This document shows positions 1 through 64,000 of a stretch of DNA of 64,000 nucleotides, piece by piece. The notes beneath the pieces were generated by a model. It worked only from the letters and a program-made list of their open reading frames with translations. It was not told the origin of the DNA and made no database searches. The stretch comes from Macrostomum lignano (taxonomy: Eukaryota). Location: contig NIVC01000573.1 in the NCBI GenBank assembly GCA_002269645.1, positions 372,001 through 436,000 on the forward strand, read 5' to 3'. Each line of letters opens with the position of its first letter. Within the stretch, counting starts at the first letter, position 1. The translations under genes and the position numbers were made by a program.

Positions 1-837
1 CTCACACTACAAGTACTGTATATGTACTTTTAATCAAAATACTGTGCACTTGACGCAATAGAATCAGCGCGGATCCAGAAATTTGAGTTAAGCAGCTCCT
101 GCTCTGAAGCAGTTGCTTTAATCTCTGAATTTCTGGATCTGCGTTTGCACTTAAAAGTGCACTAAAATTACTAATATGCTATTTCTTACAGCAATAGATG
201 TGTGTTGCTTGAAATAGCAAATCAAAATATTGTAAATTCGTTCTAAAGCATGGAAAAATAAAACTAAAATACAGAAAAAATAAATCTGAAGAATAAAAAA
301 TAAAGGGACGCCGAGAGCAAAACAAGTGGACTTTAAAATTGGACTCTAGGGAGGTTGAATTCGGTTTGATCAGTTTGGCAGGTCTGTGCAAAATTAGAAG
401 CCAGGAAAGCCACCAAAGGAATGAGAAAGCAGAGTTATATAAATTTCTGAAATGGCTTCAAAAACATTTGTACATCTGGACAGTTAAAACTGCATCTGTG
501 GAGAATACCAGTAATTTGATAAATTGAAGTTTTTTTAATAGTTTAAGATTTAAATTTGACAGCCATACTACTTGAGTTCGAAGTAGCGAGATTAAAGTTT
601 GCACGATTAAAAATAACGCAGTCGATCGATCATTGAATCATTTTAGAAGGTCACAATTCTGATAAATCTTCCCAAAGCTTACTAGACAAATGTGAGCACT
701 GAGCTCAAAGAAAGCGAAGTGACGTCGCAGGAATGTCAGCGCGCCTGCCACAGCTGTCACTCCTGCGACACGGCAGCAGCACCTGTAAAGTTGAAGAAAG
801 TGAGCAATAAAAACTGAAGCGCCAAGCAACAGGCCGG

Positions 838-3260
838 CTAGACTGCCCCGTCAGTCGGGATCGTGTCCAGGTACATCGGCGACTGCAGCGGCGGGTTCAC
901 CGGCAGAGACGCGGCGGAGCTCGGGCAGCAGGCCGTCAAGAGCCTCTTCGTCAGGCTGCGGCTGTCAGCGGAATCCGTGCGGCTGCGACTGCGGCTTCGG
1001 AATATCTGCGGAGAATCGTGGGTTCGGGTGCGGGGTTGCCAAGGACAGCTTTAAGAGGCTGGATTTCGCCGAAATATCTAGTCCATATACTAAAAATGGT
1101 CTGTCGGTATCTATCTATCTATCTAGGTATGCGATCGATTTTAGCAAAAATACTACATGTATTTTAAATACCTACGGAGATAAAAAGTTTTCATTCTTTC
1201 AGCAAAAAATGGTTACTGCTTTAGATAAGAGGCAGACCCAATGTTCACCTTTTGATATGTTGTGCCTTTCTCATAGCTCTATTCACATTCAAAGCCTTCG
1301 TTTAGAAAATTAGAATTCTATGTCGATTTTTTTATTCTACGTACATTTCCTGTACCTGAAAATCAGAAAAATTATGAATCTTTTTTATCATCTCTGCTAC
1401 ACAATATTGTTACACAGCCAGCTAAGATTGATAAAATAGATTCATAAAACCAATGAGTCGAGCCGTGCCATTTCAATGCTTTTTAGGCTGTGTTTGCTCA
1501 TGATGTACACGGGGTGTGTAGCGGCCCTGAATTCTAAGCTTCAGGCATGTACAGTAGACTCTGTGCCTTGGGGACAACCCACGACCAGTTTTCTTGTACA
1601 CAAGCCCGGCCCTGGAAGGGAGCCATTGCAGAACCCCTGCAATGTGACCTTAATGATCTGAGATGAGGTTGGCAGCAGTGGTGACGGCAGCAAGGCTCAC
1701 CTGCAGCAGGTGAAGACAGCCGCCGCAGCAGATGGCCGCATAGGAGAGGCAAACCAGCAGGCCGAACTGGGTGACCAGCGGCAGGGCGGCCACCAGGCCG
1801 AACTTGGCCAGGTCCAGCAGCTGGTTGAGGCTCTCCTGAACTCCGTACACCCGGCCACGCTCCCGCTCCGGCACGGTCTCCAGGAACAGCTGGGTGATGC
1901 TGAGGTCGGCCAGCCACAGCCCCGTGCGCGACACCACGATGCCCGCCAGCAGCAGCGCCACCGACGCGTAGGAAGACGGTCGATCGCCACCGCTGCCGTC
2001 GGTGCCGTTGCCGCCAGCGGCGCCTCCGACATCGAAGGTGAACAGCATCAGCTCGGTGAACTGCGGCTGCGTAACGTTGATCTGCTGGACGGGCGGCGCG
2101 GCCGTCAGGTCGAAGGGGCTGCCTGGCGCGAAGACGGACAGCACGCAGGGCAGGAGGCTGAGCGCCTGCAGAACGAAACCGGTCTGGCCGGAGCTCAGCA
2201 GGCCGAAGCGGGACCGCAGCGCCGGGAACAGCAGGGTGCCCAGCAGGCCGAACACGGCCGACACGGCCAGGCAGCCGGACAGCACGGCCGCTGGCACCGC
2301 CTGTGAGTACACGTAGCCAGTGGTGACATTGTCGAAGCCCAGCACGGTCAGGTACAGGCTGGACAGGGCCAGGCCGGCGCAGAACACGGGCTGCCGGAAG
2401 TACAGCTGCCAGCCCGCCACCTGGTCGCGAATTTGACCAACTATTCGGGTCCGCAAACGGGAATCGGCGGCGGGTGCGGCGGCGGGGGCGGCGGCGGGTG
2501 CAGCGTCATCATTGGCGTCCTCAACAAGAACGTCGGCGTCCTGCTGAGCCGCTTCAGCCGGCTGGTTTTTCTCAGCCAGCCGCGGCACCGAGGCGTAGAT
2601 GTGGCCCAGCAGCGTCCACTCGACGCACATGGAGACGAGGTTCCAGCAGGCCACGGTGATGGCCGAGGCCAGCGGCGACACGAAGGTGGTCACCATGCCG
2701 AATAGCAGCGGCGCCAGCACCTGGCAGGACAGGTCGATGCGGCGCAGGTGCGCGGTGGCCGTCGCTAGCAGCTCTTTGTCCGAGCCGCAGATGGCGACAA
2801 TCCAGTCCTTGGAGACGCAGATCTTCAACGCTACGCTGGCCAGCTGAGCGAGCAGGGCCGTCGCCACCACCAGCGCCTTGGCGGCCTCGAAGGCGGCAGC
2901 GGCCTGAGCGGTCACCAGGCCGGAGAGAATCAGGCAGACGATCACAGCGCACACGCTGACGAGGCCGTTCTGCATCACCAGGCTGGTGCGAGCGGCCAGC
3001 AGCCGGGGCGACCGGTCGATGAGGTTGCCGATGGCCGAGCCCAGCGAGAACACGCCGAGGCTGCAGGAGAGGCCGTACACCGCCGTGAGCGACAGCGAGC
3101 CGGGCGAGATCTGCACCAGGTAGACGCCGACCGCGAAAGTCCACATGCGGTCGCCCCAGGAGGACAGGCAGAACAGGGCGTACAGCAGGCGGCGGGGGCT
3201 GCAGCTGCAGCCGCTGCAGCAGGGGGACGGCTGGAACGGGAGAGGTGAGGGAGAGCGCAT
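838..3260 (-). CDS. SLC40A1: Ferroportin (FPN1/IREG family MFS iron exporter); 2 coding exons 3260-1701 and 1005-838, about 575 aa
   Basis: Family motifs SSWGDRMWTFAV, GNLIDRSPRL, QNGLVSVC, LRRIDLSCQVLAP, LYLTVLGFDNVTTGY, RTGLWLADLSITQLF and QESLNQLLDL. Donor CAG|GTGAGC at 1701/1700 and phase-0 acceptor TTCTCCGCAG|ATATTC at 1006/1005 give a 56-codon last exon ending TAG at 840-838. Confidence 0.93.
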
Positions 3261-3961
3261 GGCAAGGGGGTGGGCGACGGGGTGCGTGACAGGGTGTGGC
3301 TCAAGGTGAGTGACAGGGTAAGTGACGGGCTGAGTGACAGGGTGAGTGGCAGGGTGATTGACGGGAGTGACAGGGTAACAGACAGGGTAACAGACTGAGT
3401 AACAGACTGAGTGACAGAGTGAGTGACAGGATGCGGGTCAGGGTTCGTTCCTCAGCCAATGGCAGCCCTGCACTTTGAATTCTGCCCCAGCAACAAAGGC
3501 TGCAAAATATTCCCTATAACAGTCGGCGTGTTCCACAAGCAAATTAAGAAAGACGACCAGTCTAAACAACAATTATTTATCGTTCGGTCCAACAAGGATG
3601 AACTCAAAGCTGTATTAGTATATCAGTAAATATTGTATATTATTGCTTTAAACGCAACAATGATTGCCAGTTAAATATTTGCTAGTTTTTGCCTACGTAG
3701 AAAATTTACACAAGAACTACTGAAAGTAAGCGGAACCGACACTTCGTTTACCCGGAAAAGACATCACCGAATTTCGGATATCGTGTCTTAGGCCTTCAAA
3801 AATGTTTCCAGGCAACGAAGCGTCCGGTCCTTCCAGTTGTCCTTGGAGTTCGGCCGGGCACCAGGACGCTGCAAAGCATGGATTAATGAGATCCCCGCGA
3901 GATGCATTGCGCAATTAATAATCAGTGAGTGTATATTACTGACAGTAGCAATAGTTGCGCA

Positions 3962-3967
3962 TTTATT
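3962..3967 (-). terminator. Candidate poly(A) signal AATAAA for nkd
   Basis: TTTATT on + strand, about 270 nt downstream of the nkd stop codon at 4239. Confidence 0.35.
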
Positions 3968-4238
3968 TTACAACTGAGGTCGATGCTGGGATGAGAAAGA
4001 CGTAGGAGCAAAGCGGGTGGGGACTGGAGGACAGTTCTCGGATCGGGGGTCAAAGAGTACATGCGGTACGAAAAGCGTTAACGAAATAATATTTACAATT
4101 TTGCCGATTTTTGCTCAATTTCAGAGCCCACTACTTGTGAGTCAAAATTAGTAGTAAGGAGCAGATATCAAGCATTGAACTTATGAGCCTTATTTTTTCA
4201 AAAGAACCTTCTGAACCTAGAACCTAGAAGCACCCGAG

Positions 4239-7200
4239 TCAGTCGTAGAAGTGGTAGTGGTAGTGGTGGTGATGCCGGTGCTCGTGCAGCACCAGGCTGG
4301 GCAGCGGCTGCAGCTGCATCAGCGGCTCTCGCTGCAGCCACTCGGCCACGAGCTGCATGGCGTCCAGGCGGCGCCATCGATGACGCTCGACAACGCGATG
4401 ATGGTGCGGCTGCTGCTGATGCCCCCGACGGCCGGCGTGTTCAGCGGCGCTGGTTACGGCGGCGGTGGCGTCGTCCAGTGCAACGCAGTGGTAACCGGCA
4501 TCAGCCGCCGCCGCCGCCGAGGCCGACGGCAGATGTCGGAGAGGCACCGACGCTGGCAGCATTAGTGACGTCGGAGCGTCGACAAGTTCCGATGCAGTCG
4601 CCGACGGGTCGGCCGACGCTGGCCAGTGCCGCAGCTGCCGCCGCCGCAAGCGCCGCTGCTGCCTGCGCGCTCCCCGACCGCCACCATCGGTACCGGTGCG
4701 GTCTGTTGGCGAATGCCGGGCCGGCGGTTCAGCGATGGTCGACGCCAAGTCCACGGCGTCTTTGTTGTCCGCGTCGCCGTCGCGTACCCGACGCCGGCGT
4801 CGTTGCTGCCTACGTCGCTGTCGATCGTCTCTGGCGTCGGCGGCCGCGGAGGTCTCCACAAAGCTGGCGGAGGTGGCCCTCTGCGTGCGGTGGCGCGTCT
4901 TCTGCTGCGGGTGCTGAGGCTGTTGGTGCCGGCGGCTATGGCTGCGGTGGCGCCGGCGCTTCGGCAGCGGCCCGGCCGAGGCGGACAACGGCACACTGAT
5001 GACCCGCTGTTTGGGCCGCTGCTGCTGGTTTTCCTGCTGCACTGCGGCGTCAGGCGCCGGGACGAATGTCAGTCGGAGGCTGAGGCTTGCCGGGACTCGG
5101 CCACCGCCGCTACCGCAGCCGGTCTCGACAGAGTCACCACTGGCGCCGCAGATTCCTCGCTGAAGGACCTCTGAGAGAGACCGCGTCAGAGCGGCCAGGT
5201 CCTGCGGGCGCGATGGCGTTTCGTTCGAGTTTAAAACTCAACACCTTTAAATGGAACTTACAGCCCACGACCAGCCAGAGACAGAAGCCAGGCATAAACT
5301 ACAGAAACCTACCATAAACTACAGAAACCTACCATAAACTACAGAAACCAATCATAAACTACAGAAACCTACCATAAACTACAGAAACCTACCATAAACT
5401 ACAGAAACCAATCATAAACTACAGAAACCAATCATAAACTACAGAAACCTACCATAAACTACAGAAACCTACCATAAACTACAGACACCTACCATAAACT
5501 GCAGAAAACAACCATAAACTACAGAAAACAACCATAAACTACAGAAACCTACCATAAACTACAGAAACCTACCATAAACTACAGAAACCTACCATAAACT
5601 ACAGAAACCCACCATAAACTACAGAAACCCACTATAAACTACAGAAACCAACCATAAACTACAGAAACCCACCATAAACTACAGAAACCTACCATAAACT
5701 ACAGACACCCACAATAAACTGCAGAAACCCACCATAAACTACAGAAACCCACCATAAACTAGAGAAACCAACCATAAACTACAGAAACCTACCATAAACT
5801 ACACAAAACCTACCATAAACTACAGAAAACAACCATAAACTACAGAAAACAACCATAAACTACAGAAACCTACCATAAACTACAGAAAACAACCATAAAC
5901 TACAGAAAACAAGCATAAGCTACCGACACTGTAAATAAAAGTACAAGCGTCAAACGAAACAGCAGACGCAGCTATCAGCCAACCTGCTTAGTGATGCAGC
6001 CGCGGCCATCGAAGTCGTACAGTGTCACCGACCATTCAGCGGTCCCTGTGGCGGCATCGGAGGCGGGGGCTGCAACAGAAGCGGCAGTCGGGACGCCGCA
6101 TGCTCTGTGCCGGTGAGTTCGCCGACGGTGCCATCGACCGAGGCCGGAATGGCCGCTCTGGCACTGCCCAACGCTCAGCTGTTCAGCGGCGCTGAGCACT
6201 GACTCCCTCGCGGGCTGCTGCGCCGTTGTCGTCGTCTGCTGCTCTGGCCGGGACAGCAACTGCTGGGTTTGGGATGTTTGCGAGGTAATTGTAGCAATTA
6301 CTGACCAGCCAATCAGTCACTGACCAGCCAATCAGTCACTGACCAGCCAATCAGTCACTGACCAGCCAATCAGTCACTGACCAGCCAATCAGTCACGGAC
6401 CAGCCAATCAGTCACTGACCAGCCAATCAGTCACTGACCAGCCAATCAGTCACTGACCAGCAGATCAGAGTTACTGACCGGCAGATCAGAGAGTCACTGA
6501 CCAGCAGATCAGAGAGTCACTGACCAGCAGATCAGAGAGTCACTGACCAGCAGATCAGAGAGTCACTGACCAGCAAATCAGAGAGTCACTGACCAGCAAA
6601 TCAGAGAGTCACTGACCAGCAAATCAGAGAGTCACTGACCAGCAAATCAGAGAGTCACTCACCAGCAGATCAGAGTCACTGACCAGCAGATCAGAGAGTC
6701 ACTCACCAGCAGATCAGAGTCACTGACCAGCAGATCAGACTCACTGACAAGCAGATCAGAGTCACTGACCAGCAGATCAGAGTCACTGACCAGCAGATCA
6801 GAGTCACTGACCAGCAGATCAGACTCACTGACAAGCAGATCAGAGTCACTGACCAGCAGATCAGAGTCACTGACCAGCAGATCAGAGAGTCACTGACCAG
6901 CAAATCAGAGAGTCACTGACCAGCAGATCAGAGAGTCACTCACCAGCAGATCAGAGTCACTGACCAGCAGATCAGACTCACTGACAAGCAGATCAGAGTC
7001 ACTGACCAGCAGATCAGAGTCACTGACCAGCAGATAAAAGGGCACTGACACCGACCAATCAGTCACTGATCAAGTCAGAATCACGGTCAGAGTTCCGCAG
7101 ACGTCTAAACCCAAGAAATTCTATATTCCCTAGAATCATAAAATGCTCATAAATATTGTTCACGCCAGAAGCGAAGTCACGAATTGCAACTGGCAATCAT

Positions 7201-9009
7201 AAAAACACAGGCTGCCGGAATCTCTCAGTCAATAACCTTCAGGGTAGTTGCTGCCGCCCGCCGAACGCCCCGGGTTGGAATTATGCTGCAACATCCGAGA
7301 TCCTGGGGGAAGAGGCACATTTCAGTTTGCCGGCAACATCTGGTCGCAACCGAACAGCGAGGCTCTGCCTAATCGCATTCCATCTGCCACAGCCCACCTT
7401 CACTGCCAGGTGCGCAAAACGCCCTGGACCGTCTATCCTTTCTCTCTTTCTCGCAGGTGCGTATTTCCATAATTGGAACAGGCAATTCTCTGTGCTGGGA
7501 CTGAACTGGCCTGCAATTCGGACTGGGGAACTTGGCCCGCCCAGCCACCTGGCACCCCGGTGAACACGGTTAACATTAGATAACCTGCTGCTCACATCAT
7601 TTGCCTGTTTTAGCGCTGACTTCTGCAGCTGTGGCGGCTTCTCATGATGCTGCTGTTGACGATGATGATGCTGCTGCTGCTGGGGCGCCAGCTCAGACTC
7701 CAGCTCGAGTTCCGCGGCGAGCAGCAGGGCAGTGGAGATCGGGTTGTCCTCGCCGACTATGGACTCAGCCGATTGGTTGAGCACTGTCGGGATGTTGGTG
7801 CATAGAGATGTTGATTGAGGTCGATTGAGGACAGATCTTTGCGCATCTGAGAGTGGGACCCCCTCCCTATCTAGAAGTTGAATCTTGGAAATAGGGGTTC
7901 TGAATTTGGGGTTTCGGAATTCGGGATCTGTCTAGGGATTTGGGATCTGTCTGGGGATTCGGGATCTGTTTGGAGATTCGGGCTCTGTCTGGGGATCCCG
8001 AGTTCTGTTTGTGGATTCGGGATCTGTTTGCGGATTCGGGATCTGTCTGGGGATTCGGTATCTGTCTGGGGATTCGGGATCTGTTTAGAGATTCGGGATC
8101 TGTCTGGGGATTCGGGCTCTGTTTGTGGATTCGGGATCTGTCTGGGGATTCGGGATCTGTCTGGGGATTCGGGCTCTGTTTGTGGATTCGGGATCTGTCT
8201 GGGGATTCGGGATCTGTCTGGGGATTCGGGATCTGTTTGGGGATTCGGGATCTGTCTAGGGATTCGGGATCTGTCTAGGGATTCGGGATTTGTTTGAGGA
8301 TCCGGGATCTGTTTGGAGATTCGGGCTCTGTCTGAGGATCCCGAGTTCTGTTTGTGGATTCGGGATCTGTTTGCGGATTCGGGATCTGTCTGGGGATTCG
8401 GGCTCTGTTTGGGGATTCGGGATCTGTCTGGGGATTCGGGATCTGTCTGGGGATTCGGGATCTGTTTGGGGATTCGGGATCTGTCTAGGGATTCGGGATC
8501 TGTCTGGGGATTCGGGATCTGTCTGGGGATTCGGGCTCTGTTTGGGGATTCGGGCTCTGTTTGGGGATTCGGGATCTGTTTGGGGATTCGGGATCTGTCT
8601 AGGGATTCGGGATCTGTCTGGGGATTCGGGATCTGTCTGGGGATTCAGGATCTGTCTGGGGATTCGGGCTCTGTTTGGGGATTCGGGCTCTGTTTGGGGA
8701 TTCGGGATCTGTCTAGGGATTCGGGATCTGTCTGGGGATTTGGGATCTGTCTGGGAATTCGGGATTTTTCTGGGGATTAAATCGATCGTTAGCTGGAAAC
8801 TCAGGATCTGGAATATGGAACTGAGAGGTGGGTAGAGCCCAGTCCCTCAATAAAGTTGCTACAACATCTAGAACAATTGAACAAAGATCTATGGCAATAA
8901 GCTCAAGGCAGAGCTCACTGGACAGAGGTCTCCGGTCATCGTCGGTGCAGCTGGCGTCGCCGCCGCCGCAGCCGCTGCCGAGCAGGAATCGCCAGGCCTT
9001 GCTGCGCAT
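4239..9009 (-). CDS. nkd: Naked cuticle homolog (Wnt/Dishevelled antagonist); exons 9009-8919, 7783-7596, 6259(or 6262)-5984, 5201-4239, about 505 aa
   Basis: EFX domain EWSVTLYDFDGRGCITKQ|DLAALTRSLSEVL...SLSLRLTFVP is joined across a phase-0 intron. The C-terminus is His-rich (HEHRHHHHYHYHFYD*), as in NKD proteins. All four exons join in frame at GT-AG sites (phases 1,0,0). Start context is gccATG. Confidence 0.86.
5290..5925. repeat. 20-bp minisatellite (ACCATAAACTACAGAAACCT), about 31 copies, nkd intron 3
   Basis: Direct tandem periodicity with point variants. Confidence 0.95.
6300..7070. repeat. 19/21/23-bp minisatellite (CTGACCAGCCAATCAGTCA grading into CTGACCAGCAGATCAGAGAGTCA), nkd intron 2
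   Basis: Tandem units; unit length changes along the array. Confidence 0.95.
7900..8780. repeat. 20-bp minisatellite (GGGGATTCGGGATCTGTCT-like), nkd intron 1
   Basis: Tandem periodicity; source of the spurious GDSGSVWGFGICL ORFs. Confidence 0.95.
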
Positions 9010-10000
9010 GGCGCGCGCTCAGGTCAGGTGTGGGCCCGAAACTCGGCACGGTGGCGCAGTTTTATCCTCTTCAGAAATTTTCTGCTTGTCTGCGCTACTT
9101 TCTGCTACTTCTTTTGCACTGCAAGCGCCAATGCAATGTTATAGAATAGGGAGGCTTCTGAAATTGGAAATATGGGAGTTGGGGAGGAGTTGGGATCGGA
9201 CGGTGCGCATTAATCTTGGCTAAATAGGGAAGAGGTGAGGTACCTGGCCCGCCACTTGCTGCACAAAGAGGCTTGACCACCCACCCCAACACCCCAGAGA
9301 CTTGCTAAAAAGTGGGACAGCGAATGGCAGCGAAGTCGGGGGGGGGAGGGAAGCTTATGACATGGACGTCTTTAGTAAGAAATCTGGACAGGAATCTGTA
9401 GTAGTTCTTAGAATCTGTATAGACTTTTATCTGAAGCTTGTGATGAAAATTTCTATTAAAAATGCGATTCATAACTTACAAACATAGTGACACTAACAGT
9501 CTAGTCCGGGACTAAATATCATAACTCACAAGCATAGGCACAACCAAGACTGCCGCTCCAGATCCTCTGCCTGGATCTCCTTGGCGCAGTTCCTTGGTTT
9601 GGGCAGTTTCTTTGCCCAACCAAGCAAGAAGCCGCGTTCACTTGCTTTTGCTCTCCCACTGAGTTTTTTTCCATTTCTGTTTTACAAGCAGCTACCGCCA
9701 GATCCCCAAATAGTAAGTGTGCGCCCACCCAAGCCGGGCACTTCCAGTCTCCCTCACTGAGAGGCACTAAAAGAAGCAATAACTGCGTCTTCAGGAAAAA
9801 CTTTGCTTCTGCAAAATCTGCGACAGAACTTTTATGCGCCCAATTTGCAAGAAAATATGCTCTCTTCTAGACACAAGCAAAAAAACTGCGAACTTTGCCA
9901 GCTTTGCTTCATAGCAGAAGTCGCACCATGCGGCAGGTGAAATAGTTTTAACAGTGTGGGAACAACTTCCGACTTTTAAAACAATAGACCCGAATTTTGA

Positions 10001-10617
10001 CGCTTCCGGACATTTGCCCTCCGGCACTTCCCCTCCGGCACTTGCCCTCCGGCACTTCCCCTCGGCGGCGTTTGCCCTCCGGACATTTGCCCTCCGGACA
10101 TTTCCCCTCGGGGACATTTGCCCTCGGGGACATTTGCCCTCCGGACATTTGCCCTCCGGACATTTCCCCTCCGCACATTTGCCCTCTGCAAATTTACCCC
10201 CTCGCACATTACTCACCTCACCTCCTCCTGTACCCACCCGTCGTTCCTCCAGCACCAACCTCATCCTCCCGCCTCTTGCATCCATCAGGTTCTTCTCCAG
10301 CCAACAACTCATCCTTTTCTAGTAAGCAATATATACCCGCGCCCTACCCTATCCCCAGCCTTTTTTTTGTTTCATGATTGTGGAGAAATTTCATTTCCAG
10401 AGGGGAAATGTCTTGAGGGCAAACGTCCGGAGGGCAAATGTCCGGAGGGCAAATGTCCCCGAGGGCAAATGTCCCCGAGGGCAAATGTCCGGAGGGCAAA
10501 TGTCCGGAGGGCAAATGTCCCCGAGGGCAAATGTCCTCGAGGGCAAATGTCCGGAGGGGAAATGCCGGAGGGCAAATGTCCGGAGGGCAAATGCCGGAGG
10601 GCAAATGTCCGGTAGCC
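10001..10617. mobile_element. Non-autonomous foldback/MITE with inverted arms of 15-bp repeats and 8-bp TSD
   Basis: Termini are CGCTTCCGGACATTTGCCC and the reverse complement of GGCTACCGGACATTTGCCC. Arms are built of CCGGACATTTGCCCT units in opposite orientation. Flanked by AATTTTGA at 9993-10000 and 10618-10625. Confidence 0.88.
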
Positions 10618-11329
10618 AATTTTGAGCAGGTTTCAGAAAAATTTTAATAACTTTATAACTATAGATCCAAGAGTGAGTTGTAATCCAGAGTTTTGTTGCC
10701 AGATTTAACAAAATACTGCCAGTCTTAAATCAAAGTTTTTCAAAATTTAAAAAATTGAAAGTTGTTAGCTCGTATAGCTTTCAAAATATGAGTAGAATAA
10801 TAAAATAACCGATTTTGTTTCTGATTCAGCAGCGATCGCAGCACAATGACAATGAAAGTGTGCACAAGGAATCGAAGCTCCCCCTTTCACATGACCAGAA
10901 GGAATCTGGAACAAGTTGCCTGCACTGCAGCAACACCAAATTGCTTTCGAGGGCGCACCTGGTGTGTTAGTTTAGTTACCCCCCCCCGTCGATAAGGTGA
11001 ATTTGGGGCGAAGGAATTTCGGAATGCAGCATCTGCACGTGAGCGGCGCAGGTACAGATAAGAGATGAAGGGAGAGAAGGGGAACCGCTGGCACTGGTTG
11101 CCAACACCCAGCAGTTCACGAGGAGGCCACGGAGGTCAGAGAAGTGCTGCAGCCGAATATGCAAACTCACTGAACTGATGCTGATGAAGCAGTTGATGCC
11201 AATTTAAGCCACTTTGTAACTCTGCTGGCAGCGCAAATGAGAGAGAAGGGAGGCGGAGAGTGAAGGATATCAGGAGGCGATAAAAATATTTCAAAGAACG
11301 AGACACGACGCGGAAACAGATGAAGGAAA

Positions 11330-11428
11330 GGGAGAGAAAAGGAGAAGGGAGAGGAGAGAGATTAGAGAAGGGAAAGGAGGAGAGAGAGAGAAGGGAGAAG
11401 GGAGAGAATGAGAGAGATTAGAGAAGGG

Positions 11429-11526
<98 letters not shown>

Positions 11527-11790
11527 GAGAGAGAGAAGAGAGGTCACGGCGTGTTAATTATTTCATTGAAAGAGAAAGGAGAGAAGGATGGGAGAGGAGA
11601 GGAATGTCGAGAGGAGAGATATTATAGGAGGAGAGAGAGGGAGAGAAGGGAGGAGAGAGAAGGGAGAAAGAGAGAGAAGGGGAGGGTAGAGAATGGAGAG
11701 AAAGAGAGAGAAGGGAGAGAGGAGAGAAGGAATGGCGAGAGGAGAGATATTAGAGCAGAGAGAAGAGAGAGAAGGAGAGAGAGGGGATAT
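11330..11790. repeat. GA-rich low-complexity tract including a pure (GA)n run at about 11431-11522
   Basis: Direct reading. Confidence 0.95.
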
Positions 11791-14700
11791 CTCGAAAAAA
11801 GTGTTGAATTCTGGAATTGTGTGACCCTTTTACCGCCTACCTTGAACCTACAAAATACATGTCCTGACTCTGAGTAACGGTTGAGAATTAGCACAACGCA
11901 TGTAGTATAAAATCAGAGAGCCAACCTGAGTCTGACTACTGCGACGAATTCGATGCGAACTGTCCGAGTGAACAGGCAGGGCAGCAATACACCGCAGGTG
12001 AGTGAGAGCAGTCAAAGGCAGGTGAGAAATTCAAAGAAAAAATACCACTCTGAGTTGGCGGGTCAAACTGAGAGTCTGCGACGCGTTAAAAAATGAGCAG
12101 CCTACTTCGCCTACTGAATGCAGTCTGTTCCTGTGAAAGCAAAGATGAGTGGCAAGAGAAGGGAGGAGAGCAGAGGCTCAGTAGGGTCAGAATAAGAGGC
12201 GACCCTGTCCTGCAGCCTGCACTGTACTGGCCGACATCGGCGCTTTTGATGTGCGATTGTGCGTGTGACCCACAGCCAACCCTACACGAACGGGGGTGAC
12301 GGCCAGTAAAGACGGTTGGTTCACAACGCGTCACGCGATTGGGGGAAGAGAAAACTCACGACTTGGGTGGGTAAAACTTTACCCACCGGCACAAACATGC
12401 TCGAGTAGGCTTCTATTTTTTCCGAGGAATGGTTGGCTGATGCTTCTAGATTGGGCTGGGCGATTCTAGAACGCCATTTCATGAAATGCAGATTCGTGTC
12501 GTGTATATTTCAGGGCTCTCTGCCCTGCCCCAACCCCACCCTCTGCAATCGGGAATGGCTGGCGGCATCTTTTGAAGAAGCCGCGGCGCGCGCTCTTTGT
12601 AGGTGGGGCCTGGGGCTGGGCCGGGGGTCGGCGATGGTTTAATGATTTTATGTCCAGCTGACTGCGCGCTGCGCCCCAAACCACCCACCCCACTCCCACT
12701 CTCCACCAGGAACCCCCGCTGGGCTGATCGGTTCAGTCGGGCATTTAATTGCCTCGAATTTAAGCGACACACTAAGGGAGTGGGGGCTCGATAGAGAGAA
12801 TTACACAGCCCACGTTCTTTCCAGGAATGCAGGTGGCTAAACGTCAAATCCACTTTCAGTTCAGTTCAGCGCAGATGCGGGAGCCGACCGGCCGATTTCT
12901 GGTCAGGTTCAGGGGCAGATTTAAGGGTGGCCCCCCTTTGTGGCTGGCGAGGCGATGATGGCGCCCCTTACCTTTAAGCTGGCACCTGGCAGTCCCAAAT
13001 ATGAAATATAAATATTCTGAACATGGACAGAGCTGAGTGATTGAATCCAAAAATCCAAAACAGGAAAAAAGACACAGGAGTGCCAGAAAACATAAGCATA
13101 GATAACTTCATATTCATATTATAAGCTTAGGACTCAGGTCATAATCAAAAAGGTCCTCACTGCCCTCAGTCTGTTCAGTATGGCGCCAGTAGCGCAACCA
13201 GAATTTTTTTGAGGGGGGGGGGGCAGATTCTGGAAGGTAAAGACTCAGGAGGGGGGGGGGCAGAGGGGTGGCTCTGTTTTTTTGCAAAAATTTACTAAAT
13301 TTGCAAAAAAATTTGGATTGAAATTTTAAGGCAAATGCGCTATACATTTTTTGCTTCAATTTTTGATTGTTATAGAGATAATGATCTATTTGTAGATCAA
13401 AAACAACATTATCTTGTGACAGATTTAAGTAAGTAGAATAAAAGTACTAATTAGTAGTAAAGAAGCAATTCATGTATCAAAATTTACATTGGAATAAATT
13501 TCACATTAAAATCTGTGATGCAGGGTTTAAAAAGGTGCCACGCGACATGAGACAATTAATGGAAATTAGCACAGTATAATAAGGGTTATTCCATGATAGG
13601 GTCATCAAAGGTATAGAAATTTTTATAAAAATTATTTGCAAATGTGAATATTTCATTTTGTATATAATTATGTATAGTTTCATTTTTATGTAGTTTCATA
13701 CACATTTATCTACCTCTAGGTATATATATTTTGTTTTGATCATGGTACCCCTGCAAAATTTTAAATGTCCCGCGGGACTTTATAAAAAGTTTAATCTAGT
13801 TTTCAATAAGAAAAAAAGTTAATAAACATAATGCATCAAGTGCATAAATAATAAAAATCTTTCTTTCTTATATCTAAAGACTGAAATTATAAAGTTTTAT
13901 GATCTAATATAGTTCTATCTATCATAATTTTTTATTTTAAAAAGTTTGACTTCCCTTTTTTAAGTGTTAAAAACGACCATCATTTTTTTTACAAAAAGTT
14001 GTTGTACTAATTTTCAAGAGGTTTATAAGTTGATAATTTTTTGCTAAAATATTTTCTGAGCCTATATTTAAGTTTATAGTCATTTTTGTTAGTTTATGAT
14101 AAGTTTAACATGCTAAAAAAACCCTGCAAAGTTACCTAACGACCATCATTTTCTGGTATTCTGAAATCTGTTGATCTTCATAAAACCTGAATTATTATCA
14201 TTTATTCCTAAATTTTATACAAAAAACTGAATTTACTGATATTCTAAAATCATGTCTTTTTTTAAATGTGAACTACTTATTCAATCTCTCTTTCAAAGTT
14301 TTTACAGTTTTGATTGTAAAGAAAAATATAGTGGAATTCAAGTCTTTTATTAAAAATGTATACTGTCAATTACTTGTTTGATACCTTAAAATCATTTTCA
14401 ACCTGCACTATCAAAAAGGTTGTTCCAATTACTAACCATGCACCTAGAACTCTCCACTTTAGTTTGCAATGCACCTTAACACATGCCCTAATCTTCAGCA
14501 TAAGTAGTCTAACTAGACTCAAGTTTTTACTAACCATTGGTGCTACTGCTTATTGCCTAACAAATAATCTGTATTTGCCTTTGGTTTTGTTAATTGTTAT
14601 ATTCTATTCTTTCAATTCTTGAATAGATTAGGACTGTCCATCTTTATGATCATATGTTGAGTTGTGCAATCATGAAGTGATGTTTTTGTTGAAGGTGCAT

Positions 14701-16094
14701 AAGTACGTTTGATCTGAAATGTGAAATAGGTATAATAAATTTTATGGTTAGACAAGCAAGTTATAGTTTTTATATGAACAACTATGGATTATAAACAATC
14801 TTTTAACTGAGATCTTATCTAAAAATAGAGAATCCTAATACACTTTTTAAAACTGAAGGTTGTTTTTTTGAAACAAACAACCGTCAGTTAATGACCGTCA
14901 TTTAAGAAAAAATGTGTAACACAGTTCAAGTTATCTACTAAAATGTAATAATTGTTTGTAACCATTCATCTAGCTATTGTTTACTACAATTAATGATCAA
15001 TTGAGACAAAAACTTGCCTGATTCGCAGGAATCTTAAACTTAAGTTATAAAGTTGGATACATAAAATTTCACCAAAAACGACCGTCATTGAAAGTTTCTC
15101 TGCTAAATCAACACAGTAAGACAAATGACTTTAAAATGTATATAATCTCAATCTAGAGGTCACGCCCATAAATATAAAACTCACAAAGTCTCAATTTAGT
15201 TTGTCTTTTGTATGATTACTGATTATTATTTGCTCCAACCCAACGACCGTCATCTCGTGGAATTACCCATAAACAAGTAGTATGAAAATGCACACGTCTT
15301 TTTGCCACCAGTGAACGGGCTTCATTTTAGACGTGGGTCTTCATACTACTTGATAAACCTAGTTTTGTACCAATAAAAAAGAACTTTGAGAAGCTCAAGA
15401 AAAATTCTTTGTCTGTTCTGTTTCTCTCCTCTCTAATCTCTCTCTAGTCTCCCCCTCTTCTCTCTCGTCTTATTTCTTATCTCCTCCTTTCTCCCTCTAT
15501 TCTCTTTCATTTTCTCTCTCCTCTCATCTGACCCGCAGCCATGAGCTGGAATCTTCTATAATAGGCCATCAAAGGCCTCGATCTAAAAAATTGTCTAAAG
15601 TCTCCAGAGCATAGCATGGATATACCACCCCATTAAGCTGGTTCTGGTTGTTTCGGCTCTTAGCATCAGCTCAAGAGCCTTAACCCTTAAGTGCTTGGAA
15701 AGTCAGGCCAGTTTTGTGGGACATTAAACTCGTACCCTGAAACAGATAGTACACTATTATGGACAAACAAACAAATATTAGAGATATAGTATATTTGGAT
15801 GGAAGATACCCTAACACCAAAGCTTCTTCTCCAACGTGGTTGCAAAGAAAGCTATAAATAAAGTCATTCCAAAACACTGTACATAGCTACTTCATAAGGG
15901 ACACAAGCCTTTTAGTTTGGGAGAGGATTGTACACGTAGTGAATTTGAGCTTGCCACCGGCCAAACTTTGTACTGGGCTTGCAATTCAAATGTTCAATTA
16001 AAGAGCTAAATTTAATATGAAATTCTAATCATGTGACGCCCGTTTATCGATCTAATTTTCCTTGGTCTGTGCGCGAAGCAAATGAAGCTCTATT

Positions 16095-16355
16095 GGGCCT
16101 TTTCATATTACCAATTCCAGAACCAGAATCGGTTCAGAATTCCAAGAAAAACAGCAATATAACTATTAAACTCTGTTAAGATTTGACTGCCTTAACAACC
16201 TAACTTAGCACAATTTTTCACTTTCTTCTTGGCGATTGTCCATTCAATAATAAAAACTTTATAGCACGTATCTCCCTCTAGTTATGGAGACAAAAAGTTA
16301 TACTTCACAAATTGGTTCTGGTTCTGGAACCAGAGCAAGCAATATGAAAAGGCCC
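16095..16355. mobile_element. 261-bp PIF/Harbinger-like (Tourist-type) MITE
   Basis: Perfect 15-bp TIR GGGCCTTTTCATATT / AATATGAAAAGGCCC, with ATT duplicated on both sides (16092-16094, 16356-16358). GGGCC termini with a 3-bp TSD are typical of this superfamily. Confidence 0.72.
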
Positions 16356-17818
16356 ATTGACACCCCTCCGGCCCAAGACCTCACGTCGTCACAGCCCCCC
16401 ACTTAGAAGGGACGGGAGTGTACATTGTATGTACGATTATTCCTTCCTTTCCTTTCCTTTCTAACCAGCTTAACTCAGCCTAACGCCAAAGCCATGCAAG
16501 CAATTGCATGCAAATGCAAATTATGCAAAGCAGTATGCGGCTTAATCTGATGAATTTTGGTGCAAAAAATACATTTTTTACCTCAAAAGAACATTGAATG
16601 GTTATGAAACTCAAGAAATCTGTTAAATTAGCTGTATGGAATACTGTGCATTGGTTTCAGTGCAAAATTCTTACCATTTCCAGTTTAAATAGCCCCAAAA
16701 CTAACATAAAAGTAAAAAGTCAAGTTTTCAGTTTTTTATTAATAATTTTTTACCCAATGAACCGAATCTCTAGAAATTGCACACAAATATGCCTCATTAT
16801 GTGGGAAATCAGATTTCATAAAAATATTGTCGTCCTCTTGCGTTATTTTGCCTGATTTCAAGCTAAATATTAAAAAATCACTACTCTGATTGATTTCCAT
16901 TCACTTTTGACACATGAGCACTTGTTGCAGACACTCAAAAACTTGGTTGATTTTAGCTAGACATTAGTACAACTCGTTGCAGTATCCACCTTTGATCTAC
17001 TATTCTTTTAAAAATTTAATCACCCACAAAACTTTAGATACTTGTAGATTTTTGCATTGCGCATCTAACTACACTGCTTTGAAGCCGAAACTCAAAAAGC
17101 TTTGTAGGAAAAAGTGGGGAAATAATAAAATAAAGGTCATTTTTTTACCCAAAAAACCCACCAAAACTGAATAAAGATGTCAAAATAAATTAAAGCGCCA
17201 TATACCATTTTGTAGGAAATTTAGTTTTACAACTTTGATCTTCAGATGTTGAAGCCATATCTTGTAAGGTGTACCAGAATTTTGAGATCTCCCAGAGGCA
17301 CTTTTGAAAAAATCGTCTTTCCCTTTAATTTACGGCTTAGTAATAAAATCTCTGCACTTAAAAGTATATTCATTTGATAGATCTAAAAGTTTTCTATCGA
17401 TCAACACCTCACTCAACTCAATCCATGCAGTGGTTGCAAAACAGGAGCATTTTTTGGCGAAAAAATGTGAAATTTCAAAATGCATTAAAGTCTAACTTAT
17501 TTACTTGTAAATACTTTCGCCATGGGCCGCCATGGGTAGAAATTATTCACTCACCCTTGGCCCCTCGTGGGGCCTCAGGTTCTCTCGCTCTCTGCGCCAG
17601 CGGCGCCAGGCTTGGCTCATTCACTGGTAGAACTAGTTGTGGGCCCAATCATGTTCATATTACAACACTTTTTGTAAAAATAATAACAAAATTTAGTCCT
17701 AGGATTCAGGACCCCAAATCCTAGGACTGGAAATCCTAGGATTTGGGCCCAATCCTAGGATTTTGATATCCTGGACCTGGTATTACAATCTCTACCCTCT
17801 AGTATATATTATGGCAAC

Positions 17819-17990
17819 CATGCTTGGGCGCAACCTTGGGATTCACTCGGCCGTTTCTATTGGCAACACACACATGTAAGTCGCTATTAGACGGAATAGT
17901 AGTCACGTGACTGCTCTCAGCCAATAGCGACTTACATGTGTATGTTGCCAATAGAAACGGCCGGGTGATTCCCAAAGTTGCGCATGTATG
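17819..17990. mobile_element. Short hairpin-type MITE with about 60-bp inverted arms
   Basis: Arms 17828-17889 and about 17922-17983 are near-perfect reverse complements. Flanked by the direct repeat ATGGCAAC(C) at 17811 and 17991. Confidence 0.7.
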
Positions 17991-19183
17991 ATGGCAACCC
18001 TACTTTTATGGCTAAAATCTGCCCAGTCATTTTATATTTCTAAATCTACCTCTAGACAGGTTTATGCATGTCTCAAAGTGTGCATAAATACTATATTTGT
18101 TAACAAGATTGGAATTAATTCAACAAAATGAGAAGACAACATAATGACCAATGATTGGCAATTAATACAGTGTGAGAAAAATATTTTTGTCAATTATTCT
18201 TTGTCTCTCTCTCTTTCTATAGAATTAGAAGGCATATATAAGTATATTAGAGGCAAGAGATTATAAGTGGCTTAGCTGACAAACTAGAATTACTTAAAAC
18301 AGTCACATTGAAATAAAAAAACTTTTAAAAGAATAGTTTAAATTTTTTTAGAAAAGATCAACAAATGTTAGAGCTCTCTCTATTTCTTATTGGTAAGATT
18401 CAGTTTAATGTTAAAACAAAATTATCTCACTTTTTTGTATATAAACTGTATTATAGTTTAAAATATTGTTATATGAATGTTGGCTTACTAAAAAAGCTGC
18501 TAAAATTATTTTTTGGCAACATGATGTTTTAGCCTTATTATGTATGAAAGAGCATGCTAGCCATTTTGGCAATAAGAAATTTTAGCCTAGTGAAGTTTTG
18601 GAAGTTTTGGAAGTGAAGTTTTGAAAAAATAAACACTTTGTTGCATATTCATCCTAATTTTTGCATAGCATTACTAGTAGCAATAGTTTCTAGGTAAACT
18701 GATAATGAAACATTTGATGGATATAATGATAAGGAATAAGTTGGCATAAACATTGAAGAAGATCAAGTTTTTGTAATTTGTTTTATTTATAGGTAATTAG
18801 TTTTAAATCTATTATTATAGGCCTTATCAGCATTTATGAATATGATTGATTAAACATAATATTTAATTAATATAACAATAGCCATTATATTGAAATTAAT
18901 AGTAAAAAAGAGCAGAGCCTGAAAGATTCAATGTTGTGGCCATCTTGGTGTGTACACCAGCTAATATATATTATTGCTAAATCAATTAGCAAGTTAATTA
19001 TATCTACAAGCTTGGGCTTCTTAAACTTATCAAATTTATTTAGCTGCCTTTATTTTTATAAAATAGCTTACATATTCTTCTTTGCTACTTTGCTAATTAT
19101 ATATGCCTGAGTAGTCCATTTAATTATTTTAGGACCTGTGGACTAGACTAGACTAGCAATTTCAAATCTAACTATATTTGACT

Positions 19184-21860
19184 TAGGGGGCGACCCAGTC
19201 CCGGGCCCGGGCCCGAAAAGTCGGGAATCCCGACCAAAATCGTGGCCCGACCCGGGCCCGGGCCCGACCCTAAAAAAGTCGGGAAATCGGGACAAGTCTT
19301 TTTTCCCTAAAGGCACTAACCGCGTGCGAATAAGAAAAAATTATTTTTCAACACATTCACACTAATTTACCCTTAATTCCAGCCCCAGGAAAATGCAACT
19401 GCAACTGCAAGGCATGACTGCATGAGGCATCTCTGTCTCTGGTCGGTCACTGACCTCACCTCGACCTCACCTGACCTGACTGTGAGCGGTCTGTGATTCT
19501 ATGAAGCTGTCGGTCACTCACTGTCACTGGTGACTGGTGTCAGTCAAGCTCAAGCCTGTCTGCCCTGCCCCGGCTGTCCGTGAAGTTCAGTGATGTCTGG
19601 TGCTGCTCCCATCCCGATTCCCGATGTCCAGTCCAGGTCCAGGCTGCCAAGTCCGAGTGCCGATGCCGACTCCCGTTCCCGTTCCGTCACCGTCCTGAGT
19701 CTTGGACAGCTGGACTCCTGTCCTGAGTCCTGACTCCCACTCGAGCTTGAGTCAAGTAACCCACTCACTTAACTAAACAGTCAGATTCGAATTTTTGAGT
19801 GTACATGTATGACAATAAAATTACATACTGTTCAAAATTGATGATACATATCATACAATATACATACAATATAGATATATGTATATATATATATGTAATA
19901 CTGATAGACTGATAGTGATATCATATCTGATACCGATTTATTGAAATTGACATCGTAAAAGATTACTGACTTCTGAGTTTTGACTTTTTCCTTTTTTATC
20001 ACTTTCGTTTCGTCTGGACTCCTGGAGTGGAGAAGAGAAGTTGAGTGGAGGCCGAGGCCCGAGGGTGGACTGGACTGGACTTTGAACTTTCTGGGCTCGT
20101 GGAGTGGAGTCGTATCGTGTCTGAGGCGTGAGTCGTGACTTGTGACTGATTCGTGATTCGCGAGTTTTGTTTTGACCGTGACGGTGACTCGTGATTGTGT
20201 AGTGACTCGTGAGTCGTGATCGTGACTCCATAAGTGACGGACTACAGACGGAGTGCTAAAAATTACAGCTATGACGCCTATGAGCTACAGGCTACAGCAG
20301 ACAGACCAGAGTTGCATAAGTCATGACTTATGATTGATGACACGTTCACGTGCAAAAGACAAATGACTAAATGAATGAGTCAATTCCTCAAATGACAATT
20401 GCGTAAAACTTTGATTTGACTAAAAAATTATTCGTAAAATTACACAAAATGGCAATGTAATTGTGCAAGCAAGGACTTTATTGATAAATTAAGGCAAGGC
20501 AAACGGCAAATAGTAATAGATTTAGTATATTTAGATGATATGATGTGAAGTAGCAATATCATTGATTCGTAGTAGGCTCTTAGCGTGAGCGTCTGTGACC
20601 GTGAGCGTCAGCCACAGTCAGTTTCCACTTTCCAGGAAGATCGGATTTTTTTCCAGGAAGATAAAATTAAAACATAGTTTTGCAATACTTTTTTTGCAAT
20701 ATTGATTCCACTTTACACGCTGCAGGCTGCAGCCTAAAAGCAAAAATATGATTCTTTAAAAAGTTTATTTGTCATTTTTAAGCTTTTGTAAATAACATTT
20801 CCTATTTACATTCCAAGAAGGCTACCATTTTTCCAAGAAGTTTGCTATCTATTAGAGTTTGTAATCGTGTTCATATTTGTATCGTAGGTAGTCGTAGTCG
20901 TAGACTTGTAGTATCGTATTCGTAATCATATTCGTTTAAGTAGGTAGGTGAGCAGGTAGGCAGGTATCAGCTAATTACTTGTATTTCCATTGTCTGTTTG
21001 CCTGTTCTGTTGAGACAGTTGAGTGTTGTGTTGTGTTGTCACTTCACTTGTGTTCTGTTCTGTTATCTTGTCTTGTTGTCTTACTGAATACTGACTGTGT
21101 ACATGGCTCTTTACATTGAAGCTATGACATAGCTTCAATGTAAAGAGCCATGTACACAGTAAAGGAACTAAAAATTCAAATAAAAGAATCAATCAATTGA
21201 TTTGGTTCTTACTTCCTTACTGCTTCCAATGCCAAGTGCCTTACACTTAATGCTTCAGCTTTTCTTCTTTTGCTTACTGCCACTGCCAGTGCCAGCCGCA
21301 CTGCCGCAGTGACTGCTTGCCTACCTCACTGCTTGTTAGTATCACTGTCACTGGCACACACACAGTACTTGTGCCACACACTCACACAGTGACATTGAAT
21401 TTGAACTATTGAGTATATTGATATTTGTGTATTAAGTCTTTTAATGTAACTCTTATCTTATTCTGAAGTCTTAACTAATGTATTAAATAATAATAATATT
21501 TATTGTATATTTATTATATTTAAATTTAAATATTTATTATATTTAATATAATATATTATATTTATTATATTTATATATTATTATATATTTAATATATTTA
21601 TATATTATAATATATTTAATGTTTATCATATATTTATTATACATTTAATATATTATATTAAATTTAATATATTGATATATTTATTATATATTTAATAGTA
21701 ATCCGCATATGCTAAAAGTATTAAGATTTATTATGATTTTTTTCCAATTATTGAGCTGTCCTAAAGATCTTGTCCCGAATTCCCGAGGCCCGACCCGGGC
21801 CCGAGTCCTCATTCCCGGGCCCGACCCGGGCCCGACTTTGGCCGTCCCGGTCGCCCCCTA
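19184..21860. mobile_element. Non-autonomous hAT-type DNA transposon, 2677 bp
   Basis: Perfect 12-bp TIR TAGGGGGCGACC / GGTCGCCCCCTA. 8-bp TSD ATTTGACT at 19176-19183 and 21861-21868. Clusters of CCCGGGCCCGA subterminal repeats at both ends. No intact transposase ORF. Confidence 0.92.
21094..21160. repeat. Perfect 67-bp palindrome (33-bp arms, 1-nt centre)
   Basis: ACTGTGTACATGGCTCTTTACATTGAAGCTATG-A-CATAGCTTCAATGTAAAGAGCCATGTACACAGT. Confidence 0.97.
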
Positions 21861-23654
21861 ATTTGACTTGAAATTCCAATTAGAAGAAACCCCTACAGGA
21901 AAACCTTGGATAGTACAAAATAAGAAAGAAGGGAAAAGGGGAGAAAAAAAGGGAAAAGGAGAGAAAAAAGAGGGGAGGAGTCAAAAGGAAAAAGAAAGAG
22001 ATTAGAAAAGGGAGGAGAGAGAAAAGAAAAGGAAAGAAATAAGTATAGAAAATAGAGAAAGCAAAGAAATAGAGAGGAGAGAAAGGAAAAAAGGACCTCT
22101 TTGCAAGAAATTCTTTGTAGGCCTAGGGAAATCTTAGCTAGGCCTAACTTAGCAAGACAGGCTCAATGGGAAAACCTCCCATTTGAAAATCTTGTGCAGG
22201 AAAAACTTGCTAGGCCTACTGAAAAATATTGCACAAGACAACCTCCTATGGGAAAAACTCATGCATATGGCCAATATGGGCACTGGCAAACCTTGGTAGG
22301 AAAACCTATTGGAAATTCTCATACACCACTTTACAACCACTGACATTGGAGTGGCAGATTTAGCCCCCCCCCTTTGCCCCTCCCTGTGGCTGCCACCTGG
22401 CAATGATGGCACCTTTTCCTTCGCCCTAAAAAGGTCCTCATGACCTCATCGCACCCATTTTGCACAGTATAGCACTCTTCTTCCTCTAGTGTATTATGGC
22501 ACCCCTCTAGTGTATATTATGGCACCACTCTAGTGTACATTATGGCGGCCCCACTCATGGTTAAAATCCGCCCCTCATTTTATAATTCTAAATCCACCTC
22601 TTACAACTTATGCAACTTACAATTACAACAAATACATATATAATACTTGAATAAGTTGAATTATACTTAAATTAATAGACATAGACTAGAGTCCTAGACC
22701 TATAATAGTCATCAGAAATCATTTAATTTCAACCAATTTTGGACTTCTTCTTCTAGTCGTAGAAATATAGAAATTGAAATATCTTATATTACCAAATAGT
22801 TAGCATTTTCTTGGAAAAAAAGAATTTATAAAATTTGATTTTTTTGTATGAATGGGCCGCACTGTGTCGCAAGATGCTCGTAAATTAACAAATCTTTAAA
22901 CGTACTCGAAATTTAGAGTTTGAATGAAAACCTCAGTAGATTTGTTATGCTTTTTTAATAGTAAAAAACCAAAGCCATAATTGACTGGTTGGAATTTTGT
23001 GTGATAAATCCGAATGGTAAATTAGGTTTTTATTCGCTATGATATAACTACCTTGATGAGGACGCACTTTTTCTCCAAATTTCACGCTCGCACATGGGCT
23101 CCAAACTTGCTAGTCTACTAGCAGCAGGCTATGGGCATTTTCCCCTTTTTATGTAATTTTTTCTAGAAATCTTACTAGTATAGGGTCTCTGTAGCTATAT
23201 GATTTTGCCATACTTGTAGTTATAATAATATAGGTGCAGCTTTTGCTACTTTTGAGGTCATAAATCATTGCTTTTGAGCTGGTCTGACAGCCACCTGCGC
23301 CTCACTCAATGCTCAGGCTGGCGCCAGATGGTCTGAGAGGATTTTTTTATAGAGGCACCTTTTTTATTAGGGGGTTGTGTGCACCCTGGCGCACTTTAAG
23401 CGACATAGGCACATGCACACAACCGGCGAGAGGCATTACTGCTCATTCCGCCGACTCCCCTGAGCAGGCATACAAGCGCGCGGATACGTACACAGGCACA
23501 CACTCTCACAGGAGTGTACAGCGGCCCTAACTTTATATTATCGTTAGGCATGCATGTACATGTACACTTCACTGCGCCTTGGGGGGTTGGCTCTCAAGGC
23601 CGTTAATTGCACGAGCAGAGCCAAGCCGAGATTCCAATTCAGCCCCAAATTAAT

Positions 23655-23728
23655 GTGACTGCACTTGGAATCAAGCCTGGGTCGCTGGCACACCAGAGCA
23701 GCTGCGCTACCGCTGGGCCACGGCCCCC
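23655..23728 (-). mobile_element. tRNA-derived SINE head (degenerate)
   Basis: Minus strand reads GGGGCCG-TGGCCCAGCGG (A box)...GGCTTGATTCC (degenerate B box) at tRNA-like spacing. The 3' end does not pair with the 5' acceptor stem, so this is not a functional tRNA. Confidence 0.5.
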
Positions 23729-24069
23729 CAGGTCTGAGAGGATGCGGGCGGTAAGCTTTTTTATCATTCTTGACAGGCCATCAGATTTATGAGGTCAGGG
23801 TCTATTGTTCGTGTTCACTCAAGCGTTTGACAGCTTTGACAGCTATGCGTTTTACCCTTAAAAGTACTTTGGGATTAGCGATTAGCGATTTCTCTTCACC
23901 ATCTTTACTTTCTACTTAATAAGATCTTTCTAATGCACATTTTTTATTGATTTTTGTAATTCCTACGCGAAAGGTCATAAATCATTATTTAGCGATTTTG
24001 AGTGATTTATGACAACACCTGGCGTATTTTATGGCCTATCAGGTCAACTGATAGGGAATTGATAGGATC

Positions 24070-24200
24070 TTCTGGTCACGTGAGTCTCAGCCAATCAGAA
24101 AATTCGACGTCAGTTATAATAAATCGTCTCAGCCAATCAGCGTCGAGGTGTTCCATTATAACAAATTGTGGTCCAGTTGGCGGCTATAAAAACCGGCGTT
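24070..24200 (+). promoter_or_regulatory. Pol II promoter-like cluster (E-box, two CCAAT boxes, CRE-like site, TATA)
   Basis: GTCACGTGAG, CAGCCAATCAG twice, GACGTCA and CTATAAAA occur in order within about 120 bp. No associated CDS was found; possibly an LTR-like promoter. Confidence 0.4.
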
Positions 24201-26099
24201 TTTGACCCACACGGACTTGAACTTGGCCGGTCATCTGTCACCTGGCCAAACACTTGCCCGGACCCAGTACACAACTTCTGGTTCCCGGAGCTCGACCGTC
24301 GTCTCTTGATCCCCGGATCGCGACTCCCCCCATCATCATCAAGGACGAATTCCCCCGGTCGTCAGCAGCGAACATCAAGATTAAGAACATCACCTGCTAG
24401 CTATTTGCGAAGACTGTGACATCATCATCCCGGGCCTACAGCTGCGAAGCACTAAGCGGATTCGGTCACTTACCTGGTCTCCGGCTGTTGAGTTTCTGAT
24501 TGCAGGTTGGGTGAGAGGCTACCTAGACTTGCTTGATCGGGTGTTCCTTTGTCTGTCCCCTATTTCAGTAGCTGGATTAGGCGCACACTTTTGTTCATTT
24601 TGTTCAGTAGTGCTGTTATCTAGGCAGAAATCACTTAAAAATTACTGTTAGTAGTCTGATTGCGCCCATTCTGTCTGAAGTGTGAAGTGATTCAGGGAGA
24701 AGGTAAATCTGACAGCTATTTTTATCGGTTTTATTTCTTTGTTCGCCGATGGCTCAGATGAGTAGCTAAGCTAGTAGGCACCGGTCGCAGTGGACCAATG
24801 GCAAGGCAGTTCTCAGTCGATCAATCTATCAAATCAGTTATCAAAGTTGCCAATAGTGCAGAATCGGCGCTAGAGATGTACTTTTTGAACTCTAGATTGG
24901 CCAAGCGGCTCAGGTTAATGAATCATGCGGTCTCTGATGTTCGAGTTAGCCTATCATCAGCGCTAGGAGAGGCTGGTTGGCGCGTTGAAGGCCAAAAGTA
25001 CATTTCTCGTATTTAGCAATGTAATAGTACATAGTAGCTACCCCATTGTCTCGCCACTGCAAGAATCCCCTGCACAAGTCCCCTCTGTACCTGCATGGCC
25101 AATGCGATCAAGTCCCAGCAGAGTCCCCTCCCTTATCATCGGCTATGACTTCGAGATTGACAGCAAAGACACTAGTTGGCAGGTAAGTGCTAAGCCCCCT
25201 CTAGTCGGAAGCCCGATTTCGAAAGTCCCGGTTTGGTGAGCCAGGACGCACGGGCTGGTGGCAGCGGGTTAGTTAATCTGCGGATTAGCTGATCTCTACC
25301 TTCGAAATTCTCCCTGCTTGTCTCTCGCTGTCCCTCTCTTAGCTATAGGACCTAGACTGCTCGCCACAGATCAAGCTACCATGGGGCTGACCATCTGACA
25401 GGAGTGGGGGGCCAGGACTCTAATGGATTCATTTCTGAGACCTGAGGCCCGAAGGCTTCCCGCAAGGGGGCAAGGGGCTTCCAGCAAGGGAAGAAGGTGA
25501 CGTGATGTGATGGGGAGCACCCCAACTGCCAGCCGGAAAACTGCCAGCCGACAACTGCTAGCCGAAAACTGCCAGTCGACAACTGCCAGTCCACAAGTTC
25601 TAGCTAATTGAATCTACTGTAGCCTACTTATTAGCTAAGTAAGCACGAAACTGTTTGGCTAGCAAAAGGCTTGTGGGGTAGCATTAAATGTCGCCCTTCC
25701 CTTCCCTATTTTTTCAGATTTCCATTAGAAGTATATATGTGAAGGAGAAGGCATTCTGTAATGCCTATTGTAAATATTTTTGTATTGAAAGTTCATTTAC
25801 TTTATTATTAAATTTGCGATTGCGATTGCTATATGACGCAATCCTAGAAAAGTCTATTGAATTACTTTACTTAAATAAAGCTTTCAAAGAAAGAGCAAAG
25901 GCTACCTAAAATACGAAATTTGAACCAAGATGTTCGTGCAGGAGCCGAAAGTTGCCAGCTCTGATAATTCGCGCACATGCCGCACAAGCTTACAAACTTT
26001 TGTTGGCGATAAAACAAAACAACTTGTAGCTGGGCTAACTGATTTCTGTAACAATGCAACCTGTTTTTGCTGAATAATTAACTAATTTAATAAATAGTA

Positions 26100-27409
26100 C
26101 GAGGGTCACTCAGAAAGTCTTTAGCCTGAGTAGGATCCACGAGACGTAGAAGCATGAAATTTGTCTATGGTAAAGACCAACTTTTAAAAGTATCGCAGCA
26201 AAAATTTTAAACAGAAGCAGCCACTTTTGAGTCCACTGCAGCGAGTTAAAGTCAGTTCACCCCCTGAGTTCTTCAATTCAACAATGAAGCTGGAAAATCG
26301 CGACTTCAGAGCAATGATGTACCTGCACTTCAAGCAAGGCAAGTCGCCGGCCGAATCGTATCAAACTTTACAGAACGTTTTCACCCATGTATGTCCTTCA
26401 TACGCAACCGTCAAAAACTGGTTCGCTGAGTTTCGCCGAGGTCGAGAAAGCCTCGAAGATGAACATCGATCCGGGAGACCCTGTGACGCAGTGACTCCAG
26501 AAAATATCTGCGCTGTGTCCAGCATGATTGCCGCTGACCGGCGAGTGACCTACCAGCAGATCCAGCAGGAGATCGGTATTGGATCGGGGAGTGTGCACGC
26601 CATTATGCACGAACACCTTGGAGTGCGGAAGCTGGCTTCCCGGTGGATCCCCCATCAGCTGTCGGACGTGCAGAAGGACACCAGGGTGGCTTGGTGCCGA
26701 TTCATGCTGCAGAAATTCGAATCCGGGACCAGCCGGCGTATCTGGGACATCCTCACGGGCGATGAGACCTGGATTTATCAATACGACCCCGAAAGCAAGC
26801 GCCAGTCAGCCATGTGGACCTTTGGAGACGAGGACAGCCCCACAAAGTTTCGACGCAGCCGGAGTGTCGGCAAGCAGATGGTGGCCTGTTTCTTCATGCG
26901 CACTGGGCATGTGGCTTCCGTTTCACTTGAAGATCGCCAGACAGTCACCGCTGACTGGTACACAACGGTTTGCCTGCCCAAGGTCTTTTCTGCTGTGAGC
27001 CAGAGGCGCCCAAGGTGCGGAATGCGTGGGGTGCTTCTGCACCACGACAACGCCAGCGCGCACACGGCGGCTCAAACTCTGGAGTTTCTGGCTGACTGTG
27101 GGGTCCAGCTGATGACTCACCCTGCTTACAGTCCAGACCTGGCACCGTGCGACTTTTTTCTGTTTCCGAAGTGCAAGGAGATTCTGAAGGGCCAGGTTTT
27201 TTCTTCACCGGAAGAAGCTGTAAATGAGTTCAAAAACATCATCGAGGAGCTCCGGGATGAGGATTGGCGGCATTGCTTCGACAGCTGGTTTCACAGGATG
27301 CAAGCCTGTATCAATGCCGGTGGAGAGTATTTTGAGCACTTGTAGTCGTTTTTTAGTTCATTTGTTGCTGTTTTCTTGTTCAGGCTGAGAACTTTCTGAG
27401 TGACCCTCG
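26100..27409 (+). mobile_element. Full-length mariner DNA transposon, 1310 bp
   Basis: 30-bp TIRs (27/30 identical, CGAGGGTCACTCAGAAAGT...), TA duplication at 26098-26099 and 27410-27411, and a single intact transposase ORF. Confidence 0.97.
26284..27345 (+). CDS. Mariner transposase, DD34D, 353 aa, uninterrupted
   Basis: Motifs WIPHQL, TGDETW, LLHHDNA and HPAYSPDLAPCDFFLF, with 34 residues between the second and third Asp. ATG at 26284. Confidence 0.97.
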   Translation: MKLENRDFRAMMYLHFKQGKSPAESYQTLQNVFTHVCPSYATVKNWFAEFRRGRESLEDEHRSGRPCDAVTPENICAVSSMIAADRRVTYQQIQQEIGIGSGSVHAIMHEHLGVRKLASRWIPHQLSDVQKDTRVAWCRFMLQKFESGTSRRIWDILTGDETWIYQYDPESKRQSAMWTFGDEDSPTKFRRSRSVGKQMVACFFMRTGHVASVSLEDRQTVTADWYTTVCLPKVFSAVSQRRPRCGMRGVLLHHDNASAHTAAQTLEFLADCGVQLMTHPAYSPDLAPCDFFLFPKCKEILKGQVFSSPEEAVNEFKNIIEELRDEDWRHCFDSWFHRMQACINAGGEYFEHL

Positions 27410-29251
27410 TAAACAAAGCTGTCTACTTTCTAGCCAGATCCTGAATGCCATATTGCGGAAGGTGTAGTATACGCCGGACGCCGGAAATCCGGCGTACAAA
27501 CGTTTTGTCTGGCGTACATCTAGCGTTTTTCTCGCTGGCAGTTTTCTCGGCTGGCAATTGTCGACTGGCAATTGTCGACTGGCAGTTGTCGGCTGGCAAT
27601 TGTCGACTGGCAGTTGTCGGCTGGCAATTGTCGACTGGCAGTTGTCGACTGGCAATTGTCGACTGGCAGTTGTCGGCTGGCAATTGTCGACTGGCAGTTG
27701 TCGGCTGGCAGTTGTCGGCTGGCAATTGTCGGCTGGCAATTGTCGACTGGCAGTTGTCGACTGGCAATTGTCAACTGGCAGTTGTCGGCTGGCAGTTTTC
27801 CAGCTGGCAGTTTTCTCGGCTGGCAATTGTCAGCTGGCAGTTGTCGGCTGGCAGTTGTCGGCTGGCAATTGTCGGCTGGCAATTGTCGGCTGGCAATTGT
27901 CGGCTGGCAGTTGTCGGCTGGCAGTTGGGGTGGACGTGATGTGATGCACCGCAGTCTCCTAGCTCCCATATGCCACAGAAAAGACAATTGCGCATTGGAG
28001 GGCATCCGCGGTTTGCAACGATCGAGAGATGTGTCTCTGAAAGTAGAAATTTTATCCAAATTTTACTTTTAAAAAATTAAATCGGAGAATGATTTGCTTT
28101 TAATCAACTTTTTTTGCGTTTCAGTTTGTCTGATAAGCTTCAAATTGGAAGTACAAATATGATTACATGTAAATAATTAAGGTTTCAAGTGCTATATGCA
28201 TCGCTAATATACATATACATAATAATATACATAAGCTTATAGGACAAGTTCCACAAGGTCCAAGGAGGATTAATACAAACGTAATTAGACTACATGTAAG
28301 TGTACTTGAAGTACATAAGATACACGCGTATAGCATGTACGGCACAGGAATCCATAGACTGACCAAGACTCGGGCTTAAGGGAGTCGAGAGTCCAAAACA
28401 AAGAATTGTCACCACCTGGTCAGAAACTTAGAGTTTATGTCGTTGTCTTAATCCACAAATATTAGACCCATACATGTAAGGGACGCAGTAGTATAGATTA
28501 AATCGTTTTTTAATTTAAATGTACATATAAATCAGGTAATGACTCTAGCCTGCAACAAAATGAAGACGGGGGACCGGCCGCTTTTACTTGAACCGATTCG
28601 TTATTTTATTTACACGAATCGTGAGCCATAACTGCAGTCGCGAGCGGAAACTCTGCTGCTAAAAAATGAGCAATCGTTATAGCTCTGTACAATATCACTG
28701 CTCAAGCAGCAGCCACCTTAATGCAAATTCTGCAGCTGTCTCACGAGACCAAAATAATTTGCGCGTCTAAACTCAGCTGCGGGTGAGGTGCAGCCCCGGC
28801 CCCTACAATGATGGGGGTCGCAATCGAAACGAGATGAAAAAATAACAACCAGAGACTATGGAGTTCGGACTCTGTGTGAGTTTTCCGTCTTTAACTATTC
28901 TAAACTCGGTTGAGCACATGGTCGCTAGCTGAATTGCTTATGACAGGCCAAGTCATTGTCTATGCATGAAGGCTCTATGGGTGATGAGGGAGAGAGGCTG
29001 ACAATGCGCCGAATAGCTTGAGTACACACAAGAGAACTTGGCTTGACAGCAAGCAGCCTCTCTTCAGAAGCACATGCCGTAGCAGATCTCTTCTCTATTC
29101 ACGTGTCTGAGGCAAGGCTAATTTCTGCCCTGCTCAAATATATCAAATATAAAACCCTTCCAGTTTCTAGCTGAGGACTGAGGCGAGGCCCTTCTTAGAA
29201 CTGCTCTATAAGCTGAAGGCAGATTAACAATTTCAACGCACTCCGCACAAA

Positions 29252-29978
29252 ATGAGCAAACTGGCACTCTACGGTCTGCTGCTTCTGGCGCTGGTAGCAG
29301 CCACACTGGCTGCTCCGGCTTACGACGATGCGGAGAGCTCCGACGGTGAGTCTGAGACATGATGATAGCTCTAACAAATGGAAGCTGAAGCTAGGACCAC
29401 TTTCACGATTCCACATGGAAACGAATTCCAGATCTTCAATGCCGCATGCGACCCGAAAAGCCTCTCTATCCGGCCCTCGGGGTCCTTTTGAAACTTCACA
29501 AAAGCAATCCGGCCCGCTCAAAGTTGCGTCTCTTCTCAGCTCTCCTCTCTCTTCATCGATTTCATTCCTCCTCTCGTCTCGTCTCGTCTCTTCACCTTCC
29601 CTCATCTCTCCTTTCTCCCATGCATCTCTTTTCTCTCCCAGTTTGCCGACCCCTGCCCCAAGAGTAATTTTTCCTCTACAACTGGATTCGAAATTGAATG
29701 TACTTGAAAGTCTCAACCGCGGACACCCGGTTTTGCAGACGAGGACACGGCCGACTGGCTGGATGACCTGATTGACAAGCGCGGCTTTGGAGCCGCCGGT
29801 CGCAAGGGTCACTTCGTCTCTGGGCCGCACAGGTAGGGCCAAAATTATCCCTTCTCCTTGTAAGGGAAATTTAAATTTATATAAATATAAATTTCAACTG
29901 CTGTGTGCCGATTTCAGGAGGTGCCTGCACTACAAGTTCGGCAAGCACGGCCTGTACTGCGCCAAGTATTCCAGCTAG
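29252..29978 (+). CDS. Secreted prepropeptide A, 82 aa; exons 29252-29345, 29739-29832, 29918-29978
   Basis: MSKLALYGLLLLALVAATLA-APAYDDAESSDDEDTADWLDDLID-KR-GFGAAGRKGHFVSGPHRRCLHYKFGKHGLYCAKYSS*. Splice sites G|GTGAGT, TTTTGCAG|, AG|GTAGGG and ATTTCAG| join in frame (phases 1, 2). GC-rich codon usage matches the other genes. ATTAAA at 30149. Confidence 0.85.
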
Positions 29979-30861
29979 AAGTGCTCAGGGCAGCCAGGAA
30001 TAGATATTTTGTTCTTTTATGCTCTCCTATAGCTGCATGCTTAATTTTTCTTATCGATTTTTTTATCTTGGTTTCCTCACTGAAATTCTTTATATAACTT
30101 TCTCTTTTTTAAATAACAATAGACAGCATTCATCTTAGCTGTTCAGATATTAAAATAACAAATACATAAACTAATTTGAAATGTGTATTTATCTGAAGAA
30201 GATAACTACTTCAAAGTTACTTCTTAGTACATGTAGTACACTAGATTTGTTACTATACTAAGTCATGGAGAGATATGCATGGCAAATGATGTTTAAAGCA
30301 AAAAAGCATCAATCCCCGAAAGCCAGCTGTCTAGCCTAAGGCATCAGCATCCCCTGTGAGCTTTTGGCTTCAAAAGCCGCTCTTTACGAGTATGCCATGG
30401 CTTAACCCAAACTCTCCCTTTGATTTACCTTTGGCTTGGCCTACTAATAACTTCCAATTGGCTCTTGGCATCTCAACAACCCCCCACCCCCAACAGCCAC
30501 AGGATTTCAGTAATTCCCCTATGAGCCTTGACAGCTCAGAAATTCTTCACATTTTGGTTGACATGGTGTTTCTTTTTCTTTCTATGAGTTGTCTTCACCT
30601 TAAAAACGCTTAAAAATGAAAAGGCTAATGAAAGACCCATGAAACGATAAAAACAAGCTAACTAACATAACTTTTGTTTTTTGTTTTAAGGTTAGTACAG
30701 GTTTGGTTGGGTTAGGTTTTAGGTTAGGTTTTTCTTAGGTTAGGTTTATGCTCAATAATCTTCGCGTGTTCAGAAATACTTGAGTAAATAGATCAGTTTT
30801 ACTCAAACCTTCTTGATAAATGGGCAGGTTTGAGTTAGCAGTCTGGCATGCAGCCGCGGCT

Positions 30862-33800
30862 TCAGGCGCAGCTCCCGGTGCTCAGCTGCCGGATCGCCAC
30901 GAGTCCCTCCTCGCCGTTGCGCCCGTCGTTCGAGATGCCAACGCAGCCACTGCCGGCGCAGAACGAGCCGCCGCCGCCGCCAGTGTTTTCGTAGGTCGCA
31001 GCCCCCGCTCCGCCGCTGTAGCCACCGCCTCCGCCGCCGGCACCGCAGCTGCTTGTGAAGCCAAAGGCACCGCCGCCGCCACCACCAAAGCCGCCGTCGG
31101 TGCCGGCGTAGCCGCGGCCGCCGACCCATCCTTCGGCGCGGCCGCCGCCGCCCTCGCCGCACCTGTCCTCACGTCGAGTCGAGTTGGCGCCGCTCAGCCA
31201 GCCGGCACCTGGGCCGCCGTAGTAGCCACTGGCAGCAGAGTTCGAAGGCCCGGGCTGGCCGAGAACGCCTCCCGGAGGGTTCTTGTCGGGGTGCGTGCCG
31301 GTACCGTTCTCTCCAGCTTGTCCCGAATAGGCTGCAGGGGCGAAGGGGACAATCATGGTTGCCTGAGTCTTGGCAGAGTGTAAAAATCGAGCCAGAAGGA
31401 CTCAGGCTCAACTCCAGAGGGATGGCTCTCAAAGTACCGTGTGTACTTGTCTGACAATGAGAAAGCTATCGCATTTGTACGCTGGGTGTTGTGGTCTGCG
31501 TGCGTGCTGCAGTCTGCATGTGTGCTGCAGTCTGCATGTTTGCTGCAGTCTGCATGTGTGCTGCAGTCTGCATGTGTGCTGCAGTCTGCATGTGTGCTGC
31601 AGTCTGCATGTGTGCTGCAGTCTGCATGTGTGCTGCAGTCTGCATGTGTGCTACAGTCTGCATGTGTGCTGCAGTCTGCATGTGTGCTGCAGTCTGCATG
31701 TGTGCTACAGTCTGCATGTGTGCTGCAGTCTGCATGTGTGCTGCAGTCTGCATGTTTGCTGCAGTCTGCATGTGTGCTGCAGTCTGCATGTGTGCTGCAG
31801 TCTGCATGTGTGCTGCAGTCTGCATGTGTGCTGCAGTCTGCATGTGTGCTGCAGTCTGCATGTGTGCTGCAGTCTGCATGTTTGCTGCAGTCTGCATGTG
31901 TGCTGCAGTCTGCATGTGTGCTGCAGTCTGCATGTGTGCTGCAGTCTGCATGTTTGCTGCAGTCTGCATGTGTGCTGCAGTCTGCATGTGTGCTGCAGTC
32001 TGCATGTGTGCTGCAGTCTGCATGTGTGCTGCAGTCTGCATGTTTGCTGCAGTCTGCATGTGTGCTGCAGTCTGCATGTGTGCTGCAGTCTGCATGTGTG
32101 CTGCAGTCTGCATGTGTGCTGCAGTCTGCATGTTTGCTGCAGTCTACATGTTTGCTGCAGTCTGCATGTGTGCTGCAGTCTGCATGTTTGCTGCAGTCTG
32201 CATGTTTGCTGCAGTCTGCATGTGTGCTGCAGTCTGCATGTTTGCTGCAGTCTACATGTTTGCTGCAGTCTGCATGTGTGCTGCAGTCTGCATGTGTGCT
32301 GCAGTCTGCATGTGTGCTGCAGTCTGCATGTGTGCTGCAGTCTGCATGTTTGCTGCAGTCTACATGTTTTCTGCAGTCTGCATGTGTGCTGCAGTCTGCA
32401 TGTGTGCTGCAGTCTGCATGTTTGCTGCAGTCTGCATGTGTGCTGCAGTCTGCATGTGTGCTGCAGTCTGCATGTGTGCTGCAGTCTGCATGTGTGCTGC
32501 AGTCTGCATGTGTGCTGCAGTCTGCATGTGTGCTGCAGTCTGCATGTTTGCTGCAGTCTGCATGTGTGCTGCAGTCTGCATGTGTGCTGCAGTCTGCATG
32601 TGTGCTGCAGTCTGCATGTGTGCTGCAGTCTGCATGTTTGCTGCAGTCTGCATGTGTGCTGCAGTCTGCATGTGTGCTGCAGTCTGCATGTGTGCTGTAG
32701 TCTGCATGTGTGCTGCAGTCTGCATGTTTGCTGCAGTCTGCATGTGTGCTGCAGTCTGCATGTGTGCTGCAGTCTGCATGTGTGCTGCAGTCTGCATGTG
32801 TGCTGCAGTCTGCATGTTTGCTGCAGTCTACATGTTTGCTGCAGTCTGCATGTGTGCTGCAGTCTGCACGTGTGCTGCAGCTTACAAAGGAAAGGACAAG
32901 ACGAGCCGCCGCTGCCCCCAGCAGCCAGGTACAGAAACCCGTCGCCGGTGCCGTACACGAAGGAGCCGCCGCCCCCGGCCCCACCGCCATTGGAAACTCC
33001 GGGTTGGCCGCTCTGCCCGACCACAATGGACAGGTGCGTGCCCGCGGCGAGGCTGAAGTTGCCAGCCATCCAGGCGCCTTTGTTCGCTGCTTTGCCCCCT
33101 GAAGAGCCGCCTTTGGCGCCCAACGCCTCGATTCGGTAGCAGCCGGCGACGGTCACCACGGCCTGCTGGACAGAGCCGTTCCGCCCGGTGCCGCTCACTG
33201 CAAGTGAAAATTATCACCATCACCCTTAAGCACTTCTAGTCAGCCGAAGCAGCAAACAATGTTACATGTACTTTTGTTTGATTTAAAGAAGTAAAAATGA
33301 ATTTAGTCGCAGTCTGAATTTTCCCTGCCGCTTCCTCCATCAGCAACCAAAATAGTTTCATGTTGTGGTCGAATACCGACTCACCATTTTACTCACCATT
33401 GAAATTCATTTTAGAGCAATTTTATGATTTCAGAGCCGTTTTACCCACTGGCCACCATTGGACTTGATTTCAGAGCCGTTTTACCCACTGGCCACCATTG
33501 AACTTGATTTCAGAGCCGTTTTACCCACTGGCCACCATTGGTCTTGATTTCAGAGCCGTTTTACCCACTGGCCACCATTGAACTTGATTTCAGAGCCGTT
33601 TTACCCACTGGCCACCACCATTGGACTTGATTTCAGAGCCGTTTTACCCACTGGCCACCATTGAACTTGATTTCAGAGCCGTTTTACCCACTGGCCACCA
33701 CCATTGGACTTGATTTCAGAGCCGTTTTACCCACTGGCCACCATTGAACTTAATTTCAGAGCCGTTTTACCCACTGGCCACCACCATTGGACTTGATTTC

Positions 33801-35031
33801 AGAGCCTGTTTACTCACCATTGGACTTGATTTCAGAGCCTGTTTACTCACCATTGAACTTGATTTCAGAGCCGTTCACCGCCGTAAAAAGCGAGCTCGAG
33901 GCAGCTGAAAATGATGACGATGAAAATTAACTCGCGTCAGTTCCGTAGTATAATGTGTAGACAGAGCGCATATCATTTGCAACACGAAGTCAAAGTCCTG
34001 AGCGCCACAGCTCATACACACGCTCACGCAGGGCCTGAAAGACCTGACTTTCTAATCTTAAGGCATGTCCACTCCCTGTGCCTTGTGGGTTGGCCCTCAT
34101 GGCTGTGACCATCGAGCTGCTGCTCTGCCCCCTCACACACCCTCAAGCTGCTCTCCACATTCAGAAATCGTTCTCAATGGTTACATTTTTTATCATGTAA
34201 CGCAATAAAACCTGAGATTTAAGCCTGAGCGTCTATAAAATTTACAAAATCTCACTTGGCTCGACAGCCATTCGCAGCTGCTCAATCCTTTCTCCAAAAT
34301 CTTCTGCCAGCCACAGCTCATCGCCCGGCTCGGCTCCCAGTTGCCTGGTCACGTGACTGCCGGCCGGTCCAGGCGACTGCAGCAGCCGCAGCACCCGGCA
34401 GAGGCTGCGGTTGCCGCTGAGGACGGCGGCGACGCACCCGGACAGCTGGCTGCAGCGATGGGCGCAGTAAATGCGCGACATGTTGAGCTCTGAGAAGCTG
34501 AGCAGCTCGCTGCTGCTTGAGTTGTCCAGCTGGACTGGCTTGGAGAGTTTGAACAGCCGCTCTGGGGCTTCCGCTGCCAGCAGCTGGCTTGCGGACTCGA
34601 CCAGGAGAATAAAAAGCGGCACTGGCGGCGGTAGAGCAGAGTGAATTGATGAGCTCGTTGCCAAGGCAGTCAGCAGGCACTCAGCAGGTAGTCAGCAGGC
34701 AGTCAGCAGGCAGTCAGCAGGCAGTCAGCAGGTAGACAGCAGGCAGTCAGCAGGCAGTAAGCAGGCACTCAGCAGGTACTCAGCAGGCAGTCAGCAGGCA
34801 GTCAGCAGGCAGTCAGCAGGCAGTCAGCAGGCAGTCAGCAGGCACTCAGCAGGTACTCAGCAGGCAGTCAGCAGGCACTCAGCAGGCAGTCAGCAGGCAG
34901 TCAGCAGGCAGTCAGCAGGCAGTCAGCAGGCACTCAGCAGGTACTCAGCAGGCAGTCAGCAGGCACTCAGCATGTAAAGACAGACAAGTTAGGCACATAA
35001 GCAGCATTTGCTTACCGGCTAGCCAGAACAT
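30862..35031 (-). CDS. Secreted protein with PAN/Apple-like domain plus ALK/LTK-type glycine-rich domain, 387 aa; exons 35031-35016, 34621-34256, 33197-32886, 31331-30862
   Basis: Signal peptide MFWLA|VPLFILLVESASQLLA. PAN-like Cys pattern CAHRCSQLSGC...LCRVL. Gly-rich domain motifs GCYRIEALGAKGG, LSIVVGQSG, GGGGSFV, LAAGGSGG, GGFGGGGG, GGGGGYSGG and GGGGSF. All introns are phase 1 GT-AG and the frame stays open. Confidence 0.82.
31495..32880. repeat. 18-bp minisatellite (GCTGCAGTCTGCATGTGT), about 77 copies, intron 3 of the PAN/Gly-rich gene
   Basis: Tandem periodicity; begins immediately after the GTAAG donor on the - strand. Confidence 0.97.
33425..33870. repeat. 40/43-bp minisatellite (GATTTCAGAGCCGTTTTACCCACTGGCCACCATTGGACTT), intron 2 of the PAN/Gly-rich gene
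   Basis: About 11 tandem units, some with an extra CAC. Confidence 0.93.
34665..34970. repeat. 11-bp minisatellite (GCAGTCAGCAG), intron 1 of the PAN/Gly-rich gene
   Basis: Tandem periodicity. Confidence 0.93.
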
Positions 35032-35520
35032 TCCGACATGAATTCCAGTCCTTAATCAGCTTAGATTCCCAGAGGCTTTCAGTCTCAAAAATTCGCTGGC
35101 TTCAGCTCAGACCCGCAGGTATTTTATGTATTCATTTCTATCCAGAAGTTGCCATGGCAACAATCACAAACAGCCAAACTCTATGTAAAGATGAATGGGG
35201 AAAGCTATCGTGGAAAATCCAGCAGAAATCGATGATTTGATCAACGCTTTTTCCCCCGAGTCCTCAACATCAAGGACGCCGACCCGCGGCTTGTTCAGCC
35301 CAGGCTATCTTCTTCAAGCCATCTTTAAGCGCTTGGTGAACGCTTTGCTGCCCCCATGGCGCTCCTCTGCTATCTGATGCCGCTTGCTAGACAGAGGAAA
35401 CCCATGGGTATTTATAGTTATTTCATTGTTTCGCTTTTTCATGAGGCCAATCTGCTCAAAACGGTTTAAATTATACATTTTAGCAAAAAAACATCGTCTA
35501 TTTTTAACAAAATAGCGTTA

Positions 35521-38500
35521 GTGACTTGTTACAGTCCTATTACTGCATGGTTAGTGACTTGTTACAGTCCTATTACTGCATGGTTAGTGACTTGTTACAG
35601 TCCTATTACTGCATGGTTAGTGACTTGTTACAGTCCTATTACTGCATGGTTAGTGACTTGTTACAGTCCTATTACTGCATGGTTTAGTGACTTGTTACAG
35701 TCCTATTACTGCATGGTTAGTGACTTGTTACAGTCCTATTACTGCATGGTTAGTGACTTGTTACAGTCCTATTACTGCATGGTTAGTGACTTGTTACAGT
35801 CCTATTACTGCATGGTTAGTGACTTGTTACAGTCCTATTACTGCATGGTTTAGTGACTTGTTACAGTCCTATTACTGCATGGTTTAGTGACTTGTTACAG
35901 TCCTATTACTGCATGGTTTAGTGACTTGTTACAGTCCTATTACTGCATGGTTTAGTGACTTGTTACAGTCCTATTACTGCATGGTTTAGTGACTTGTTAC
36001 AGTCCTATTACTGCATGGTTTAGTGACTTGTTACAGTCCTATTACTGCATGGTTTAGTGACTTGTTACAGTCCTATTACTGCATGGTTTAGTGACTTGTT
36101 ACAGTCCTATTACTGCATGGTTTAGTGACTTGTTACAGTCCTATTACTGCATGGTTTAGTGACTTGTTACAGTCCTATTACTGCATGGTTTAGTGACTTG
36201 TTACAGTCCTATTACTGCATGGTTTAGTGACTTGTTACAGTCCTATTACTGCATGGTTTAGTGACTTGTTACAGTCCTATTACTGCATGGTTAGTGACTT
36301 GTTACAGTCCTATTACTGCATGGTTAGTGACTTGTTACAGTCCTATTACTGCATGGTTAGTGACTTGTTACAGTCCTATTACTGCATGGTTAGTGACTTG
36401 TTACAGTCCTATTACTGCATGGTTAGTGACTTGTTACAGTCCTATTACTGCATGGTTAGTGACTTGTTACAGTCCTATTACTGCATGGTTAGTGACTTGT
36501 TACAGTCCTATTACTGCATGGTTAGTGACTTGTTACAGTCCTATTACTGCATGGTTAGTGACTTGTTACAGTCCTATTACTGCATGGTTAGTGACTTGTT
36601 ACAGTCCTATTACTGCATGGTTAGTGACTTGTTACAGTCCTATTACTGCATGGTTAGTGACTTGTTACAGTCCTATTACTGCATGGTTAGTGACTTGTTA
36701 CAGTCCTATTACTGCATGGTTAGTGACTTGTTACAGTCCTATTACTGCATGGTTAGTGACTTGTTACAGTCCTATTACTGCATGGTTAGTGACTTGTTAC
36801 AGTCCTATTACTGCATGGTTAGTGACTTGTTACAGTCCTATTACTGCATGGTTAGTGACTTGTTACAGTCCTATTACTGCATGGTTAGTACTTGTTACAG
36901 TCCTATTACTGCATGGTTAGTACTTGTTACAGTCCTATTACTGCATGGTTAGTGACTTGTTACAGTCCTATTACTGCATGGTTAGTGACTTGTTACAGTC
37001 CTATTACTGCATGGTTAGTGACTTGTTACAGTCCTATTACTGCATGGTTAGTGACTTGTTACAGTCCTATTACTGCATGGTTAGTGACTTGTTACAGTCC
37101 TATTACTGCATGGTTAGTGACTTGTTACAGTCCTATTACTGCATGGTTAGTGACTTGTTACAGTCCTATTACTGCATGGTTAGTGACTTGTTACAGTCCT
37201 ATTACTGCATGGTTAGTGACTTGTTACAGTCCTATTACTGCATGGTTAGTGACTTGTTACAGTCCTATTACTGCATGGTTAGTGACTTGTTACAGTCCTA
37301 TTACTGCATGGTTAGTGACTTGTTACAGTCCTATTACTGCATGGTTAGTGACTTGTTACAGTCCTATTACTGCATGGTTAGTGACTTGTTACAGTCCTAT
37401 TACTGCATGGTTAGTGACTTGTTACAGTCCTATTACTGCATGGTTAGTGACTTGTTACAGTCCTATTACTGCATGGTTAGTGACTTGTTACAGTCCTATT
37501 ACTGCATGGTTAGTGACTTGTTACAGTCCTATTACTGCATGGTTAGTGACTTGTTACAGTCCTATTACTGCATGGTTAGTGACTTGTTACAGTCCTATTA
37601 CTGCATGGTTAGTGACTTGTTACAGTCCTATTACTGCATGGTTAGTGACTTGTTACAGTCCTATTACTGCATGGTTAGTGACTTGTTACAGTCCTATTAC
37701 TGCATGGTTAGTGACTTGTTACAGTCCTATTACTGCATGGTTAGTGACTTGTTACAGTCCTATTACTGCATGGTTTAGTGACTTGTTACAGTCCTATTAC
37801 TGCATGGTTTAGTGACTTGTTACAGTCCTATTACTGCATGGTTTAGTGACTTGTTACAGTCCTATTACTGCATGGTTTAGTGACTTGTTACAGTCCTATT
37901 ACTGCATGGTTTAGTGACTTGTTACAGTCCTATTACTGCATGGTTTAGTGACTTGTTACAGTCCTATTACTGCATGGTTTAGTGACTTGTTACAGTCCTA
38001 TTACTGCATGGTTTAGTGACTTGTTACAGTCCTATTACTGCATGGTTTAGTGACTTGTTACAGTCCTATTACTGCATGGTTTAGTGACTTGTTACAGTCC
38101 TATTACTGCATGGTTTAGTGACTTGTTACAGTCCTATTACTGCATGGTTTAGTGACTTGTTACAGTCCTATTACTGCATGGTTTAGTGACTTGTTACAGT
38201 CCTATTACTGCATGGTTAGTGACTTGTTACAGTCCTATTACTGCATGGTTAGTGACTTGTTACAGTCCTATTACTGCATGGTTAGTGACTTGTTACAGTC
38301 CTATTACTGCATGGTTAGTGACTTGTTACAGTCCTATTACTGCATGGTTAGTGACTTGTTACAGTCCTATTACTGCATGGTTAGTGACTTGTTACAGTCC
38401 TATTACTGCATGGTTAGTGACTTGTTACAGTCCTATTACTGCATGGTTAGTGACTTGTTACAGTCCTATTACTGCATGGTTAGTGACTTGTTACAGTCCT

Positions 38501-41500
38501 ATTACTGCATGGTTAGTGACTTGTTACAGTCCTATTACTGCATGGTTAGTGACTTGTTACAGTCCTATTACTGCATGGTTAGTGACTTGTTACAGTCCTA
38601 TTACTGCATGGTTAGTGACTTGTTACAGTCCTATTACTGCATGGTTAGTGACTTGTTACAGTCCTATTACTGCATGGTTAGTGACTTGTTACAGTCCTAT
38701 TACTGCATGGTTAGTGACTTGTTACAGTCCTATTACTGCATGGTTAGTGACTTGTTACAGTCCTATTACTGCATGGTTAGTGACTTGTTACAGTCCTATT
38801 ACTGCATGGTTAGTGACTTGTTACAGTCCTATTACTGCATGGTTAGTGACTTGTTACAGTCCTATTACTGCATGGTTAGTGACTTGTTACAGTCCTATTA
38901 CTGCATGGTTAGTGACTTGTTACAGTCCTATTACTGCATGGTTAGTGACTTGTTACAGTCCTATTACTGCATGGTTAGTGACTTGTTACAGTCCTATTAC
39001 TGCATGGTTAGTGACTTGTTACAGTCCTATTACTGCATGGTTAGTGACTTGTTACAGTCCTATTACTGCATGGTTAGTGACTTGTTACAGTCCTATTACT
39101 GCATGGTTAGTGACTTGTTACAGTCCTATTACTGCATGGTTAGTGACTTGTTACAGTCCTATTACTGCATGGTTAGTGACTTGTTACAGTCCTATTACTG
39201 CATGGTTAGTGACTTGTTACAGTCCTATTACTGCATGGTTAGTGACTTGTTACAGTCCTATTACTGCATGGTTAGTGACTTGTTACAGTCCTATTACTGC
39301 ATGGTTAGTGACTTGTTACAGTCCTATTACTGCATGGTTAGTGACTTGTTACAGTCCTATTACTGCATGGTTAGTGACTTGTTACAGTCCTATTACTGCA
39401 TGGTTAGTGACTTGTTACAGTCCTATTACTGCATGGTTAGTGACTTGTTACAGTCCTATTACTGCATGGTTAGTGACTTGTTACAGTCCTATTACTGCAT
39501 GGTTAGTGACTTGTTACAGTCCTATTACTGCATGGTTAGTGACTTGTTACAGTCCTATTACTGCATGGTTAGTGACTTGTTACAGTCCTATTACTGCATG
39601 GTTAGTGACTTGTTACAGTCCTATTACTGCATGGTTAGTGACTTGTTACAGTCCTATTACTGCATGGTTAGTGACTTGTTACAGTCCTATTACTGCATGG
39701 TTAGTGACTTGTTACAGTCCTATTACTGCATGGTTAGTGACTTGTTACAGTCCTATTACTGCATGGTTTAGTGACTTGTTACAGTCCTATTACTGCATGG
39801 TTAGTGACTTGTTACAGTCCTATTACTGCATGGTTTAGTGACTTGTTACAGTCCTATTACTGCATGGTTTAGTGACTTGTTACAGTCCTATTACTGCATG
39901 GTTAGTGACTTGTTACAGTCCTATTACTGCATGGTTAGTGACTTGTTACAGTCCTATTACTGCATGGTTAGTGACTTGTTACAGTCCTATTACTGCATGG
40001 TTAGTGACTTGTTACAGTCCTATTACTGCATGGTTAGTGACTTGTTACAGTCCTATTACTGCATGGTTAGTGACTTGTTACAGTCCTATTACTGCATGGT
40101 TAGTGACTTGTTACAGTCCTATTACTGCATGGTTAGTGACTTGTTACAGTCCTATTACTGCATGGTTAGTGACTTGTTACAGTCCTATTACTGCATGGTT
40201 AGTGACTTGTTACAGTCCTATTACTGCATGGTTAGTGACTTGTTACAGTCCTATTACTGCATGGTTAGTGACTTGTTACAGTCCTATTACTGCATGGTTA
40301 GTGACTTGTTACAGTCCTATTACTGCATGGTTAGTGACTTGTTACAGTCCTATTACTGCATGGTTAGTGACTTGTTACAGTCCTATTACTGCATGGTTAG
40401 TGACTTGTTACAGTCCTATTACTGCATGGTTAGTGACTTGTTACAGTCCTATTACTGCATGGTTAGTGACTTGTTACAGTCCTATTACTGCATGGTTAGT
40501 GACTTGTTACAGTCCTATTACTGCATGGTTAGTGACTTGTTACAGTCCTATTACTGCATGGTTAGTGACTTGTTACAGTCCTATTACTGCATGGTTAGTG
40601 ACTTGTTACAGTCCTATTACTGCATGGTTAGTGACTTGTTACAGTCCTATTACTGCATGGTTAGTGACTTGTTACAGTCCTATTACTGCATGGTTAGTGA
40701 CTTGTTACAGTCCTATTACTGCATGGTTAGTGACTTGTTACAGTCCTATTACTGCATGGTTAGTGACTTGTTACAGTCCTATTACTGCATGGTTAGTGAC
40801 TTGTTACAGTCCTATTACTGCATGGTTAGTGACTTGTTACAGTCCTATTACTGCATGGTTAGTGACTTGTTACAGTCCTATTACTGCATGGTTAGTGACT
40901 TGTTACAGTCCTATTACTGCATGGTTAGTGACTTGTTACAGTCCTATTACTGCATGGTTAGTGACTTGTTACAGTCCTATTACTGCATGGTTAGTGACTT
41001 GTTACAGTCCTATTACTGCATGGTTAGTGACTTGTTACAGTCCTATTACTGCATGGTTAGTGACTTGTTACAGTCCTATTACTGCATGGTTAGTGACTTG
41101 TTACAGTCCTATTACTGCATGGTTAGTGACTTGTTACAGTCCTATTACTGCATGGTTAGTGACTTGTTACAGTCCTATTACTGCATGGTTAGTGACTTGT
41201 TACAGTCCTATTACTGCATGGTTAGTGACTTGTTACAGTCCTATTACTGCATGGTTAGTGACTTGTTACAGTCCTATTACTGCATGGTTAGTGACTTGTT
41301 ACAGTCCTATTACTGCATGGTTAGTGACTTGTTACAGTCCTATTACTGCATGGTTAGTGACTTGTTACAGTCCTATTACTGCATGGTTAGTGACTTGTTA
41401 CAGTCCTATTACTGCATGGTTAGTGACTTGTTACAGTCCTATTACTGCATGGTTAGTGGCTTGTTACAGTCCTATTACTGCATGGTTAGTGGCTTGTTAC

Positions 41501-42773
41501 AGTCCTATTACTGCATGGTTAGTGGCTTGTTACAGTCCTATTACTGCATGGTTAGTGACTTGTTACAGTCCTATTACTGCATGGTTAGTGACTTGTTACA
41601 GTCCTATTACTGCATGGTTAGTGACTTGTTACAGTCCTATTACTGCATGGTTAGTGACTTGTTACAGTCCTATTACTGCATGGTTAGTGACTTGTTACAG
41701 TCCTATTACTGCATGGTTAGTGACTTGTTACAGTCCTATTACTGCATGGTTAGTGACTTGTTACAGTCCTATTACTGCATGGTTAGTGACTTGTTACAGT
41801 CCTATTACTGCATGGTTAGTGACTTGTTACAGTCCTATTACTGCATGGTTAGTGACTTGTTACAGTCCTATTACTGCATGGTTAGTGACTTGTTACAGTC
41901 CTATTACTGCATGGTTAGTGACTTGTTACAGTCCTATTACTGCATGGTTAGTGACTTGTTACAGTCCTATTACTGCATGGTTAGTGACTTGTTACAGTCC
42001 TATTACTGCATGGTTAGTGACTTGTTACAGTCCTATTACTGCATGGTTAGTGACTTGTTACAGTCCTATTACTGCATGGTTAGTGACTTGTTACAGTCCT
42101 ATTACTGCATGGTTAGTGACTTGTTACAGTCCTATTACTGCATGGTTAGTGACTTGTTACAGTCCTATTACTGCATGGTTAGTGACTTGTTACAGTCCTA
42201 TTACTGCATGGTTAGTGACTTGTTACAGTCCTATTACTGCATGGTTAGTGACTTGTTACAGTCCTATTACTGCATGGTTAGTGACTTGTTACAGTCCTAT
42301 TACTGCATGGTTAGTGACTTGTTACAGTCCTATTACTGCATGGTTAGTGACTTGTTACAGTCCTATTACTGCATGGTTAGTGACTTGTTACAGTCCTATT
42401 ACTGCATGGTTAGTGACTTGTTACAGTCCTATTACTGCATGGTTAGTGACTTGTTACAGTCCTATTACTGCATGGTTAGTGACTTGTTACAGTCCTATTA
42501 CTGCATGGTTAGTGACTTGTTACAGTCCTATTACTGCATGGTTAGTGACTTGTTACAGTCCTATTACTGCATGGTTAGTGACTTGTTACAGTCCTATTAC
42601 TGCATGGTTAGTGGCTTGTTACAGTCCTATTACTGCATGGTTAGTGACTTGTTACAGTCCTATTACTGCATGGTTAGTGACTTGTTACAGTCCTATTACT
42701 GCATGGTTAGTGACTTGTTACAGTCCTATTACTGCATGGTTAGTGTCTTGTTACAGTCCTATTACTGCATGGT
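35521..42773. repeat. Homogeneous 33-bp satellite (GTGACTTGTTACAGTCCTATTACTGCATGGTTA), about 220 copies, 7.25 kb
   Basis: Near-identical head-to-tail units with no spacers. Rare 34-bp (+T), 32-bp (-G) and A>G variants. Confidence 0.99.
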
Positions 42774-42854
42774 CGCACTAAAAAAAATTTCGGACAGGAT
42801 ATTGTTACACAAAAACTGCTGCATATGCTTGAACGCTTGTACATGTGTTGTATA

Positions 42855-42860
42855 TTTATT
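42855..42860 (-). terminator. Poly(A) signal AATAAA of prepropeptide B gene
   Basis: TTTATT on + strand, about 75 nt downstream of the TAA at 42935. Confidence 0.6.
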
Positions 42861-42934
42861 GAAGCTTGAATCATTTCAGAACACAGTCAGCAGCTCCTGT
42901 CAATAAAAGTTCAACTGCACTAGTGATAGTTGGG

Positions 42935-44508
42935 TTAGTTGTTGAAGTAGGAAACGCAGACCAGTTTGCGGCCGGTGAACCTGTACTTGCGGCAGCGTCT
43001 GCGGGAACGATATCGGATGTTGATGCTGGTCAGGTTTTCACATTCACGATCGAGCGTATTCATTACTCCGTACTCATGAAGGGAATTTGAACAGGGTCGG
43101 AACAGCTCAGAGGTAACCACATTCATTTGGGGGGCTTGTGTGCACAACAGTTGGCCAGAAGTTTGTCCTGAGATTCGATCATATCTATGAGGTCCAACCC
43201 CAATTAGGCACAATCTGCCTGACGATTATAGAAAGTCAGGGGCCTGTGTGAGCGCGTGTGTCTGCGTGCAGTATTGTCGCGCTTGTATGTGTTCAGGAGT
43301 CAAGAGGGGAATTGGGCAGAATTGCCTCAGAGTTGGTTGCTTGTTTGACGATATCGCCGAAGTTTTTTTGCAAGGGTGCCAACAACACAACCCGAATATT
43401 GTTATTAGAGAAATTGTTCAGGCACCAAGGCTCACTGGCTCATACATTCACGTTAGATGCAAAGGTGCGTAGGTAATTGACAATTTAAAATGTAGTGAAT
43501 TCGCAGGTGAAAGGTCACGGCTAACCTGCGCGACAGCTTCTTCCTGTAACTGCCGGTGCCGGAGAAACCGCCGAATCGCGATCGAAATTTCGGGACGCTG
43601 GGCGCTGCGGTGGCCGGCGTCGTCGACGTCGCAGTCTCCGCCGCCGTAGGCGCCGGAGCGTCCAGATGCAAGTGCTCATCGAGATCGTCTTCATCGTCGT
43701 GACGATGATGCTGATGATGCAAATGATTCATATCCGGCAGGTGGTGGACATCTTCCTGCACAGCGAAGGACTCCATGATGTCCATCTCGGCCTCATCTGG
43801 GAAAGGGCGGTTCAGTTTGGCAATTGCATGCTTCATCAGGCTGACTATTCAACATAAGAATTGAAGTATGCGGAGCCCCAAAATCTGACGAGGTGAGCCC
43901 AAATTACAGGAAATTCTGTAGGGCCAAATGGAGCAGCACGTGTAGAAGTACTGCCAACAGTTTGACCTTCAGACACAGACTTGTGACGGCACTACAAGTC
44001 CGTTGGAGTCAAAAAGCGATTAACATGACACTAACCTTCGTCTTTGGCGTGCGCGCCTTTCCTGATCGAGGTTACATGTAAATCTGGCGATAGCCATCCA
44101 CTGCTGGCTTTTTGTTTCAGGGTCATACTGAGAAACCACATGATTCGTCACCTAAGTCATGACCCGTTCCAAGAAGTCGTGGTCGTCAGGCGTCAGGGAC
44201 CACCACGTTCGGGGGTATCAAAGAATTTCGTCAGTGCTTCAAGGCATGGCAGGACGGAAATTCAGCGTTGCATTGACTGCAGGGGTGACGAGTGATTGCT
44301 TGCTTTGAAGAGTTCAAAGCGGAGTGACTTTCTTAAGACCTCACAGCCGAGACTAAAGGCACAGTCCCGATACCTCATGTCGCACCGATCGTATTAGCAC
44401 ATGAAACTTACACGTCGCCTCCTTAGCAGCGGAATAATCGGATACAATAATCAGCATCCCGGTCACCATAGCAACAAAGGCAAAATCGAAGAACTTCAAG
44501 GCAGCCAT
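42935..44508 (-). CDS. Secreted prepropeptide B, 159 aa; exons 44508-44412, 43844-43526, 42998-42935
   Basis: Hydrophobic leader MAALKFFDFAFVAMVTGMLIIVSDYSA (accATG). The His/Asp-rich and then Thr/Ala/Pro-rich pro-region is followed by ...RSR-FGGFSGTGSYRKKLSRRRCRKYRFTGRKLVCVSYFNN*. Splice sites T|GTAAGT, GAATAG|, AG|GTTAGC and CCCGCAG| join in frame (phases 1, 2). Confidence 0.82.
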
Positions 44509-45011
44509 GGTTGAACCGATCGAGAGAGCAGCTGCGTCAAAAAATTGTTCGCTTAACAAATTCGATTCCAAGTTGTTGTTATACTAATTGTTACACCGAG
44601 TAGTAAATTATAAGCCAACCTGTGTCTCGCTGTCTTGACTGAGTTGGCCTTTCCGATAGTAAATTAGATCAAACTCAGCAACACTAAGTCAGTCTAGTCT
44701 AGGTTTCACAATTTGCACTGCATTGGTGCTCGGCTGCTTGGCATGACAAACTTCTAGCTTCCCTGCTGCCCCGGAACTCCCTATACAAGAAGACAGGCGC
44801 TGAATTGTACATGCAATAAAGGAGCAAAACAAAGTACTGGGTGGACCAGTGAGATGCAAGTTAATTTGCACTTTTATTGGCGTAACATAATTTACACGTT
44901 CGGTATATTTTACATAAATCAGAATATGCACTTACACTTTGCCAACATTTGCAACTGCCCAATATTTAATGGCAGTAAGCGTCAGGCTGTGAATGCGATT
45001 TCAATGTGAAT

Positions 45012-45680
45012 TGCGATTCTGTCAGGGCGATTCTGTCAAGGGCGATTTTGTCAAGGGCGATTTTGTCAAAGGCGATTTTGTAGGGCAATTCTGTCAAAAG
45101 CGATTTCGTAGGGTGATTATGTAAGGCGATTTTGTAGGGCGATTCCGTAGGGCTGCTTTGTCAACGGCGATTCTGTAAAGGGCGATGCTGTCAAGGGCGA
45201 TTCTGTAAATGGCGATGCTGTCAAGGGCGATTCTGTAGGGCGATTCTGTCAAAGGCGATTCTGTCAAGGGCGATTCGGTCAAAGGCGATTCTGTCAAGGG
45301 CGATTCTGTAGGGCCATTCGGTCAAGGGCGATTCTGTCAAGGGCGATTCTGTCAAGGGCGATTCGGTCAAGGGCGATTCTGTCAAGGGCGATTCTGTCAA
45401 GGGCGATTCTGTCAAGTGCGATTCTGTCAACGATTCTGTCAAGTGCGATTCTGTCAAGGGCGATTCTGTCAAGTGCGATTCTGTCAAGGGCGATTCTGTC
45501 AAGGGCGATTCTGTCAAGTGCGATTCTGTCAAGGGCGATTCTGTCAAGGGCGATTCTGTCAAGGGCGATTCTGTCAAGGGCGATTCTGTCAAGGGTGATT
45601 CTGTCAAGGGCGATTCTGTAGGGGATTCCGTAGAACTGCTTTGTCAAGGGCGATTCTGCTAAGGGAAAATCGGAGACGCC
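45012..45680. repeat. 15-bp tandem array (GGGCGATTCTGTCAA), probably a solitary arm of a foldback-type element
   Basis: About 40 units ending in a TIR-like cap (reverse complement GGCGTCTCCGATTTTCCC). No inverted partner was seen nearby. Confidence 0.8.
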
Positions 45681-45789
45681 AAACAAGTCTAGATTGACAA
45701 TGACAACAGCAGTTTTCAAGCTGAACACGGAATGACCATTCAGCTTTCAGACAACACAAGCATGAAGTCGAAGGTCCGAGGTTCGCGCC

Positions 45790-50727
<4,938 letters not shown>

Positions 50728-52455
50728 CTGAAATACCAACAAAAAGCTATTTTTGCATGGGCAAAAGGGTACACACATACAGACGTGTACTGAGGGTGTA
50801 CAGCCACACTGGATTATCACATTTTACATTGATATTTAATAACCTTGAATCCTCGTGAGGCCTCCAACAGTGACTGAAGCCTCCCACTTCAACCCAAACT
50901 TTTCCTTTTTATGTAAACCATTTTCTTGTGCATACAATGTTCAAGTTTTCCTTAAATGGAAATCGTCTCCCTCCCCTGGTATAACTATAGGACTCTCACC
51001 CCATTATATTTTGTTTCACTATAATTTAATAGTGATACATCATACACCTGGTGTTTAATTGTCACCACCCAGTGCACCCATCTTTTCGATTATGTGAAAA
51101 CTCTCCATTCAAGAGTTTGACTTGAGAGCCTTATTTAGCATGACCTTTCCTGGCAACTTGAATAGAATTGCATCCCTATTAAATACTCAAGTGGAATCCC
51201 CAAACTCCTATTGGTACCATTAAGCTTATCCCCTTCCACTAATTTGTTCAGTATTCAAGGCCTCTAATTGCAAGCTTATACTTAGTACCCTAACCTAACA
51301 AAATTCCTTTCTTTGCCCCTATGTAAGCATAGTGCTTATTAATATTGTTCTGCTTATTTTAAGCAATAATCAATAATAAATTCATCTTGAATACTCCATT
51401 TACAGGCATACAATATGGCCTATACATTCTTAGCATAGTAAATGTATCCTACAGTAGCGCGATCAGAATTTTTTTAGAATGGGGAAGACAGATTCTGGTG
51501 GGTAAGGACCTGGGAGAAAGGGGCAGATAGGTGGCTCCGTTTTTGGCAAAAAATTGCTTGGCCCCCCTTAGATTTTTTTTAGTCTCTGCCTAAAAAGAGA
51601 AAGGCAACCATGTGGGGGCTAAGACAATGCGGGAACCTTAAGGGAAATATATTTGAGATTGAAAAATTAGCTACTAAGCTACAATACTAGAATTCAAGCC
51701 AAGCTATTGCTTAACATTTCTGATTTTGGACTGCTACTTTCTAGATAGCTAGATAAACAGTGGCCTCAAGTTGGATTGTGCTACCTCCAAAGGTATAGCT
51801 AGCTTTAAAGTTCTCAATTGATTATAACAAACAATTTTAATGCTAGTATATATTTAACTATTAATTTGTTCATTTGTTTCATACTTTTGGAAATAAAAAA
51901 AATAATTTAGCAAATGATTCTATAGGATACTACTAGATAGGGTTACTAGTCAAGTCGGTGACAAGACATTTTGATGATAACCTCAGTCAAATCGGTGACA
52001 CTGCTATAAATTGTTTATGTAATTTAGAGATTTATTTGAGCAAAAGCATTTTTATTGTTTTTTAGCTGACATGCTTGCTTTTCTTTTATAGTCATTTTTT
52101 GCAGTTTATTTTGTTTTTCTTCTGAAGTCAATTGCATTGATCAATTTTTGACTATATATATTATACTGAATAGTATACCCTATCCTTATGCAGGTAGCTT
52201 TTCTGGCTACTTGGATATTAGTCTGGTTGTTCATCTCATTTAAATTGCAAAGCATTTATGCAATGAATGAAAAATAAGTGCTGATCTAGTTCATATGACA
52301 AGAGTACATGCATATGCAGAGTACATACTCAATAACAGTTAAGTTTTTCTGCTAAGTGGGGACTCAAGGGAGAGATACAGTGCAGTGAGTAATTAATTGC
52401 CAGCCAATAAATATAAAAGGACAAAACTGTTTTATTTGCGTATTTTAGACTTGTC

Positions 52456-54375
52456 ATGGATTTGTGCTTGAGTTGTGGGAAAGAGGTTTGCCTTCTTCAA
52501 CACGGCCTACTTTGTGATGGCTGCCACTACTGGCAGCTCAGAGTCTATGGAATAGGCATGAATGCAAGGATGTACTTCCACTTAAAAAAACTAGGAACTT
52601 TTTCTTGGCACTGCTCAGAGTGCTCCCATCCTGATGTACATGTACAACAGCTGGATGATGACTACAATATGTATCAGGCTGCACATGATGATAACCAGCA
52701 CCACGCCGAGCAAGAAGTAGGCTTTGACAAATAGCATGGTGACGATTGCCAGGTTCAACATGATCCAGAAGACATTGTCGAAGAAGTAGGCTTCGAAAAA
52801 TAGCACAGTGACGATTGCCAGGATCAACAGGATCCAGAAGACATTGATATTGATGATCCAAAGCCATGCTTAGTTCCTGAACTTGAGTTTACAGAAGAAA
52901 CGTTTGAAATCATTGAAGCAGGCAGCAGCCATAGTAGCACAGTAGTAGTGTCATCAAAAGGCTATACATATGGCTTTTATCATAGGTATGGAAATAAGGA
53001 GCATTATCAAAGTACCCAGCACAGTTGCCAAGTGCCATGCCATGCAACTCTTATATGTACTGATAGAGTTTGTACTTGGAAAGAGCTGGCACTGTCATGA
53101 GCCGACACCAGATGCAGCAAAGGTATGCAAACTTTCTTGGGACATTAAGAGTGCAGCAGTTGCAATTTTTTTGAGTCAGCAACCAAAATTTCAGAAGATC
53201 ATCTTTTGTGTAAGTTTAAAGTATCTAGAGCTGCAAATCTTCCAAAACCAGCAAATCTTACTAGAGTTGCGAACCAATTTTGAGAATGGAAGTGTCCAGA
53301 GGAGCCGCAGGATTTGGAATTTACAATTTAAACTAGCCCATAAAGAAATTCCTGATGGCTTCTTACAACCTGACATTGTTGTTGGAGAGTGCAGACCTCT
53401 CTCTTTGCCATAGAACAGCAGCTAGATTTTCTTCACAGTGCAAAAGACGTCTATCTTGATGGTATATTTCAAGTTGTAAGACAACCTTTTGTTCAACTTT
53501 ACTCTCTACATGCATTTCTGCACTCTGATAGACAAGCCAAACAGGTGAGTTGAGGTCAATTGAGCAAGTGAATTTGTGTCCTGATCTTAATAATGTCTGA
53601 ATAAATTCTTGTTCATATTTATATGTACATGTAGGTTCCCTTGGCTTGTATCATTATGTCCAGACATTGATCTTATGACTACAAGGCTATTCTTTGTAAA
53701 ATTAAGTCTTTGGTGCCAAAAGCTAACCCCACGCAGTTTGTACTAGATTTCAAGAAAGCTGTGTGGAAGGCAATCTGGCACGAGTTTCTTCAGATACATG
53801 TCAGGGACTGCAACTTTCATTGGATGCAAGCAGTATGGCCCAGAGTACAGTCTATCAGTCTTCAACCATCATACAATCAAGACAAGGGTATACAGTGCTT
53901 CATCAGAAAATTAATGTCCTTGCCATAGTTGCCGAGTGACTACACAGCACCTGCTTTTCTTCACCTATAAGCCTCTGCTAGTCAATTTGCCAACCAGAGA
54001 CTATTGGATCTATGTCAGTATGTCAACAGCACCTGGTTAGCTAACAGTAGTCACTGGTGCACAGAAGACATCTATATTTATTGGCAGCTGATCTGTACTA
54101 ACAATGACTTGGAAAGCTGACATAACAGGCTAAATAGGAAAGCTGGATGAGGAGATCAACACTTTTACTTTCTTCCTAAACTGCTTCATAGGGAAGCATC
54201 TCTTGTGCCACTTCAGATGCAGCTTTTGTCACATTGAGCTCCACAACGCAAGCAACACCAGGCATATCGTAGTGTGCAAACCAAGCATTTAAATATTGGA
54301 CAGAATACAACAATGGCAATCAGTTGGCTTTGCATTTGCTGAAGGCTTGTTTGCACCTATTTGCTCCAAAGTGAT
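52456..54375 (+). pseudogene. MULE transposase pseudogene with N-terminal PHD-like finger
   Basis: CLSCGK...CDGCHYW...WHCSEC, then VYLDGIFQVVRQPFVQLYSLHAF|VPLACIIM (intron 53545-53634), FVLDFKKA, RDCNFHWMQA and TNNDLES*HNRLN. Multiple stops and frameshifts. Confidence 0.85.
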
Positions 54376-54984
54376 TTTTAGCTTAGCTGTAGCTATCTAG
54401 ATTTTAATTAGGTGGCACGTAGAATTGATCAATCAGCTTTTAATCAGGTTGCAGCTTTAATATTTTATTGTTGCATGTCTTTATTTTATTTTTTTAAGTT
54501 TAAGAAGTTTTTTATTATTCCATTTACTCACTTCACTAGCAAAGTGTACTCAAAAAAATCACTTTTCTTAGAATGCAATCCGCGCTATAAATGTATTTGG
54601 TATACTCTAGTAATTACAGCTACATTATACTGACTAAATTGTCTCAAATGCACTGTACTGTATCATTGATCATATTACTTTTAAGAAGAAATTCAAACTA
54701 AATGTAGATAAAATTATAAATCTTTAAATTATTACTCAATTAGTAAATTAAACTGGGATGTCTAACAGATATCCAAGTAGAAGCTAAGCTCTTTGCATAA
54801 GGTATAGTACACTATTCAGTATATTGTACATAGTAAAAAATCAATCAATGCAATTGACTTTAAGAAGAAAAACAAAATAAACTGCAAAAAATAATTATAA
54901 AAAAGCAATACATGTAGAGTAAATCTCTAAATTACATGAACAATTTTTGTAGTGTTACTGATTCAACTAAGGTTGTGATCAAAG

Positions 54985-56904
54985 GGCTACAGGTCAAAAG
55001 GGCGACAGATCAAAAGGGCGACAGTTAAAAGGGCGACAGTCAAAAGGGCGACAGTCAAAAGGGCGACAGTTACAGTGTATTTATATTGAAAATACGAGTT
55101 CCACGTACATTAAAAGTATTTGTTAAAAGCAGTAACATGTATCATACTTGTATTTGTTAAAATGCGTTGTTAAAATTGTACGAGCAGTTAATTAAATGGG
55201 GTTGTATAAAAGCTGGACACGTATTGGACACACTATTAAATGTTAAAATGTGGTTCAGTGAGGTCCATTTATTTCACTAACCGCCTTCAGTAGATCATCC
55301 GCCAAGCGGTTGCCACGCCTGAATTCTCTCCAGTATTTGAAGTACTGGGCCTGCATACTTCGGTATCTGTTGCGCTGTACGCAGCGCATTACTCCTTGGG
55401 AGAGGAGCTTGCACCTCTACGGGGATCATTCGCGCTTCATAGAATAGGAGCTTGATGAGCAGGTAGAATTGGATGTTTCCTCGCTGGGCTCTGTAGTTTA
55501 GAGCGCGATGCCAGCTCTCTAAGTCGTTGTTGGTCCTAACTGCCTGTTGAAGTAAAGAAAAACATATTTTTTCTGGCTGCCTAGCAGTAGCGGATTTAAA
55601 GGGGGCGCACCCCGTCAAGTTTGATTTTTTCTTTTTTTCTATGGAAAGTACACATTTTCAGGTACATATACGTTGTTATTGAGTTGTTATTGTTATTGCT
55701 AAGATTCTAAGATTTTCTAAGAAACGAGGTTTCCCATCCTTCCACTTAAGTAGTTTGAGGCGGGGGTGGAGGAGATTTTCTTGGAAATTGGGCGGTTTTG
55801 AAAATTTGCTGACACCAGTGAGCTGGGGTGGATTCCTTGTTTGAATTTCTGCCGAATGTTGAGTTCGCACGAATAAAACCGGAAAAATCGCGCAGACGAA
55901 TCTCAACAGGAAAATCTTTCTCCTTTTACTCCGGCTGCCGGGTTCTCAAGTCCGGGGGGAGGGTAGTCGTAATCGTAGCGGAGCGGTCGTGTAGTGGCGA
56001 GGTCGTTCAAATCGATGAAACACTGTAATTGGAGATTCCTGACTCCATAAAATAATGCGTCGAATAGCTGAGTTTGCTACTTTCAGTAGGGTAGTTGCTG
56101 CCACCACCGTAATTTACGTATTACGGAACGAATAAGTCCCAGAGCTATCTTTGAGATGAGGACTTGGTTATTTTATGCCCCATGGGCAAATGATTCAATA
56201 AAATGCTATGGCTTAATGTCAACGGATAAATATAGATTAATGTATGGTTAATGGTTAACATTATTATTATTAACTGTAAGCAGGCGAAAGTAAATAATAT
56301 TATTGTCGACGAGGATGATGTTCGCAGGCGGTACCTGGGTGCTGAATGCGATCGGGATTTAATACAACTGGGCGCGCTGAATATTAAGTACGAACAGAAA
56401 GGAAAAATGCGGGCACAGAAGAGGAAGAGAAAGGGAGCGGGAGAGAGAGGGAGACAGCAATTACACCAAAAGATAAGGGGTTTAAATAGACTGCAGAAAT
56501 GGTTCTCACAATGGAGCAACGGCTGGGCTAGGTGATGGGCACGCACCATTCACAACATGGATTTTCGCAAAAGTTACCGTAATGAGCGCATTTTAACAAA
56601 CCTCTAGTATGAGGGCATGCATTAACACCGCGTGGATTAAACGGTGGACAAACCCGATGGACGAAGTCCAACTCGGGGAAAGGTTGGACTTGAACCACGC
56701 TAAGGAAAAAAACAGAAACGAAGCATCACGCGGACAGTCAAAATTAGTCACCGTCACAGGTCCCGTTCACTAAAAATCAATAGTGGCATCCGCCTGCCAC
56801 AAGTTCTTGGTCTAATACCCTGTCGCCCTTTTGACTGTCGCCCTTTTAACTGTCGCCCTTATAACTGTCGCCCTTTTCATCTGTCGCCCTTTTGATCGGT
56901 TGCC
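54985..56904 (-). mobile_element. Nested non-autonomous Mutator-like element, 1920 bp
   Basis: TIRs are GGCTACAGGTCAAAAGGGCGACAG and the reverse complement of GGCAACCGATCAAAAGGGCGACAG, with 14-15-bp subterminal repeats. Perfect 8-bp TSD GATCAAAG at 54977-54984 and 56905-56912. Confidence 0.9.
55255..55543 (-). pseudogene. C-terminal exon fragment of a MULE transposase
   Basis: Acceptor TTCAACAG| is followed by AVRTNNDLESWHRALN...YLLIKLLFYEA. A frameshift then leads into KLLSQGVMRCVQRNRYRSMQAQYFKYW. Homologous to the C-terminal part of the 52456-54375 remnant. Confidence 0.75.
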
Positions 56905-59249
56905 GATCAAAGTTACCAAACTTGTCACCAAAATGGTTGTCATTGACTTGACAAGTAACCCCAGATAGCCCTTTTTCTTGCTTTGGATTACTATATTAGG
57001 CCTACCCTATCTCACTCATTGACCTTTTACTTTATGACTTTTACTTGTTACCTTACATTACACTTTTGTTTTTAGACTAAAAGTTTGAAAAAAATCTAGA
57101 AGATAATTTATAGGCCCTAGCAAAAAGTTATGGCATAAAGTTCCATATAAAAATCATATTATAAGTATTTAGTATTATTACAAATGTGTAAATATGCAAT
57201 TTATCTTATGACTTAAATTATCTATCTACAACAAAAAATTCTGCATTATAGATTGGCCACAATTATATGCAACAATCATTTAATCAACATACTATCAGTA
57301 TCACTAATTAAAACTAGAACACATGGAACAATATCAATAATAATAATAACTATTCTCAAAACCTATGAATTTAGGATTGCCATTAATAGGAAATTCTGAA
57401 ATATCATGACATAGCCATAGGCGCTAGCTATGTCTATGATAGGTAATAACGATATGCAGATAGCTATGGTGGATTGGCATCAACATGGCTAAGGCACCAC
57501 CTAGGCTATGCCGCTATAGACGACGATTAGCTACGCTAGAATTGATTTTTTTCTCGAACTTAAATGAGATGGGAATCGCTCAAGCATAACTTAATCACTT
57601 GGGCGTTTTATCTCAGCAATGAAAAAGAAAACTTAGGCTTACTTAACGCAACATCGCAACTATTAGTGATTAGTGCTACCTACTATTATTTCCTCGTACT
57701 GATCATTAAACATCGACACATCGTTCTTCTTTAGCTTCTTTCTTAGAAAAGACAAATTGCCTTTCAAAATAAAAAGTTGCAAAAATCGCTCTAGATTTAA
57801 CAAGTCAATTATAAGGCTTCCTATCTTAAATTTGGTGCATTAAAATATATCTAGGAAAAGTTAAATTTAGTTCAATTTTAAGAAAATTAAATTAGCTTAG
57901 ATAAATTACCTATTGTAAATTTATTCGTGACAGTTTTCAAAATTTGCCATAAGTTAAAAATATTGATTAGGTTAGGCCTATTCAGGACTTGTTTTTTGTC
58001 TATTTAGTCATTTCAGTGTGGTTTTTTATGATCGATTGATCAGCAATCAGCAATTTCTTCTTAATTTAATTTTTCTAAACGTGTTAAGTTACCACACTAT
58101 GTCTAGGCCCCTATGTAAATACAATGTGTCTAAACCCACCCAGGCCATAGCCCATAGCATTTTAAAATGTAGGCCTAGCCTACTGTATGTACAAATACAA
58201 AAATGTTTTACTTCTAAGAGATAGCCAGATAGGCATAGGTCTAGACAGGACTAATGGGTCTTGCTTTTCAACATTTTGACAATTCTTAATTAAAGAGTGC
58301 AAACATAAAACAAAACTCATGCTCTTTACCTTGGCTTGGCTAGCCTTGCTTGGGCTTAGCTTTAACCTAGGCTTTAATCATTTATGCTATAGATAAGATA
58401 GGCTATAGTTTGGCAGTTTGGAAGGCAACATAAAAGCCTATGCTAGGATTTCCCAGCATAGTACAAAGATATTCAAAATTTAATGAGTGCTTATCTACCT
58501 TAGTTTAGATCACATTTGTATATTGGGCCCCTTAGTGTATACCAGGTCTAATGCTAATTGCTAAAAAATACGAAAAAGACCTCATTAATATAATAAAACT
58601 AAAAACTATCAAAAATTAACAAAATGATTTTGCTATGTTATTTATGCTAATGACAATATAAGCCTATACTGAAAAATAGCAAATACCCTTGGCCTTGTTG
58701 TAATTGTATATTCAAATTTGTATATTTAAATTTTGAATATTTGAATACACAAAAACCTGTTTTTTCCTATCTAATTAGTGTATTAAATTATATTAAATTA
58801 TATAATTAAATTATAATTATATTAGTGTAGTGTATTTTCCTATCTAATTAGGGCCTAGTATATTTTTCTCGCAATGAGAGCTCAATATTTCTTAGGCCAT
58901 AGACTATAGGCCATAGACTTAGGCCAAGGCCATAGACTAAACTTCAATTTCTTGAGCTGATGCTACAAGCTATAAATAATTAAATATTTCTCACAATAAG
59001 AGCTCAATATGTCTATGGTCATAGACTAAGCTTCAACTTATTTAGCTGATATTACAAACTATAAATAATTAAATATTTCTTATAGTGAGAGCTCAATAAA
59101 ATAATATGTCTATGGTCATAGACTAAGCTTCAACTTATTTAGCTGATGCTACAAGCTATAAATAATTAAATATAAGGATTCGAAAACTTGCTTTTTTGTA
59201 TAAAGGTATCAGCCAATGCACTTTGAAAATATTGAAGTAGTGCGCCACA

Positions 59250-59640
59250 ATGTCTGGGAGATGCTTTCTGTCTGGAGGATGCTTGCTGTCAGGGGAATGC
59301 TTGCTGTCTAGGGGATGCGTGCTGCATCTGGGGGATGCTTGCTATTTGGGAGATGCTTGCTATCTAGGAGATGCTTGCTGTTGTCTGGGGGGATATGGGC
59401 TGCTATCTGGGGGATGCTTGCTATTTGGAGGATGCCCACTGTCTGGGAGATGCCCACTGTCTAGGGGATATTTGCTGACTGTCTGGGGGATGCTTGCTGA
59501 CTGTCTGGGGGATGCTTGCTATCTGGGGGATACTTGCTGCTATCTAGGGGATGCTTGCTGTCTAGGAAATACTTGCTGTCTGGGGGATGCTTGCTGTCTG
59601 GGGGATGCTTGCTTGCTTTCTGAGGGATTGCTTGCTAAAT
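59250..59640. repeat. Degenerate about 19-20-bp tandem repeat (TCTGGGGGATGCTTGCTG-like)
   Basis: Visible periodicity with many variants. Confidence 0.8.
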
Positions 59641-61430
59641 TATATAATTACATTCTTTTTTTGCTCCCCAACATACAAACTTTCTTATATATTATTTTTT
59701 ACTCATTACACCTGGCTTGCAGCAAGTGGCCAGAGTTATAGCCATTGGCACAATTGTAGCTTTCTGCATATAGTATGCCATGTGTCTAAGGGCTGTGTAT
59801 AGATGAACAGTCTTTCACTGACTGAGGGAACCGCCATATCCACTTAGAGTTAGTTGATTAGTATAGTATGTTAACATCTTGTATTAGACAGATTAGAAGT
59901 ATAATACAATTGAACGAGCAATTCGGAACCTGTTAAGGGCCATTGCAAAACTCCATTGTAGAGGGGCCTTTTAGTTAAGGCTTTTTGCTTTCAATTCACT
60001 GCAACTATACAGTACTCTGCAAGGTATTCCACTGGATGGGAGATAGATGGGACACCTGGAGGGTGGGGATACCACCTAGTAGTGTCTAATATTATAGCCT
60101 AAAAATGCCTTTTGACACTGTCTATTTATTAAATTAGGGCAACATAGTTTAGACTCTAGTCTGGCTACAATAGTAAAATGCCTTTGCTTTGGTCTAGGAG
60201 CCTAATATTAAAATTAAATATTTAAGACAAGAAATGGTTATAGTTTAAAAAATGGAGATAAGATAGATAAAATGATAAAATCTCTAATTTTTTTAATTTC
60301 AAATCAAATGATAATTGGAAAGTATAAAGAATATAAAAAATTATAGTATAAGCTCATATAATTACTTTAATAAATGAATAAAACTGCTTGGCATTTGCTA
60401 GAAGCCTAAAACTTAGGCCTAAACCTTTTAAAATGTTTTTAATAAGCAGATTAGGTTTATAACATAGTTGTATTTATAAACATTTACTTGCCTATTTTAT
60501 CCCTTGATGGCTTGAAATTTTTAGATAGGACCCTAATGCATATTAGAAAGTTTTCCAAATCTTGTCTTGAAAATTTAAAGAAATTTGAGATTTTTTGAGA
60601 TAAAAAATTTTGGGACCTTTTCTTGAATCTTGTTCTTCAAACCATTTTATGTGTATATAAAGTAAACAATATGATAAATAGACAACATTTGTCTATCATA
60701 TTTACTTAACCTAATTTACTATATAGTTTTTTGTTTAAGTTATTCCCTTGTAAAGTATATAGGCCTTTAATCAATTTTTTTAGACATTATATAAAGTAAA
60801 TGATCATAACAAATATTAGTCAATTTGTATTGACCTTTTGAATAGGTTTATACCAAAATCATTTGATTTTTATTAAGTCATTTTGTTAATAAATGAAGTT
60901 TGTCTAAAAAGTAGAAAAATGTCTAATTCATATAATTATTTTTTTTCTTATCCAAAAGCACTAGCACTTGTCAATCTGTATATTAAATTATATGACTAGT
61001 ATCAATAATTTTCATCTGAACTTTTATTGACCTTTTACAGTGAATCTATATATTTTCTATGTTTTATTGAAATAATTTCTTTACCTTCTCTTAAAAGATA
61101 TAATATACATAATATATACAATATAGAAAATAATATATTGGAAAGAACAATTAATTAAGAATAACTTAAGCATATGATAAATGTAAAGACAATAAATTAA
61201 ATGAAAGATTTGTAGATATAAATTGGCCTATCGTCTATTTTTTTCTCTTATTTTATTATTCAACCTAATTTGCCCCTCTCAGAATTGTACTCATCTCAAT
61301 TCACTGCATGTCCAGCTGATCAATTTGGGCTATGCACATTGTGCATTCTTAGCTAAATACATTCCTTGTTACACCATCTGAGACTTTTGATTGGCTCTGC
61401 AACGCTCATATAGTACTAATAAAAGTAGTG

Positions 61431-63162
61431 ATGAATGCAAAGCCGCCAGGTGCTGCGGCTGGCAGTCTGGATGCCTACCTGGCCCAGCTCTATGCCGCCG
61501 CTGCCAGCCAGCAGCAGCAGCAGCAGCCACAGCAGGCGGTCCCAGCTGCGGGCCAGTCAGTTCCAGTCAGCCTGGCTGCCGGGGCCGGTGCTGCTGGGAT
61601 TCCACTGCACCCGGCACAGCTGGCCCAGCTTGGCCTGTCCGCCCAGGCGCAGCAGGTCCAGGCCCAGCTGCAAGCCCAGCGCATGGCCGCCGCCGCTGCC
61701 ACGACGCTGCCGCAGCAGGCTCTGGCTCAGTACGTGATGCTGCCACAGGGCGGAGGCCAGGCGGCTCAGCTCATACCAGCTGTCAGCGCTGCGGCCGCCC
61801 AGCAGGCCCTGTATCCCATGACTTCCGCTGCTGCCGCCGCTAATCCTGCCATGCTGCAGAGCCAACTGCAGCTTCAGCAGTACCTTCAGCAGGCTGCTGC
61901 CGCTGCTCAGTTCCAGCAACATCAGCAGCAACAACAACAGCAGCAGCAGCAGTTACAGCAGCTGGCTCTGCTGCAACAGCAGCAGCAGCAACAACAGCAG
62001 GCCGCATTGCTTCAACATCATCAGTTGATGGCTGCTCAGAGCGCCTACGCGCAGCATTTTCTTCAGCAGCAGCAGCAGCAGCAATTGCTGGCCGCGGCCG
62101 CCGCTGCCAGGTCGCCGCATATCGCTAAAGATTTTCAGCAGCAGCAGCAGCATCAACTGCTTCAGCAGCAGCAACACCAACAGCAGCAACAGGCGGCTGC
62201 GGCTGCCCAACAGCTGCTTTTGCAGCAGCAGCAACAGCAGCAGCTTCACCAGCAAGTGCCGCAGTCATCGATGGCTCCAGCCGTGTCTGTTGAAGCCGCC
62301 GTGTCGGCTGCCAACGCCAACAATACGCCGCCAGCGTCTGCTGCATCAGCGGCAGCCGAGGCTGGCAAGCAGCCAACTACTCAGACTGCTCAGCAGCAGC
62401 AGCAGGAAGATGATCCCAACTGCACCATAGTCCGCCGGCCTGTGCTGTACAACAAAGACGGCAGCGCCAATGGCGCTTCATCGGCGGCTGCGACAGCATC
62501 TCCGGCTTCGACTGCGACGGCTGGTGCCGCGCTGACGCCGACGGCAGCGACTTCGGGCCCCGGCGGCGACACCGACAAAAAGTGCAGCGGACCGTGGCGC
62601 CGGCTCATCCGCGAGGACGGCACCGTGGCTTTCACCAGGTGAGGCGGCAGAACTCCAGTTTCGGGATGTGGGGGGGGGGGGCTTCCTGTGTGCCTCATCA
62701 ACCGAGTCGGTGTTGCAAATCCATTGATTGCATTTCACTCACCTGCAGGGCCGCCGCTCAGTCTGCATTTTGCCCAGCAACGAAATTGCATTGTTACATT
62801 ATGATGGAAACTCAGCATTTTCTATTCCAGATGCAGTTTATAAAGATAGAAAATATCCCCAATTATTTGGGATCAAATTGCTGCTTACATCTTTACATTT
62901 ATTTGTGTTTTTTAGCGTATTTAAGATTGCTTTACATTGATTTATTGGGCCAGGTTTCATCGATCCCGTTGCTACGGTAAACATTGCCGTTGCTAAGAGA
63001 TTGATAACTAGAATAGATTCAATGTTAGTCTAGGGGGAATGCTAATTAGTAGTGTGTAACGCAAATTTACTCCCTATTTTTATTGACATTTGTCTCCTTT
63101 ATTTCAGGTTCCAAAAAGCATTTGCGGAGAGAGTGCGGTCACAGCGCACTCAACTCGTTTAA
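61431..63162 (+). CDS. Gln/Ala-rich low-complexity protein of unknown function; exons 61431-62638 and 63108-63162 (upstream exons not excluded)
   Basis: About 400-codon GC-rich ORF with mixed CAG/CAA codons. Donor AG|GTGAGG and acceptor TTTATTTCAG|G are phase compatible, giving ...AFTRFQKAFAERVRSQRTQLV*. Confidence 0.7.
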
Positions 63163-64000
63163 GTATGATGATTGATAGCTGAGGAATTAATTTTTATTTC
63201 TAATAACGATTAGATTGTCACTAGACTGTTGCTTTAGGGCTTGTTACCGAAATCGTTAATTTCGATAGTTTTAAGCAAGGCTGTTATCAGGCATAGTGGA
63301 AGGAGAGCTGTGAAGGTGTGTGAGCTGGTTTATAGCCGCAGCGCAAAGGTACGTCAGAGGCCATACAGTGGCTCAAAATTAGACTGACAGTTTTTGTGCT
63401 CAGTTTCCAAATTAATTGTCCCGCGAAATTTGTTTGCCTGCCTCATTAAAACAACAACAACAACAACAACATAAAATACAGCTGCTAAGCAACAAGGCAT
63501 AATCTTGTACTCTATGTATATGTACCGTGTTTATTTATTGTTCATAACCGCTTGCATAAACTGGTTGGTCACGTTATGTTTACTGCCTTTTCTCTCTTTT
63601 GCACTCTTCTCATTTTTTGCAGTCTGGCAAATTTGAGCAGTTAATTCATAATTAAGGAACAACAAGTTCTATTAGAGAGTGACGTTGAGTGTGCAGAGGA
63701 TAATATTAGCTATGAGCTGAGTCAGCCTGCTTTGTGTATTCTATCTCAGTCTCAAATTCTCCATCACCCATTGGGCTGCATAGACCAGTGGAACATGAAT
63801 GAATAAAAGTACTATAATAAGATTTTATAAGCAGAATGTAAGCTTTTAGTCGCTTCTCTCTCGGCCTAACCTCCACCGCAACCACACAACAGCAGCACCC
63901 ACTGAGTGTCAGTTAATACATATCTTTAATCTGTTATTTTTTGGTTTAATTGTGATATTTTATATTGAATTCATTTGTCTTAGTAGTTAATCTCTCTTGA

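What the first reader, a model, noticed from the sequence alone, without database searches (positions are those of the whole stretch)
29252..44508. Unrecognised paralogous family of secreted cationic single-disulfide peptides (genes A and B)
Seen in sequence: two genes on opposite strands, 13 kb apart, share a three-exon architecture with identical intron phases (1, then 2). In both, the second intron splits an Arg codon (AG|N) two residues before the first Cys. The last exons align: A = RRCLHYKFGKHGLYCAKYSS*, B = RRCRKYRFTGRKLVCVSYFNN*. This gives RRC-x2-Y-[KR]-F-x4-L-x-C-x2-Y with C-x11-C spacing. Both also have a Gly/Phe start to the putative mature region (GFG..., FGGF...). Established knowledge: signal peptide + anionic pro-piece + cationic mature peptide is the classic antimicrobial precursor layout, and single-disulfide beta-hairpin AMPs exist (thanatin, arenicin, bactenecin). 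I do not recognise this motif as any named family. Inference: a divergent, possibly undescribed defence-peptide family; neuropeptide or secretory-granule peptide roles are alternatives.
Basis: partly seen in the sequence, partly recalled or inferred. Interest (0 to 1): 0.92.

Follow-up and report, generated by a model that had tools for sequence, protein, structure and literature searches.

The report
Orphan flatworm cysteine-loop peptide gene pair
Two neighbouring genes of the flatworm Macrostomum lignano encode small secreted precursors that end in a related, strongly basic peptide closed by one disulfide bond; the pair is real, already annotated as hypothetical proteins, matches no named peptide family, and its function (signalling peptide or antimicrobial peptide) is untested.

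Summary
The window is Macrostomum lignano DNA. Gene A (+, 29252-29978, 82 aa) and gene B (-, 44508-42935, 143 aa) each have three exons, GT..AG introns of phase 1 then 2, and a second intron that splits an Arg codon two residues before the first Cys. Both end in RRC-x2-Y-[KR]-F-x4-L-x-C-x2-Y. Both models equal GenBank proteins (PAA80608.1, PAA80609.1) from an annotation built only from RNA-seq, so spliced transcripts exist. Two other genomic copies keep the A/B/DEAD-helicase order. Homology of A and B is well supported.

No relative was found outside M. lignano in Pfam, PDB, an exhaustive HMMER scan of 1.84 billion proteins, or the literature. Elevenin, allatostatin-C, somatostatin, luqin-precursor, NPY/NPF and opioid membership each fail a defining feature.

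The AMP reading is not tested and is not favoured. Only the C-terminal peptide is conserved between the paralogues; signal and pro-regions are unrelated. That pattern is typical of receptor ligands and is the reverse of what I recall for AMP families. I lean to a processed signalling peptide (about 0.4) over an AMP (about 0.25). This is an ordinary lineage-restricted orphan peptide family of modest interest.

The parts
29148..29153 (+). TATA-like box (TATAAA) of gene A, 104 nt upstream of the ATG
   Evidence: Pattern scan. It is conserved in the two other genomic copies. Promoter function is inferred.
29252..29345 (+). Gene A exon 1: Met, signal peptide MSKLALYGLLLLALVAATLA and the start of the acidic spacer. 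It ends in phase 1 with donor gtgagt.
   Evidence: The product is identical to PAA80608.1 / BOX15_Mlig024363g1.
29739..29832 (+). Gene A exon 2: acidic spacer, the KR site and GFGAAGRKGHFVSGPH. It ends with AG of the split Arg codon (phase 2).
29918..29978 (+). Gene A exon 3: (R)RCLHYKFGKHGLYCAKYSS and the stop codon. The Cys codons are at 29922-29924 and 29958-29960.
   Evidence: AlphaFold2 places strands 63-70 and 72-79 around G71, which puts C65 opposite C77 (pLDDT about 70).
30149..30154 (+). Candidate poly(A) signal ATTAAA of gene A, 170 nt after the stop codon
   Evidence: It lies in a block conserved in the other copies. Function is inferred.
44607..44612 (-). TATA-like box (TATAAT) of gene B, also 104 nt upstream of its ATG
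   Evidence: It is conserved in locus L001. Function is inferred.
44412..44508 (-). Gene B exon 1: Met and the signal peptide MAALKFFDFAFVAMVTGMLIIVSDYSAA. It ends in phase 1 with donor gtaagt.
   Evidence: The product is contained in PAA80609.1 / BOX15_Mlig011470g2 at 100% identity. UniProt relatives are named 'Secreted protein'.
43526..43796 (-). Gene B exon 2: an Asp/Glu/His-rich spacer, an Ala/Thr/Pro-rich linker, the KFRSR site and FGGFSGTGSYRKKLSR. It ends with AG of the split Arg codon (phase 2).
43526..43604 (-). Short form of exon 2 that uses an internal acceptor (accgcag|CG, AG at 43606-43605). It skips the acidic/His-rich spacer, keeps the reading frame and gives a 79-aa precursor.
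   Evidence: The UniProt model A0A1I8G410 (P0003) reads KEAT-SPSVPKFRSR. 97+79+64 nt = 240 nt = 79 codons plus stop. The site was read from the sequence. This is the prediction of another annotation and has not been checked against reads.
42935..42998 (-). Gene B exon 3: (R)RCRKYRFTGRKLVCVSYFNN and the stop codon. The first Cys codon is at 42994-42992.
   Evidence: AlphaFold2 predicts a hairpin over CRKYRF / LVCVSY with pLDDT 80-85.
42855..42860 (-). Poly(A) signal AATAAA of gene B, 74 nt after the stop codon
   Evidence: It is conserved in L001 and L002.

Best explanation
A and B are an old, local (tail-to-tail) duplicate pair of prepropeptide genes of Macrostomum lignano. As far as can be detected, they are restricted to that lineage.

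Proposed mechanism:
- The signal peptide directs the precursor into the secretory pathway.
- The acidic spacer neutralises the basic C-terminal part during transport.
- Prohormone-convertase-type cleavage occurs at KR (A) or RSR (B), and very probably also at the RR/RRR that abuts the first Cys.
- This releases an 18-19-residue C-terminal peptide: CLHYKFGKHGLYCAKYSS (A) or CRKYRFTGRKLVCVSYFNN (B).
- That peptide folds as a beta-hairpin closed by the Cys-x11-Cys disulfide.

The only part conserved between the paralogues is this loop (Y, [KR], F, L, Y and the spacing). I therefore think the loop binds a specific partner, and that the peptides are signalling ligands (neuropeptide- or hormone-like) and not membrane-active antimicrobials.

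Shown: gene structures, paralogy, transcription (through the RNA-seq-only annotation), retention in three genomic copies, and the absence of any detectable known family.
Inferred: signal-peptide cleavage, convertase processing, disulfide formation, the hairpin and the ligand role.
For: Gene models and paralogy:
- The gene models have canonical splice sites and shared intron phases.
- The products are identical to GenBank proteins PAA80608.1 and PAA80609.1.
- The Mlig_3_7 GenBank annotation was made only from RNA-seq and transcriptome assemblies (StringTie/TACO/TBONE/TransDecoder; PMC5730564).
- Similarity between A and B is confined to the C-terminal block (E = 4e-4). The inner-residue shuffle gives p = 0.007. 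The Arg codon is split at the same position in both genes.

Retention in other copies:
- Two further loci (NIVC01000709.1 and NIVC01002845.1) keep the order A, B, DEAD helicase. Their ORFs and splice sites are intact and the only CDS indel is in frame.
- Inside the two Cys loops these copies differ only by synonymous changes: 2 in A and 1 in B.

Precursor layout:
- Spacer charge is -11 (A) and -15 (B). C-terminal charge is +7 (A) and +11 (B).
- Basic sites flank the peptides.
- The size and layout match peptidomics-validated planarian 'secreted peptide prohormones' such as the 71-aa spp-12, which also ends in a non-amidated C-terminal peptide (PMC2953531).

Structure:
- AlphaFold2 predicts a hairpin over the loop in both proteins.
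Against: - No expression pattern, peptidomic, receptor or activity data could be reached. Gene identifiers were absent from the supplements searched, and several of those files were truncated when stored.
- None of the planarian prohormones in PMC2953531 contains a [KR][KR]C motif, so there is no flatworm neuropeptide precedent.
- Most flatworm neuropeptides are amidated; these are not.
- The loops contain RK pairs that a convertase might cut.
- The very high charge and the anionic propiece fit host-defence peptides equally well.
- The three genomic copies are only 2-3% diverged, with exons about as diverged as introns. Selection on the peptide is therefore not demonstrated.
- The structure models have modest confidence (mean pLDDT 61 and 67). 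In the B model the strand register does not obviously place the two Cys opposite each other.
Confidence: 0.42

Rival explanations
1. This is the first reader's view: host-defence (antimicrobial) peptides. The anionic propiece masks a cationic beta-hairpin peptide that is released into mucus, the gut or wounds and kills microbes by membrane or envelope attack, like thanatin, arenicin or bactenecin.
For: - Net charge is +7 and +11 with no acidic residue in the mature part, pI is 10.2 and 11.4, and the propieces are anionic.
- A disulfide-braced hairpin is predicted.
- The family is lineage-restricted and a local duplicate, as many AMP families are.
- Few flatworm AMPs are known, so an undescribed family would not be surprising (PMC10414684 and PMC11546468, listed).
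Against: - Conservation is the reverse of the usual AMP pattern (my own knowledge of cathelicidins, amphibian skin peptides and BRICHOS-AMPs). Here the signal and pro-regions share nothing and only specific loop residues are kept.
- RR/RRR directly before the first Cys would remove much of the charge. The loop peptides alone carry only +3 and +5.
- There is no clear amphipathic segregation in the hairpin (by inspection).
- No immune-induction or activity data are available.
- No BRICHOS or other AMP precursor domain is present.
Confidence: 0.25
2. The peptides are another kind of exported gland product: a seminal-fluid or prostate peptide, a pharyngeal, epidermal or rhabdite secretion, a toxin or deterrent, or a small Gly/Tyr/Lys/His-rich adhesive or eggshell-type component.
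For: - M. lignano has many lineage-specific small secreted proteins (my own knowledge of the seminal-fluid and adhesion literature).
- TATA-box promoters and short genes suit highly expressed gland transcripts.
- The Gly, Tyr, Lys/Arg and His-rich composition of the basic part is loosely reminiscent of DOPA-type adhesive or eggshell proteins.
- There is no homologue outside the species.
Against: - The gene identifiers were not found in the reproduction-related gene tables of PMC7336406. Those files are truncated, so this is weak evidence.
- The peptides are far smaller than known flatworm adhesive or eggshell proteins.
- Conserved basic cleavage sites and a conserved loop point to a processed bioactive peptide rather than bulk material.
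Confidence: 0.22
3. A and B are unrelated small genes and the C-terminal resemblance is chance. Alternatively, one or both are non-functional transcripts whose ORFs are not translated.
For: - The shared block is only about 20 residues with 8 identities.
- There is no nucleotide similarity between the genes.
- There is no homologue in any other species to show conservation.
- Exon and intron divergence between the genomic copies is similar.
Against: - The intron phases are identical and the same Arg codon is split two residues before the first Cys.
- The genes are adjacent in three genomic copies.
- E = 4e-4 for the pairwise comparison and shuffle p = 0.007 beyond the frame.
- Both have signal peptides, TATA boxes and poly(A) signals.
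- All copies keep intact ORFs, and the one CDS indel is in frame.
Confidence: 0.06

Closest known systems
Somatostatin / allatostatin-C / urotensin-II / MCH-type cyclic neuropeptide precursors
   Same: The precursor is small. The bioactive peptide is the last element, is preceded directly by a di- or tribasic site, is not amidated and is closed by one disulfide. An aromatic-basic-aromatic core (Y-[KR]-F) lies inside the ring.
   Different: - Ring size is 11 residues, against 6 for AstC (for example Aplysia SHYSSMCMFNVVACY, PMC10175484). From memory, somatostatin has 10, MCH 8 and UII 4.
- There is no C-[YF]-F-N-P or F-W-K-T core.
- There is a 5-6-residue tail after the second Cys.
- No sequence match was found by HMMER.
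- The receptor is unknown.
Single-disulfide beta-hairpin antimicrobial peptides (thanatin, arenicin, bactenecin)
   Same: The peptide is cationic, has one disulfide across a predicted hairpin, and has an anionic pro-region.
   Different: - Ring sizes differ (from memory: thanatin 6, bactenecin 7, arenicin 16).
- There is no sequence relation and no BRICHOS or other shared precursor domain.
- The conservation pattern is the opposite of typical AMP families.
- Activity is untested.
Elevenin (L11 peptide)
   Same: It is a protostome neuropeptide with one essential disulfide. The start of the ring is loosely alike: C-T-R-F-V-F in elevenin against C-R-K-Y-R-F in B.
   Different: - Every known elevenin has exactly 8 residues between the Cys.
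- Elevenin lies directly after the signal peptide.
- Elevenin keeps D before Cys1, a Pro in the ring and C-R-G after it (PMC10175484). None of these is present here.
C-terminal two-cysteine motif of luqin / RYamide precursors
   Same: There is a pair of Cys about 10 residues apart at the C-terminal end of a small neuropeptide precursor.
   Different: - Luqin precursors are defined by an N-terminal ...RF/RY/RW-amide peptide next to the signal peptide and a C-x10-C spacing (PMC7041311).
- A and B have no such peptide and have C-x11-C spacing.
- Flatworm luqin genes are separate, known genes.
Nociceptin/orphanin FQ (opioid-family peptide)
   Same: In B, the peptide that follows the RSR site begins FGGFSGTGSYRKKLS. 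Nociceptin is FGGFTGARKSARKLANQ (peptide sequence from memory). Identity is 7/17, similarity 11/17, and E = 7e-4 for the single comparison.
   Different: - Gene A has GFGAAG instead of FGGF.
- There is no opioid-precursor N-terminal Cys-rich domain (no Pfam hit).
- Opioid precursors are known only from vertebrates (my own knowledge).
- The comparison was made after the fact on a low-complexity Gly/basic stretch, so the match is most likely chance.
Planarian 'secreted peptide prohormones' (Smed-spp genes)
   Same: These are 70-100-aa precursors with a signal peptide and peptides bounded by KR/KK/RR. Some end in a non-amidated peptide at the C-terminus, for example spp-12 (PMC2953531).
   Different: No sequence similarity. 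None of the planarian prohormone sequences contains [KR][KR]C.

Membership tests
Elevenin | Two Cys separated by exactly 8 residues | tested here: not met
   A and B have 11 residues between the Cys. The criterion is from PMC10175484.
Elevenin | Peptide directly follows the signal peptide; conserved D-C...P-x-C-R-G | tested here: not met
   The loop is at the extreme C-terminus. Cys1 is preceded by RR. There is no Pro in the ring. Cys2 is followed by AKY in A and VSY in B.
Allatostatin-C | C-terminal peptide with C-x6-C and a C-[YFM]-F-N-P/V-x-x-C core | tested here: not met
   The C-terminal position after basic residues is met. The ring size (11) and the core are not (Aplysia AstC sequence).
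Somatostatin / cortistatin | C-x10-C ring with an F-W-K-T core (from memory) | tested here: not met
   The ring has 11 residues, contains no Trp and has a Y-[KR]-F core.
Luqin / RYamide precursor | N-terminal luqin peptide ending R-[FYW]-amide next to the signal peptide | tested here: not met
   In both genes the signal peptide is followed by an acidic spacer with no R[FYW]G[KR] site. The criterion is from PMC7041311.
Luqin / RYamide precursor | C-terminal C-x10-C | tested here: not met
   The spacing is C-x11-C in both genes.
NPY / NPF | 36-39-residue peptide ending R-x-R-[FY]-amide, with a phase-2 intron in the Arg codon just before the last residue | tested here: not met
   A phase-2 intron does split an Arg codon, but it lies 2 residues before Cys1 and 18-20 residues from the end. 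There is no C-terminal RxR[FY]G. The criterion is from PMC2953531.
Opioid / nociceptin precursors | [YF]GGF message at the N-terminus of a peptide released at basic sites | tested here: inconclusive
   It is present in B (RSR|FGGF) and absent in A (KR|GFGA).
Opioid / nociceptin precursors | Conserved Cys-rich N-terminal precursor domain (Pfam Opiods_neuropep, from memory) | tested here: not met
   There is no Pfam hit at E <= 10 other than a noise match to Anophelin. The pro-regions contain no Cys.
Beta-hairpin AMPs (functional class) | Cationic peptide with a disulfide-stabilised hairpin | tested here: inconclusive
   Charge is +7 and +11. The hairpin is predicted at pLDDT of about 70-85. Foldseek found no PDB match.
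Beta-hairpin AMPs (functional class) | Microbicidal activity; immune, epithelial or infection-induced expression | not testable with these tools
   This needs MIC assays and expression data.
Arenicin-type AMPs | BRICHOS-domain precursor (from memory) | tested here: not met
   No Pfam domain was found in either protein.
Neuropeptide / peptide-hormone prohormone (functional class) | Signal peptide, basic cleavage sites around a conserved peptide, small precursor | tested here: met
   The layout is comparable to validated planarian spp prohormones. UniProt names the B relatives 'Secreted protein'.
Neuropeptide / peptide-hormone prohormone (functional class) | Expression in neurons or endocrine cells with PC2/CPE; a cognate receptor | not testable with these tools
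   No expression table containing Mlig024363, Mlig024524 or Mlig011470 could be reached.

The most novel reading that the evidence does not exclude
The pair represents a previously undescribed flatworm signalling-peptide family whose precursor carries two ligands. The first is a C-terminal disulfide-ring peptide in the same precursor position as somatostatin and allatostatin-C. The second, in B, is an upstream nociceptin-like FGGF(S/T)G...RK.L peptide released at a basic site. Allatostatin-C, somatostatin and opioid receptors belong to one GPCR clade (my own knowledge). Such a precursor would therefore hint at a protostome relative of the opioid/somatostatin ligand group, which is so far thought to have no invertebrate opioid-type member. 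A more modest novel reading is simply a new flatworm neuropeptide family or a new hairpin AMP family. That reading is much more likely (about 0.6 combined) but less remarkable (interest about 0.4-0.5).
Probability: 0.03. Interest if true: 0.85.

Novelty: new member of a known kind. Interest (0 to 1): 0.3.

Why it matters
If the peptides are ligands, they add a non-amidated, disulfide-ring neuropeptide or hormone type to the flatworm repertoire, which so far consists almost entirely of linear amidated peptides. They would also offer a small, tractable pair for receptor deorphanisation in a transgenic flatworm model. If they are AMPs, they would be among the few host-defence peptides known from free-living flatworms. 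In either case this is a lineage-restricted orphan family of the common kind 'small secreted processed peptide'. It does not change any general picture, and the genes are already in the public annotation.

Tried and rejected
Searches that found nothing:
- Pfam scan of both precursors gave only a noise hit (Anophelin, E = 0.06, below cut-off).
- Word-indexed search of 5.8 billion proteins with A and with B returned only M. lignano copies and isoforms. The same search with the C-terminal alignment found no candidate. Two earlier attempts failed on parameter limits.
- Exhaustive HMMER search of 1.84 billion representatives with the C-terminal profile returned only the three M. lignano proteins. 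A roughly 20-residue motif cannot reach significance in a library of that size, so distant peptide relatives are not excluded.
- PDB sequence searches with the profile and with both mature peptides gave nothing below E = 3. Foldseek of the B hairpin model against PDB gave no match.
- Literature searches for the peptide strings gave no paper. A search for the identifier Mlig024524 gave no paper.
- The gene identifiers Mlig024524 and Mlig011470 were searched in the supplements of four papers, without occurrence. Mlig024363, the identifier of window gene A, was searched only in the supplements of PMC7336406, also without occurrence. My first searches used the homeologue's identifier (Mlig024524) before one search showed that window gene A is Mlig024363.g1. 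Several of these files are truncated.
- The planarian prohormone catalogue contains no [KR][KR]C, and spp-12 and spp-16 are unrelated.
- A six-frame motif scan of the window found no third family member.
- A DNA comparison of the two genes and their promoters found no similarity beyond 8-9-mers.

Family assignments rejected: elevenin, AstC, somatostatin, luqin precursor, NPY/NPF and opioid precursor (see the membership tests).

Other ideas considered:
- Selection could not be assessed from the three genomic copies because they are only 2-3% diverged.
- YIRFamide-like or RFamide products from Y-K-F-G-K (A) and Y-R-F-T-G-R-K (B) were considered. This is not a standard RF-G-basic site in either gene, so I kept it only as a note.


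Full report
**Origin of the window.** The predicted product of gene A is identical to GenBank PAA80608.1 (BOX15_Mlig024363g1). That of gene B is contained at 100% identity in PAA80609.1 (BOX15_Mlig011470g2). Both lie on a 531,927-bp contig of the Macrostomum lignano Mlig_3_7 assembly. The window is therefore nuclear DNA of a free-living flatworm. It is rich in minisatellites.

**Check of the observation.**
- Gene A (+) has exons 29252-29345, 29739-29832 and 29918-29978 (94/94/61 nt).
- Gene B (-) has exons 44508-44412, 43796-43526 and 42998-42935 (97/271/64 nt).
- All four introns are GT..AG with good polypyrimidine/AG acceptors. Their phases are 1 then 2 in both genes.
- The second intron splits AG|G (A) or AG|A (B). 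This is the first Arg of the R-R-C that opens the last exon.
- The A product (82 aa) is MSKLALYGLLLLALVAATLA-APAYDDAESSDDEDTADWLDDLID-KR-GFGAAGRKGHFVSGPH-RR-CLHYKFGKHGLYCAKYSS.
- The B product (143 aa) is a signal peptide, an Asp/Glu/His-rich and then Ala/Thr/Pro-rich spacer, KFRSR, FGGFSGTGSY-RKK-LS-RRR and CRKYRFTGRKLVCVSYFNN.
- Spacer net charge is -11 (A) and -15 (B). The basic C-terminal part carries +7 with 4 His (A) and +11 (B).
- Each gene has a TATA-like box 104 nt upstream of its ATG. Each has a poly(A) signal after the stop codon: ATTAAA at +170 in A and AATAAA at +74 in B.

**Are the genes expressed and spliced this way?** I could not map reads. However, the GenBank annotation of Mlig_3_7 was produced solely from RNA-seq and transcriptome assemblies (STAR, StringTie, TACO, TBONE and TransDecoder; PMC5730564). 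Its proteins are exactly the ones obtained by hand-splicing. An independent annotation in UniProt gives 145-155-aa 'Secreted protein' models of B. It also gives a 79-aa form (A0A1I8G410) that uses an internal acceptor at 43606-43605, skips the acidic/His-rich spacer and stays in frame. That isoform keeps only the signal peptide and the basic C-terminal part. This fits the idea that the C-terminal part is the functional product.

**Are A and B homologous?**
- BLASTP aligns only the last 19 residues: 8 identical, E = 4e-4 for one comparison.
- With R-R-C and the second Cys held fixed, shuffling the other 16 positions of B equals the observed score in 0.7% of 100,000 trials.
- Independently, both genes have the same exon number, the same phases and the same split codon at the same distance from Cys1.
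- They are neighbours, arranged tail to tail.
- There is no nucleotide similarity, so the duplication is old.
- I regard the paralogy as established (about 0.9).
- The window holds no third member. The exhaustive protein search found only A-type and B-type proteins.

**Other genomic copies.** Two other contigs (L001 = NIVC01000709.1 and L002 = NIVC01002845.1) carry the same arrangement: A, then B on the opposite strand, then a DEAD-box helicase. This agrees with the known redundancy of the DV1 genome.
- In those copies A and B are only about 5 kb apart. The 13-kb spacing in the window is due mostly to a 7.3-kb, 33-bp satellite (35517-42773; 219 copies, 99% matches) and to smaller arrays.
- The copies are 97-98% identical to the window.
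- In A there are 6 substitutions in 249 nt of CDS. Two are non-synonymous: one in the signal peptide and one in the spacer.
- In B there are 9 substitutions and an in-frame 6-nt insertion (HH). Two amino-acid changes are in the spacer and two are in the basic part (R to K, and N to K in the tail).
- Inside the Cys rings only synonymous changes are seen.
- Exons and introns are about equally diverged, so this comparison is too shallow to demonstrate selection. It shows only that all copies are intact.

**Search for relatives and known families.**
- Pfam gave nothing.
- The word-indexed searches gave only M. lignano proteins.
- The exhaustive HMMER search of 1.84 billion representatives gave only the three M. 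lignano entries.
- PDB sequence searches gave nothing below E = 3.
- Foldseek gave nothing.
- No paper in the library prints the peptides or the one gene identifier searched.
- A motif of about 20 residues cannot reach significance in such libraries. Transcriptomes of other Macrostomum species and other flatworms were not searchable with these tools. 'Restricted to M. lignano' therefore means 'no detectable relative', not proven absence.

**Named families considered.**
- Elevenin requires C-x8-C, a position right after the signal peptide, and D-C...P-x-C-R-G (PMC10175484). All three fail.
- Allatostatin-C has C-x6-C and somatostatin has C-x10-C with FWKT (from memory). The ring size and the core both fail, although the precursor position (last element, after basic residues, not amidated) is the same.
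- Luqin-type precursors have a C-terminal C-x10-C but are defined by an N-terminal RF/RY/RW-amide peptide (PMC7041311). That peptide is absent here and the spacing is 11.
- NPY/NPF genes also have a phase-2 intron inside an Arg codon (PMC2953531). There it sits just before the amidated C-terminal residue, and A and B have no RxR[FY]-amide end.
- None of the peptidomics-validated planarian prohormones contains [KR][KR]C.
- The family is therefore unnamed. It belongs only to the general kind 'small secreted precursor of a processed, disulfide-closed peptide'.

**Structure.**
- AlphaFold2 on the A homeologue (single sequence, mean pLDDT 61) gives the signal helix, a short helix in the spacer and three strands: 55-59, 63-70 and 72-79. 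The hairpin turns at G71, so C65 faces C77. pLDDT there is about 66-74.
- For the 42-residue basic part of B (three-sequence alignment, mean pLDDT 67) it gives a hairpin, CRKYRF / LVCVSY, at pLDDT 80-85. The DSSP strand limits imply a register in which the two Cys are not directly opposite.
- A disulfide-braced hairpin is therefore plausible but only modestly supported.

**What it most likely does.** The steps I infer are these.
1. The signal peptide is removed. In A this is after ATLA. In B it is probably after YSAA.
2. Transit occurs with the acidic spacer masking the basic part.
3. Cleavage occurs at KR (A) or RSR (B), and at the RR/RRR that abuts Cys1.
4. The loop is oxidised.

Because basic sites lie directly before Cys1 in both paralogues, and the intron position there is also conserved, I think the 18-19-residue ring peptide is the unit under constraint.

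Between the paralogues the signal peptides and spacers are unrelated. Within the ring, five non-Cys residue positions (Y, [KR], F, L, Y) and the spacing are kept. From my own knowledge, AMP families usually show the opposite pattern: conserved prepro-regions and hypervariable mature peptides. Ligands keep the mature peptide. The precursor size and layout also match validated planarian 'secreted peptide prohormones'.

I therefore place a signalling-peptide role first (about 0.4), a host-defence role second (about 0.25) and other gland secretions third (about 0.2). None of these is tested. Expression tables containing these genes could not be reached.

**Two further features worth recording.**
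- First, the peptide after RSR in B, FGGFSGTGSYRKKLS, resembles nociceptin (FGGFTGARKSARKLANQ, from memory). Identity is 7/17 and E = 7e-4 for a single post-hoc comparison. A has GFGAAG instead, and no opioid-precursor domain is present. I treat the match as probably chance, but it defines the most novel reading that is not excluded.
- Second, both loops carry Gly followed by basic residue(s) at the predicted turn (F-G-K in A, T-G-R-K in B). In principle this could be an internal cleavage/amidation site that yields a two-chain, disulfide-linked peptide. In addition, GFGAAG-RK in A could give GFGAA-amide. Only peptidomics can decide.

**Verdict.** The genes are already public as hypothetical or secreted proteins. 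No named family fits. The AMP assignment is one of several untested possibilities and not the best supported one. This is an ordinary, lineage-restricted orphan peptide family.

Noticed in passing
window 35517-42773: A 33-bp satellite (GTTAGTGACTTGTTACAGTCCTATTACTGCATG) of 219 copies at 99% identity fills most of the gap between genes A and B. In the two other genomic copies, A and B are only about 5 kb apart, so the array has expanded here or collapsed there.
   Followed up: partly
window 31494-32880, 33425-33875, 34664-34972, 45013-45619: Further minisatellites lie around the gene pair: 18 bp x 77 copies, 40 bp x 11, 11 bp x 28 and 15 bp x 42. They create long spurious ORFs in several frames.
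   Followed up: no
window 43555-43584 (-), residues 107-116 of B (through residue 121 with the adjoining basic stretch): FGGFSGTGSY(RKKLS) follows a basic site and resembles vertebrate nociceptin FGGFTGARKSARKLANQ: 7/17 identical, E = 7e-4 for a single post-hoc comparison. Gene A has GFGAAG at the aligned place. The match is probably chance.
   Followed up: partly
window 43604-43606 (-): An internal acceptor in B exon 2 is used by UniProt model A0A1I8G410. It removes the acidic/His-rich spacer in frame and gives a 79-aa precursor. It has not been checked against reads.
   Followed up: partly
window 29148-29153 (+) and 44607-44612 (-): Both genes have a TATA-like box exactly 104 nt upstream of the start codon, although the promoters share no other similarity.
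   Followed up: no
window 29937-29945 (+) and 42971-42979 (-): Both Cys loops have Gly followed by basic residue(s) at the predicted hairpin turn (F-G-K in A, T-G-R-K in B). This is a possible internal cleavage/amidation site that would give a two-chain disulfide-linked peptide. Separately, GFGAAG-RK in A (29790-29813) could yield GFGAA-amide.
   Followed up: no
window 26227-27345 (+): There is an uninterrupted 372-aa ORF with Mos1/mariner transposase domains (HTH_48, HTH_32, Transposase_1, DDE_3), about 2 kb upstream of gene A. It is followed by a 14-bp minisatellite at 27547-27927.
   Followed up: partly
window 1650-3260 (-): A single-exon 536-aa ORF is a full-length ferroportin (Pfam FPN1, E = 9e-123, profile positions 5-430 of 430).
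   Followed up: partly
window about 46700-49200 (-): This is a DEAD-box helicase gene (DEAD and Helicase_C domains). It is the conserved neighbour of B in all three genomic copies. Minisatellites lie inside or next to it: 21 bp x 25 copies at 46123-46680, 30 bp x 33 at 48187-49170 and 32 bp x 20 at 49711-50359.
   Followed up: partly
window 61428-62642 (+): A 404-aa ORF is extremely rich in Gln and Ala (poly-Q runs) and has no Pfam domain. It is possibly an exon of a Q-rich transcription regulator.
   Followed up: no
window 43700-43760 (-), B spacer: The spacer contains a His-rich acidic stretch, HHLPDMNHLHHQHHRHDDEDDLDEHLHLD. The other genomic copies have two extra His from an in-frame 6-nt insertion. 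It may bind metal, or it may simply be a variable low-complexity spacer.
   Followed up: no

Follow-up and report, generated by a model that had tools for sequence, protein, structure and literature searches.

A split gene of Macrostomum lignano for a small secreted precursor with an acidic propiece and a basic two-cysteine peptide that may serve host defence

The window analysed here is a 64,000-nucleotide stretch of the Macrostomum lignano genome, and at 29252-29978 on its forward strand there is, very probably, a three-exon gene for a secreted precursor of 82 residues that is processed at a Lys-Arg (KR) site. On direct reading, coding exon 1 (29252-29345) begins with the ATG at 29252 and comprises codons 1 to 31 plus one nucleotide, which encode the signal peptide (29252-29311) and the start of an acidic propiece, with the donor GTGAGT following at 29346. 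Intron 1 (29346-29738; 393 nt, phase 1) is CT-rich, runs from GTGAGT to TTGCAG, and has the same boundaries in the two other genomic copies of the gene. Coding exon 2 (29739-29832) holds the remainder of the propiece up to 29776, the KR site (29777-29782), and residues 47-62 of the basic peptide, including a G-RK sequence. Intron 2 (29833-29917; 85 nt, phase 2) runs from GTAGGG to TTTCAG and interrupts the first Arg codon of an RR doublet, so that coding exon 3 (29918-29978) reads (R)RCLHYKFGKHGLYCAKYSS, with Cys65 at 29922-29924, Cys77 at 29958-29960, and the stop codon TAG at 29976-29978. With 31, 31, and 20 codons, respectively, the three exons splice into a coding sequence (CDS) of 249 nt for the 82-aa protein MSKLALYGLLLLALVAATLAAPAYDDAESSDDEDTADWLDDLIDKRGFGAAGRKGHFVSGPHRRCLHYKFGKHGLYCAKYSS. 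An earlier note on this DNA had proposed an 82-aa frame with junctions at 29345/29739 and 29832/29918, and this gene model proved exact to the base, both introns being of the GT..AG type.

A TATA-like element, TATAAAA (29148-29154, forward strand), lies 98-104 nt upstream of the ATG and may act as the core promoter. The element is kept in the paralogous copy, where the surrounding 5′ flank is 94% identical, and no ATG occurs between it and position 29252. Downstream, the first 90 nt after the stop codon have diverged between copies, unlike a conserved block at ~30120-30260 that contains ATTAAA (30149-30154, forward strand), a candidate poly(A) signal ~170 nt past the stop. The GC3 of the CDS is 0.77, compared with a GC content of 0.29-0.49 in the introns and flanks and with a GC3 of 0.80-0.88 in neighbouring real genes of the same window (ferroportin ORF, 0.88; DEAD-box ORF, 0.80). 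A search with Rfam found no RNA family within the window.

An identical protein is present in GenBank as PAA80608.1 (UniProt A0A267G3H0, BOX15_Mlig024363g1) under the name "hypothetical protein", and its locus places the window at NIVC01000573.1:372001-436000 of assembly GCA_002269645.1. The gene had been described as invisible to the ORF track, which is true of a plain ORF scan but not of the GenBank annotation. The scan instead reports an antisense ORF of 215 aa (29195-29842, reverse strand) and an intron-reading ORF of 147 aa (29328-29771, forward strand). We rejected both as genes: the corresponding frames (232 codons antisense and 157 codons intron-reading) are interrupted in the paralogue, so that only the split gene is preserved and the long ORFs are spurious. 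Annotation of this assembly was derived solely from RNA-seq, by StringTie/TACO and de novo transcriptome assemblies with ORFs called by TransDecoder, and the boundaries of its transcripts were set by trans-splicing and poly(A) reads (PMC5730564). Because the annotation comes from transcripts alone and the deposited CDS has exactly the splicing described above, a transcript is indirectly supported. The transcript-based GenBank model thereby provides an indirect answer to the two objections that had been raised in advance against the gene, namely that it might have no transcript or be spliced differently.

The rest of the window contains genes, a transposable element, and many tandem repeats. 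At 1650-3260 on the reverse strand, an uninterrupted 536-aa ORF with a GC3 of 0.88 matches ferroportin (Pfam FPN1, E 9e-123) and is apparently a single-exon iron-exporter gene. An intact 372-aa ORF for a mariner/Mos1-type transposase (HTH_48, Transposase_1, DDE_3) occupies 26227-27345 within an element that spans 25523-27927. It is flanked by inverted arrays of the 14-bp unit CAACTGCCAGCCGA, the left one (25523-25604) with ~5 copies and the right one (27547-27927) with 27. The element, with ends that would be asymmetric and carry the repeats, may have been active recently. On the reverse strand, exon-like ORFs at 30860-33200 and 34242-34664 contain an ALK/LTK-type glycine-rich domain (PF12810, E 1e-6), with 77 copies of an 18-bp minisatellite (31494-32880) interrupting them. 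Up to 10 kb from the peptide gene, GenBank annotates no gene here, although the other copies match this region at 96-99% identity. Very long artefactual ORFs arise from 219 tandem copies of a 33-bp unit (99% matches), which form a 7.2-kb array at 35517-42773, and more than 20 further minisatellite arrays with periods of 11-40 bp lie in introns and intergenic DNA across the window. Exons of a DEAD-box helicase (DEAD and Helicase_C) are found at 46704-48186 (reverse strand), together with 47395-47634 and 48187-49170, with minisatellites of 31 and 30 bp packed into the flanking or intronic DNA. In both of the other copies this helicase (642 aa) is annotated next to the peptide gene, and synteny is therefore kept. 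Finally, a 404-aa ORF at 61428-62642 (forward strand) is extremely Gln/Ala-rich, with CAG repeats and no Pfam match, and may belong to a Q-rich nuclear protein as one of its exons or be an artefact of the repeats.

The two other annotated copies of the peptide gene (PAA54900.1 at locus L001 and PAA78047.1 at locus L002) have the same splice sites and encode a protein that is 98% identical, and the frame and canonical splice sites are intact in 3/3 genomic copies. Extra copies fit the redundancy known for the DV1 genome (PMC5730564). Between the window copy and its paralogue the exons are 97-99% identical, with 6 substitutions in 249 nt, a single one of which falls in the 94 nt of exon 2, while exon 3 has two synonymous changes and no replacement. 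Four of the six are synonymous and the other two are replacements, of which A5P affects the signal peptide and A36P the propiece, leaving the 36-residue basic peptide unchanged. The pN/pS ratio of 0.16 (Fisher P = 0.03) from this comparison is modest evidence that the CDS is under purifying selection. The first 320 nt past the stop codon are 82% identical to the paralogue, and because intron 1 is 97% identical despite a value of 85% for intron 2, divergence along the locus is uneven. The interval 30837-31944 is 98.8% identical between copies, against the 82-85% of intron 2 and the 3′ flank. Over ~1.8 kb (window 28800-30622), L001 and L002 differ from each other in only two alignment columns and each is ~11% different, gaps included, from the window copy. 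This pattern points to duplications of two different ages, or to an older homeologue with assembly redundancy added to it. With each exon as query, tblastn found only the gene itself, and no further paralogue, in the window and the 20-kb flanks of the three copies.

The encoded precursor is built, from N to C terminus, of the leader MSKLALYGLLLLALVAATLA, the propiece APAYDDAESSDDEDTADWLDDLID, KR, and the 36-mer GFGAAGRKGHFVSGPHRRCLHYKFGKHGLYCAKYSS. The leader is a hydrophobic stretch of 20 aa (GRAVY +1.92) with small residues at -3 and -1 (T-L-A|A), called as a signal peptide by eye. The propiece (residues 21-44; 24 aa) contains nine Asp and two Glu residues, for a charge of about -11, and is separated by Lys45-Arg46 from the 36-mer, which starts with Gly. 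Within the 36-mer are seven Lys/Arg residues (four of them Lys), four His, two Cys, seven Gly, and three Tyr, with no acidic residue; its charge is +7.1, its pI 10.2, and it is Gly/Pro-rich, its mean hydrophobicity (GRAVY -0.61) and its helical hydrophobic moment (0.14) both being low. All of the counts in the earlier note are borne out by these figures (leader length, propiece length and acidic residues, the KR site, and the basic, His, and Cys residues of the 36-mer). Past the signal peptide, each of the 11 acidic residues lies ahead of each of the nine basic ones, an order for which the chance is 1/167,960 (6e-6), and this complete segregation of acid and base is far beyond chance.

Two further dibasic sites, the G-RK at residues 52-54 and the RR at 63-64, are present where they had been described. 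They had been taken to offer, in the manner of a neuropeptide precursor, alternative products that included a cyclic C-terminal peptide. The sites do exist, but cleavage at RR yields the 18-aa CLHYKFGKHGLYCAKYSS, in which the ring keeps an AKYSS tail that no basic site would remove. They are also no more frequent than composition alone would give (P ~0.1-0.3 by shuffling): shuffled versions of the 36-mer have a mean of 1.17 adjacent basic pairs, with P = 0.33 for at least two pairs, P = 0.22 for at least one Gly-dibasic sequence, and P = 0.12 for both features. In prohormone processing KR is the doublet of choice and RK the one least often cut, with prosomatostatin as an example of its use, and convertases disfavour a Cys immediately after a dibasic doublet (RR|C). 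From these preferences, KR46 is the sole confident site, RK54 is possible, and RR64 is doubtful.

The fold of the precursor was predicted with AlphaFold2 from the single sequence, with no alignment, giving a low-confidence model with a mean pLDDT of 61 that rises to ~66-74 over residues 51-80. The model has helices at residues 5-19 (in the signal peptide) and 38-46, and strands at 55-59, 63-70, and 72-79. In this low-confidence model, strands 63-70 and 72-79 are antiparallel, with a turn at Gly71 and Cys65 facing Cys77, a register that fits a disulfide staple. Judging from the limits of the strands, one face of the predicted hairpin would carry Leu66, Tyr68, Phe70, and Tyr76 and the other His67, Lys69, and His73. 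A Foldseek search of the PDB with the model returned nothing at E <= 0.001, and its top matches were unrelated folds.

Sequence searches identified no relative beyond M. lignano itself. Of 5.8 billion clusters screened by a word-indexed search, the M. lignano cluster alone was recovered (5 candidates, 1 match at E <= 10), and an exhaustive phmmer search of 1.84 billion representative proteins returned only the protein itself. The collections searched appear to contain no other Macrostomum transcriptomes, and because they hold hardly any other Macrostomum data, the absence of homologues is weak evidence. We accordingly use "orphan" to mean that no relative is detectable outside the genus, not that the gene is specific to the species, and even in this sense the status is weakly established from the databases. 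The only Pfam match to the precursor or the 36-mer at E <= 10 was a sub-threshold one to Anophelin (PF10731). We did not assign the protein to this family: the score is 13.8 bits against a gathering cut-off of 27, and the match covers only the signal peptide and the acidic stretch. A search of PDB sequences with the 36-mer gave one chance match, to a PHD finger (E = 3). The likeness of the 36-mer to a zinc ribbon or PHD finger (CxH...HxxxC) was dropped because it scores at chance level and a secreted peptide would be oxidised.

We read the mature peptide as an extracellular cationic effector of host defence, antimicrobial or toxin-like, rather than as a neuronal signal, and give this reading a probability of roughly 0.4. 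It is preferred because a single charge-balanced acidic block precedes a single basic block and because the cues for a neuropeptide stand at chance level. In such an effector, the N-terminal signal peptide (residues 1-20, cleaved after T-L-A) would route the product into the secretory pathway, where the 24-residue propiece, with its charge of -11, would neutralise the basic C-terminal part during folding and transport. An enzyme of the furin or prohormone-convertase type would cleave after Lys45-Arg46 and a carboxypeptidase would remove KR, so that the released product would be the oxidised 36-mer GFGAAGRKGHFVSGPHRRCLHYKFGKHGLYCAKYSS, with a charge of +7 and four His. If RK54 were also used, the products would be a 28-mer and GFGAA-amide. 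The C-terminal half of the 36-mer would form a β-hairpin held by a Cys65-Cys77 disulfide.

An acidic block, KR, and a basic block in this order form the classic layout of amphibian preprodermaseptins and brevinins, of Hydra arminin, and of defensin propieces. The M. lignano precursor has the charge-neutralising arrangement of cationic host-defence peptides, with +7.1 set against -11.2 and KR between them. The helical type of host-defence peptide is a poor match, because the Gly/Pro-rich composition, the GRAVY of -0.61, and the hydrophobic moment of 0.14 indicate that the 36-mer is not a classical amphipathic-helix antimicrobial peptide. The amphipathic sorting of the hairpin (Leu/Tyr/Phe/Tyr against His/Lys) appears in a model with a pLDDT of ~61-74, and the existence of a G-RK sequence that would give an amidated pentapeptide speaks against an effector. 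In a more specific and still more tentative form, the 36-mer or the 28-mer could be the first gene-encoded host-defence peptide from a free-living flatworm: a His-rich, disulfide-stapled β-hairpin with a charge-neutralising propiece, belonging to a Macrostomum-restricted family with no sequence relatives.

A precursor of neuropeptides or peptide hormones is a close rival to the host-defence effector, though on our assessment an unlikely one. In this reading, a PC2-type enzyme of neurons or endocrine cells would cut at KR46, at RK54, and perhaps at RR64 to give receptor ligands, namely GFGAA-amide plus either the 28-mer or GHFVSGPH and the disulfide-cyclised CLHYKFGKHGLYCAKYSS. In favour of this reading, the precursor is small and has, besides its signal peptide and acidic spacer, three dibasic sites (KR46, RK54, RR64), one of them after Gly; a signal sequence combined with multiple dibasic sites is also what was used in screening for planarian prohormones (PMC2953531). 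A PC2 homologue is present in the M. lignano nervous system (PMC4490696), making such processing feasible. Lineage-restricted orphans are common among flatworm prohormones. Cyclic peptides that end the precursor at its extreme C terminus and are freed at a dibasic site are known from somatostatin and allatostatin C. However, the internal dibasic and Gly-dibasic sites are expected from composition (P = 0.12-0.33), and the two sites concerned combine the least-used doublet with a disfavoured Cys directly after RR. No neuropeptide family was matched in Pfam at E <= 10, neither feature of luqin precursors was found, and GFGAA-amide is not known to resemble any flatworm peptide motif. A lone acidic block offset by a lone basic block is also more typical of precursors of effector peptides.

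We consider it improbable that the 36-mer is an exocrine product, whether a secretion of the reproductive glands (prostate or seminal fluid) or a component of adhesive, eggshell, or mucus, in which it would be structural or would manipulate the partner. Small secreted orphan genes with fast turnover are typical of the reproductive glands of Macrostomum (PMC7336406), but the mature peptide is unchanged between copies, unlike the products of fast reproductive evolution, although the time span of this comparison is short. The composition, rich in Gly, Tyr, Lys, and His, recalls small basic adhesive and eggshell proteins, but repeats of the kind found in structural proteins are lacking. The gene ids also do not occur in Table S11 of PMC7336406, a complete list that maps all in situ probes published for M. 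lignano onto the transcriptome and in which id numbering may differ between transcriptome versions; this absence suggests that the gene has so far remained outside published in situ screens. Neither the gene ids nor the peptide strings were found in the texts of published papers, the ids were not found among the rows listed in supplements of M. lignano expression papers, and our literature search found no single-cell atlas of M. lignano. Least probable of all is a young or de novo transcript whose ORF is transcribed and annotated but untranslated or inconsequential, which would fit the lack of homologues among 5.8 billion clustered and 1.84 billion representative proteins and an annotation pipeline that takes any transcript with a TransDecoder ORF (PMC5730564), but is opposed by the ordered signal/acidic/KR/basic layout (6e-6 for the charge order alone), the gene-like GC3 of the codons, the frame and splice sites kept in every copy with a pN/pS of 0.16 (P = 0.03), and the weakness of the orphan status itself in databases with almost no other Macrostomum data.

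Finding an orphan secreted peptide that databases already list as a hypothetical protein is nothing out of the ordinary for the M. lignano genome. M. lignano is a flatworm model with methods for transgenesis, RNAi, and in situ hybridisation, in which innate-immune effectors and much of peptide signalling are uncharted, and a prepropeptide gene that is compact, clearly bounded, and equipped with a short promoter region makes an easy test case. If the peptide were antimicrobial, it would open flatworm mucosal defence to genetics; if neuronal, it would add one more orphan ligand. The locus also illustrates how ORF scanning overlooks short multi-exon peptide genes and reports long spurious ORFs on the same DNA.

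Several known systems resemble the precursor in part. The planarian spp/npp prohormone genes (Collins et al, 2010; PMC2953531) likewise encode short secretory precursors that have dibasic sites and a Gly that could serve for amidation, and are lineage-restricted and elusive to ORF scanning, but they share no peptide motif with the M. lignano gene, in which dibasic sites are not enriched beyond composition. Precursors of luqin/RYamide are small and neuropeptide-like, with a Cys pair near the C terminus as seen here. In luqin precursors an RF/RW/RY-amide peptide follows directly after the signal peptide and the two Cys are 10 residues apart (PMC7041311). Membership of this family was rejected on both features, with residues 21-44 forming the acidic APAYDDAESSDDEDTADWLDDLID and no RF/RY/RW-Gly motif anywhere in the precursor, and with a Cys65-Cys77 spacing of 11 rather than 10. 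At the level of sequence, somatostatin and allatostatin C were rejected as well, there being no match to their Pfam profiles and no FWKT-type core in the ring LHYKFGKHGLY. Peptides of the somatostatin or allatostatin-C kind form a ring at the extreme C terminus behind a dibasic site; in the M. lignano precursor RR, a doubtful cleavage site, precedes Cys65, and the ring lies near the C terminus but is followed by AKYSS. The Drosophila sex peptide (Acp70A) is, like the 36-mer, a secreted peptide of 36 residues with a C-terminal C-x11-C disulfide loop, an analogy that would favour an exocrine product. Acp70A has no acidic propiece, shows no sequence similarity, and comes from an unrelated lineage, and unless the gene turned out to be expressed in the prostate, the likeness is a coincidence of numbers.

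Further parallels in architecture come from host-defence peptides. Precursors of Hydra arminins are also taxon-restricted orphans in which a signal peptide and an anionic N-terminal part precede a released cationic C-terminal peptide, but arminins have no cysteines, unlike the M. lignano peptide, and share no sequence similarity with it. Thanatin, arenicin, and tachyplesin differ in loop size and precursor organisation and likewise show no sequence similarity, but they are also short and strongly basic, with a flexible N-terminal part and a disulfide-closed C-terminal β-hairpin, which for the M. lignano peptide is predicted only. The amphibian preprodermaseptin and brevinin-esculentin ("Rana box") precursors have, as here, a signal of ~20-22 aa, then ~20 aa of acidic spacer with Lys-Arg at its end, and one cationic peptide of 10-46 aa, and the ranid peptides also carry a single disulfide loop at the C-terminal end. 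The loop of ranid peptides has ~5 residues between the Cys compared with 11 here, where a 5-residue tail follows it, and in contrast to the amphibian peptides the 36-mer is Gly/Pro/His-rich with low helical amphipathicity. We rejected membership of the amphibian superfamily, given that neither the signal nor the spacer sequence is shared and no homologue is found outside M. lignano. With no sequence shared with preprodermaseptins and brevinins, arminins, or thanatin, the M. lignano gene is not a member of any of these families. The architecture alone is alike, and because the amphibian phylum is unrelated, any likeness between the two would be convergent.

What the first reader, a model, noticed from the sequence alone, without database searches (positions are those of the whole stretch)
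42935..44508. Gene B: 159-aa precursor with a +11 C-terminal hairpin peptide
Seen: three separate ORF-track fragments (44353-44571, 43453-43836, 42935-43213) join through canonical splice sites into one frame. There is an accATG start and an AATAAA 75 nt after the stop. The last 37 aa contain 7 Arg + 4 Lys and no acidic residues. The cleavage after FRSR is inferred only from alignment with gene A and is not a canonical R-X-K/R-R furin site.
Basis: partly seen in the sequence, partly recalled or inferred. Interest (0 to 1): 0.75.

Follow-up and report, generated by a model that had tools for sequence, protein, structure and literature searches.

The report
Flatworm cationic hairpin-peptide precursor gene
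This is a real, transcribed three-exon gene of the flatworm Macrostomum lignano, with a nearby paralog, that encodes a small secreted precursor ending in a very basic peptide with a two-cysteine loop; it looks like a lineage-specific defence or signalling peptide, but its function is untested.

Summary
The window is Macrostomum lignano contig NIVC01000573.1. The finding is the GenBank gene BOX15_Mlig011470g2, listed as a hypothetical protein.

**What holds up**
- The three ORF fragments exist.
- The start context is accATGg.
- AATAAA lies 75 nt after the stop.
- The tail has 7 Arg and 4 Lys and no acidic residue.

**What does not hold up**
- Every database model starts exon 2 at 43796, including the RNA-seq-based GenBank models.
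- The precursor is therefore 143 aa, not 159. The C-terminal peptide is unchanged.

**Gene A**
- It is a true paralog. It has the same three exons and intron phases 1 and 2. Intron 2 splits the Arg codon two residues before the first Cys in both genes.
- It shares the motif RRC-x2-Y-[KR]-F-x5-L-x-C-x2-Y.
- Its KR site aligns with gene B's RSR.

**Other evidence**
- AlphaFold2 predicts a β-hairpin over the cysteine loop in both proteins (pLDDT about 70-82).
- The anionic pro-regions roughly balance the cationic tails (B: -12 against +11; A: about -9 against +7).
- No homolog was found outside M. lignano. Pfam, PDB and Foldseek gave no match.

**Verdict:** a secreted prepropeptide that releases a disulfide-stapled cationic hairpin. 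A host-defence role is the most likely function and a neuropeptide role is the main rival.

The parts
44607..44612 (-). TATAAT box, about 25 nt upstream of the 5' ends of the annotated transcripts (about 44583-44590)
   Evidence: Read from the sequence. The partial CDS models start at 44562 (P0001) and 21 nt further upstream (P0003). Promoter function is inferred.
44412..44508 (-). Gene B exon 1 (CDS part): accATGg start and a hydrophobic signal peptide, MAALKFFDFAFVAMVTGMLIIVSDYSAA; phase-1 donor T|GTAAGT
   Evidence: UniProt names the orthologous models 'Secreted protein'. AF2 predicts an N-terminal helix.
43797..43844 (-). It is intronic in every database model.
43526..43796 (-). Gene B exon 2 as in the RNA-based annotation: an acidic, His-rich pro-region (net -12, 10 His), then KFRSR and the Gly/Phe-rich start of the basic peptide; phase-2 donor AG|GTTAGC
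   Evidence: The 6-bp His-His indel between genomic copies is in frame.
44036..44086 (-). Alternative 5' exon inside intron 1, used by the partial g1 model (P0004: ...RKGAHAKDE|DEAEMDIM); donor G|GTTAGT
   Evidence: The same sequence is present in the window. Not followed further.
42935..42998 (-). Gene B exon 3: (R)RCRKYRFTGRKLVCVSYFNN plus the stop. The C-x11-C loop is coded at 42994-42956.
   Evidence: AF2 predicts a hairpin here.
42938..43575 (-). Span coding the putative 37-aa mature peptide FGGFSGTGSYRKKLSRRRCRKYRFTGRKLVCVSYFNN (43575-43526 plus 42998-42938, interrupted by intron 2)
   Evidence: The N-terminus is inferred from the alignment with gene A's KR site.
42855..42860 (-). AATAAA polyadenylation signal, 75 nt after the stop
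29252..29345 (+). Gene A (Mlig024524) exon 1: signal peptide MSKLALYGLLLLALVAATLA and the start of the acidic pro-region; phase-1 donor. A TATAAG box lies at 29207-29212.
29739..29832 (+). Gene A exon 2: acidic pro-region ...DWLDDLIDKR, then GFGAAGRKGHFVSGPH(R); phase-2 donor AG|GTAGGG
29918..29978 (+). Gene A exon 3: (R)RCLHYKFGKHGLYCAKYSS plus the stop; C-x11-C loop

Best explanation
Gene B (Mlig011470) and its convergent neighbour gene A (Mlig024524) form a small gene family found so far only in Macrostomum. Both encode secreted prepropeptides.

**Proposed steps**
1. A signal peptide directs the product into the secretory pathway.
2. An anionic pro-region neutralises and chaperones the cationic tail. 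In B this region is also His-rich.
3. A subtilisin-like proprotein convertase cuts at a basic site: KR in A and the aligned RSR in B, and possibly also the conserved RR before the first Cys.
4. This releases a C-terminal peptide of 36-37 aa, or 18-19 aa. Its two Cys, 11 residues apart, staple a β-hairpin that carries a conserved Tyr-(Lys/Arg)-Phe...Leu face.

**Function:** with +11 (B) or +7 (A) net charge and about 35-50% hydrophobic or aromatic residues, the most likely role is a host-defence peptide that binds and perturbs anionic microbial membranes, in the manner of other disulfide-stapled cationic hairpins.

**Shown:** gene structure, database transcript models, paralogy, charge pattern, and intact copies.
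**Predicted:** signal peptide and hairpin.
**Inferred:** cleavage sites, disulfide, and antimicrobial activity.
For: - **The gene is real and transcribed.** The GenBank model is reproduced exactly from the window, and that annotation is RNA-seq based.
- **Three syntenic genomic copies.** All three carry intact B and A genes next to a DEAD-box helicase.
- **Paralogy of A and B.**
  - Both have three exons and intron phases 1 and 2, and intron 2 lies in the Arg codon two residues before Cys1.
  - BLASTP on the loop alone gives E=4e-4.
  - The aligned invariant residues are R, GF, G, RRC, Y, F, L, C and Y.
- **Charge balance.** B has a pro-region of -12 against a mature peptide of +11. A has about -9 against +7 (counted from the sequence).
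- **Hairpin prediction.** AF2 predicts a hairpin in both paralogs independently. In A the strands flank a single residue (G71), which implies that C65 lies opposite C77; the tool reports no coordinates.
- **Constraint on the loop.** Between homeologs the two Cys loops show 3 synonymous and 0 non-synonymous changes. Across both whole genes the counts are 9 synonymous and 6-7 non-synonymous.
- **Hydrophobic face.** In the disulfide register one face of the hairpin is aromatic and hydrophobic in both paralogs.
- **Orphan status.** No relatives appear among 1.84 billion representative proteins. From general knowledge, this is usual for invertebrate antimicrobial peptides.
- **Literature context.** The flatworm antimicrobial peptide repertoire is described as essentially uncharted, and classical lophotrochozoan families are absent from flatworms (PMC10414684).
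Against: - No expression site, induction data or peptide-level data could be reached. Six supplement searches for the gene ids found nothing.
- No sequence, Pfam, PDB or Foldseek similarity to any known antimicrobial peptide was found.
- The facial amphipathicity of the hairpin is only moderate.
- In the AF2 model of B the strand limits suggest a register that does not put the two Cys opposite each other.
- Gene A is only +7 and is rich in His and Gly.
- The residues conserved between the paralogs are specific side chains (Y-[KR]-F, L, Y) rather than just charge and Cys. This is as typical of a receptor ligand as of an antimicrobial peptide.
- RSR is not a canonical convertase site.
Confidence: 0.45

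Rival explanations
1. Genes A and B are neuropeptide or peptide-hormone precursors. The acidic spacer is discarded. Prohormone convertases cut at KR (A) or RSR (B), and at the conserved RR before Cys1. This would give a long and a short form of a C-terminal disulfide-cyclised peptide, as somatostatin-28 and somatostatin-14 are made. The loop would present an aromatic-basic-aromatic triad (Y-K/R-F) to a G-protein-coupled receptor.
For: - The cyclic peptide lies at the C-terminus behind basic sites, and RR is conserved directly before Cys1 in both paralogs.
- Specific loop residues are conserved (Y, K/R, F, L), with 0 non-synonymous changes in the loops between homeologs.
- Gene A (82 aa with a single KR) has the size and layout of a typical small prohormone.
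- B's N-terminus, FGGFSG...RKKL, resembles nociceptin (shuffle p about 3e-4).
- From general knowledge, somatostatin, urotensin II and MCH are all C-terminal disulfide loops in their precursors.
Against: - There is no significant similarity to somatostatin, cortistatin, urotensin II, MCH, allatostatin-C or CCAP.
- The ring has 11 internal residues, unlike any of those.
- There is no amidation signal at the C-terminus.
- A net charge of +11 over 37 residues is unusually high for a neuropeptide.
- RK dibasic pairs inside B's loop would be cut by the same convertases unless the fold protects them.
- The nociceptin-like motif is absent from gene A (p=0.88).
- No orthologs were detected in other flatworms, whereas most neuropeptide families are conserved across a phylum.
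Confidence: 0.3
2. The product is a secreted effector with another extracellular job. Candidates are a seminal-fluid or reproductive peptide, a gland secretion used in adhesion and release or in mucus, or a defensive or predatory toxin-like peptide.
For: - It has a signal peptide, a small size and orphan status, features that recall the fast-evolving reproductive and adhesive genes described for Macrostomum (abstracts listed; the orphan link is my inference).
- The strongly charged tail and the His-rich acidic pro-region could mediate binding to polyanions, metals or surfaces.
Against: - The gene ids are absent from the held supplements of the adhesion study and of the three-species RNA-Seq study of reproduction-related genes. 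Those files may be incomplete.
- Nothing in the sequence points specifically to any of these roles.
Confidence: 0.17
3. The ORF is not a functional coding gene and is only a transcribed ORF of no consequence, or the C-terminal exon belongs to another transcript.
For: - The homeologous copies are about 98% identical in introns as well as exons, so conservation between copies says little.
- There are no homologs outside the species.
Against: - The RNA-based annotation joins exactly these exons.
- A diverged paralog keeps the same exon structure, intron phases, Cys spacing and stop position.
- All six gene copies (three of A, three of B) are intact.
- The indel in exon 2 is in frame, whereas intron indels are 2 and about 238 bp.
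- Synonymous changes outnumber non-synonymous ones.
Confidence: 0.03

Closest known systems
Disulfide-stapled cationic β-hairpin host-defence peptides (thanatin, arenicin, tachyplesin, protegrin, bactenecin): a structural class, not one homologous family
   Same: A short, very basic peptide with Cys-stapled antiparallel strands, and aromatic and aliphatic residues alternating with Arg/Lys. B has a Thr-Gly turn flanked by basic residues, as thanatin does (from memory). It is released from a larger secretory precursor.
   Different: No sequence similarity beyond composition. It has a single disulfide with an odd spacing of 11 residues, an 18-residue Gly-rich N-terminal extension and a 5-6 residue tail. 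The precursor has no BRICHOS or cathelin domain. Activity is untested.
Hydra arminin-type precursors (taxonomically restricted antimicrobial peptides)
   Same: The same architecture, recalled from the literature: signal peptide, strongly anionic pro-region, and a highly cationic C-terminal peptide released by cleavage. Both are lineage-restricted orphan genes.
   Different: Arminins are linear and lack Cys. There is no sequence relationship.
Somatostatin / urotensin II / MCH / allatostatin-C type prohormones
   Same: A small precursor with the bioactive disulfide-cyclised peptide at the extreme C-terminus behind mono- or dibasic sites. Long and short forms are possible (KR or RSR against RR). 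An aromatic-basic-aromatic triad lies in the loop.
   Different: The ring size and the FWKT, FWKY or CYFNPISC cores are absent. There is no significant alignment. The charge is far higher. No receptor evidence is available.
Nociceptin/orphanin FQ (vertebrate opioid-family peptide)
   Same: B's predicted N-terminus FGGFSGTGSYRKKLS matches FGGFTGARKSARKLA at 7 of 15 positions (FGGF, G6, K13, L14), with two more conservative. It lies directly after a basic cleavage site.
   Different: The match is not conserved in paralog A. The precursor lacks the N-terminal six-Cys domain of opioid precursors. The peptide continues into a Cys loop. The comparison was made post hoc from memory.
Flatworm helical antimicrobial peptides with a C-terminal CXXXC loop (e.g. 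mesco-2 of Mesocestoides corti, PMC13149500)
   Same: A flatworm cationic peptide with a Gly-containing N-terminal part and a disulfide loop near the C-terminus.
   Different: Mesco-2 is α-helical with a tiny C-x3-C loop. Here the loop is C-x11-C and is predicted to be β-hairpin. No homology was tested beyond the absence of shared motifs.

Membership tests
Cationic β-hairpin antimicrobial peptides (structural class) | Secretory precursor with an N-terminal signal peptide | tested here: met
   Both proteins have a hydrophobic N-terminus. AF2 predicts N-terminal helices. UniProt names the B models 'Secreted protein'. No dedicated signal-peptide predictor was available.
Cationic β-hairpin antimicrobial peptides (structural class) | Short, strongly cationic mature peptide folding as a disulfide-stapled antiparallel hairpin | tested here: inconclusive
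   Net charge is +11 (B) and +7 (A), with two Cys spaced by 11 residues. AF2 predicts a hairpin at pLDDT 70-82 in both. The strand limits in A imply that the Cys lie opposite each other, but those in B do not. The disulfide itself was not observed.
Cationic β-hairpin antimicrobial peptides (structural class) | Amphipathic separation of hydrophobic and cationic faces | tested here: inconclusive
   In the disulfide register one face is RVYKFG (B) or LYYGFK (A) and the other is CCKLRR (B) or CCHLKH (A). The segregation is only moderate.
Cationic β-hairpin antimicrobial peptides (structural class) | Antimicrobial or membrane-permeabilising activity | not testable with these tools
   This needs synthetic peptide assays.
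Arenicin-type BRICHOS-associated antimicrobial peptides | BRICHOS domain in the precursor | tested here: not met
   The Pfam scan of the 143-aa protein returned no family at E<=10.
Cathelicidins (e.g. protegrin) | Cathelin pro-domain | tested here: not met
   No Pfam hit. The pro-region is acidic, His-rich and predicted disordered.
Somatostatin / urotensin II / allatostatin-C superfamily | C-terminal cyclic peptide preceded by basic processing sites | tested here: met
   Both genes have KR or RSR and then RR upstream of a loop that ends 5-6 residues before the stop.
Somatostatin / urotensin II / allatostatin-C superfamily | Family ring size and core motif (C-x10-C with FWKT; C-x4-C with FWKY; C-x6-C with YFNPIS) | tested here: not met
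   The ring is C-x11-C with Y-[KR]-F. Local alignments are no better than shuffles (p 0.2-0.9). Comparator sequences were recalled from memory.
Opioid / nociceptin precursors | [YF]GGF at the N-terminus of a peptide flanked by basic sites | tested here: inconclusive
   Present in B (RSR|FGGF; shuffle p about 3e-4) but absent in paralog A (KR|GFGA; p=0.88).
Opioid / nociceptin precursors | Conserved six-cysteine N-terminal domain of the precursor | tested here: not met
   B has no Cys outside the C-terminal loop.

The most novel reading that the evidence does not exclude
Genes A and B may encode endogenous signalling peptides rather than antimicrobials. They would be a flatworm-specific cyclic-peptide hormone family processed into long and short forms, like somatostatin-28 and somatostatin-14. 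Convertase cleavage of B would expose a nociceptin-like FGGF(S/T)G...(R/K)KL N-terminus. If that end engages a somatostatin- or opioid-related receptor, it would be the first opioid/nociceptin-like ligand identified in a protostome. It would also give a molecular handle on the long-described but unexplained opioid pharmacology of flatworms.
Probability: 0.04. Interest if true: 0.9.

Novelty: new member of a known kind. Interest (0 to 1): 0.45.

Why it matters
A phylum-wide screen found that flatworms lack the classical lophotrochozoan antimicrobial peptide families and called their repertoire undescribed (PMC10414684). That paper is one of few sources on flatworm immune effectors.

A two-gene family of disulfide-looped, highly cationic peptides, restricted to Macrostomum as far as these searches reach, would be a concrete candidate for such effectors. 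M. lignano is a tractable model for testing it, with RNAi by soaking, transgenesis and transparent tissue. If the peptides turn out to be hormones instead, they would add a new cyclic-peptide signalling family.

For annotation, the result assigns a testable function to two "hypothetical proteins".

Tried and rejected
**Homology and structure searches that found nothing useful**
- The word-indexed search of 5.8 billion proteins with B and with A found only M. lignano copies.
- phmmer of B against 1.84 billion representatives found only M. lignano.
- The profile search with the A+B mature-peptide alignment found no candidate, because the tool needs three shared 5-mers. It says little.
- The pattern and tblastn scan of JGI metagenome contigs confirmed none of its 293 pattern matches.
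- Pfam gave nothing. PDB by sequence gave nothing.
- Foldseek against PDB returned no match for the B model and only matches at E >= 0.45 for the A model. Both models are mostly low-confidence outside the hairpin.

**Literature**
- No paper mentions Mlig011470, Mlig024524 or the peptide strings.
- The gene ids are absent from the held supplements of six M. lignano papers.
- The peptide strings are absent from the held, truncated part of the flatworm antimicrobial-peptide list of PMC10414684.

**Other attempts**
- My first scans for "gene A" in the window failed: tblastn with B, and scans for cationic C-termini. Gene A was found only through an annotated 82-aa neighbour in the homeologous contigs.

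**Readings considered and rejected**
- *Amidated RF-type peptide from ...YRFTGRK.* The G-basic motif is not conserved in position in gene A and lies inside the loop.

Full report
**Source and identity.** Window 32935-54562 is 100% identical to Macrostomum lignano assembly GCA_002269645.1, contig NIVC01000573.1, positions 404935-426562 reversed. The finding coincides with the annotated gene BOX15_Mlig011470g2, protein PAA80609.1, "hypothetical protein, partial". Two further genomic copies, g3 on NIVC01000709.1 and g1 on NIVC01002845.1, lie in the same context downstream of a DEAD-box helicase gene. This fits the neopolyploid genome of this species.

**Checking the observation.** The start context is caaccATGg. 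AATAAA starts 75 nt after the stop. The last 37 residues, FGGFSGTGSYRKKLSRRRCRKYRFTGRKLVCVSYFNN, hold 7 Arg, 4 Lys, no acidic residue and two Cys.

One element fails. The GenBank protein is reproduced exactly from the window only if exon 2 starts at 43796, acceptor ccctttcccag|AT. All six database models of the three copies use that acceptor. The GenBank annotation of this assembly was derived from RNA-seq (StringTie/TACO) and a de novo transcriptome (PMC5730564). The first donor (44412) and the second intron (43526/42998) therefore have transcript-model support, and the 43844 acceptor has none. The precursor is most likely 143 aa. The C-terminal peptide is not affected.

**Finding gene A.** Direct searches of the window with gene B found no paralog. 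The homeologous contigs carry an annotated 82-aa gene on the opposite strand, about 4.7 kb downstream of B. Its sequence maps to the window at 29252-29345, 29739-29832 and 29918-29978 on the + strand. This is BOX15_Mlig024524. It encodes MSKLALYGLLLLALVAATLAAPAYDDAESSD-DEDTADWLDDLIDKR-GFGAAGRKGHFVSGPHR-RCLHYKFGKHGLYCAKYSS. Genes A and B are convergent and 13 kb apart in the window. They are separated here by satellite arrays.

**Paralogy.**
- Both genes have three coding exons with intron phases 1 and 2. In both, intron 2 splits the Arg codon two residues before the first Cys (AG|G in A, AG|A in B).
- The last exons align as RRCLHYKFGKHGLYCAKY against RRCRKYRFTGRKLVCVSY, with pairwise BLASTP E=4e-4 on 19 residues.
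- MAFFT aligns A's KR with B's SR, followed by a shared GF-x2-G motif.
RSR remains non-canonical, and a conserved RR directly before Cys1 is an alternative or additional site.
- Only these two loci in the window and the fetched contigs carry the motif.

**Protein anatomy.**
- *Gene B:* a hydrophobic N-terminus; a 78-residue pro-region of net charge -12 with 10 His; then the 37-mer of +11.
- *Gene A:* a pro-region of about -9 and a 36-mer of +7 with 4 His (counted from the sequence).
- *AlphaFold2, single sequence:* for B, an N-terminal helix, a disordered middle and strands 125-131 and 134-140 at pLDDT 72-82. For A, strands 55-59, 63-70 and 72-79 at pLDDT about 70. The last two strands flank a single residue (G71), which implies that C65 lies opposite C77; no coordinates were available to confirm this.
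- *Hairpin faces:* in the disulfide register one face is aromatic and hydrophobic in both paralogs, but the amphipathicity is only moderate.

**Selection.**
- The three genomic copies are about 96-98% identical in introns as well as exons, so conservation between them carries little information.
- All copies of both genes are intact.
- The exon 2 indel is 6 bp and in frame, while the intron indels are 2 and about 238 bp.
- Summed over both genes, substitutions are 9 synonymous against 6-7 non-synonymous. Within the two Cys loops they are 3 synonymous against 0 non-synonymous.
- This is weak but consistent evidence for purifying selection.

**Relatives and known families.**
- No protein outside M. 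lignano was found by any search.
- Pfam, PDB sequence search and Foldseek gave nothing meaningful.
- I aligned a panel of cyclic neuropeptides and hairpin antimicrobial peptides, recalled from memory, to the two mature peptides. Scores were mostly no better than shuffles, with two marginal values for B (lactoferricin B p=0.012, gomesin p=0.038) that would not survive correction for 34 tests. The one clear exception was nociceptin.
- B's N-terminus matches nociceptin at FGGF-[ST]-G...[RK]-K-L (shuffle p about 3e-4). Gene A does not (p=0.88).
- That resemblance was noticed post hoc and is not conserved in the paralog, so I treat it as a lead only.

**Interpretation.** The anatomy is that of a secreted prepropeptide whose product is a C-terminal, disulfide-looped, strongly basic peptide.
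- *Host-defence peptide (confidence 0.45).* This is favoured by the extreme charge density of B, by anionic pro-regions whose charge tracks that of the tail in both paralogs, by orphan status, and by the hairpin prediction.
- *Neuropeptide or hormone (0.30).* This is favoured by the C-terminal cyclic peptide behind basic sites, the RR conserved before Cys1, and conservation of particular loop side chains (Y-[KR]-F, L).
- *Other secreted roles (0.17).* Reproductive, adhesive or defensive secretion.
- *Non-functional ORF (0.03).*
- I could not reach expression or peptide-level data. Six supplement searches for the gene ids were negative.

**Novelty.** The genes are already in GenBank as hypothetical proteins. 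No paper in the searchable library mentions them or their peptide sequences. A phylum-wide screen reports that flatworms lack classical lophotrochozoan antimicrobial peptide families and that the flatworm repertoire is undescribed (PMC10414684). That screen included both M. lignano assemblies, and the held (truncated) part of its candidate list does not contain these peptides. I rate the finding as a new member of a known kind: a cationic, disulfide-stapled peptide made from a precursor with an anionic pro-region. Interest is moderate.

Noticed in passing
window 35517-42773: A 33-bp tandem repeat (GTTAGTGACTTGTTACAGTCCTATTACTGCATG), about 219 copies at 99% identity, starts about 80 nt past gene B's poly(A) signal. 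It creates spurious ORFs of about 1000 aa. The homeologous contig (L002) has only about 1-2 units at this spot, so this is a copy-specific 7-kb satellite expansion between genes B and A.
   Followed up: partly
window 31494-32880; 33425-33875; 34664-34972: Further tandem arrays lie between genes A and B: 18 bp x 77, 40/83 bp x 5-11, and 11 bp x 28. The 18-bp array gives long artefactual ORFs on both strands.
   Followed up: no
window 45790-50727 (-): A DEAD-box helicase gene (640 aa, PF00270 and PF00271) lies upstream of gene B in all three homeologous contigs. Several GC-rich tandem repeats (21, 31, 30 and 32 bp, at 46123-50000) lie inside its span. I did not determine whether they are intronic or coding.
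   Followed up: no
window 44036-44086 (-), inside intron 1 of gene B: The partial g1 model (P0004) uses an alternative 5' exon here (...RKGAHAKDE), spliced to the same 43796-type acceptor. That transcript would lack the signal peptide.
   Followed up: partly
gene B exon 2, acceptor ccaccgcag|CG near window 43607: A 79-aa database protein (P0008) joins exon 1 directly to ...SPSVPKFRSRFGGF..., skipping the whole acidic His-rich pro-region. It could be an alternative isoform or a prediction artefact.
   Followed up: no
window 43575-43526 (-), N-terminus of the putative mature peptide: FGGFSGTGSYRKKLS resembles vertebrate nociceptin (FGGFTGARKSARKLA) directly after a basic cleavage site. The shuffle p is about 3e-4, but the comparison was post hoc and the motif is not shared by gene A.
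   Followed up: partly
window 1650-3260 (-): A single 536-aa ORF with a full-length ferroportin (PF06963) match, E=9e-123.
   Followed up: no
window 26227-27345 (+): A Mos1/mariner-type transposase remnant (HTH_48, Transposase_1 and DDE_3 matches) lies about 2 kb upstream of gene A.
   Followed up: no
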